From IMG/VR virus record IMGVR_UViG_648276643_000011: a stretch of 33,508 nt of DNA; one strand, written 5' to 3'. Origin of the DNA: a virus. Taxonomy: Duplodnaviria > Heunggongvirae > Uroviricota > Caudoviricetes. This document shows, one piece after another, positions 1 to 33,508 of the stretch; positions within the stretch are counted from its first letter, which is position 1, and each line of letters begins with the position of its first letter. Under the pieces are notes generated by a model that was not told where the DNA came from, did no database searches, and saw nothing but the letters and a program-made list of their open reading frames with translations. The translations under genes and the position numbers were made by a program.

Positions 1-1002
1 TTACCCTCTATTGTCAAAAGGGTTCAATTCAACAGCAGCCTCTAAATGACCTGGAGCAAAATGCGCATAACGCATAGTCATTTTTATATCGCTATGCCCC
101 AGTATTTTTTGCAACACAAGAATATTTCCGCCCCGCATCATAAAATGACTGGCAAACGTGTGACGTAGCACATGAGTTAATTGCCCATCAGGAAGCTCGA
201 TCTTCGCTCTCTTAATTGCAGCGTCAAAAGCCTCATAACATGGTGAAAATAGCGCTCCTCGTTTTTTAGGAAGCATAGCTTGCAATTGAGGTGAAATCGG
301 TACAGTGCGGTTCTTCTTTCCTTTAGTTTTAACAAATGTGATTCGACCGGGCAGTACTTGAGATTGCTTTAATCCTTCTGCTTCACTCCACCGAGCACCA
401 GTCGCAAGCCCAATACGGACAACAACCCCCAAATCTTTATTCCGTGACTCATCACACGCAATCAGAAGGCGTTCAATCTCATCTACATACAGAAACGCCA
501 GTTCCTTTTCTTCCTCACGAAACTTGCGAATACCAGTCAGGGGGTTTTCACCAGACCACTCCCCAAGGCGCTTCAGTTCGGCAAAAACAGCATGTAGATA
601 TGACTGCTCGCGATTAACGGTTGCTTCACTAAGTTTTTTCTTCCCCTTGGGATTCCATTCTCCTGATAGCCTTCTTTCCCGATAAGTAGCAAACATATTT
701 TTGTCAAACTGAGAAGCAAATGGATCTCCCAGCCTGGAACAAATCGCCTCAAGTTTGACTTTGCGCTCTGCACCAGAGGACAAGGTTTTACCGTACATCT
801 CAAACCAACGAGCAATCAACTCAGAAAGACGAGGACCAGAACCATCTTGAAACTCGTCTCCAACTCTACTATTCATTAAACGGCGCTCATAAGAGAGCGC
901 CTCACTTTTTGTCGCAAACTGTTTACGAATGCGTTTTCCCGATGCCCCGTAGGGATAACATTCGCAAAGCCATTTACCTGATGGAATCTTACGAACCGAC
1001 AT
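1..1002 (-). CDS. int: Phage integrase, tyrosine recombinase (P2 Int-like)
   Basis: 333 aa ORF; C-terminal catalytic region with HxxR and terminal Tyr context (LRHTFASHFMMRGG ... MTMRYAHF) typical of tyrosine recombinases; alignable by eye to P2 Int; first gene at prophage end. Confidence 0.9.
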   Translation of the reverse strand: MSVRKIPSGKWLCECYPYGASGKRIRKQFATKSEALSYERRLMNSRVGDEFQDGSGPRLSELIARWFEMYGKTLSSGAERKVKLEAICSRLGDPFASQFDKNMFATYRERRLSGEWNPKGKKKLSEATVNREQSYLHAVFAELKRLGEWSGENPLTGIRKFREEEKELAFLYVDEIERLLIACDESRNKDLGVVVRIGLATGARWSEAEGLKQSQVLPGRITFVKTKGKKNRTVPISPQLQAMLPKKRGALFSPCYEAFDAAIKRAKIELPDGQLTHVLRHTFASHFMMRGGNILVLQKILGHSDIKMTMRYAHFAPGHLEAAVELNPFDNRG

Positions 1003-1007
1003 TTTAG

Positions 1008-1355
1008 TTACTTATCACATAAATCAAATGCAGCCTTAGTGACATCCCCCAGACTCTTTTTTAACCCTGGGGCGGCATCATTATCTAGCCAAAATGGATT
1101 ATTGTTATCTAACGGTAACGCACCAAATGTTTTACCTTTTATTCGAGCCAAACCTGTAAGTGCATATAACTTATTATCGTCAAAATTCATCACATAAGGA
1201 TTACCATCAAGACACTGTAATTGAACCTCATCAGTATTAAATGGCCATACCCCATTGAAACTCTCACGTTCAATAGTTTTAAAAGGCATTGCGACGGCGG
1301 AAAAAGAAAACATAGATAAAAAAGTAACTAATAGTTGAACCTTTTTTACTTTCAT
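1008..1355 (-). CDS. Secreted/periplasmic protein of unknown function, possibly DUF2511/YebY-like
   Basis: 115 aa ORF with N-terminal signal peptide (MKVKKVQLLVTFLSMFSFSAVA), strong RBS (GAGGT) upstream; pattern FN..EV.L.C..GN.YV...GK...LC recalled from YebY-type proteins (from memory, unverified). Moderately AT-rich. Confidence 0.55.
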   Translation of the reverse strand: MKVKKVQLLVTFLSMFSFSAVAMPFKTIERESFNGVWPFNTDEVQLQCLDGNPYVMNFDDNKLYALTGLARIKGKTFGALPLDNNNPFWLDNDAAPGLKKSLGDVTKAAFDLCDK

Positions 1356-1384
1356 ATCATTACCTCAATTTAGCTCAAGTAAGA

Positions 1385-2035
1385 TTACAAATTAAAAAAC
1401 GCCCTAGAAATGACACCGCCTACCAAAACCCCTACGCAGATAAAGAATATTATTTCTTTTGGATAAAGTCGGATTAATTCTGAAGCACGAAGTCGGACTT
1501 CTGGTAAGGTCGAACTCTCTGTGTGGCTTGATGCCGATTGTTGCTCTAACCACGACAATGCAGACTGTAACTGAGAACGAGTAAGATCGTTTAAACGTCC
1601 TGTACCGAAATTGATATGGCAATACCGCAGAAGTTTTTGTCGAAGTCCACAGTCTTCACTGTTACGTAGTAATAAACTTACAAGAGCCTTACAGGCATCA
1701 TGATCTTTACATCGCTCAAGCATTGCATGCAGAAAACTCTCCGCTGTTTTATATTGATTTACTGTCATATCATCAATACCAGCTACACCAATCTCCGCAT
1801 GTACTTTTTGCCAAATAATAAACGCTTCAGTATTGCTAGCTTCTGCAATAGCAGCAACCAAGCTATTTAGCTCCTTACGCTGAGCCTTAAGCAAAGGGCG
1901 ATCGTCATCATCATTATTCGAAGGGATTGCGATATTGACGGTATGAGAACCATCATATCGCTCTATCTGAATATTCTTTTCGTGAAAATCACGCCCAGCA
2001 ACGCGATTGTTTGAACCGTTTGAGTTGACGGCCAT
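1385..2035 (-). CDS. Hypothetical C-terminally membrane-anchored protein co-oriented with the repressor
   Basis: 216 aa ORF with strong RBS (GGGAGG) 7 nt upstream; single predicted TM helix at extreme C-terminus (IIFFICVGVLVGGVISRAFF); N-terminus carries motif SNNRVAGRDF that also ends the upstream repressor. Confidence 0.6.
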   Translation of the reverse strand: MAVNSNGSNNRVAGRDFHEKNIQIERYDGSHTVNIAIPSNNDDDDRPLLKAQRKELNSLVAAIAEASNTEAFIIWQKVHAEIGVAGIDDMTVNQYKTAESFLHAMLERCKDHDACKALVSLLLRNSEDCGLRQKLLRYCHINFGTGRLNDLTRSQLQSALSWLEQQSASSHTESSTLPEVRLRASELIRLYPKEIIFFICVGVLVGGVISRAFFNL

Positions 2036-2050
2036 GTCACCTCCCTACTA

Positions 2051-2455
2051 TCACCTACCCTTAGTTTCGTTATAGTCACGACCAGCGATACGGTTATTAC
2101 CACCAGAAATATTTAACTCACGTCCTGATGGCTGAGTTTCCTTTTCACTGATCGCACCTTTTAAAGCCCCAATCACCGCGTTTTTCACATCTAACGAAGC
2201 TGCTCGAAAGCGAGTAATCAATTCCTGCTCATCATCGTTATAAGTTTCAGGTGAGTGAATTCCCAACACAACATACTGAACATCAAGGCCAAAACGAGAC
2301 AGCGCTGCCAAATACGCAGCATCAGGAAAGCTATCTCCTTTCTCATATCTAAGCTGAGTTAGCTTTTTGACTCCACCAATGTCGCTCATGGCAACTTGAC
2401 TAAGTCCCAATCTTTCCCTTTCCTCACGCAACCGCTGACCAATATCATTTTTCAT
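2051..2455 (-). CDS. Immunity repressor, HTH XRE-family (C/CI position)
   Basis: 134 aa; N-terminal helix-turn-helix (QRLREERERLGLSQVAMSDIGGVKKLTQLRYEKG); divergent from the early operon as the lysogeny repressor is in P2/186-like phages. Confidence 0.75.
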   Translation of the reverse strand: MKNDIGQRLREERERLGLSQVAMSDIGGVKKLTQLRYEKGDSFPDAAYLAALSRFGLDVQYVVLGIHSPETYNDDEQELITRFRAASLDVKNAVIGALKGAISEKETQPSGRELNISGGNNRIAGRDYNETKGR

Positions 2456-2530
2456 ACAAAAACCTTGACAGGTATCTTTTTTGATACCAAAATGATTTCA
2501 CGAGCTATTAGATGATCACAATATACCACT
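2456..2530. promoter_or_regulatory. Divergent switch region with TTGACA -35 element and operator-like palindrome GGTATC-N6-GATACC
   Basis: TTGACA at 2465-2470 immediately followed by perfect inverted repeat GGTATC (2471-2476) / GATACC (2483-2488); lies between the divergently transcribed repressor and early genes. Confidence 0.5.
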
Positions 2531-2737
2531 ATGAAACAAGTTCTTCACGATACCAGATCACGCATTCCGCGTAACACCGCCACAGGTCCAAGACTGGCAC
2601 TTCGGCTGTCCCTCGAGGAGCGAGCCGTCATTGATGAAATGGCAGCTAAAGAACAACGCTCATCCTCTAACATGGCGCGCATGATCTTCCTTCGCGGCCT
2701 AGAGCTAACCCAGAAAGAACAAAACAAATCTTCCTGA
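2531..2737 (+). CDS. Small early regulator (Cro/Cox position), possibly ribbon-helix-helix
   Basis: 68 aa ORF, first gene divergent from the repressor; weak RBS; RLSLEERAVIDEMAAKEQRSS resembles RHH/MobC-like DNA-binding proteins (weak recollection). Confidence 0.4.
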   Translation: MKQVLHDTRSRIPRNTATGPRLALRLSLEERAVIDEMAAKEQRSSSNMARMIFLRGLELTQKEQNKSS

Positions 2738-2753
2738 TCAGGAGGCTAGTGGG

Positions 2754-2957
2754 ATGTCAGGTATAACCATCAATATCAATGTGAATGCCCCCTATGTATC
2801 CCTGCAGAAATATGCAGAGATAACAGGTATCCCTCTTAATACATGCAAAAAGATGTTGGCTGACGGTCGAATTATTATCCGCCCCAAACGCGCCAAAATG
2901 GAAAAGCCTGAAGTAAACCTTGTGGCGATGTTAAAAGACGCTTTGGCTAACAGCTAA
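2754..2957 (+). CDS. Excisionase/Cox-like HTH DNA-binding protein
   Basis: 67 aa; strong RBS AGGAGG; HTH-like segment YVSLQKYAEITGIPLNTCKKMLADGRI typical of AlpA/Xis/Cox family. Confidence 0.5.
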   Translation: MSGITININVNAPYVSLQKYAEITGIPLNTCKKMLADGRIIIRPKRAKMEKPEVNLVAMLKDALANS

Positions 2958-2978
2958 AACAATGAACAGAGCACCATC

Positions 2979-3329
2979 ATGAAAAAAAACGCTAATAATC
3001 CATACTCCAAATTTCGTAATGGCGTAGAACGCCATGTACACCACGTCGCTACCAGTGCATCACGTAGTAACAGTCGCTATAACCTGAACGAGACGCACGC
3101 AACACCGGATGGCCACGCTGTAAAACAAATCGGCGAACATGCCTGGCTGATTGAGAAAGCTGGAATCGTGGTCCACAAATGCCCACACAATCCGTTTACC
3201 GGAAACCGCATTTTTGCATTGAACTGCGGCGACAATCACTTCGGGCAGGATTTCACATTATACGAAGCACTTCGCACGGTTGATCGTCTGCTTCGCGGGC
3301 AAAGTTTTATTAAACAGGCTGATTTATAA
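2979..3329 (+). CDS. Hypothetical early protein
   Basis: 116 aa ORF in early operon; no recognisable motif. Confidence 0.45.
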   Translation: MKKNANNPYSKFRNGVERHVHHVATSASRSNSRYNLNETHATPDGHAVKQIGEHAWLIEKAGIVVHKCPHNPFTGNRIFALNCGDNHFGQDFTLYEALRTVDRLLRGQSFIKQADL

Positions 3330-3339
3330 CAGGTGCTTT

Positions 3340-3619
3340 ATGACCAAAGAGCATGCACAAGGTGTATTTATCCGTTTTATTGATTTTCGCGGTGAACTGT
3401 TATTACGCGCATCAGCCATTGACGGAGTTGTTCCATCCGAAAAAAAACGCAGCTACTTACGTTTATCTGAACGGTACGCGCCTGACTGTGGAGCTTCCGT
3501 ACCAGACCGTACGAGAAATCATTAGCGAAGCTGAAAAGGCACGTCAGGTTAATGGCGATGAACCCTATATCGAAATTATTTGTATGGATTCAGAAGCTGA
3601 AATTCAGAAAGCAGATTAA
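3340..3619 (+). pseudogene. Hypothetical early gene split by a frameshift in an A8 homopolymer
   Basis: Protein-like N-terminal half in frame 1 (MTKEHAQGVFIRFIDFRGELLLRASAIDGVVPSEKK) and protein-like C-terminal half in frame 2 (NAATYVYLNGTRLTVELPYQTVREIISEAEKARQVNGDEPYIEIICMDSEAEIQKAD) join exactly at the A8 run 3440-3447; A7 would give one 93 aa ORF. Confidence 0.45.
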
Positions 3620-3630
3620 AGGGCGTTGCG

Positions 3631-3873
3631 ATGGGCAAAGAATATAAAACTCTCATTAACAAAGCACTTGAACGATTTTATTTTCGCTTAAGTGCATCAG
3701 GCGCTCATGCTGAACGTGCAGCCCGTGACTCATTGACCAGGGCAATCCGGAGTTTGTATGACGTTGCTTTTTACGCTGATGATCTGGATGCACTTAACGA
3801 ACTTTCCGAGCTGATCTGTGCCGCAGAATGCGGGGAACACATTGAACCATATAAGCTGGGGAATATCGCATGA
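3631..3873 (+). CDS. Hypothetical early protein
   Basis: 80 aa ORF with RBS; translationally coupled to next small ORF. Confidence 0.45.
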   Translation: MGKEYKTLINKALERFYFRLSASGAHAERAARDSLTRAIRSLYDVAFYADDLDALNELSELICAAECGEHIEPYKLGNIA

Positions 3874-3983
3874 GTATATTTATCTCATGGCTTGTTCTGA
3901 TTATTTCGGTGGCCTGCGCCATTGGGATTATGCGAATTATTCATTCAGTAAAAAAGATTGAACGCTTTTTCACTGACAAATAA
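3870..3983 (+). CDS. Small single-pass membrane peptide (37 aa)
   Basis: ATGA overlap with upstream stop; MSIFISWLVLIISVACAIGIMRIIHSVKKIERFFTDK has one hydrophobic helix followed by basic tail; below the ORF-track size cutoff. Confidence 0.35.
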   Translation: MSIFISWLVLIISVACAIGIMRIIHSVKKIERFFTDK

Positions 3984-4075
3984 CAGCTTAAACAAAACAC
4001 CAGATTAAACCCGAAAACCTGAAAACTATCCGCATTCGCGGAGGTATTCGCACACGTAAATAACGGAGATATAAA

Positions 4076-4492
4076 ATGAACGCAAAAGAAAAAAATATTA
4101 TCAATACATTAAAAATAGTGTCAGCAGAGCAAGACAAGCTGTCCAGGGCAGCCCAGAAAGATAATCAACATATGGCAGCGCTTTACGCACTGACCATCGC
4201 AATAGCCACCTCTGAAGCAGCCAAAGTTATTGAGGAACAGAGCAAAGAAATCGACACTCTTAAAACACAGTCAACAGTTGCAGCCATGAATCCGTCCAGC
4301 ATTGGACGCTGCATTTATATTCTTGGTTCAGCAATGATGCTGCAATACACCATTATTGCCGAACTGCACGGCAAATACCTGATAACGCCTTACCACACAA
4401 AAGAGTCAGAGCTTCTGACAAATCTCCGCCTGATAGAACGCTCTCAAGCTGTATTCATTGATGACGCGCAACGTGCCGTATTTAACGCATAG
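4076..4492 (+). CDS. Hypothetical protein, AT-rich moron in early operon
   Basis: 138 aa ORF, RBS GGAG upstream; markedly lower GC than flanking phage genes. Confidence 0.45.
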   Translation: MNAKEKNIINTLKIVSAEQDKLSRAAQKDNQHMAALYALTIAIATSEAAKVIEEQSKEIDTLKTQSTVAAMNPSSIGRCIYILGSAMMLQYTIIAELHGKYLITPYHTKESELLTNLRLIERSQAVFIDDAQRAVFNA

Positions 4493-4515
4493 GGTTACTG
4501 GACAAAGGGGGCGCA

Positions 4516-4719
4516 ATGGCAATTAAGCATTTTCCCGTCGTTCGCTTTACCTCCAGAGGGCGCGAATACGAGGTCGACGAACGCCTGATTACCACTATCG
4601 ACAAACATCGTTCGGAAAAGGATGCACACCACATCTACCTCACTGACGGCACTTACTTCTGCGCCACCAACGTGGCGCGAGTAAATCTTATCCGACAGGT
4701 ACAGGAGCCACGCAGATGA
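4516..4719 (+). CDS. Hypothetical early protein
   Basis: 67 aa, RBS AAGGGGG; start of a translationally coupled trio (ATGA overlaps). Confidence 0.4.
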   Translation: MAIKHFPVVRFTSRGREYEVDERLITTIDKHRSEKDAHHIYLTDGTYFCATNVARVNLIRQVQEPRR

Positions 4720-4982
4720 CCATTCTGGACTACATCGCTACTCATCCGGGGTGTAGCGGCGGAGAGATCGCCGCAGCACTGAATACCCCAACCACAGCCA
4801 TTAATGCTGAGTTACGCCGACTTTGGCGCGGCGGCTTAGTCATCAGAACAAACCGCAGCACAGGTGGTCGCGCTCGCAAAACAGGAGGCAAGGCTTCTTA
4901 CCACGTAAACCCGATGCCGTTCGGGTGTAGCAATCCACTTACTCACATGTTTAACCAGCTACTGAAGGAAGCCAGAGCATGA
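4716..4982 (+). CDS. Putative winged-helix DNA-binding protein
   Basis: 88 aa; ILDYIATHPGCSGGEIAAALNTPTTAINAELRRLWRGGLVIR resembles MarR/winged-helix recognition module. Confidence 0.45.
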   Translation: MTILDYIATHPGCSGGEIAAALNTPTTAINAELRRLWRGGLVIRTNRSTGGRARKTGGKASYHVNPMPFGCSNPLTHMFNQLLKEARA

Positions 4983-5278
4983 GCACCATCAACCACCAGA
5001 AGCTACGCGAACTGGCATTTGCCCTGCAACGAATGGCAACGCCTCAAAAATTACTGGCATTTCGCGCAATGCTCTCGCCGTCTGCTGTGCTGGCACTGCT
5101 GGATCAGCTGGAGCACGCCAGAACCACGGCTCCAGCCATTCGCCTCACGCTCCATCATGAAATCGCTGATTTCTGCGCAACGCTGGGGGCACCTGGCGAA
5201 CCGGAAACGCCGGAAGCAATGCAGCAAGAGCTGCTGCAACGCATCGATAACGTTTTTGATTTTTTTCTGAACCAGTAA
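4979..5278 (+). CDS. Hypothetical early protein
   Basis: 99 aa ORF translationally coupled to upstream gene. Confidence 0.45.
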   Translation: MSTINHQKLRELAFALQRMATPQKLLAFRAMLSPSAVLALLDQLEHARTTAPAIRLTLHHEIADFCATLGAPGEPETPEAMQQELLQRIDNVFDFFLNQ

Positions 5279-5367
5279 GAAACCAGAACATGCACACACA
5301 AAAAAACCGCTTGCCATGCCGCAATCGGTCAGGTTACATTTCCGCTGCACCTCATAAAACGGGTGCC

Positions 5368-5556
5368 GGGATTCTCAACCCGATACAGAGCAAAGCGCAT
5401 AACCGCGCTAGCGGTTTTTTTGTGCGTACTGTATTGCCACGTCTTTTTCGCGTCAGAATTATGGCGGGGCGTACGGGGCCGACTTCGGTCGGGCCGGATT
5501 CTTTGCTCTCCGGTGTTGAGAACCCTGTACGTCTCGCCACCCCGAGATTCTCAACT
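5368..5556 (+). ncRNA. Candidate structured cis-regulatory RNA / sRNA region in a 320 bp non-coding gap
   Basis: 28 nt arm 5368-5395 is near reverse complement of 5501-5525; embedded intrinsic terminator; UUCG-tetraloop GC hairpin 5475-5496; 11 bp outer stem 5463-5473 with 5528-5538; motif GATTCTCAAC three times (5370, inverted 5515, 5546). Strand assumed from flanking genes. Confidence 0.3.
5401..5423 (+). terminator. Rho-independent terminator
   Basis: AACCGC-GCTA-GCGGTT stem-loop followed by TTTTTTT. Confidence 0.55.
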
Positions 5557-5600
5557 CTGGATGGTGAGTTATTTCTATCACCGAGCAAAGAGGCCACACC

Positions 5601-5831
5601 ATGGCAGACCGCAAACAGCACCGCGCTATCGCGGAGCGTCGTCACATCCAGACTGAAATCAACCGCAGACTTTCCCGCGCATCACGCGTCGCGCAAATCA
5701 TGCACATCAATATGCTGCATGAGCGCAGCCACGCACTATCAAACATTTATTCCGCCTCTGTTTTCAGCTATCTGGCGGATGATCTGCACGAGTTTCAACA
5801 GCTCATCCAGCAGCAAAACAAACTCCATTAA
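5601..5831 (+). CDS. Hypothetical protein, predicted coiled-coil
   Basis: 76 aa, RBS AAGAGG 7 nt upstream. Confidence 0.45.
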   Translation: MADRKQHRAIAERRHIQTEINRRLSRASRVAQIMHINMLHERSHALSNIYSASVFSYLADDLHEFQQLIQQQNKLH

Positions 5832-5903
5832 TTCCTGTTCCGGGCCTTTCCTGCACCTTGCGGCGGGAGGCCTTCGCACATCTGTAACAAGAGGATTGCC
5901 GCA

Positions 5904-6269
5904 ATGATTCTCGCCAACGACTTTCTTGAATACCTGCTCAACACAGAACGTGATCTTGCCGCTCGCGTGCGTGATCGTTATGACATGTACCTGAAATCCC
6001 TGCCTGTACCGCAGCTCGCTGACGGAAAGATTGTTATTGATGGTCGCTACATGATTGACAGCCACGAGGGAAATTACAGGCTTTACCGCATTGAAGGTGG
6101 CACCCCGACCGTTATTGGCATTTACCAGCGCCCATCCTCTGCAATCGTCGATGTGATTGCCGACAGCATCCGCATCACACATCGCCATGCCGACACAGAA
6201 GACACCGTGCTGGAAATTCAGCGGCTGGCTACAGCCTGCCGCGACACCCTGAATGGCATGACGAAGTAA
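5904..6269 (+). CDS. Hypothetical protein preceding replication gene
   Basis: 121 aa, RBS AAGAGG. Confidence 0.45.
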   Translation: MILANDFLEYLLNTERDLAARVRDRYDMYLKSLPVPQLADGKIVIDGRYMIDSHEGNYRLYRIEGGTPTVIGIYQRPSSAIVDVIADSIRITHRHADTEDTVLEIQRLATACRDTLNGMTK

Positions 6270-6275
6270 ATCACT

Positions 6276-9098
6276 ATGACGGCAGAGTACATCAGGGACT
6301 GGCAACAACCGCGCCACGCAGTGGGGCGTGAAGGAACGGGGATCCCCGCTCCTGAATCTGCGCTTTCCTCCTGGCTGGATGCCTACCGGGCAGAGAACGA
6401 GCGCCGCCAGGAAATGGCTGATGCGGCGTTCTCCGCCACACCGCTGGGCAACCTGATTAATAAAAGCCTGGACGCACAGGAAAAACAGGACAAAGCCATC
6501 ACACTGGCAGGAGACGCCAGAAAACAGGCACGCGGCGCGGTGGATGAAGCCATGGCCTCGCTGCGCCTGCTGCCGTCCTATTTGCGCGATCCACTTATTC
6601 GTCACCTCTCCTTCCTGCGCAAAAAACAGGAAGCCGATCGCCGGAAAGGCAAAAAGAGCTGGCAGGCAGAACGCTATGCACGCGGAACCCTGCGCAAGAT
6701 ATTCGATCGCATAAACCGCACCGACAGCCGCTGGCTGACACCGGGTTATCGCTCCCTTGCCGGACGCGAACGCCTGGACGATTTGCTTTACCTGCCGCAG
6801 CTCAACAAGCACCAGATACAGACGCTGGCTACCATGACGGCGGCGATGTTCAGCAGCACCTTCGAAAAACTCTGCGATGGTTTTGGCGCGACCGATGGCG
6901 AGCTGACCATGGATGTAACCCTGAAGGCGTATCAGATGCTGGCCCGCATGGCGTTACACCTGCACGCCATGCCTCCACATTATGACGCACTGACAACAGA
7001 CAAAGACCGGAGGAACGAACCGGACACGGAGCTGCTGCCAGGCGCAATCCTTCGCCTGACCTGTGCGGAATGGTGGAAACGCAAACTGTGGCTGTTACGT
7101 TGTGAGTGGCGGGAAGAACAACTTCGCGCCGCCTGTCTGGTTTCCAGAAAAACATCGCCCTATCTGAGCCAGGACGCGTTAAGCGAGTTTCGCGCACAGC
7201 GCGAGAAAACACGCGATTTCCTGAAAAGTTTCATGCTGGAAAACGAAGACGGGTTCACGATTGATCTCGAGACAGTGTATTACGCGGGAGTAAGTAACCC
7301 GGTTCACCGTAAGGCAGAAATGATGGCCACCATGAAGGGGCTGGAACTTCTGGCCGAAGCCCGTGGCGACAAAGCGGTGTTTCTGACTGTCACCTGCCCG
7401 TCAAAATACCACGCCACAACAGAGAACGGTCATCCGAATCCCAAATGGAACGGGGCCACCATGCGCGACTCCAGCGATTACCTGGTTAACACGTTTTTTG
7501 CGGCGGTCCGCAAGAAACTGAACCGCGACGGCCTGCGCTGGTATGGCATCCGCACGGTGGAGCCTCACCATGACGGCACCGTGCACTGGCATATGATGGT
7601 CTTTGCTCATCCGGAAGAAATCGACACCATTGTGTCCCACACCCGTGATATTGCCATTCAGGAAGATCGTCACGAGCTGGGTGATGATATTACCCCACGC
7701 TTTAAGGCGGAGTACGTCGACGGCTCAAAAGGCACACCGACCAGCTACATCGCCACCTACATCGGGAAAAACCTGGACAGCCGTGCCGTGGATGGCATCG
7801 ACCCGAAAACGGGCAAGCCACGCGTTGACCACGAAACCGGAAAATCAATGGCCGAGAGCGTGGAACGCGCCATCGGCTGGGCGCGCCTTCACCGGGTCCG
7901 CCAGTTCCAGTTTTTTGGTATCCCCTCCCGTCAGGTGTGGCGTGAGCTGCGTCGCCTTGCCAGCCAGATGGCACGCAACCCGGAAGGCCCACAACGGCTG
8001 AAGGATGACGCAATGGATGCGGTTCTTGCTGCCGCTGATGCCGGATGTTTTGCCACCTACATAGAGAAACAGGGCGGCGTACTTGTTCCACGCAAGGACT
8101 ACCTGGTTCGCACCGCCTACGACCTCGCAGATGAACTGAATGATTACGGCGAACAGAGCGTACAGATTTACGGGATCTGGTCACCACTCATCGGGGAATC
8201 CTCTCGTGTGTGCACGCATCCGGATAACTGGAAGCTGGTAAGACGTAAACCGGAAACGGAAGACAGCGCCCGCGAAAATGGTTTTGACCTTCAGGGCGGC
8301 CCTGCCGCCCCTTGGACTCGTGGCAATAACTGTCCCCGTGTACAGGAAACGGACAACAACGGGACAGAACAGCCGGAAGAACGGCCAGCACCGTGGCCGC
8401 AGCTCCCTGACGGCGTTGAAGTGAACGAATGGATGCGCTCACTGAAACGGCACGAACGCCGGGCGCTGATGCGTTCGCTTCGTGACAAACAGGCAAAAAA
8501 CAGCAGTGATGAAATGCAGAGCTGGACACAGAGCCGCAAACAGCAGCGGCCTTTGCCTGATAACCACGAATTACTCGCTAAAGAATGGCGGGAGTCTGCT
8601 GAATCTCTCGGCCTGCATATCGGTGAACAACAGATGCAGCACCTGTTACGGGGCGGCAGTCTGTACGTTGACGGCAGCATCATTGCACCGCAGGGATTTG
8701 AAATTATACGCAAACCGGATACCCGCCCGGACAGCCGAATCACGCAGCTCTGGCAGCGCCTGAGCCGTAATCACGGCGTAAGCAGCACGGAGATCCGCCA
8801 TAACCCGGTCGCCAGCTATCTGGCACAGCTGGGGGCATCAGCCCCTGAAGCCGCCGCACGCCTGGCATCCACACTTCAGCAGGACCAGAACACCATGAAA
8901 ACACCCGTTACCGTGCTTTCTGACATGCTGCGCGCCATCCGCGACGCAGAGCACGCACAGAGAATCAGTGAAACCACTGAACGCGCCCGCCGCAAAGCAG
9001 ACCTGCTGCGGGGTGGCCTGACCAGTGGAAACAATAAACAGACAGAAACGGGACTCACGAATCCCGTAAATGAGCAAAAAACGCGCAGCGATATATGA
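6276..9098 (+). CDS. A: Replication initiation protein A (rolling-circle HUH endonuclease, P2 gpA family) with long C-terminal extension
   Basis: 940 aa; HUH-type motif VHWHMMVF and paired catalytic tyrosine motif TSYIATYIGKN as in P2 A; canonical position before the variable locus. Confidence 0.85.
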   Translation: MTAEYIRDWQQPRHAVGREGTGIPAPESALSSWLDAYRAENERRQEMADAAFSATPLGNLINKSLDAQEKQDKAITLAGDARKQARGAVDEAMASLRLLPSYLRDPLIRHLSFLRKKQEADRRKGKKSWQAERYARGTLRKIFDRINRTDSRWLTPGYRSLAGRERLDDLLYLPQLNKHQIQTLATMTAAMFSSTFEKLCDGFGATDGELTMDVTLKAYQMLARMALHLHAMPPHYDALTTDKDRRNEPDTELLPGAILRLTCAEWWKRKLWLLRCEWREEQLRAACLVSRKTSPYLSQDALSEFRAQREKTRDFLKSFMLENEDGFTIDLETVYYAGVSNPVHRKAEMMATMKGLELLAEARGDKAVFLTVTCPSKYHATTENGHPNPKWNGATMRDSSDYLVNTFFAAVRKKLNRDGLRWYGIRTVEPHHDGTVHWHMMVFAHPEEIDTIVSHTRDIAIQEDRHELGDDITPRFKAEYVDGSKGTPTSYIATYIGKNLDSRAVDGIDPKTGKPRVDHETGKSMAESVERAIGWARLHRVRQFQFFGIPSRQVWRELRRLASQMARNPEGPQRLKDDAMDAVLAAADAGCFATYIEKQGGVLVPRKDYLVRTAYDLADELNDYGEQSVQIYGIWSPLIGESSRVCTHPDNWKLVRRKPETEDSARENGFDLQGGPAAPWTRGNNCPRVQETDNNGTEQPEERPAPWPQLPDGVEVNEWMRSLKRHERRALMRSLRDKQAKNSSDEMQSWTQSRKQQRPLPDNHELLAKEWRESAESLGLHIGEQQMQHLLRGGSLYVDGSIIAPQGFEIIRKPDTRPDSRITQLWQRLSRNHGVSSTEIRHNPVASYLAQLGASAPEAAARLASTLQQDQNTMKTPVTVLSDMLRAIRDAEHAQRISETTERARRKADLLRGGLTSGNNKQTETGLTNPVNEQKTRSDI

Positions 9099-9145
9099 AG
9101 CGCGCACAAAACAGGCAAAAACGGGATTTCAGAATCCCGTAAACG
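9046..9145. repeat. Two copies of a 23 bp palindromic iteron (ACGGGA-N8-TCCCGTAAA), candidate ParR binding / centromere-like site
   Basis: Copy 1 at 9046-9073 inside the 3' end of gene A, copy 2 at 9117-9145 about 30 bp upstream of the parM-like start; each has a 6 bp inverted repeat. Confidence 0.4.
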
Positions 9146-9174
9146 ATTAATTAATCAACATAAGGAAAAGCGAC

Positions 9175-10134
9175 ATGAAAATTTGTATCGACGACGGCTC
9201 CACCAACATCAAGCTGGCATGGACTGAGAACGGCGAACGCCGCAACGCCATCAGCCCGAACAGCTTCAAGTCGGAATGGTCTGCGCCGTTCGGTGGCACG
9301 CAGCCCGCGAACTACATGCTTGATGGCGTGCGCTATGGTTTTGATCCTGTCAGCGATCGCTTTGTCCAGACGACCGACACGCAATACCAATACAGCGATG
9401 TGAATGTCATTGCCATTCATCACGCGCTGGTCAAATCAGGCATCACGCCACAGGAGGTGGATGTGGTTGTCACCCTGCCACTGAGCGAGTATTTCGACAC
9501 AAACGCACAGCCGGACATGGCCAACATCAACCGCAAAAAAGCGAACGTTATGCGCCCGGTGGAGTACCAGAACGGCAAAGCATTCACTATCCGTAACGTA
9601 CGGGTTATGCCTGAATCTATTCCGGCTGGCTTTAAAGCACTGGCTGACATGAGTCCGTTTGAATCCCTGCTGATTGTGGATTTAGGCGGAACCACGCTGG
9701 ATGTGGCAAAGGTTCAGGGACAACTGGCAGGTATCAGCCAGGTGTTTTGCGATCCACACGTAGGCGTTTCCCTGATGGCCGATGCAGTACTGTCGGTGAT
9801 GGCCACTAACGGTATGCGTACCAGTCACCACATCGCCAATACCATTATCGAACATCGCCATGATGAAGCTTGGCTGCGCCAGCACATCCACAATGACGCG
9901 CATTACGCCAGCCTGATGGCGGTTATTCGTGAAAAGGAAGAAACACTGAAACAACGCGTGATCCGCGCGCTGGCGGGTTTTTCGGGTTACGGGCGGGTGA
10001 TGGTTGTCGGTGGCGGAGCGGAGATTGTGGCACCCGCTATCCGCGAAGCCTGCGGGGTTAATGCGACTTTCATCGCGGACGGGGTGCCACAGTTTGCTCT
10101 GGTTAATGGGCTGTACGCAATGGACAAGGAGTAA
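9175..10134 (+). CDS. parM: ParM/StbA-family actin-like ATPase
   Basis: 319 aa; N-terminus MKICIDDGSTNIKLAW matches ParM phosphate-1 motif; further ParM-like blocks (YSDVNV.A.HHAL, MPESIPAG, LI.DLGGTTLD, GGGAE) alignable by eye to plasmid R1 ParM (from memory); RBS AAGGA. Confidence 0.8.
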   Translation: MKICIDDGSTNIKLAWTENGERRNAISPNSFKSEWSAPFGGTQPANYMLDGVRYGFDPVSDRFVQTTDTQYQYSDVNVIAIHHALVKSGITPQEVDVVVTLPLSEYFDTNAQPDMANINRKKANVMRPVEYQNGKAFTIRNVRVMPESIPAGFKALADMSPFESLLIVDLGGTTLDVAKVQGQLAGISQVFCDPHVGVSLMADAVLSVMATNGMRTSHHIANTIIEHRHDEAWLRQHIHNDAHYASLMAVIREKEETLKQRVIRALAGFSGYGRVMVVGGGAEIVAPAIREACGVNATFIADGVPQFALVNGLYAMDKE

Positions 10135-10138
10135 ACCA

Positions 10139-10450
10139 ATGACGACACCAACCAGACGGATAAGTTTCTATCTGAAGCCCGCCGCCGTCAAGAACGAAGG
10201 CGAAGCATGCGCCTGGCTGGACAGCCTTACACCAGAAGCCCGTAAAAACGGCCAACGCGTGGCTTTTCTGGCCGGGCTGGCGCTTCTGAAAATGAATCCG
10301 GCAGAGGCTTACCGACTGGCAGCATGGGCTGACGATGAGGCGTTATCAGTGACACAAACCAGGACAGAACGCCCCCTGTCACAGCCAGTACCAACCGCAC
10401 AGATAACCAGTCAGATGGCCGGAAATATCAGGGCGTTATTTCCTGAATAA
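10139..10450 (+). CDS. parR: ParR-like ribbon-helix-helix adaptor
   Basis: 103 aa starting 5 nt after the parM-like stop with RBS AAGGAG; N-terminal RRISFYLKP ... LDSLTPEARKNGQRVAFLAGLAL and C-terminal NIRALFPE resemble R1 ParR as recalled from memory. Confidence 0.6.
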   Translation: MTTPTRRISFYLKPAAVKNEGEACAWLDSLTPEARKNGQRVAFLAGLALLKMNPAEAYRLAAWADDEALSVTQTRTERPLSQPVPTAQITSQMAGNIRALFPE

Positions 10451-10457
10451 CACAACG

Positions 10458-10477
10458 TCAGGGCGAGTTCGCCCTGA
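10458..10477 (+). other. GC-rich perfect hairpin (TCAGGGCGA-GT-TCGCCCTGA) downstream of the parR-like gene
   Basis: 9 bp perfect inverted repeat 8 nt after the stop codon; no U-tract, so a stability element or protein site rather than a classic intrinsic terminator. Confidence 0.4.
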
Positions 10478-10513
10478 TCTCCATCTCAGAACATAAACAA
10501 GAAGAGCGACTTA

Positions 10514-10762
10514 ATGAGCAAAATCAACTATCAGGCATTACGTGAACGTTATTCACCTGCACCAGTACCAAAATGCCCTATTTGCGGCGAAGAAATGTCA
10601 ATTCAGCGAATATCTGGAGCACAGGTTGTTTATGCCTGCTCCAGTTATGGTGATGATGGAGATTTCAAAGTTGGTCGAACTCTTGTCGACGAACATTATG
10701 AAAAATCACGCGTAACAGTGTTGGATGTCGGGGCCCCTGAAGTATTGGCGCTACTTGATTGA
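10514..10762 (+). CDS. Small putative zinc-binding protein; frame stays open past its TGA stop
   Basis: 82 aa with CPICG ... YAC cysteine pattern; the same frame continues for 45 sense codons after the TGA at 10760-10762, with no conventional start codon in that extension. Confidence 0.45.
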   Translation: MSKINYQALRERYSPAPVPKCPICGEEMSIQRISGAQVVYACSSYGDDGDFKVGRTLVDEHYEKSRVTVLDVGAPEVLALLD

Positions 10763-10987
10763 CTGGAAACCAAAGACAACCGAATCACTGAACTGGAAAA
10801 AATCGCCACTGACTATGCACTTAAATTCCAGAAAGCACAGGACGCATTAAAGTACGCCGCTTTGCTGCATAGCAGGACAGCGCAGCTAAAATACTAACTT
10901 AAAGCGGAAGATTAATACATGGTGAGTCGGGGTAATTTGTTTTTATCCCGACAAATAAACAAAAAAGTGGACTATCTCTGTAGTATC

Positions 10988-11518
10988 TTATTCAGCATCG
11001 TCTCGTGCAGTCTGTGCATACGTCACAACAACGCCCAATGCATTAGTTTTCTTTTCAACATAGATAATATTGTCATATTCATAGTTACCATACGGATAGC
11101 AAATAAGAATATTTTTATGCAGTTCGGGATCATCAACAAACGCTCCGGAACAGCTTCTTGAACTACCAGATGTATACTCATACGGTGCAACATATGATGA
11201 TGTTACTCCTGGTAAAAAATAAGTCACCATCATAAGAGGGATAATCAGGAATATCCCTGTAAGAATGCAAGAGCCAGCATAAACCTTCAGGTATTCCGAC
11301 AGTCCTTTCCAGCCACTTTGCTTCACTACCCCCCTCTTCACCAGAAACAAGGAGAAGAAAAAGGACATACCCATACTACACAAGATGTAATAATTGGATA
11401 TACGCGAATTAAGATATGTAATCCTGTAGATATCTGCCCTCCACCAGTAAAAGAGGAAAATAATCCCTAGCACTGAAACAGTCATGCAAATCAAATAAGG
11501 ATATGAATCTTTCTTCAT
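10988..11518 (-). CDS. AT-rich integral membrane protein (3 predicted TM helices plus soluble C-terminal domain), candidate lysogenic-conversion or exclusion gene
   Basis: 176 aa on the strand opposite the flanking early genes; hydrophobic segments about 10-26, 44-59 and 79-105; lowest-GC segment in the window; at the P2 tin/old position. Confidence 0.55.
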   Translation of the reverse strand: MKKDSYPYLICMTVSVLGIIFLFYWWRADIYRITYLNSRISNYYILCSMGMSFFFSLFLVKRGVVKQSGWKGLSEYLKVYAGSCILTGIFLIIPLMMVTYFLPGVTSSYVAPYEYTSGSSRSCSGAFVDDPELHKNILICYPYGNYEYDNIIYVEKKTNALGVVVTYAQTARDDAE

Positions 11519-11590
11519 GTCTTGCGCTCATTAAAATTTCCCTGCTACGAACAAATTTACCATCCGTTTTTTGCGCAGAAAACAGCACGA

Positions 11591-11623
11591 TGCACACTGC
11601 ACGATAGTGCACAAATTTGCACA
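11591..11623. repeat. Four phased TGCAC(A/G) repeats upstream of the membrane-protein gene
   Basis: TGCACA 11591, TGCACG 11599, TGCACA 11608, TGCACA 11618, spaced 8-10 bp; 70-105 bp upstream of the minus-strand start at 11518. Confidence 0.35.
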
Positions 11624-11998
11624 ATTTTTTTGAACGACTTTTTACCCTTCCGCCCCGCATGGCGGCTGGATCCGTCAAGGATCCGTGCGTGCACAAAAAA
11701 AAGCGTTTTTTCTGCGCGCAGGTGACGGGGGAACAGCCCGCGTTTCAGGGGGTAAATAGCATTCCCTGAGCGATGTCGCAGCGACACAACAGAATGGCTG
11801 TATTTCTCACGCTGAGCGTGAAAAAGACGTGAGGGCTTTTGATTTGATGGGGTAACAGATAAGGCCGCCAAAATCGCACTGAGGCGGCAGGAACATGCAG
11901 TCAACGCGGTGGGATTGCGTAAGAGTCTGACCGTCGATGATGGCAATAAGCTGGAAGGCGTCGTGAAATTATCTGATTGATACAGGAGCTGGAGAGTC

Positions 11999-12021
11999 GG
12001 GGCATAAATTTTTTATGCCCC
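11999..12021. terminator. Perfect 10 bp stem hairpin (GGGGCATAAA-TTT-TTTATGCCCC) just 3' of portal gene Q; possible terminator or part of cos region
   Basis: Perfect palindrome 27 bp downstream of the Q stop codon; a cos-like segment (GAGGCGGCAGGAA) lies at about 11880-11893 but could not be aligned confidently to P2/186 cos from memory. Confidence 0.35.
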
Positions 12022-12048
12022 GGCGAAGCAGCAGACAAGCGAAGCGCG

Positions 12049-13095
12049 TCAGGCTGTGGGCTGAGTGTCTAACAGTGCGTAAGGGTTAAAGCGGATCACC
12101 TCTTCGCCCAGCCAGTCATTGATGTGCTTCATGGCCTCCATGACGGGCATCAGCTCATTAATTGCGTAAACCCGCGCGGCCTTCTCCACATCACCAAACG
12201 CACTTTTTTCGCCCGGCATCGCCCCCATCAGTTGCGGTGGAACGCGGTGCGCAGCCAGCACATCATCACGGGATGCCGCCTTAACATTCATGAACTCATC
12301 CTTTGCGGTGATCTGCTGGAACGGCAAAATTTGCACCCCTTCTTTGCCCCCGTTGGGCGCATGAATGAGCACGTTTTTAAACGCACCACCACCACGTGCC
12401 CCCTGTAGCGTTTCTTTCAGTGAGTCCATGCTTTCGCGGTTTACCTGCGCTGCACCGATGTAGATGATGCACCCGGCGTGGGAGCCGTTGTCGTAGTACA
12501 GTTTTCTGAACATGTCCGCCGAATGAGACAGGCTGGCCGAGAGTAATGCACCAAGATATTCCGGCATGCCGTAGATTTCCTGGTTAATATCCGGATTCAT
12601 CAGGTGGCACACTTTGCCAGGGCGAAACTGAAACGCGTCCTTACCATCCTGCACATACCACCATGATTCAAGATCGCTTCCGCGTCGCATGTATTTCGCC
12701 AGGGCGTGCCGTAATTTAAGCGGTTCGCCGAGCATATTGCTTCGAAGCTCAAGGAATGCGTTACCGAACACAAACCAGTCCAGCGCCAGCGCCGAGAAAT
12801 CCTGCCGGGAAAGCAGCGGGTGCGGGATGTAGCAACCGAGTAATACATTGCGCTTAAAGTAAAGCGCAGATTGATGCCAGGACGTTTGCCGGGCAGCTCT
12901 TGCCAGACCGTACCAGTCCACCGGGGTTTCATACCACCGCCCGTTATCAGCACAGTACATATTGTCCAGCAGGTCATGCCCGGTCAGGCGGTAAGGACCA
13001 TCAAATGTGAATGCACTGAGCGATGATTCTTTCCTGAGCGCATCAGCGAGATCAATGCGTGAACTCATGCGCACTTTTTTATTTTTTCTGCTCAT
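12049..13095 (-). CDS. Q: Portal protein (P2 gpQ)
   Basis: 348 aa; position and orientation (divergent from O, downstream of P) and by-eye similarity to P2 Q. Confidence 0.9.
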   Translation of the reverse strand: MSRKNKKVRMSSRIDLADALRKESSLSAFTFDGPYRLTGHDLLDNMYCADNGRWYETPVDWYGLARAARQTSWHQSALYFKRNVLLGCYIPHPLLSRQDFSALALDWFVFGNAFLELRSNMLGEPLKLRHALAKYMRRGSDLESWWYVQDGKDAFQFRPGKVCHLMNPDINQEIYGMPEYLGALLSASLSHSADMFRKLYYDNGSHAGCIIYIGAAQVNRESMDSLKETLQGARGGGAFKNVLIHAPNGGKEGVQILPFQQITAKDEFMNVKAASRDDVLAAHRVPPQLMGAMPGEKSAFGDVEKAARVYAINELMPVMEAMKHINDWLGEEVIRFNPYALLDTQPTA

Positions 13096-14846
13096 CAGAA
13101 CTCCATAACCGTGAAACGCTCGTTTTCTCCTTCGCCGCCAATCGGTTCGTTAATGACAGCAAGCATGGTTGCCCACGCAAGGTCGCCGTGGCTAATCCCC
13201 CTCGCGCGGTCCGTTTCGTAAGTGATAAAGCCGCCCGGTGTTTTCACCTTACGCACGGCGTTAAAGGCCGCGACCAGCTCGCGTTCGGCGCGATCGTATT
13301 CCCACCGCCCGGCACGCATTATTTGCAGCATTTTCAGTACCAGCGACCGTTTTGATGACAGCGTGAAGGTGTACGGAATAGCTGCAGGGAAAAACCGTTT
13401 CACTATCTGATAAACAGCCTCCCCGTTCCCGCCCGTCACATCAATGCCGATGTGTTCCACGTTGTAGCGATACGTGAACTCTTCAATGACTCTGGCCTGT
13501 TCTTCAAACTCCAGCCCCTGAACGCGTCGCGTCTCCACCGTTCGAAAACGGCCACCAGGAACAGCCGGAGGAACCACCACGGACACTGCACCGCTGTCGC
13601 CGTTTCCACTGCTGCCGTTTGCGTCATACCCAATCCATACCGGACGATTCCCCATCGGGCGGGGAGCAAAAGGTTTCCAGTCTTTCCAGTCGTCGTATCC
13701 GTCAACACCGCAGCCAATCAGGATATTCAGGTTAAATGCCGATTCCCCTTCGCGAACAAACTCACACATATAGAGATTGAGGAACTCGTCTTCGGTGTTT
13801 TCATCACGGATTTCGTCAATATCGGTGTGTTTCCAGCCGTGATTAACCACATCTTCCAGCGTGACAATTTGCCGCCACGTCCGGTCAGGGCAGATAAGCC
13901 CGTTATGCAGCGTTTTCCAGTCCACAGAAAAACGCTGGCGTTTATGCGAGGCCTTTTTCTCGTTCCAGCGGTCGCCGTTCCAGTAGGCGTATGCCTCGTG
14001 CGTTTCGGTGGATGGCGTGGAGAAGTAGGTGCGCCGCAGTCCGCTGAGGGTTGCCATAGCGCCAGCCACCTTGCGCAGTTCAGCAAAGCGACTGACCCAG
14101 AAAAATTCATCAAAATAAAAATTGCCCGTATAGGACTGTGCCGACGCAGCAGAAGTGCCGAGAAAATGCAGCTCTGCGCCGTTGGAGAGGATGATTTTAT
14201 CGCCCCCTTTCAGCTCCACATCAACTTCAGCCGCGGCCTTCTGAATAATGCTTTTAAACTGGAACGCCTGACGACGCGACGCAGACAAAAAAATCTGGTT
14301 ACGCTGGTAAGGTTGCGCCACATCGTCACGCAGCGCCATCAGCAGTGCTTCCTGTGCAAAATACCAGGTCGCCCCAATCTGTCGGGATTTCAGGATCATC
14401 CTGTTACGTATCCCGGCTTCCCTGCAAAGAGTCAGGGAGTCAAACCAGCCCCGCTGATGCCACTCCAGCCTGCTGATGATTTTTTCCCGCAGTGCGGCAA
14501 TCTGTTCCGGCGTGAAATGATTTTTAAGTTTTTTCGCCCGGCCTTTCTTTCCTGTGGCCGTCGCATCCGGCTGGCCATCATGCATTTTTTTAAGCTGCCG
14601 GGTCAGCAGGTCTATTTCCTTGAAGTCACCACCTGTTTTATTCTGTTTTTCAGTAAGCTGGATGAGGCGCGCATCGATGGACTGCGTGACACGCTGCACG
14701 GGTGGCGTTTCATCCCACTGGTCGCGTTTTTTCCACGCATAAATCGTGTTCGGGTTTATTCCCATCAGACGTGAGATTTCTGCGGGCGGATAACCCTGCC
14801 AGTAAAGTTGCCGCGCACGCTGGCGCACAAAAGCGTCCTGAATCAT
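13095..14846 (-). CDS. P: Terminase large (ATPase) subunit (P2 gpP)
   Basis: 583 aa; N-terminal HTH-like start MIQDAFVRQRARQLYWQGYPPAEISRLMGINPNTIYAWKKR; overlaps Q start by 1 nt; canonical P-Q arrangement. Confidence 0.9.
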   Translation of the reverse strand: MIQDAFVRQRARQLYWQGYPPAEISRLMGINPNTIYAWKKRDQWDETPPVQRVTQSIDARLIQLTEKQNKTGGDFKEIDLLTRQLKKMHDGQPDATATGKKGRAKKLKNHFTPEQIAALREKIISRLEWHQRGWFDSLTLCREAGIRNRMILKSRQIGATWYFAQEALLMALRDDVAQPYQRNQIFLSASRRQAFQFKSIIQKAAAEVDVELKGGDKIILSNGAELHFLGTSAASAQSYTGNFYFDEFFWVSRFAELRKVAGAMATLSGLRRTYFSTPSTETHEAYAYWNGDRWNEKKASHKRQRFSVDWKTLHNGLICPDRTWRQIVTLEDVVNHGWKHTDIDEIRDENTEDEFLNLYMCEFVREGESAFNLNILIGCGVDGYDDWKDWKPFAPRPMGNRPVWIGYDANGSSGNGDSGAVSVVVPPAVPGGRFRTVETRRVQGLEFEEQARVIEEFTYRYNVEHIGIDVTGGNGEAVYQIVKRFFPAAIPYTFTLSSKRSLVLKMLQIMRAGRWEYDRAERELVAAFNAVRKVKTPGGFITYETDRARGISHGDLAWATMLAVINEPIGGEGENERFTVMEF

Positions 14847-15000
14847 TGCTCCCCCTGAGTAATTACAGGAAGATTACCCGCGCGCGAAACCGTTCTCCTT
14901 AACCCCCTGTTCTGGCCGTTTTCTTACAACAAAAGGCCTTTGTATCAGCCTGTTACGCTTTGCCATCATGACTGAAGAACCAGTCAGAGGGGCAAAAACT
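14847..15000. promoter_or_regulatory. Divergent late promoter region between P and O
   Basis: 154 bp gap between divergent terminase and scaffold genes, where P2 carries its Ogr-dependent late promoters; contains TGT/ACA dyad-like elements but no confident match to the consensus. Confidence 0.4.
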
Positions 15001-15837
15001 ATGGCTAATGAAAAAAAGACATCCCGCAAAAAGTTTCGCGTGGCTGTCTCCGGATCAACTGTTGATGGCCGCGAAATCAGTCCGGTGCATCTGCGTGAAG
15101 CCGCCGAGAACTTCAACCCGGATGTTTACGCCGCCCGCGTGAACGTTGAGCACTATCTCTCGCCATGCCCGTCAAGCGAATTTTCCGCAATGGGCGATGT
15201 CACCGCGCTGAGTACGGAAGACATTACGGAAGGTCCGCTGGCCGGACGTACTGCGCTGTATGCAGAAATCGAACCGACCGAGCGCATGAAGCAGCTTGTC
15301 GCGGACGGCAAGAAAATCTATTCCAGTATCGAACTGCACCCGCAGTTCTCCGTTAACGGGCGCGCCTATCTGGTTGGGCTGGCGATGACCGACACCCCGG
15401 CAAGCCTGGGCACTGAACGCCTGAAATTCACGGCACAGCAACGTCAGGCGGTGATGACGTTCAACAGTGTCCAGGGTGAAGCACCGCTTATCTCCGAAGC
15501 CATCGAGTCTGAAATCATCGAAATGGCAGAACAATGCCAGGAAGAAGGCACCCAGTGGTTTAACCGCGTAATGGGGATTATTGGCCGTGGCCGCAAAGCG
15601 GATGACGCCAGTTTCTCCCGTATTCAGGAAGCGGTGGAAGGCGTCGCAACGTCACAGGCCGACATTATCGACCGTTTTAATACGCTGGAAACCCGCCATC
15701 AGCAGGACAGCCAGAAAATCACGTCACTGACCACAGAGCTGACAGCACTGAAGGAGAAACTGCGCACGCAGGACGGCGATCCGCAGAACCGGTTCACCGC
15801 AACGGGCGCAGCCTCCGACCAGCTGGCTGACTTCTGA
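15001..15837 (+). CDS. O: Capsid scaffolding protein (P2 gpO)
   Basis: Start chosen at ATG 15001 (MANEKKTSRKKFRVAVSGSTVDGREIS) with RBS GAGGGG; the track ORF starts 11 codons earlier; similarity to P2 O (YLVGLAMTDTPASLGTE). Confidence 0.85.
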   Translation: MANEKKTSRKKFRVAVSGSTVDGREISPVHLREAAENFNPDVYAARVNVEHYLSPCPSSEFSAMGDVTALSTEDITEGPLAGRTALYAEIEPTERMKQLVADGKKIYSSIELHPQFSVNGRAYLVGLAMTDTPASLGTERLKFTAQQRQAVMTFNSVQGEAPLISEAIESEIIEMAEQCQEEGTQWFNRVMGIIGRGRKADDASFSRIQEAVEGVATSQADIIDRFNTLETRHQQDSQKITSLTTELTALKEKLRTQDGDPQNRFTATGAASDQLADF

Positions 15838-15859
15838 TAAGACAAAGGAGCAAATTTTT

Positions 15860-16912
15860 ATGAATCTGGTGATGTCAGATATTACCCGCAACAAGCTGGG
15901 TTGCTATATGGCGCAGCAGGCGTCGCTTAACAATATCCCGGTTTCTGCGCTGGTATCGAGATTTACCGTGGAACCCGCGGTGCAGCAGCGTTTTGAAAAC
16001 GCCTCAAAGGACAGCACAGAATTAACGAAAAGAATTAACGTGATCGGCGTGACCGACCAGAAAGGCGAAAAAATCCTCCTGGACACCACAGGACCGATTG
16101 CGCGCACGAATACCAGTTATGACGGCACAAAACGCCGTAACCCGAATAACGTGGTTAATCTGAAAAACCGCAAATACCAGTGCGAACAGGTGAACTACGA
16201 CACGTTTATTTCGTATCCGCAGCTTGATGCCTGGTCGGCACACCCTGATTTTCAGTCCCGCATCAGCGCACAGATTGCCCGACAGGTGGCGCTTGACCGC
16301 ATCATGATCGGTTTCAACGGCACGTCTCACGCGGATGAGTCCAACTTCAGCACCAACAAGCTGCTTCAGGACGTTAACGTGGGCTGGCTGGAGCACATCA
16401 GAACCGACGCCAGCGAACGCGTTATGAATGACGTGACGCTGACCTCCCGCAACATGGACAACACCGTGGCGCACGTGGGTAAGTATGCGAACGCTGATGC
16501 ACTGGTACAGGACGCGCGTTCATCCCTGCTGGATGAATGGCACAAGGAAGCTGACGACCTCGTGGTGATTATGGGGCGCAACCTGTTTAACTCGCTGCGT
16601 CTGCCCGTGCTGAACAGCATCAGCGGCCAGAATCCCAATGCGGAATTACTTGCCGGGCAGCTCATCCTGTCATCGCGCACCATTGGCGGGCTGGGCGTGT
16701 TCCTTGCGCCGTTCTTCCCGGATGCAACGATGCTGATCACCTCGTTCAACAACCTGTCGATTTACTGGCAGAAAGGTTCAATGCGTCGTCTGATGAAAGA
16801 CGAACCGGAATACAACCGTATCGCCACCTACCAGTCCATCAATGACGCTTATGTCGTTGAAGACTATGGCAAGTGCGCGATGGTCACTGGCCTGAAGTTC
16901 GCCGACAGCTAA
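15860..16912 (+). CDS. N: Major capsid protein (P2 gpN)
   Basis: 350 aa; RBS AAGGAG; conserved blocks shared with P2 N (FTVEP, GFNG, YVVEDY). Confidence 0.9.
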   Translation: MNLVMSDITRNKLGCYMAQQASLNNIPVSALVSRFTVEPAVQQRFENASKDSTELTKRINVIGVTDQKGEKILLDTTGPIARTNTSYDGTKRRNPNNVVNLKNRKYQCEQVNYDTFISYPQLDAWSAHPDFQSRISAQIARQVALDRIMIGFNGTSHADESNFSTNKLLQDVNVGWLEHIRTDASERVMNDVTLTSRNMDNTVAHVGKYANADALVQDARSSLLDEWHKEADDLVVIMGRNLFNSLRLPVLNSISGQNPNAELLAGQLILSSRTIGGLGVFLAPFFPDATMLITSFNNLSIYWQKGSMRRLMKDEPEYNRIATYQSINDAYVVEDYGKCAMVTGLKFADS

Positions 16913-16957
16913 TCAACTCACGGCGGGCATCATGCCCGCCTGTAACGGAGAGAAAAA

Positions 16958-17758
16958 ATGATTACTCCTGCACAGCAACACTGGCAGAACGTGATGGCAC
17001 AGCGCGCAGGCCGGGCGAATGAAGGCGTGGACCACGCCGCGCGTACCGCGCATGAAGAGGTGCTGTATCGTCTGCGTCTGGCACAGGCCCGGCTTAAGGG
17101 CGTACAGGCCAGAAGCGCGAAAGCCGCCATCAAAAAAGAGTTGTTGCCGGACTTTTCCGGCTGGATTGAGGGAACGCTGGAGGCTGACGGCGGGCAGCAG
17201 GACGAAGTGATTGCCACGCTGATGGTGTGGGCGATTGACTGCGGCGATCTTCCGCTTGCGCTGCGTATTGGCGCGTATGTGGTCCGTCACAACCTCATCA
17301 TGCCGGATAACTTTGGCCGTACTGCTGCCACAGTGCTGACCGAAGAAATCTGCAACCCGGTACTGACGCAGGCCGGGACGGATGCCGACGCGGATTTGTC
17401 CGCCTTTATCGAACCACTGGATACCCTCCGGGAGATTGTCACCGACCAGGACATGCCGGACGAAGTGCGCGCCAAATTATGCAAGGCGTGCGCCTTTGCC
17501 CGCCGTGGCCTGAGCGATGCGGACAGCATGGCCCTGTCACTGAAGCTGCTGCGCGAAGCAATGCACCTGAACCCGAACGCAGGTGTGAAACGCGAGATTG
17601 CAACCCTTTCCCGCGCCCTGAAAAAAGCCGATTCCGCAGCCGCACCAGAAGATGCCAGCACACCGCAGGCGCAGGACGAAAGCAGCAAAAGTAAAAAGAC
17701 AACGCGGAAGCCTGCAACACGAAAAACCACCGCGACGCAGAAGGCGAAGCGCGGTTAA
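16958..17758 (+). CDS. M: Terminase small / endonuclease subunit (P2 gpM)
   Basis: 266 aa; RBS GGAGAG; MPDEVRAKL block and basic C-terminal tail as in P2 M. Confidence 0.85.
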   Translation: MITPAQQHWQNVMAQRAGRANEGVDHAARTAHEEVLYRLRLAQARLKGVQARSAKAAIKKELLPDFSGWIEGTLEADGGQQDEVIATLMVWAIDCGDLPLALRIGAYVVRHNLIMPDNFGRTAATVLTEEICNPVLTQAGTDADADLSAFIEPLDTLREIVTDQDMPDEVRAKLCKACAFARRGLSDADSMALSLKLLREAMHLNPNAGVKREIATLSRALKKADSAAAPEDASTPQAQDESSKSKKTTRKPATRKTTATQKAKRG

Positions 17759-17859
17759 CGACTGACCCCGTCAGCGGGCGGCGTACGCGGTGTTCCGGTT
17801 TGACTCCGTGACCGTTTACACCGCGCACCCACCGCCCGATTTTTTCAGGAGTGAACCCC

Positions 17860-18354
17860 ATGAGTATGGTTGCCAGAACCAACCCCGGACCCGCAGAGGA
17901 CGACATCACCGATACCGATGATGGTGATACCCGTATTTCAGCGGGTGCATTCTGGCCGGATATTGTGCTGCGTGAACTGCGTCTGGCGGTACGACTGCCG
18001 GGCCGTGTGACCACCTCCCGCCTGCTGCATACCGCCACCGGGGCCGTGGCACACGTTACCCGCGAGCTGGAAGCGTGGCAGCAGGAACAGCAGGCGGCTG
18101 GCCATCAGACGCTGGCCGATGTTCCGGCACCCGTAATTAACGGAGAAAGCGTCAATCTCTGGCACTGGCGCAATGCGGTTTACACCGCCACACGCGCCCT
18201 GATTCTGGAGCGTTACCGCGATGCGGACACAACGGACAAGGGCGACCGCCGGGCGGACGCACTGGATATACAGACATCGGATTTGTGGCGCGATATGAGC
18301 TGGGCCATCTCTGACATTCTGTGCCGCCCGCGAATCTTTGCGGAGTTGTGCTGA
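17860..18354 (+). CDS. L: Head completion/stabilisation protein (P2 gpL)
   Basis: ATG 17860 preferred (RBS AGGAG 6 nt upstream) over the GTG at 17851 used by the track; LADVPAP and WRDMSWA blocks as in P2 L. Confidence 0.8.
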   Translation: MSMVARTNPGPAEDDITDTDDGDTRISAGAFWPDIVLRELRLAVRLPGRVTTSRLLHTATGAVAHVTRELEAWQQEQQAAGHQTLADVPAPVINGESVNLWHWRNAVYTATRALILERYRDADTTDKGDRRADALDIQTSDLWRDMSWAISDILCRPRIFAELC

Positions 18355-18554
18355 TGAAAGTGAAGGCACTGGAAGGCGACACCGTGGATTCGCTCTGTTT
18401 CCGGTACTACGGCACGACGCAGGGCGTCACCGAAAAGGTGCTGGATGCCAACCCCGGACTCTGTCAGCAGGTATTTCTGGACGCCGGGCAGGAAGTGGAG
18501 ATGCCGGAGCCGGAGAAGAAGAAACGAGAAATGATTCAGTTGTGGGGGGAGTAG
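18354..18554 (+). CDS. X: Tail protein X (LysM-like)
   Basis: 66 aa MKVKALEGDTVDSLCFRYYGTTQGVTEKVLDANPGL closely parallels P2 gpX; ATG overlaps L stop. Confidence 0.8.
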   Translation: MKVKALEGDTVDSLCFRYYGTTQGVTEKVLDANPGLCQQVFLDAGQEVEMPEPEKKKREMIQLWGE

Positions 18555-18556
18555 CA

Positions 18557-18880
18557 GTGAGCACCATTCAAACAGGGATCACAGAGCAGGTTATTGCGTG
18601 GCTCTTTGACCACCTGCCAACGGTGTATGCAGTAGGCGCGGCGGTCAGCATTTCCGCGCTGATGAGTCTTTATGACGGACGAACTCTGGTTCAGACCGTA
18701 ACGGGATCGCTGGCGTGCGGCGTTCTTGCCATGGCCGTGGCCGGGTCGTTGCGCTTCTTCGGTTTTCCTGAAGATGCCGTGACGTTTATCGGCGCATCAA
18801 TCGGTTTTATGGGTGCAGAGAAAGCACGCGACAAGGTTATTGCGGCCTTTAATCGCAGGGTGAAGGAGAAGGACGAATGA
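18557..18880 (+). CDS. Putative holin
   Basis: GTG start 2 nt after X stop; 107 aa with hydrophobic helices and charged C-terminus; directly precedes the endolysin. Confidence 0.6.
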   Translation: MSTIQTGITEQVIAWLFDHLPTVYAVGAAVSISALMSLYDGRTLVQTVTGSLACGVLAMAVAGSLRFFGFPEDAVTFIGASIGFMGAEKARDKVIAAFNRRVKEKDE

Positions 18881-19269
18881 GCAACACATTTAAATTCAGC
18901 AGCCGGAGCGAAAAGAATTTGCAGGGCGTAAATCCTGATCTGGTGAAAGTGACCCGACGGGCACTGGAAATCTCGGAAGTGGATTTTGGTATCACCGAAG
19001 GGTTGCGCAGCCGTTACCGCCAGAAGCAACTGGTGGCCACGGGTAAGAGCCAGACCATGAACAGCCGCCACCTTACGGGGCATGCCGTGGATGTTGTGGC
19101 TTATATCGGCAGCCAGGTGTCATGGGAATGGCCGCTGTACGAAAAAATCGCAGCAGCATTCAGACAGGCCAGCCGGGAACTGAATATTCCGGTGGAATGG
19201 GGCGGCGACTGGAAGACCCTGAAAGACGGACCGCATTTTCAGTTACCACACGGAGCCTATCCGGCATGA
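18877..19269 (+). CDS. Endolysin, peptidase M15 family (L-alanyl-D-glutamate endopeptidase type)
   Basis: 130 aa; zinc-ligand motif SRHLTGHAVDV and C-terminal H, compact size typical of M15 endolysins; lysis-cassette position. Confidence 0.8.
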   Translation: MSNTFKFSSRSEKNLQGVNPDLVKVTRRALEISEVDFGITEGLRSRYRQKQLVATGKSQTMNSRHLTGHAVDVVAYIGSQVSWEWPLYEKIAAAFRQASRELNIPVEWGGDWKTLKDGPHFQLPHGAYPA

Positions 19270-19673
19270 AGCTCTGGCCCACGCTGGGCGTCGCTTTCCT
19301 TCTGATTGCCGCATGGGGAACATCCATGCGTCTGTCGTGGTCGCTGGGCCGGGAGAACGCCAGAAACGAAGCGCAGGCCAGCACCCTGAAAAGTACCGTC
19401 GACACCCTGAATATCATCAGCGCCGGGGTACAGGATATGCAGCAGGTGCTGGCACAACTCCGCGTGGAAAATCAGCAACGCAATCAGGACGGAGAGGCCA
19501 GACGTGAACAGCTACGCAACGATATTGCAAAAGATGAATGCGCCCACGCTTTGCCTGATGCTCGTTTTACTGACAGGTTGCGCAGGCACGCTGAACGCGC
19601 CACGGCCAGCGCCGTCAGTCCGGCTTATACCGCAGACGCTGACCATACCGGTAACGCCGCCCCCCTTCCCTGA
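19266..19673 (+). CDS. i-spanin (Rz/LysB-like)
   Basis: ATGA-coupled to endolysin; N-terminal TM helix followed by coiled-coil-like region. Confidence 0.6.
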   Translation: MKLWPTLGVAFLLIAAWGTSMRLSWSLGRENARNEAQASTLKSTVDTLNIISAGVQDMQQVLAQLRVENQQRNQDGEARREQLRNDIAKDECAHALPDARFTDRLRRHAERATASAVSPAYTADADHTGNAAPLP

Positions 19674-19824
19674 CACTCCCACATGGGGAAATCTCGGTAT
19701 ATGGGGCGACCGCCTTCTGGATGCACTGGAAACCTGTAACGCGGATAAACGGGCCATTGAATTACTGGAGCAGCGCAGACTGCAACGACTGAACAACGAG
19801 GACAACAGCCATGCTGAAAACTGA
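19534..19824 (+). CDS. o-spanin (Rz1/LysC-like) lipoprotein, overlapping the i-spanin in another frame
   Basis: Lipobox LLTGC after signal peptide MNAPTLCLMLVLLTGC; proline-rich mature region; starts inside the Rz-like gene and extends beyond it. Confidence 0.6.
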   Translation: MNAPTLCLMLVLLTGCAGTLNAPRPAPSVRLIPQTLTIPVTPPPFPDTPTWGNLGIWGDRLLDALETCNADKRAIELLEQRRLQRLNNEDNSHAEN

Positions 19825-20278
19825 TTCCCTGCGTGAAGCCATGACCCGTTCATGTCGATGGTGTCACGCCAACCCGGAGAAATTCACCATTTTCGTGGAG
19901 AGCGGCAACATTGAAACGACCGGAGAAACTCCCTCGTTTGTTTACCGCTATCAGATGGTGATGTTTGTCATGGATTACGCCGGGGAGCTGGACGACCTCA
20001 CGCTGCCGCTGCTGGCGTGGTTATCCGAAAATCAGCCACAGTTGTTGCTCAACCCTGAGCGTAATCAGGACATCAAATTCTCCGCCGTTATCAATGACGA
20101 TGACAGCGCCGATCTCCTGTTTACGCTCCCCCTGCGGGAACGCGTTCGCATCACGCGCAGCAGTCAGGGCACACCGCAGGCAGAACACCTGCCGGAGCCA
20201 AAACCCCGTCTGCCCTCTTCCGAAGGCGACTGGTCGCATGTATTCCAGGATGTGACGTGGGGTGAAAGCGATGGATAA
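19811..20278 (+). CDS. R: Tail completion protein R
   Basis: 155 aa; MLKTDSLREAMT ... LLAWLSENQP parallels P2 gpR. Confidence 0.8.
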   Translation: MLKTDSLREAMTRSCRWCHANPEKFTIFVESGNIETTGETPSFVYRYQMVMFVMDYAGELDDLTLPLLAWLSENQPQLLLNPERNQDIKFSAVINDDDSADLLFTLPLRERVRITRSSQGTPQAEHLPEPKPRLPSSEGDWSHVFQDVTWGESDG

Positions 20279-20906
20279 GGCATTCACCCGCGTGGATGAA
20301 ACCTTTGAGGCCATCCGCGACAGCCTGAATCAGCAGGCCATCAATAACATCGCCAGAAAGCTGGCACAGGATTTACGTCGCGCCCAGCAGGCACGTATCC
20401 GGTCACAGAAAGCGCCGGACGGGACCGCATGGACACCACGCAAACGCCGTGTAACCCGGATACAGGAACGCATTCGCTTTATCTGGAATAACGAAGCACG
20501 CACGCTGAAAAACTGGCATCACGACACGGGGAAATACGGGCGAACCATCACCGGGTGGGATGAGGATAAAAACAACATCCGCACGTTTTACCGGGATGAC
20601 ATCGACCGCTTTCTGGAAATACGCACCCGGCGCATCAACCAGGACAGCACAAAGCGCGTCCCCATGTTCGTAAAACTGCGCACCGCCCGCTACCTGAAAG
20701 CCCGTGCAGATGCTTCCGGTGTGACGGTGGGTTACAGCGGCGTGGCCGCACGTATTGCCCGCGTTCATCAGTTCGGTGAGCGCGATCAGGTTGCGCCGGG
20801 CATTTTCACCGATTACCCGGTACGTGAGTTGCTGGGTATCAGCCAGGCAGATGAGCGCCTGATTTATAACACGGTGCTGGGCCGGATTGCGGAGGCTGTA
20901 CGGTGA
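20271..20906 (+). CDS. S: Tail completion / virion morphogenesis protein S
   Basis: ATG 20271 overlaps R stop (ATGGATAA); position between R and V. Confidence 0.7.
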   Translation: MDKAFTRVDETFEAIRDSLNQQAINNIARKLAQDLRRAQQARIRSQKAPDGTAWTPRKRRVTRIQERIRFIWNNEARTLKNWHHDTGKYGRTITGWDEDKNNIRTFYRDDIDRFLEIRTRRINQDSTKRVPMFVKLRTARYLKARADASGVTVGYSGVAARIARVHQFGERDQVAPGIFTDYPVRELLGISQADERLIYNTVLGRIAEAVR

Positions 20907-21484
20907 GCGCAGAACTCATGCGACTGCTGAGCAATATCATCCGCACCGGGATCATCTCTGAAGTTGATGAGAAGTCCTGGCGCGTGCGCGTTCGCAGCGG
21001 CGAACTGGAAACAGGCTGGTTGCGCTGGAACACCACGCGCGCGGGAGCCTTCAATGTGTGGCTGCCGCCATCACCAGGCGAACAGGTGGCAATTGCCTGC
21101 ATTGGCGGCAACCCGGAAACCGCCATGATAATTGGCAGCCTGTGGAGTGATGCCAATCCGGCCCCCGGCAAAAGCCTGAAAGAAATCGTGGTCAGCGCGC
21201 CGGACGGCGCGGTGTTCCGCTACGACGCGGACGCAGGCGCACTGAGTGCCAGCGGCATGAAAACGGCCACTTTGCAGGCATCCGTCAGCGTGAAACTGGA
21301 TACGCCCGTCGTGGAATGCACAAACCTTCTGAAAACAGCCGAGATTGACGTCACAAAAGGGGGAAAGATGAGCGGCAATATCACGCACAGTGGCGGCGAT
21401 TTCACCTCAAACGGCATCACAGTGCATACGCATAAGCACGGTGGCGTTAAAGGTGGCAGCGATTCGACAGGAGGCCCGCAGTGA
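20903..21484 (+). CDS. V: Baseplate spike/assembly protein V
   Basis: 193 aa; GTGA overlap with S; blocks IRTGII, GEQV, PDGAV, VECTNLL, KGG.M.GNI.H.GG, NGI.VHTHKH match P2 gpV. Confidence 0.85.
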   Translation: MSAELMRLLSNIIRTGIISEVDEKSWRVRVRSGELETGWLRWNTTRAGAFNVWLPPSPGEQVAIACIGGNPETAMIIGSLWSDANPAPGKSLKEIVVSAPDGAVFRYDADAGALSASGMKTATLQASVSVKLDTPVVECTNLLKTAEIDVTKGGKMSGNITHSGGDFTSNGITVHTHKHGGVKGGSDSTGGPQ

Positions 21485-21831
21485 CAACCCGCTACACAGG
21501 AATGAACCAGGACGGAACGGGAAACCTGAACGATATGGAGCACCTGAAACAGTCAGTCAGGGACATCCTGACCACCCCGCTGGCAAGCCGGGTTATGCGA
21601 CGGGAATATGGCAGCCTTGTGCCTGATTTGATTGACGAACCCATGAATAACACCACGCGTCTGCAATGCATGAGTGCTGCCGTGATTGCACTGACACGAT
21701 GGGAACCCCGCATTGCCCTGGATGCCATCGACGTTGTCTGGAAAGCGGGAGGCCGCGCCGGGGTGACGCTGTCGGGCACTGTCATGCAGACCATGCAGAA
21801 TGTTGAATTAACCATCACGCTGAGGGAGTAA
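21481..21831 (+). CDS. W: Baseplate wedge protein W (gp25-like)
   Basis: GTG start overlapping V stop; TTRYTGMNQDG and RVMRREYGSL parallel P2 gpW. Confidence 0.85.
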   Translation: MTTRYTGMNQDGTGNLNDMEHLKQSVRDILTTPLASRVMRREYGSLVPDLIDEPMNNTTRLQCMSAAVIALTRWEPRIALDAIDVVWKAGGRAGVTLSGTVMQTMQNVELTITLRE

Positions 21832-21834
21832 ATC

Positions 21835-22731
21835 ATGCCCGCCGTTGACCTTTCACAGTTACCGGAACCCGCCATCATCGCGGAGCCTGACTTTGAAGCA
21901 ATTCTGGCTGACACAAAGGCCATGATGATTGCGGCTTATCCCGCCGAACAGCGTGAAGCCGTCTCCGCCGCGCTGGAACTGGAATCAGAACCACTGAACG
22001 TTATCGCTCAAACCATGTCTTTTCGTGAAATGCTGTTACGCCAGCGGGTCAATGAGGGTGCACGCGCCTGCATGTTAAGCCACAGCGTCGGGACAGACCT
22101 GGACAACCTCGCGGGCAATATGAACACAAAGCGCCTGGTTATCACTCCGGCAACGGATACCACCGACGCGGTGATGGAAAGCGACACCTCGCTGAGACTG
22201 CGGGCGCAACGGGCGTATGACGGTCTGAGTGTTGCTGGCCCGTCAGGCGCATACGAGTATTTTGCACGCAGCGCCAGCGGTCTGGTACGCGACGCGCGAG
22301 CCATCAGCCCGTCTCCGGCCAACGTGACGGTTTCCATTCTGTCCACTGAAGGCGACGGCACAGCAACGGAGGCGTTGCTTAATACCGTTCGCGCCGTTCT
22401 GAATGCAGAGGATACCCGCCCGGTGGCCGACCGCCTGACGGTACAGAGCGCCAGAATCGTGACATGGCGGCTGAATGCAAAACTGTTCTTTTACCCCGGC
22501 CCGGAATCCGAACCTATTCTGGCTGCGGCGGAATCGTCGTTCAGGAAGTGGCTGGCTGAGCAGGGGCTTATCGGTCAGGACGTGGCGCTGTCAGCCATTG
22601 CTGCCGCACTGCATGTGCACGGCGTGCAACGCGTGGAGATAATCGAACCCACACAGAATATGGCCATCAGCGACATACAGGCGGCGCGCTGTGAGTCATT
22701 CACCATCAGCGAAGGTGGGCGTAATGAGTAA
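21835..22731 (+). CDS. J: Baseplate assembly protein J
   Basis: 298 aa; extensive by-eye identity to P2 gpJ (LPEP, SEPL, RPVADRLTVQSA, YPGPESEPI, LHV.GVQRVE). Confidence 0.9.
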   Translation: MPAVDLSQLPEPAIIAEPDFEAILADTKAMMIAAYPAEQREAVSAALELESEPLNVIAQTMSFREMLLRQRVNEGARACMLSHSVGTDLDNLAGNMNTKRLVITPATDTTDAVMESDTSLRLRAQRAYDGLSVAGPSGAYEYFARSASGLVRDARAISPSPANVTVSILSTEGDGTATEALLNTVRAVLNAEDTRPVADRLTVQSARIVTWRLNAKLFFYPGPESEPILAAAESSFRKWLAEQGLIGQDVALSAIAAALHVHGVQRVEIIEPTQNMAISDIQAARCESFTISEGGRNE

Positions 22732-23251
22732 TTCACTGTTACCGCCATCAGCCAGCAGTTTCATGCGTTGTGCCGAAGCCGTCGGGACACGCATTACAGA
22801 CATTCCGGTAGACCTCAACACGCTGTGGTCGCCGGATACCTGCCCGGTGCATCTGCTGCCTTATCTCGCCTGGGCATTTTCCGTTGACCGCTGGGATCGC
22901 AACTGGCCGGAAGAGACAAAGCGACAGGTGATTCGTGATGCATGGCTGATACACCGACACAAGGGAACCATCAGCGCACTGCGCCGGGCCATTGAGCCGC
23001 TGGGATATCTCATTCGTGTGTCTGAGTGGTGGGAGTTCGACGGCGAACCCGGAACATTCAAGGTTGATGTTGGCACGCTGGACAGTGGTGTGACCGAGGA
23101 AATGTATCTGGAAATGGAACGGCTGATTGCCGATGCCAAACCCGCAAGTCGCCACCTTATCGGCCTGAACATTATCCAGGACATTCCTGGCTATCTGTAT
23201 ACAGGCGGTGTGGTCTGTGATGGTGATGTTATTACTGTTTATCCCGGATAA
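22724..23251 (+). CDS. I: Baseplate/tail protein I
   Basis: ATG 22724 (MSNSLLPPSAS) overlaps J stop; the track ORF begins upstream at 22691; canonical J-I-H order. Confidence 0.8.
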   Translation: MSNSLLPPSASSFMRCAEAVGTRITDIPVDLNTLWSPDTCPVHLLPYLAWAFSVDRWDRNWPEETKRQVIRDAWLIHRHKGTISALRRAIEPLGYLIRVSEWWEFDGEPGTFKVDVGTLDSGVTEEMYLEMERLIADAKPASRHLIGLNIIQDIPGYLYTGGVVCDGDVITVYPG

Positions 23252-23261
23252 GTGAGAAACA

Positions 23262-25919
23262 ATGAGCACGAAATTTAAAACCGTTATCACTACTGCCGGA
23301 GCCGCGAAGCTGGCAGCCGCCACTGTCCCCGGCGGGAAAAAAGTAACTCTGTCTGCAATGGCCGTGGGTGACGGTAATGGCAAATTGCCGGTGCCGGATG
23401 CCGGTCAGACGAAACTGGTGCATGAGGTCTGGCGTCACGCTCTGAATAAAGTCAGCGTGGATAACAAGAATAAAAACTATATCGTGGCTGAACTGGTTGT
23501 ACCGCCAGAAGTGGGCGGCTTCTGGATGCGTGAGCTGGGTCTGTATGACGATGCCGGAACACTGATTGCGGTCGCTAACATGGCGGAAAGCTATAAACCT
23601 GAACTCGCTGAAGGCTCCGGGCGCGCGCAGACCTGCCGCATGGTTATTATTGTCAGCAACGTGGCGTCCGTTGAGCTGAGTATTGATGCCAGCACAGTGA
23701 TGGCGACGCAGGATTACGTCGATGACAAAATCGCAGAGCATGAGCAATCCCGCCGCCATCCTGACGCCACGCTGACAGAAAAAGGTTTTACTCAGTTAAG
23801 TAGCGCAACAAACAGCACCAGTGAAGAGCTGGCGGCAACGCCAAAGGCAGTAAAAGCAGCCTATGACAATGCTGAAAAACGTATGCAGAAAGACCAGAAC
23901 GGTGACGATATTCCAGATAAGGGCGCTTTTCTGGACAATGTTGGCGTTACCAGCCTGACGTTTATGAAAAACAATGGCGAAATGCCGCTTGATGCTGACT
24001 TGAATACATTTGGTCCCGTTAAGGCTTATCTTGGCATCTGGTCTAAAGCAACATCCACCAACGCAACACTGGAGAAAAATTTCCCGGAAGATAATGCTGT
24101 CGGTGTGCTTGAGGTTTTTGCAGCTGGCAATTTTGCAGGCACGCAACGTTTTATCACGAGAGACGGCAATGTATACATGCGTAAACTCGCCAATAAGTGG
24201 AATGGCACTGATGGTCCGTGGGGCGTATGGCGTCACACTCAATCAGCTACCCGCCCTTTGAGTACGACTATAGACCTGAATACGCTTGGAGCCGCTGAGC
24301 ATCTTGGTTTATGGCGTAACAGTAGCTCGGCTATAGCTTCATATGAACGCAATTATCCAGAGGAAGGCGGCTTTGCTCAGGGGACGCTTGAGATCCTCGA
24401 AGGCGGGAATTATGGAAGAACGCAACGTTATACCACTCGTCGTGGGAATATGTACGTTCGCTGCCTTGCGGCAAGCTGGGATGCATCAAATCCGCAGTGG
24501 GAACCGTGGTTAAGAGTCGGTCATCAGTCAGAGAGCCGTTATTACGAAGGTGATTTGAATGTTCTAACCGACCCCGGTATTTACAGTGTTACAGGAAAGG
24601 CGACAAACGGTCCGATGCTGGACGCTGCTGGGGCGACATTGCTTGGGATACTGGAAGTAATCAGGCGTTTTGATGGTGTATCTGTCTGGCAGCGTTACAC
24701 AACCACAGGAAAATCAGAAACCACACAGGGGCGCACTTTTGAGCGCGTCTACGCCGGGAGCACATGGACCGAATGGCGAGAAGTGTATAACTCCTTTTCG
24801 TTGCCCCTGAATATGGGGATCGGTGGCGCAGTGGCAAAACTCACCAGCCTGGACTGGCAGACCTACGATTTTGTGCCGGGCAGTCTGATAACCGTTCGGC
24901 TTGATAACATGACCAATATTCCCGACGGTATGGACTGGGGCGTCATTGATGGCAACCTGATAAACATCGCTGTTGGTCCGAGTGATGATTCCGGTACGGG
25001 GCGCTCAATGCATGTATGGCGCAGCACTGTAAGTAAAGCGAATTACCGCTTTTTTATGGTTCGCATTTCAGGAAATCCGGGAAGCCGCACGATTACGACA
25101 AGACGTGTGCCAATTATCGACGAAGCTCAGACATGGGCGGCGAAACAGACATTCAGCGGTGGTCTTTCTGGCGAACTATCCGGCAATGCTGCTACAGCAA
25201 CAAAGCTGAAAACGGCAAGGACAATTAACGGCGTAAAATTTGACGGCTCGGCAAATATTGAAGCGTTTCCGCCAGGTGTTCCGCTGCCGTGGCCATCAGA
25301 TACTGTGCCGTCTGGTTACGCCCTGATGCAGGGACAGACTTTTGATAAATCTGCATACCCGAAACTTGCAGTCGCTTATCCGTCAGGCGTGATCCCGGAT
25401 ATGCGTGGCTGGACAATCAAGGGCAAACCCGCCAGTGGTCGGGCCGTATTGTCTCTGGAACAGGACGGCATTAAATCGCACACCCACAGTGCCAGCGCAT
25501 CCAGTACGGATTTGGGTACGAAAACCACATCGTCGTTTGATTACGGTACTAAATCAACGAATAACACAGGTGCACATACCCACAATGTATCTGGTACTGC
25601 AAATAGTGCTGGCGCACATACTCATACCGTTCCATTAAGGAGACCAAACAGTGGCGGTATGAATTTCGACTGGCTGGATGGTGCATCAAGTGGCACGGTG
25701 GTGGGGAATGGAACTGTGCCTTCTTCTGGCGCACATACCCACTCAGTATCAGGTACCGCTACAAGTGCTGGGGCACATGCACACACTGTTGGTATTGGCG
25801 CTCATACGCACTCTGTTGCGATTGGTTCACATGGACACACCATCACCGTTAACGCTGCTGGTAACGCGGAAAACACCGTTAAAAACATCGCATTTAATTA
25901 TATTGTGAGGCTTGCATAA
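23262..25919 (+). CDS. H: Tail fibre protein H with internal tandem domain triplication and His-rich GAH(T)H repeats near the C-terminus
   Basis: 885 aa; conserved P2 gpH-like N-terminus; three about 85 aa tandem repeats (residues about 235-500); six GAHTH/GAHAH/GSHGH motifs in the last 130 aa. Confidence 0.9.
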
Positions 25920-26536
25920 TGGCATTCAGAATGAGTGAACAATCACGTACTGTAAAAATTTATAACCTGCTGGCCGGAACTAATGAGTTTATTGGTGAAG
26001 GTGACGCATATATTCCACCTCATACAGGGCTGCCAGCCAATTCTACAGATATCGCCCCACCGGAAATTCCTGCTGGCTTTGTGGCAGTTTTTAACAGTGA
26101 AAATGAATCGTGGAATATTGTTGAAGACCATCGTGGTAAAACGGTCTATGACGTGGCATCGGGGGACGCGTTGTTTATTTCTGAACCCGGACCGCTACCA
26201 GAGAATGTCACCTGGTTGTCGCCAGCAGGGGAGTATCAGAAGTGGGACGGCGTATCCTGGGTGAAGGATGAGGAAGCAGAAAAACTGTTTCGGATACGGG
26301 AAGCGGAAGAGAAAAAGGCAAGGTTGATCCAGGAAGCAACAGATAACATCGCAATTCTGCAGGATGCAGTTAATCTTGAAATAGCAACAAACGAGGAAAA
26401 TTCACAACTGGATTCCTGGAGAAAATACAGAGTATTAGTGAGTAGAATTGACACCAGTACAGCTCCGGATATCGTATGGCCAGAGCTGATGAATCAGGGT
26501 TATGTGCGGGAGGACGAGCAGATAACTTCAGACTGA
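25919..26536 (+). CDS. G: Tail fibre assembly chaperone (gpG-like)
   Basis: 205 aa; ATG overlaps H stop (TAATG); position after H. Confidence 0.8.
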
Positions 26537-27063
26537 AATTTAGTGATGAATGTTGAATCATCTGGAATATCATGCAATACCAATGCATGAGCACCTATTG
26601 TGACATTGTTTCCTATACGCACTTTGCCACCAAGAATGGTGGCATTACAACCAATGGTCACATTATGTCCTATAACAATATCCATATCATTAAAATCACC
26701 ACGCAGCCCAATAGTTACCCCTGGTTTTATTGAACAATTTTCACCGATTGTTACTTTGTGACCGATAACAACACTGTTGAGATAAGAAATATCAAAGCCT
26801 TTCCCTATATTTACAGTTAAAGGGACTGTTACATTATATTTATCAAGAATGAAACGTTCTATTTTCCCCGCAATCTTCCGACAGTATCCGCCTTTATCAA
26901 AAAGGTATTTGGCTATGCGCCACCAAAATAAATAACGAACTCTTCTATGTTTTATTGCGCGAACAATTGCCTTTCGCCAGGAGAAAGGACGCTCGCTACC
27001 GATTACTTCATAGTGAATACAATCTTTAAGTTCATTAATATTCATATCTCTATTATTCAGCAT
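26500..27063 (-). CDS. Hexapeptide-repeat (left-handed beta-helix) acyl/acetyltransferase at the Z/fun variable locus
   Basis: 187 aa; consecutive hexapeptide repeats [21 protein letters not shown] ... [34 protein letters not shown]; about 35 percent GC; convergently overlaps the 3' end of G by 37 bp. Confidence 0.75.
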
Positions 27064-27185
27064 AAGATAATCATGTGACCAATTATTGTAATAATTTTAA
27101 TGGTATGTTTCTACTGGCTATCCAGCGTGTCTGATGTCCAGTAACAAATCGTTAACACTGGTGCAATCAAATGGTGAGTGTTAAG

Positions 27186-27225
27186 ACTGGCCACTTATTA
27201 CCAGGTATGAGGGTATGAGTGGCCA
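27186..27225. other. 9 bp inverted repeat (CTGGCCACT ... AGTGGCCAG) with 22 nt spacer, immediately 3' of gene U
   Basis: Perfect 9 bp arms at 27186-27194 and 27217-27225, between U stop and the acetyltransferase start; weak terminator or protein site; lies at one boundary of the inverted tail block. Confidence 0.35.
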
Positions 27226-27233
27226 GCATTAAA

Positions 27234-27728
27234 TCAGAACAGCCCTTTAACTGAACTGGCCGCGCTGTTAAGGGATGATGTCACTTTATCTTTGAAGCCG
27301 GACAGCATATCGCTGAACGATGAGGATTGCAGGCGCTCCCGCAAATCCTCATCACAGCGTTCAAGGGTCAGTGAAAATTCTATCTTTTTCGCCTTACCGT
27401 AGCGATCAAACTCGGAACGGGTCGTATTCGTTTCGGTCAGGACATACATGCCGTAAATCTGCCCGACGCCATCAATAAGAGGCCAGGGGCGTCCTGTATA
27501 CGCCTGCGTGGTCAGCAGCGACAGCGACACTTCGCCACCTGTAATTTCAGGATAAAGCACACCAGAAAGAACGATGCGATCATCACCTGCACCGATATAC
27601 TGCCAGCTTGCTGAACGGTTAACGCGTTCATTTTTCACATGCCGCCAGCTTTTGTTTTGCTGTAACTGCTGATGCGGCAGCGTGCGCAGCTCAAAAACAA
27701 ACATGCCGTAGATCATCATCATGGCCAT
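27234..27728 (-). CDS. U: Tail protein U
   Basis: 164 aa; follows tape measure as in P2; similarity to P2 gpU. Confidence 0.85.
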   Translation of the reverse strand: MAMMMIYGMFVFELRTLPHQQLQQNKSWRHVKNERVNRSASWQYIGAGDDRIVLSGVLYPEITGGEVSLSLLTTQAYTGRPWPLIDGVGQIYGMYVLTETNTTRSEFDRYGKAKKIEFSLTLERCDEDLRERLQSSSFSDMLSGFKDKVTSSLNSAASSVKGLF

Positions 27729-27734
27729 GACTCC

Positions 27735-30578
27735 TCAATCTTTATCGTAAAAACTGCCACGCCCGGCACGGGCGCGCCGTTCCATTTCTGCCCTGACCAT
27801 TTCACCGACCAGTTTCGCCAGTTCGCGGGGATTCTGCGTAACAACGTTATGCAGATGAACATGAATTTCACCACCAAATCCGGAGGCAACAGGCTCCCGG
27901 TTACGGGAAGTTACAGGAACTGATGCCACTGGAGATCGTATGGCCTCCGCCACCGGGCGGGAGCTGGCCGCAACAACAGGGACCAGCGCCGGAGGCAGCG
28001 GAGCCGGGACCACGGGTGTGATATTAATTGCGGGGGCAGGCTTACTGACCTGCGCAATCTTCCGCTCCTGCCACTCTCCACGAACAGCAAGTGCGCGGGG
28101 CAGGTTCTTAAAGACAATATCGCCGGGGCCAATGCGTTTTTTCGTCTCATCAACCAGCTTACCTGTGTTATCAGCAATTTTGCTGAGTCTGCGTAGCGTC
28201 CCGGTATTGCTGTCTGTGAGCGGTTTGTTGTCTTTGGGTTTATTACCTCCGGTGCCATTGCCATTTTCCACAGGCTTCGGCGGATTGATTTTCGCCAGGT
28301 CACCCTGAAGCAAGGCAACCTTGTCCTGAAGAATGGCCGCACGCTGTGCGTCTTCGATTTTCTTGCGCGCTCTTTCCGCTTCATCCGGAAGGACGCCAAG
28401 TTTTTCAAGTATCCACGCCAGCGTATCCAGTAGCATTTTTGCAGGTGTCAGAACAAGCTGTAACGCACCGCCAAGAACGTTACCGAATATCTCGCCAGCA
28501 CTGGTACATTTATCCAGCGTTTCCTTGCTGGACTCCATCGGTGACAGCAGCGATTTAAACCAGTTAAACACCTGGCTGATCCCGCTTCCGATTGTGTCAA
28601 AAACAGGACCAAACCGTTCAAAGGTTTCGCGCAACGGGGTCAGCCTTTCCATAATCCCGCTGAACACCCCGGCAAAAAATGCCCTGATGGGATCCCAGTA
28701 TTTCCAGATAAGAACGGCAGCTCCGGCAAGCGCAGCCACGATAAGACCAACCGGACTGAACAGCGCCCCGATAGCGCCTCCCAGTAAAGAAACGGAACCC
28801 GTCACCATTCCCCACAGCGCAGGCAACACCCTGACGACATTCATTGACCGGGTAAGAATGTCAAAACCAAGACGCAGGGTGGCCAGCTTCCCGTAAAGCA
28901 CCCCAATAACCAGCGACAACGAGCCAATCGTTGCAGTCATTGCCAGCAACGCACCGCCTGCTATCAGTAGCTGGCGCGTCAGTACCGGATGGGCCTGCGC
29001 CAGCGAGGTGATTTTTTCAAGCACCCGCGTGAGCCACTGCGTGACAGAACGCAGCGGACCGTCAACCAGATCACTGATGCGAATACGAAGACCTTCCCAT
29101 GCGCTGTCGAGATTTTTCAGGTCCCCATCAAGATTATCGGCCATTACTTTTGCGACGCGATCGGCCTCTCCCCTTGCCCCCTGCAATTCTCTGGTCAGTT
29201 TTTGCAGCTCTCCTGAACCAGCCGCCGCAACAAGCGTCTGCAAACCAACGAACGCCTCTTCTCCGGCGATGTCCTTGAAGAAGGAAACCTGGTCCACCTG
29301 TCCGTATTTTTGTGTCGCCTTATAGAGATCAAGCAGCACATCCTCCATCGGGCGCATTTTGCCTCTGGCGTCAGCAACTGACACCCCCAGCTCTTTCAGT
29401 GCATCAGCCGCAGCTTTTGGCGGTGATGCAAGGCGGGACAGACTTGCGCGCATGGCCGTACCAGCATCGCTTCCGCGAAGACCATTATTGGCAAGCATCC
29501 CGGCCATGGCTGCCGCTTCTTCAAGACTGATACCAAGTTTTGCGGCAACCGGACCGGTATACTTCATGGTTTCGCCCAGCGCGCGTAAATCAGTATTGGT
29601 CCGGGTGAATGCTGCTGTCAGCGTATCGCCAACACGGTCCATTTGATCGGCTGTCAGGTTGAACTGTGTGAGGATATTGGAGCCTATATCAGCCGTCTCG
29701 CCGAGTTCGACGCCACCTGCCAGCGCCATATTAAGAACACCGGGCAATGCGGCCTGAATGGCCTGCGGAGTAAAACCAGCCATTGCCAGAAAGCTCTGCC
29801 CACTGGCGGCATCACTCGCAGTAAACTGTGTTTCAGAGCCAAGTTTTAACGCCTGCTCACGCAGCGCCTTAAACTGCGGGCTGTTTTTGTCGATTCGCGT
29901 CAGTGCCTGAACACGGGACATCTCTTTGCCGAACCCGATCGCAGGCTGCAAAAAACGCCCGGCAGCATAGCCGCCCGCCGTTGCCGCACCAATTGCCAGC
30001 GCACCACCTGTTTTCAGTTTTCCCGCTGTTTCCTGCGCGCGCGAATACCGCTCACGCGCCCGTGTTACACGCGCAAGCGCCTGCCGTTCGCGTTCAAGCT
30101 GGTTGTTGTACTGTTCGGTGCGTCTGATGGCCTGCTGGATGGTGTTATCGCTGCCTGTCAGGGAAATGCCGTGGCGTTTCAGCTCTCCGCCAAGCTCCCG
30201 CATTTTCTGAATTTCCCGTGTGCGCGATTCATTCAGGCGTTCAAGCCGGGTGCTTAACTGCTGCATCAGCTTTTGTTGTTTTTCGCTGAGCACTGTACCC
30301 GTGCGTTGTAACTGATTAAGGGCGTTAAGCTGGCGTCGTGCTTTCAATATGCCAGCATCCGCTTTACTGACAGCGTCACGGGCGCGCTCAAATGAACGCG
30401 CCTGACGCTCGAGATTTTTGATCGCCCCCTGCGTTCGCTGGATGGAGTCACCAAACTGCCCCATCAGGCGGCGGGCGTTTTCGGCAGGCCGGGTCAGCCT
30501 GTCAACGGCGCTGAAAGCGACCCGGATGTCAAGAGTCTTCATTGTCTGCATTCCCGCTGCGAAGTGCCGCCCGCTCAC
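27735..30578 (-). CDS. T: Tail tape measure protein T
   Basis: 947 aa, alpha-helical N-terminal half with coiled-coil character, central hydrophobic/glycine-rich segments. Confidence 0.9.
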   Translation of the reverse strand: MSGRHFAAGMQTMKTLDIRVAFSAVDRLTRPAENARRLMGQFGDSIQRTQGAIKNLERQARSFERARDAVSKADAGILKARRQLNALNQLQRTGTVLSEKQQKLMQQLSTRLERLNESRTREIQKMRELGGELKRHGISLTGSDNTIQQAIRRTEQYNNQLERERQALARVTRARERYSRAQETAGKLKTGGALAIGAATAGGYAAGRFLQPAIGFGKEMSRVQALTRIDKNSPQFKALREQALKLGSETQFTASDAASGQSFLAMAGFTPQAIQAALPGVLNMALAGGVELGETADIGSNILTQFNLTADQMDRVGDTLTAAFTRTNTDLRALGETMKYTGPVAAKLGISLEEAAAMAGMLANNGLRGSDAGTAMRASLSRLASPPKAAADALKELGVSVADARGKMRPMEDVLLDLYKATQKYGQVDQVSFFKDIAGEEAFVGLQTLVAAAGSGELQKLTRELQGARGEADRVAKVMADNLDGDLKNLDSAWEGLRIRISDLVDGPLRSVTQWLTRVLEKITSLAQAHPVLTRQLLIAGGALLAMTATIGSLSLVIGVLYGKLATLRLGFDILTRSMNVVRVLPALWGMVTGSVSLLGGAIGALFSPVGLIVAALAGAAVLIWKYWDPIRAFFAGVFSGIMERLTPLRETFERFGPVFDTIGSGISQVFNWFKSLLSPMESSKETLDKCTSAGEIFGNVLGGALQLVLTPAKMLLDTLAWILEKLGVLPDEAERARKKIEDAQRAAILQDKVALLQGDLAKINPPKPVENGNGTGGNKPKDNKPLTDSNTGTLRRLSKIADNTGKLVDETKKRIGPGDIVFKNLPRALAVRGEWQERKIAQVSKPAPAINITPVVPAPLPPALVPVVAASSRPVAEAIRSPVASVPVTSRNREPVASGFGGEIHVHLHNVVTQNPRELAKLVGEMVRAEMERRARAGRGSFYDKD

Positions 30579-30797
30579 GCCAGCTAACCACTTCGCCGGG
30601 CGTCATCATGAAGATTTCGGCGGGCGACCAGTTAAAAATGGCGGCAATATCCGCCACCAGATCTTCGATGTGCTCAAAGCACACCAGGGTGATTACGCTG
30701 CCGTCTCCTGCACGCTCTTCGCGCCAGAGTCTGGCTCGCTCATAAAATTTACAGCCACAGCGCACAACTGAATAAAATCGCGTGACGACATTTTTTT
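30529..30797 (-). other. E' extension reached by programmed -1 frameshift from E (tail assembly chaperone E+E')
   Basis: The -1 frame opens directly after a TAA at 30796-30798 and runs to 30529, overlapping the start of T; slippery A7 tract (plus-strand T7 at 30791-30797) inside E. Confidence 0.6.
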
Positions 30798-31058
30798 AAT
30801 CATCACTTCATCCAGTCGTGGCGAGGTCACGCGAGGCAACAGCGTGAACATGGTATCCGCTTTCAGATTCAGCACATCAGACAGCGACAGACCACGCAGG
30901 GATCCAGCCTGCTCAATAGCCCCGGTGATCTCCACATACGTGATTTTTTCGCCACCACGCTCAATTGGTCGGGTCAGTTTTACGCCACGCTCGCTGGTTT
31001 CTTTCACAGTGTCAGCAACGACCGTATTTTCGGTATCGATGTTTTTCGTCACTTTCAT
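30693..31058 (-). CDS. E: Tail assembly chaperone E
   Basis: Blocks GSLRGLSL and LLPRVTSPRL parallel P2 gpE; the true start may be an internal codon because the 121 aa ORF is longer than P2 E. Confidence 0.75.
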   Translation of the reverse strand: MKVTKNIDTENTVVADTVKETSERGVKLTRPIERGGEKITYVEITGAIEQAGSLRGLSLSDVLNLKADTMFTLLPRVTSPRLDEVMIKKMSSRDFIQLCAVAVNFMSEPDSGAKSVQETAA

Positions 31059-31112
31059 CAGGAAACTCCTTTCAGTCAGAGGCGACGCACTGCGCCGCCT
31101 GCATATTACTTA

Positions 31113-31625
31113 TCAGCCAAGCCCGAGCGCGGAACGGATGCGATCGGGCACAATGTCCTTGCCGTCCTTCCGGTAAATGAAGTTCAGCAGGTCAATCTCC
31201 CACAACGGGCGATCGTTAACACTCAGCTTGTAGTAGGTGTTTTTAATGGCGTAAGTGTGTGATGTGGCTTCGCCCTGTTTGGCTTCCCCCATATCAATTT
31301 CCGTCACACGTCCGCGCATTTCGACTTCATACAGGTCGCTTTCATCATCGGTGTAGTATTCACCCGCAAAACGCAGTAGCGTGCCGTCAATCGTGCCGCC
31401 ATACTTCAGGAACAGCTCACGAACTGCGCCCCCCATGACAAAGCTCGCATCAAGCGCGGAGTCGTCCAGACCGAGATCAATACTTACCGCCCCCATCATG
31501 CCACCACCCCGGTAGCTGTCGGTTTTGCGCGTCAGTTTAGGCAGGGTGACGGACGTCACCTTACCCACTTCGTTTTCACCATCCACAAACAGCGTAAAAA
31601 AGCGAAGATGTTTTGGTACAGCCAT
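31113..31625 (-). CDS. FII: Tail tube protein FII
   Basis: 170 aa; size and position after sheath; by-eye match to P2 FII. Confidence 0.9.
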   Translation of the reverse strand: MAVPKHLRFFTLFVDGENEVGKVTSVTLPKLTRKTDSYRGGGMMGAVSIDLGLDDSALDASFVMGGAVRELFLKYGGTIDGTLLRFAGEYYTDDESDLYEVEMRGRVTEIDMGEAKQGEATSHTYAIKNTYYKLSVNDRPLWEIDLLNFIYRKDGKDIVPDRIRSALGLG

Positions 31626-32809
31626 CAGGCACCTCCCAGCACCGCAAATGCGGGACCAAAGAATTCATCAGTAAACGACTGGTAAAGCTCCATGTCTTCC
31701 AGCGGAGGAACGGGCGTATATTTGTAGCGAATACGCACACGCCCCTGACGTAAATTCGTGGTGCTGTTATCCACGATGTCATACCAGCACTCCGCGCCAA
31801 TCAGTTTCCCGGCAGTAACCAGTGAATCCAGTTTTGCCCTGATGGCACTGATAACATCCTTCACGTTCGCAGGCGTCAGTGGACTGTCGATGGTTTCAAA
31901 CTGCGCTTCCGCAATTGAATCAGCCAGCACCTGTGCAGTTCGGGTATACACCTCAAAGATGTAGGCGTTCGTTTCCGGTGTGCGGTTGCCCCAGAAGCGG
32001 AACCCGTTGCGACGAATAATGGTCGTGATTTCTTTGTTGTTGAGGCTGTTGGCATCGCTGTCTTCGGCCTGCAACGACCAGAACACATGCCTGGACATCC
32101 CCAGCACATTTTTAACCGGAACATTGGACAGTGATTTGTGCCATCCCTGCTCATGGTCAATGTACGCACGAAGGCCGCACGCATAGGCAGGCGCGGGGAA
32201 CGTTTCGTTTTTGCCACTTTTCGGGTTGTAGGCGATGAAGTCCGGCCATAAGAGCATCACCTCACGTTCATTGAATTTCTGGCGGTAGGTAATCGCCTCA
32301 GCCATCGTGTTACAGCCGTGACATGAGGCATACACAAACGCGCGCAGTTTACCCGCAATCACGCACAGGGATTTTGTTACCGCCTCCGTATCCAGCTCCG
32401 GCGCGGCCAGAATACGCGGACGGTATCCGATGCTTTCATCCTGCTCTGCAACAAGCAGCGCATACATCCCCGTATAGCTGCCGTCAGATTCAGAACCACC
32501 GATAACCAGTTGATCCTGCGTTTTTCCGTCTTCTTCTTTGTGTTCAGCCACGCGAACGACGATCACCTTTGTGCTCACCTGGTCTGCGATGGCCTTAAGC
32601 GCACGATAAAGCGTCCCCGTTGTTCCGCATTTTCCCAGCACGTCATTGACGCGGGTCAGCAGTGTGGGCTTGTTCAGCGGGAACAGCTCCGCGTCCGCAT
32701 CATCCGCCATTGCCACGATACCGATAACACTGGAATCAACATCATTAATCGCTGTTACCAGGTCGGTACTTTCCGTAACACGGGCACCATGAAAACGAGT
32801 TTCACTCAT
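31625..32809 (-). CDS. FI: Tail sheath protein FI
   Basis: 394 aa; strong by-eye identity to P2 FI (DADAE.FPLNKP, KLRAF.Y, YRQ.F, WPDF, EQGWHK.LSNV, IRR.GFRFWGNRT, NYTRTAQV, YTPVPPLE). Confidence 0.9.
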   Translation of the reverse strand: MSETRFHGARVTESTDLVTAINDVDSSVIGIVAMADDADAELFPLNKPTLLTRVNDVLGKCGTTGTLYRALKAIADQVSTKVIVVRVAEHKEEDGKTQDQLVIGGSESDGSYTGMYALLVAEQDESIGYRPRILAAPELDTEAVTKSLCVIAGKLRAFVYASCHGCNTMAEAITYRQKFNEREVMLLWPDFIAYNPKSGKNETFPAPAYACGLRAYIDHEQGWHKSLSNVPVKNVLGMSRHVFWSLQAEDSDANSLNNKEITTIIRRNGFRFWGNRTPETNAYIFEVYTRTAQVLADSIAEAQFETIDSPLTPANVKDVISAIRAKLDSLVTAGKLIGAECWYDIVDNSTTNLRQGRVRIRYKYTPVPPLEDMELYQSFTDEFFGPAFAVLGGA

Positions 32810-32966
32810 AGCTTCAGCCCCTTGTATCCGTTAAATGATTCGGCAACAATCATCACCCACCACGCGCGTAATCTCACCCCTGCGCCGTTCTCCCGACCCG
32901 GCGACAACAAAAAGCAGTAACCCCCTCCGCACGCACATGCGACCATGCCGCACAGGGAGGGAACAG

Positions 32967-33234
32967 ATGACCGATACCACCATGCAATTGCTCAGTCAGG
33001 GCACAGACCCCGTGAAAATGCCGGATTTTGATATTCTCGCGGAGGGTAAAACGCTGTCAGGCGTGGCAGAGCGCCTGATGAGCCTGTCACTGACCGACAA
33101 CCGGGGATTTGAGGCGGACCAGCTCACCATCACGCTGGATGATGCGGATGGTCAGTTGCAGCTACCGCCACGGGGCGCGCGCCTGACGGTTCTCATTGGC
33201 TGGAAAGGAGAACCGCTGACAGAAAAAGGCACTT
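32967..33234 (+). pseudogene. D: Tail protein D, 5' fragment only (about 88 codons), interrupted by IS30
   Basis: MTDTTMQLLSQGTDPV ... LTDNRGFEADQL ... LDDADGQ ... GWKGEPLTEKG matches the P2 gpD N-terminus; RBS GGGAGGG upstream; homology ends where the IS30 terminal repeat begins. Coordinates plus or minus 1 nt. Confidence 0.8.
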
Positions 33235-33508
33235 GTAGATTCAATTGGTCAACGCAACAGTTATGTGAAAACATGGGGTTGCGGAGGTTTTTTGAATGAG
33301 ACGAACATTTACAGCAGAGGAAAAAGCCTCTGTTTTTGAACTATGGAAGAACGGAACAGGCTTCAGTGAAATAGCGAATATCCTGGGTTCAAAACCCGGA
33401 ACGATCTTCACTATGTTAAGGGATACTGGCGGCATAAAACCCCATGAGCGTAAGCGGGCTGTAGCTCACCTGACACTGTCTGAGCGCGAGGAGATACGAG
33501 CTGGTTTG
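33234..33508 (+). mobile_element. IS30 insertion sequence, left end (continues beyond window)
   Basis: Terminal inverted repeat TGTAGATTCAATTGGTCAACGCAACAG followed by the IS30 transposase start. Coordinates plus or minus 1 nt. Confidence 0.85.
33296..33508 (+). CDS. insI: IS30 transposase, N-terminal portion (partial at window end)
   Basis: MRRTFTAEEKASVFELWKNGTGFSEIANILGSKPGTIFTMLRDTGGIKPHERKRAVAHLTLSEREEIRAGL is the IS30 transposase N-terminus as recalled from memory. Start plus or minus 1 nt. Confidence 0.85.
   Translation, partial: MRRTFTAEEKASVFELWKNGTGFSEIANILGSKPGTIFTMLRDTGGIKPHERKRAVAHLTLSEREEIRAGL

Follow-up and report, generated by a model that had tools for sequence, protein, structure and literature searches.

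Does the strand split in this P2-like tail module mark a damaged prophage, or is it the normal gene order of a lineage? The window, by which we mean the whole 33,508-nucleotide stretch of DNA that was analysed, carries its sheath-to-U genes in the direction opposite to their neighbours. An earlier note, made from the sequence, took this to suggest a rearranged, probably defective prophage or else an unrecognised lineage-specific architecture. We find that the inverted order is ordinary and not the sign of a scrambled prophage, because it is the normal order of a whole P2-like branch that includes phage P88 and plaque-forming relatives.

Layout of the tail module

The window holds a P2-like tail module (FI, FII, E, E+E' with a -1 frameshift, T, U and D), and each tail-gene identity is backed by Pfam and PHROG profile scans. 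The minus strand carries FI, FII, E/E', T and U (27234-32809) and the plus strand V-W-J-I-H-G and D, so the canonical one-strand order H-G-FI-FII-E-T-U-D is absent. The inverted operon begins with the tail sheath gene FI (31625-32809; Pfam Phage_sheath_1, Gp18_domIII_N and Phage_sheath_1C), followed by the tail tube gene FII (31113-31625; Phage_tube, 1.3e-47), the tail chaperone gene E (30693-31058) and the E' frame (30529-30765), with Phage_TAC_7 and Phage_P2_GpE matches for the E/E' region. The tape measure gene T (27735-30578; PhageMin_Tail) comes next and the gpU tail protein gene (27234-27728; Phage_P2_GpU, 5.5e-39) is last. The T interval is that of the longest open reading frame, versus a gpT start near 30542 implied by the P88 and PGAP annotations. 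The sequence reads as an X_XXY_YYZ slippery heptamer, AAATTTT, at 30750 to 30744, where the -1 frameshift for E+E' would occur. D (late control D or tail hub; PHROG 52 and 4456, the tail protein D family) is represented on the plus strand by its N-terminal 89 codons (32967-33233), and a divergent 157-bp spacer (32810-32966), conserved in an alignment of relatives, lies between FI and D.

On the other side of the block, the long plus-strand late operon ends in the tail fibre gene H (23262-25919) and the fibre assembly gene G (25919-26536), with Phage_tail_fib, Collar and Caudo_TAP matches for the pair, converging on the inverted genes. The slot between G and U is variable and is held here by a minus-strand cargo gene, or moron, for a hexapeptide-repeat acetyltransferase (26500-27063; Hexapep), which is AT-rich (GC 0.41-0.43 versus about 0.55 for the backbone) and has predicted sigma-70-like promoter sites of its own at 27113-27052.

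P2 and the window share the same gene set and the same internal order from FI to U, and P2 too is annotated with an E/E+E' frameshift. In the P2 record, however, H, G, fun(Z), FI, FII, E, E', T, U, D and ogr all lie on one strand, with an F operon that reads pF-FI-FII-E-E'-T-U-D-ogr. When window proteins were compared with P2 by tblastn (26-68% amino acid identity; 33-59% for tail-module genes, 45% for FI), only FI to U fell on the strand opposite to their P2 counterparts and the other genes agreed. Gene calls and tblastn thus bear out the earlier description, in which FI through U are flipped relative to H-G and D, D and V-W-J-I-H-G stay on the plus strand, and D is parted from U with an upstream region of its own. 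The pV spacer of P2 is also missing from the window, because S and V overlap.

The inverted order in P88 and its relatives

The window is collinear with Escherichia phage P88 (Xuanwuvirus) at 91-97% nucleotide identity over 3027-23866 and 27229-33234, and blastn blocks of 84.8-96.5% identity span about 25 kb of its 33.5 kb; the right end of the prophage lies outside the window. Homology resumes at 27229, 5 nt beyond the U stop codon. The FI to U proteins match those of P88 over their full length at 83-99% identity (U 99%, T 94.6%, FII 99%, FI 97%), and the D N-terminus is 100% identical. The integrase/immunity region (1-3000; integrase 39% identical), two moron regions and the fibre tip are unmatched by P88; the tail fibre tip is mosaic, with collinearity stopping at 23866. 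The strand pattern Q P / O N M L ... V W J I H G / U T E' E FII FI / D is identical in the window, P88 and Ec503458.

The Xuanwuvirus members P88, PhiR44_2, 500465-2 and Citrobacter phage PhiSM have the same order and strands as the window. ParM-type partition genes are common to P88, Xuanwuvirus and the window, and the FI/D spacers are the same except for 2 nt. The G-U slot differs, being occupied in P88 by an invertible fibre cassette with a DNA invertase and empty in PhiR44_2, and D is interrupted by IS30 in the window, unlike in P88. Several carriers of the order are infectious: P88 is a mitomycin-inducible, plaque-forming phage of myovirus shape with a burst size of about 65 (PMC5285337), PhiSM forms plaques and has lysogenised K-12 (PMC6456863), SEN4 and SEN5 are released myoviruses (PMC5261728), and PhiR44_2, propagated on E. 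coli C, carries the same inverted order.

Besides Xuanwuvirus, the order occurs in Reipivirus, Reginaelenavirus and Senquatrovirus (Salmonella and Klebsiella phages, including SEN4/SEN5), four ICTV genera in total. In these three genera FI-U is inverted and D divergent as in the window, FI is 55-70% identical to that of the window, and the spacers hold a T[G/C]T-N12-ACA box. These phages differ from the window in host and in cargo genes. The order can be read from the annotated records of P88, PhiR44_2 and SEN5, and was found in Kp4847-1 and Kp4876-2 by tblastn. Orientation was uniform across every P88-clade genome examined, and the FI/D junction was found in 1358 of 5426 complete E. coli genomes, about a quarter.

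A census of species-representative loci, restricted to the best 80 of 195 and biased by search patterns derived from the inverted clade, split cleanly by FI identity. D was divergent upstream of FI in every one of the 54 loci with 55% or more FI identity to the window, and all 26 loci at or below 51% were canonical; among these best 80 of 195, the 54 inverted loci span more than 20 genera of Enterobacterales. In a simple neighbour-joining tree of nine concatenated structural proteins, two of them encoded inside the block, the inverted genomes formed one clade with 100% bootstrap and the outgroups were canonical. Fels-2 and P2-like phages of Burkholderia and Ralstonia, considered as further carriers, proved wrong candidates: Fels-2, KL3, KS14, phiCTX and Ralstonia YO037_1 all have the canonical order.

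We therefore hold with high confidence that the window is a P88-like (Xuanwuvirus-type) prophage of the P2 family, in which minus-strand FI-U is the native, fixed order of the lineage. As four ICTV genera share the inverted order, the P2 order marks P2 and its nearer relatives, not the whole family. Of the alternative that the earlier note called an unrecognised lineage-specific architecture, the lineage-specific part stands, as the order is fixed in one well-supported Peduoviridae clade. It is not hidden, being already visible in annotated reference genomes of the four genera. Searches of the literature on P88, Xuanwuvirus, SEN4/5 and P2-like orientation, which covered a 2026 survey of P2-like defence hotspots, turned up no explicit description of the inversion.

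The IS30 insertion and rival origins

The junction sequence confirms that an IS30 sits in D, as had been noted. Its left end cuts the gene at 33234 (TGTAGATTCAATTGG...), 268 nt past the D start, within the target GAAAAAGGCACT/TACATTGTTGATG; the element occupies 33234-33508 on the plus strand and continues beyond the window, with the left inverted repeat TGTAGATTCAATTGGTCAACG and a transposase ATG at 33296. A near-identical prophage, MEI003, carries an IS30 of 1221 bp, with CT duplicated at the target, and then the remaining D. Roughly 260 E. coli copies are interrupted by IS30. Another near-identical prophage, in E. coli strain 631, has a 100% identical junction, an intact D without IS30, and the same order. 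A defect, if there is one, stems from IS30 in the essential tail gene D and not from the inversion, and in this form the earlier suspicion of a defective prophage keeps some force. As a consequence of the inversion it does not hold, since the same order is found in plaque-forming P88 and PhiSM, in PhiR44_2 propagated on E. coli C, in SEN4/5 and in a quarter of complete E. coli genomes. Comparison with intact related phages, proposed beforehand in the earlier note as a check on its rearranged reading, found the same orientation and refutes that reading.

IS30 was also considered as the agent of the inversion and rejected: it is present as a single copy inside D, none lies at 27064-27233, and relatives without it share the order. 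Our search agreed with the earlier note that no inverted repeats pair the two block boundaries; the best pairs were short and fell within genes, as chance matches.

The order most likely arose by one ancient inversion, because its carriers form one clade with 100% bootstrap. In favour of several independent inversions, tail-module shuffling recurs in the family, with T translocated in Mannheimia Baylorvirus and V/W moved in Smp131 (PMC3931495), but the one fully supported clade, the clean FI-identity split among the best 80 of 195 loci (at least 55% versus at most 51%), and the homologous FI/D spacers with the same box and footprints make such convergence improbable. We consider it very improbable that the block was rearranged recently in one strain of a decaying prophage. 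IS30 does interrupt D 425 bp from the block boundary, and decay is plain in related prophages of O157:H7, which have a frameshifted T, carry both IS30 and an IS3-family element, and have lost ogr. Yet plaque-forming phages and 1358 complete E. coli genomes have the same junctions, other genera keep the order at 55-70% protein identity, the five block genes are full length with an intact E/E' frameshift site, and strain 631 combines the same order with an intact D.

A programmed, reversible switch run by a Din-family invertase, like those of the Mu G, P1 C or Fels-2 fibre type, might be suspected from the DNA invertase that P88 and other members carry directly beside U and from the Fels-2 invertase beside FI. 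We give this reading hardly any weight: the block has no flanking inverted repeats, the window shows the same order without any invertase, a single orientation was seen across 1358 E. coli genomes and the 54 species loci from the best 80 of 195, and flipping would part D from any promoter or break a conserved spacer. The chance that a misjoined or flipped contig produced the order is practically negligible. Nothing specific speaks for such an artefact, beyond the general point that IS30 copies can confuse short-read assemblies, whereas the G/cargo/U and FI/D junctions recur in independently sequenced phages and in over 1300 complete genomes, the boundaries are without repeats, and the sole repeat element, IS30, lies outside the block.

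These findings bear mainly on annotation. With P2 as the template for all 'P2-like' prophages, readers and pipelines can take the normal order of the very common P88-type prophages for damage. Knowing that the order is clade-wide should reduce false 'defective' or 'misassembled' calls on these prophages, which roughly one complete E. coli genome in four carries, and directs attention to the real lesion, IS30 in D.

The FI/D spacer and its candidate promoters

Ogr/Delta-dependent late promoters carry a TGT-N12-ACA dyad whose centre lies near position -55 relative to the transcription start. The FI/D spacer contains an Ogr-box-like dyad, TCT-N12-ACAACAAAA, on the plus strand at 32889-32912, with its TCT-N12-ACA part at 32889-32906; measured from its centre at 32897.5, the FI ATG is 88.5 nt away and the D ATG 69.5 nt. 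The box is imperfect relative to TGT-N12-ACA, Xuanwuvirus members having the half-site TCT instead of TGT, and is perfect in other relatives. The short pattern is unspecific by itself, with about seven loose matches in the window, and only the extended motif and position-anchored conservation are informative. The extended motif occurs in the window only here and at 14911-14934 (plus strand), versus 0.2 occurrences expected; the second site lies in the divergent P/O spacer and is the counterpart of the shared pP/pO activator site of P2.

Among the 54 inverted loci in the best 80 of 195, 47 have a TGT-N12-A[GC]A box centred 78.5-88.5 nt upstream of FI. The corresponding distance is 77.5-85.5 nt in canonical loci, and the centre of the P2 pF activator site lies 83 nt from FI. 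As the box still stands nearly as far from FI as in P2 (about 88 nt versus 83 nt), the pF promoter would therefore have moved with the block.

Conservation in the anchored alignment points to a -10 hexamer on each side of the box, 46 nt from its centre. The predicted pF hexamer is GATGAT (32849-32854, minus strand), in columns with the consensus GAnnAT (GATTAT or GAATAT in most relatives), and the predicted pD hexamer is GACCAT (32941-32946, plus strand), preceded by a conserved GC-rich block; on the pD side the columns nAnnAT and CAnGnGCGCGnG exceed 1 bit across 49 unique spacers. This would leave D a short leader of about 14 nt. A generic sigma-70 scan of the spacer gave nothing convincing, as expected for promoters that depend on an activator. 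In MEI003, strain 631 and PhiR44_2, a candidate activator gene, for an 86-aa PF04606 protein (E = 5e-14) of the Ogr/Delta zinc-finger type, is found downstream of D; D followed by ogr is an arrangement that these close relatives share with P2. In the window's prophage the ogr position falls outside the window, beyond IS30.

Most likely, one Ogr box drives back-to-back promoters, pF leftward and pD rightward. For pD and the shared use of the box, this reading is based on spacing and conservation, the -55 position being derived from the -10-like hexamers. The history we propose is a single inversion in the ancestor shared by Xuanwuvirus, Reipivirus, Reginaelenavirus and Senquatrovirus. The segment flipped would have been the whole pF transcription unit minus D, comprising Ogr box, promoter and FI through U, with breakpoints probably upstream of the pF activator site and at the tight U/D junction. 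FI-U would since have been read leftwards from its own late promoter, converging on the H-G operon, and D would be read rightwards, followed by the cargo genes and ogr.

We see an even chance that the inversion, by bringing D up to the pF Ogr box from the opposite side, created a second bidirectional pair, pF/pD. As there is no pV spacer, just two shared activator sites (P/O and FI/D) would then drive the late regulon of the clade, and D, no longer coupled to U, would be transcribed together with the cargo slot downstream of it. No description of this pF/pD design was found in the searchable literature. It has some bearing on how phage late regulons tolerate rearrangement, in that one Ogr box may feed two divergent promoters.

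A close parallel is P2 itself, where pP and pO share one annotated activator site, flanked by starts some 55 nt away in either direction. In Smp131, one dyad likewise serves the divergent promoters PP' and PO' (PMC3931495). The FI/D spacer has the pP/pO geometry, with a single TGT-N12-ACA-type dyad midway between divergent late genes, and the same extended motif as the P/O spacer of the window. Thus the site in the middle of the 157-bp spacer may serve pF and pD as the P2 site serves pP and pO, its two-way use being deduced here, unlike that of P2 pP/pO.

Orientation of the tail block

The ORF map places V-W-J-I-H-G on the plus strand, with the fibre gene H at 23262-25919 and the fibre assembly gene G at 25919-26536. 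On the minus strand come a hexapeptide acetyltransferase gene (26500-27063), U (27234-27728), the tape measure gene T (27735-30578), the chaperone frames E' (to 30529) and E (30693-31058), the tube gene FII (31113-31625) and the sheath gene FI (31625-32809), and D starts on the plus strand at 32967. Pfam and PHROG scans bore out all gene identities, and AAATTTT at 30750..30744 gives the E/E+E' chaperone pair a canonical slippery heptamer. In contrast, all of H, G, fun(Z), FI, FII, E, E', T, U, D and ogr share one strand in the P2 record, and by tblastn the strand mismatch between the window and P2 is limited to FI through U. No inverted repeats pairing the two block boundaries were found in the window. 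Thus, the gene map, the strand comparison with P2 and the lack of boundary repeats agree in every detail with the flipped FI-to-U block described in the earlier note.

The suggestion that this order marks a rearranged prophage does not hold, as intact, working relatives (P88 and PhiSM) have the same orientation. Megablast of 25000-33508 against deposited phages gave 90-97% identity across U to FI and into D for Escherichia phages 500465-2, PhiR44_2, P88, 520873 and 503458, Citrobacter phage PhiSM and Xuanwuvirus P884B11. The annotated PhiR44_2 and P88 records are laid out exactly as the window: H and G share a strand, the opposite strand carries U, T, E', E, FII and FI, and D is divergent from FI. 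Collinearity with P88, at 91-97% nucleotide identity, extends over 3027-23866 and 27229-33234, and the five block proteins are all complete, with 83-99% identity to those of P88. The region belongs to the P88-like (Xuanwuvirus-type) branch of the P2-like phages. P88 is mitomycin-inducible and plaque-forming, with a burst size of ~65 and a contractile-tailed virion (PMC5285337), and PhiSM forms plaques and has lysogenised E. coli K-12 (PMC6456863). The PhiSM tail was described as long and non-contractile, that of a siphovirus (PMC6456863), and the PhiSM genome (OR565851.1) encodes sheath and tube genes with 93.6% nucleotide identity to those of the window; the morphologies of the two Citrobacter phages may have been swapped.

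An invertible switch was rejected given the absence of flanking repeats, the absence of an invertase in the window and the single orientation seen everywhere examined. Inversion mediated by an insertion sequence and an assembly artefact were also rejected.

Distribution and origin of the inverted order

By tblastn, FI identity falls in steps, from 83-99% in P88-like phages through 67-70% in Klebsiella Reipivirus and Reginaelenavirus phages to 55% in Salmonella SEN5 (Senquatrovirus), with all others below 50%. The inverted block and divergent D are annotated in SEN5 and located by tblastn in the unannotated Klebsiella phage records; SEN4/5 are released myoviruses (PMC5261728). P2, Fels-2, Gegevirus, KL3, KS14, phiCTX, a Ralstonia phage and Kp4846-2 have the canonical order. 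In a neighbour-joining tree of nine structural proteins (1916 columns, 200 bootstraps), the inverted genomes all fall in one clade with 100% bootstrap support, and the outgroups are canonical.

When one genome per bacterial species was scanned and the best 80 of 195 loci assessed, D lay divergent just upstream of FI wherever FI was at least 55% identical (54/54 loci), and the order was canonical wherever FI was at most 51% identical (26/26). Hosts of the inverted type include Salmonella, Citrobacter, Edwardsiella, Enterobacter, Kosakonia, Symbiopectobacterium, Pantoea, Erwinia, Klebsiella, Raoultella, Brenneria, Serratia, Pectobacterium, Providencia, Xenorhabdus, Hafnia and others, and 1358 of 5426 complete E. 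coli genomes contain the FI-D junction. A 97%-identical P88-type prophage also occurs on a contig of 226 kb that carries the label Vagococcus sp. (a Firmicute; NZ_JBQPOM010000071.1), which is most likely a contaminant or a mislabelled enterobacterial contig.

The most economical reading is one old inversion, since fixed in the inverted clade. This order can be read directly from reference genomes in four genera; the literature searched on P88-like and P2-like phages yielded no remarks on it. Mannheimia phage 1152AP (Baylorvirus) has a lineage-specific tail-module rearrangement of its own, in which T (9927-12839 of that locus) has moved to a position between S and V and lies apart from E and U. 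V/W are relocated in Smp131 (PMC3931495).

IS30 insertion in D

D is interrupted after codon 89, where the left end of IS30 begins at 33234. A near-identical prophage in E. coli MEI003, between btuC and ihfA, has the identical left junction and reads D N-terminus, 1221-bp IS30 with a CT duplication, D C-terminus, GmrSD gene, ogr and hok. One and the same CT dinucleotide of D is occupied in the window (33234-33508), in MEI003 (35144-36366 of its locus) and in E. coli O157:H7 TR01 (4842-5816 of its locus). The transposase is on the plus strand in the first two, and the TR01 element is in the opposite orientation, so this site has been struck at least twice. An IS3-family element follows the TR01 copy, which is also truncated, and T has a frameshift there. 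The fibre, acetyltransferase and inverted block of the window recur in E. coli strain 631, where D is uninterrupted. Among 1371 E. coli genomes carrying this D, ~1111 read through the insertion point without a break and roughly 260 are interrupted at precisely that position, pointing to a target hot spot for IS30.

As gpD is annotated in P2 as contributing to tail formation, the prophage is probably unable to make infectious particles. The earlier note's expectation of a defect thus probably stands, but the cause would be IS30 in D and not gene order. RefSeq annotation (PGAP) calls gpD from an internal start only, as a 267-aa 'contractile injection system protein, VgrG/Pvc8 family' (L012, the MEI003 locus, 36409-37209; L098, another prophage locus, 7336-8577), also in copies whose reading frame is open over all 369 codons; the annotation therefore does not distinguish intact from IS30-split copies.

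Predicted late promoters and accessory modules compared with P2 and P88

P2 late genes have four Ogr-dependent promoters, each with a TGT-N12-ACA dyad (PMC3931495). In the P2 record, the divergent promoters pP and pO share a single activator site, with their starts 55-56 nt away on either side, and the pF site precedes FI by 83 nt. The window has exactly two copies of the extended motif TCT-N12-ACAACAAAA, where 0.2 would be expected, one at 14911-14934 in the P-O spacer and one at 32889-32912 in the FI-D spacer, and relatives carry T[G/C]T-N12-ACA at both equivalent places. In 47 of the 54 inverted loci, the centre of a TGT-N12-A[GC]A dyad lies 78.5-88.5 nt before the FI start codon; in canonical loci matching the strict pattern, it lies 77.5-85.5 nt before FI. 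These distances are alike, so pF and its activator site would have travelled with FI in the inversion, and the inverted unit appears to be the pF operon without D.

Among 49 distinct, anchored FI-D spacers, the FI side has a conserved -35-like GCGTG and -10-like GA(T/A)(T/A)AT (in the window GATGAT, 32854..32849), and the D side a conserved GC-rich block and then nAnnAT (GACCAT, 32941-32946); both hexamers lie 46 nt from the box centre. Downstream of D, near-identical prophages and PhiR44_2 have a gene for an Ogr/Delta zinc-finger protein (PF04606, E = 5e-14). From the box position, the mirrored hexamers and this gene, we infer that one Ogr box would drive both pF and a predicted rightward pD, with a predicted D leader of only ~14 nt. 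Because S and V overlap at 20903-20906, the window has no pV spacer; together with the restriction of the extended motif to two spacers, this suggests that late genes of the inverted lineage would depend on two bidirectional sites. The proposed shared-box pF/pD pair is the sole part of this analysis that goes beyond deposited annotation.

The cargo in the slot between G and U (26500-27233) is the AT-rich acetyltransferase gene, which has sigma-70-like sites of its own; a hairpin lies at 27181-27232. The same slot holds an invertible alternative fibre cassette and a DNA invertase in P88 and is empty in PhiR44_2; its counterpart in P2 is the Z/fun slot. The replication gene A is followed at 9175-10134, as it is in P88, by a gene for ParM-like plasmid segregation and a partition gene that partners it, and such genes are unusual in an integrating P2-like phage. 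Neither 1-3000 (integrase and immunity region, the integrase just 39% identical) nor the AT-rich 10500-11600 after the partition genes matches P88, and both are mosaic replacement modules. The window differs from P88 only in such mosaic parts and in IS30.

Follow-up and report, generated by a model that had tools for sequence, protein, structure and literature searches.

Amber mutants of P2 have established that gene D is required for tail assembly. In the P2 record, D is the last gene of an operon on one strand, the pF tail operon, where it is preceded by FI, FII, E, E', T and U. Among the relatives of P2, P88 responds to mitomycin and makes plaques, and its contractile tail is normal (PMC5285337), and Sp13 is a defective P2-like prophage (PMC2669165). 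The insertion sequence that concerns us here, IS30, is the prototype of its family and prefers near-palindromic hot spots, producing 2-bp target duplications (PMC9333248).

The stretch of DNA that we analysed, referred to below as the window, comprises 33,508 nucleotides of IMG/VR virus record IMGVR_UViG_648276643_000011. It holds a P88-like prophage (genus Xuanwuvirus, P2-related) flanked by yecA on one side and by the leuZ-cysT-glyW tRNA genes on the other, and it ends inside an IS30 copy that interrupts D. Very probably, a single copy of IS30, a common E. coli insertion sequence, has moved into D of this prophage by recent, hot-spot-targeted transposition, with a predicted loss of tail function. 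D::IS30 is in itself ordinary and is already annotated in public genomes; what is modestly new is that, in a prophage family found widely, the dinucleotide in D acts as a hot spot that IS30 enters again and again.

The D fragment and the IS30 copy

The features around the interruption are collected in Table 1. The D frame opens with the ATG at 32967 and, according to the ORF list and its translation, extends for 267 bp. Homology to D ends at the 33233/33234 junction, exactly where the IS30 inverted repeat begins, as an earlier note on this DNA had proposed; the fragment has 89 codons, compared with the "about 88" given there. In BLASTP the 89-residue fragment aligns with residues 15-85 of P2 gpD (42/71 identities, 59%, E = 3e-26), and it matches PHROG 52, 'tail protein' (E = 5e-32). 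Pfam and NCBIfam searches with the 89-residue fragment alone returned no match. The identity of the complete gene can be taken from IS-free relatives. The fragment is identical to the first 267 bp of intact D in E. coli E5, and the intact 369-residue homologue, from an IS-free relative with an identical 5' part, shares 49% amino acid identity with P2 gpD over its full length. Over its residues 91-349, this homologue hits the Pfam family PF05954 (Phage_GPD, 'Phage tail baseplate hub (GPD)'; E = 4e-17; 62.7 bits at a cut-off of 30.1 bits), and it also matches 6u5h_C, a chain of the solved R2 pyocin particle (E = 8e-41).

Table 1. Features at the interrupted D gene and next to it (positions in the window)
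Feature	Position	Strand	Basis
Tail sheath gene FI, first of the minus-strand block FI-FII-E/E'-T-U	31625..32809	-	ORF list, annotation of relatives, Pfam Phage_sheath
FI/D intergenic region, 157 bp, native to P88-like phages	32810..32966	.	contiguous at 97-98% identity in P88 and relatives
D 5' fragment, codons 1-89 of 369	32967..33233	+	BLASTP against P2 gpD, PHROG 52
Chimeric ORF, 110 codons (D 1-89 plus 21 encoded by IS30)	32967..33299	+	translation
Left half of IS30 target, GACAGAAAAAGGCACT; final CT (33232-33233) is the left copy of the duplication	33218..33233	+	CT repeat in L006 and MEI003; target profile
IS30, first 275 of 1221 bp	33234..33508	+	identical to IS30 of MEI003; ends at window end
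IS30 left inverted repeat (IRL), 26 bp, TGTAGATTCAATTGGTCAACGCAACA	33234..33259	+	exact match
IS30 transposase, N-terminal 71 codons, helix-turn-helix region	33296..33508	+	Pfam HTH_38

Beyond 33233, D is absent from the window, in keeping with the truncation that had been proposed. The D frame enters IS30 for 21 codons and stops at 33297-33299, and the exact 110-residue chimeric product is called in four public assemblies, GCA_000176695.2 among them. The TGA of the chimeric ORF overlaps the transposase ATG (33296-33298) as ATGA. We speculate that through this overlap, late transcription and translation of the D fragment could become coupled to IS30 transposase synthesis on induction, an effect that would depend on the reading frame. 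In many IS-free genomes, PGAP calls the 1110-bp D ORF as an 801-bp CDS, 'contractile injection system protein, VgrG/Pvc8 family', and the same records carry an added, spurious partial hypothetical CDS on the opposite strand of D; the full D ORF is open there (loci L003 9001-10110 and L004 9001-10110).

On the IS30 side of the junction, the exact 26-bp left repeat occurs once in the window, where chance would give 0 matches, and the left and right terminal repeats of the element agree at 23 of 26 positions. The transposase frame that was expected after the repeat is also there: its ATG lies at 33296, the frame stays open for 71 codons to the window end, and this N-terminus matches Pfam HTH_38 (E = 1.6e-8), while an NCBIfam search with the 71-residue fragment gave no match. 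Over the 275 bp that fall within the window, the element does not differ from the full 1221-bp IS30 of strain MEI003. In the closed genome of this strain, a complete IS30 of 1221 bp lies between the same junctions, flanked by the same CT duplication; its transposase, of 383 residues, is recognised by NCBIfam NF033563 ('IS30 family transposase') with 276 bits. The left repeat, the helix-turn-helix N-terminus, the 2-bp duplication and the near-palindromic A-rich/GC target all agree with the description of the family prototype (PMC9333248), and no difference from it is visible across the 470 assembled bases of the window's copy.

Scaffold GL884529.1 of GCA_000176695.2 (locus L006) agrees base for base with the final 10,542 nucleotides of the window. 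The end of the window is an assembly gap inside IS30 in this source scaffold, where a run of 335 N begins directly after the base equivalent to 33508. Past the gap, the scaffold continues with 195 bp identical to the 3' end of IS30, including the right repeat, then with CT, and then with 843 bp of the 3' part of D. The same CT forms the last two bases before IS30 and occurs again after its right end in this scaffold, in MEI003, in EDL933 and in others, and a 2-bp target duplication is what is expected of IS30 (PMC9333248). Removing the IS and one CT in silico restores a D ORF of 369 codons. Downstream of D follow a SEC-C/YecA-like gene, ogr, hok and the leuZ-cysT-glyW tRNA genes. Thus the extension past the window that the earlier note had called for yields the other IS30 end, the duplication and an undamaged 3' part of D; with both IS ends present, CT duplicated and the remainder of D directly behind, the event is a simple insertion.

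Host prophage and gene order

Window positions 1-33233, which begin at the integrase gene, have one difference from the IS30-free prophage of E. coli E5, which occupies the yecA-leuZ interval; it is a synonymous base change in gene I. Three complete genomes match positions 8509-33234 at 100.0%, and this match ends at the IS boundary. Immediately around IS30 there are 0 differences over 1600 bp upstream and 843 bp downstream. Given this near-identity to IS30-free prophages, the insertion in D is recent. The E5 annotation shows the P2-type morphogenetic, lysis, replication and integration genes all intact, and the three pseudogenes flagged in that record are accessory ORFs. Among the genes of these four classes, D::IS30 is the sole lesion evident from the comparison.

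Compared with P88, the window has 97.5% nucleotide identity over 2.45 kb spanning the FI/D junction. P88 and its relatives (Peduoviridae, genus Xuanwuvirus) show 97-98% nucleotide identity over FI, the spacer and D, and ogr and hok follow downstream likewise. One difference lies in D, which is split in the window prophage but intact in the inducible, plaque-forming P88 (PMC5285337). A further difference concerns the slot between G, the tail-fibre assembly gene, and U: P88 has an invertible tail-fibre segment with a DNA invertase, whereas the window has a hexapeptide-repeat acetyltransferase-like gene (26500-27063, minus strand). The cargo of this slot varies by relative, being elsewhere a serine O-acetyltransferase with a macro-domain protein, or an invertible fibre segment with DNA invertase. 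The D-ogr slot varies among relatives too, and can hold a SEC-C/YecA-like gene or a GmrSD or HxsABCD system. Both slots look like hot spots for moron or defence genes.

The arrangement of the tail genes differs from that of P2 as well. In P2, D is co-transcribed with FI to U from the same strand, whereas in the window FI to U lie on the minus strand and D is divergent from them on the plus strand. The intervening 157-bp spacer was scanned for a TGT-N12-ACA late promoter and for a sigma-70-like site, and neither was found. The earlier note had suggested that IS30 might be connected to an inversion of the tail block, a suggestion that we now discard. The FI(-)/D(+) order occurs in the IS30-free prophages of E. 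coli E5, 12E115 and O18, and in isolated phages of the genus Xuanwuvirus, including P88, PhiR44_2, Shae_phiSM and others. The divergent order is thus native to the P88-like lineage and unrelated to IS30, and the unusual gene order of such a prophage should not be taken as damage.

Two readings of the junction would make it something other than a simple insertion. One takes it as an assembly artefact produced at a chimeric contig end, or takes the IS30 as a terminal fragment without a functional transposase, and this we regard as very unlikely. Both IS ends join matching halves of D with a 2-bp duplication in one scaffold, and the identical junction is present with a complete IS30 in the closed MEI003 genome and in four further assemblies. 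What speaks for an artefact is that the window ends inside IS30 at a gap, with 275 bp of the element within it, and that the gap is estimated at 335 bp: with 470 of 1221 bp assembled in the source genome, a single IS30 needs 751 bp. The earlier note had named a short fragment without transposase as a finding that would overturn it. In this respect, the helix-turn-helix N-terminus is present and a complete copy occupies the same site in MEI003, but the middle 751 bp in the source are N. The other reading attributes the order of the tail genes to IS30 activity, through an IS dimer or intramolecular transposition that inverted the FI-U block and left the D insertion as one end of a larger rearrangement. 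IS30 does make inversions and deletions via junctions of its inverted repeats (PMC9333248), and the block is inverted relative to P2; even so, we give this reading almost no credence. Besides the viable and IS30-free phages and prophages of the same order, IS30 lies 267 bp within D, away from any block boundary, and the two parts of D directly flank it with a 2-bp duplication. A search of the whole window for a second IS30 end or an inverted-repeat scar found none, and no inverted repeats were found at the ends of the FI-U block. We therefore retain a simple insertion into D; the case serves as a reminder that such insertions can hide behind contig ends inside an IS.

Recurrence at the same dinucleotide

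Of 5426 complete E. coli genomes, 1109 contain an intact D of this lineage, with an identity of at least 95%. IS30 interrupts the gene in 241 of the 1384 complete E. coli genomes that carry the D lineage, about 17%, a proportion strongly inflated by the sampling of O157:H7. In 240 of the 241, mostly O157:H7, the element lies at the same dinucleotide in reverse orientation; these include O157:H7 EDL933 and Sakai (Sp13/CP-933T), ETEC H10407 and an O114:H49 strain. The forward orientation seen in the window is represented among complete genomes by MEI003 only, and beyond them by the four assemblies with the 110-residue product and one IMG/VR contig (loci L007/L042, L008 and L009 among them). The Sakai record annotates 'prophage Sp13, P2-like phage' and an IS30 at the D site.

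Sp13/CP-933T of Sakai and EDL933 and the prophage of H10407 are among the closest counterparts of the window prophage, sharing with it the same P88-like D, the same dinucleotide and the same CT duplication, but with IS30 in the opposite orientation. Losses mark the O157:H7 lineage, in which 49 bp of the IS copy, the 3' part of D from about +75 onwards and most head genes are missing, whereas the window prophage is otherwise complete. The 3' part of D is intact in 13 reverse carriers, for example ETEC H10407, the O114:H49 strain and O157:H7 strain 493/89. On this comparison, the window insertion appears to be independent of the O157:H7 one, as well as recent. Two mechanisms that might have produced these arrangements were considered and set aside. 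IR-targeting, in which a second IS30 enters beside a resident one, gives only tandem IRL-IRR junctions (PMC9333248) and was rejected as the source of the opposite orientation. An adjacent deletion mediated by IS30 was rejected for the missing part of D, as the deletion starts about 75 bp past the IS end and is not flush with it.

Some copies in D have themselves been altered. The EDL933 copy (L002 8425-9596) is 1172 bp long, with a 46-bp deletion over the transposase start and a further 3-bp deletion, and is probably non-autonomous. In SMN013SH2 (L184 7425-9958), the IS30 copy in D is split by an IS3-family element, and in an O157-type IMG/VR contig (L046), 2488 bp lie between the halves of D.

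To ask what the site offers to IS30, we compared it with known targets. Olasz et al. reportedly defined a 24-bp hot-spot consensus for IS30 in 1998; our comparison is not to that consensus but to an empirical profile, built from the flanks of about 170 loci with an IS30 left end in genome, viral and metagenome collections. D-derived sites were excluded from it, leaving 22 unique sites with a duplication and 34 half-sites, a sample that is modest, partly redundant and drawn in many cases from related IS3-family genes. Read outward from the IS end, these non-D sites share the half-site consensus T(-13) n A A n A A n G C n R Y. On both sides, the D site, GACAGAAAAAGGCA-CT-TACATTGTTGATGA, fits this consensus, and both half-sites score positively.

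The D site scores 11.3 bits, compared with a mean of -20.9 and a 99.9th percentile of 7.2 for the 44.7-kb background of the E5 locus, where 5 of 44,696 positions reach its score. When each real site is scored without its own family in the profile, the median is 14.8 bits and the interquartile range 9.4-18.0, which places the D site at their 27th percentile, and the few other positions of the locus that score as high have no known insertion. Within the whole D gene, the top-scoring position is exactly the duplicated CT. In contrast, D of P2 has no IS30-like target at the equivalent position; the best score in that gene is 7.1 bits and lies elsewhere. The profile is crude, and the match to it supports a hot spot, short of proof. 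In the literature that we searched, we found no description of the D site as an IS30 hot spot.

The commonest target in the sample of about 180 loci, orfA of IS3-family (IS600-like) elements, resembles the D target in sharing AAAAAGGC, then three nucleotides that end in the duplicated pair, then TTGATG, all in the same register. Like the natural IS30 hot spots LHS and the IS600-like orfA site, the D target takes the element in both orientations. The orfA target lies in the region encoding 'EILKKA', with ATATTAAAAAAGGCTAC / ACCGCGCTCTTGATG around the insertion point (L013, L020, L024, L026 and many other loci), and has been hit in both orientations in several diverged homologues. Many sites have mismatched flanks, which suggests recombination between IS30 copies.

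Probable independent insertions and predicted loss of tail function

The two orientations imply at least two events, and the identity of the window to IS-free prophages points to a third. Prophages that carry D::IS30 are found at three chromosomal sites (leuZ, ihfA and flk) and fall into about nine flank haplotypes, which suggest several further independent insertions. The independence of the forward events is read from these haplotypes, and prophage recombination, or the IEE-promoted excision that has been reported for IS30-family elements (PMC9330008), could blur them. As we see it, one IS30 copy, oriented so that its transposase is read in the D direction, would have entered the CT dinucleotide of D codon 89 by ordinary hot-spot-targeted transposition, and repeated entry in either orientation would be expected from near-palindromic targets.

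As to the consequence, the 89-codon fragment is without nearly all of the hub-domain region (PF05954, residues 91-349), and we infer that the only product possible is the 110-residue chimeric peptide, which would likewise lack nearly all of the hub domain. Because of the genetics of P2 and the structural role of the hub family, it is reasonable to expect that assembly of the baseplate and tail should fail, and that no infective particles would be formed unless D were supplied in trans or the IS precisely excised. Excision, replication, head assembly and lysis should remain. An apparently complete P2-type prophage of 33 kb would then have to be scored as tail-defective on account of a single, potentially reversible lesion. 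For completeness predictors, and for work on prophage 'grounding' in E. coli, D::IS30 is a lesion that can be expected to recur, as in Sp13 of O157:H7 and in ETEC H10407.

Against this account stand one alternative on the history of the insertion and one on its effect. The P2-like prophages are mosaic, and it could be supposed that a single, ancient D::IS30 has been inherited vertically and moved by homologous recombination, that the window copy was recombined in, and that there is no hot spot. All forward carriers do share the identical junction and the 110-residue product, and excision aided by IEE (PMC9330008) could make the IS-free alleles secondary. Yet recombination cannot give both orientations at one dinucleotide, and the window flanks agree fully with IS-free prophages for 33 kb; from those of MEI003, the other forward carrier, they depart as close to the IS as 28 bp upstream and 99 bp downstream. 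Carrier flanks differ by 1-2.75%, compared with 0-3 of 1221 bases among the IS copies, making the IS about ten times less diverged than its surroundings. The halves of D are undecayed in every carrier with both flanks, and the D site fits the IS30 target profile. A single ancient origin is thus improbable in our view, and we prefer repeated entry: codon 89 of the P88-like D is likely to be a natural hot spot for IS30 that has taken at least three independent insertions, and probably at least eight, in both orientations and in unrelated E. coli lineages, which would amount to a recurrent, sequence-programmed route to tail loss that keeps cargo and immunity genes. The alternative on the effect is that the prophage is still infective, either by taking D from a second P2-like prophage or by assembling the N-terminal peptide with a restarted C-terminal fragment. 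Some E. coli genomes carry 2-4 copies of the D lineage, up to four matches to D being found, which makes complementation possible there; in O157 Sakai, other prophages help the defective Sp13 so that it can still excise, replicate and be packaged (PMC2669165); and the 3' part of D has an 801-bp CDS in the PGAP annotation. The window has no second D, and the 801-bp call is also made in genomes with intact D, where it looks like an annotation habit. We know of no precedent for a hub protein split at residue 89. Continued infectivity is accordingly about as doubtful to us as the single ancient origin, and loss of tail function stands as the expected outcome.

Two further regions of the prophage deserve mention. 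Rfam matches at gathering level identify isrK (RF01394, 63 bits) at window positions 5347-5421 and a C4 antisense RNA (RF01695, 78.5 bits) at 5457-5544, both on the plus strand and just upstream of the gene annotated in E5 as 'derepression protein' (about 5601-5831). This region looks like a c4-antirepressor module in the style of P1/P7 within a P2-type prophage, and it may relate to the mitomycin inducibility that has been reported for P88 and Sp13 (PMC2669165, PMC5285337). Following the E5 annotation, ParM-like and 'plasmid partitioning/stability' genes (9175-10134, plus strand, and the following ORF) adjoin the replication endonuclease gene; partition genes are unusual for an integrating phage of the P2 type.
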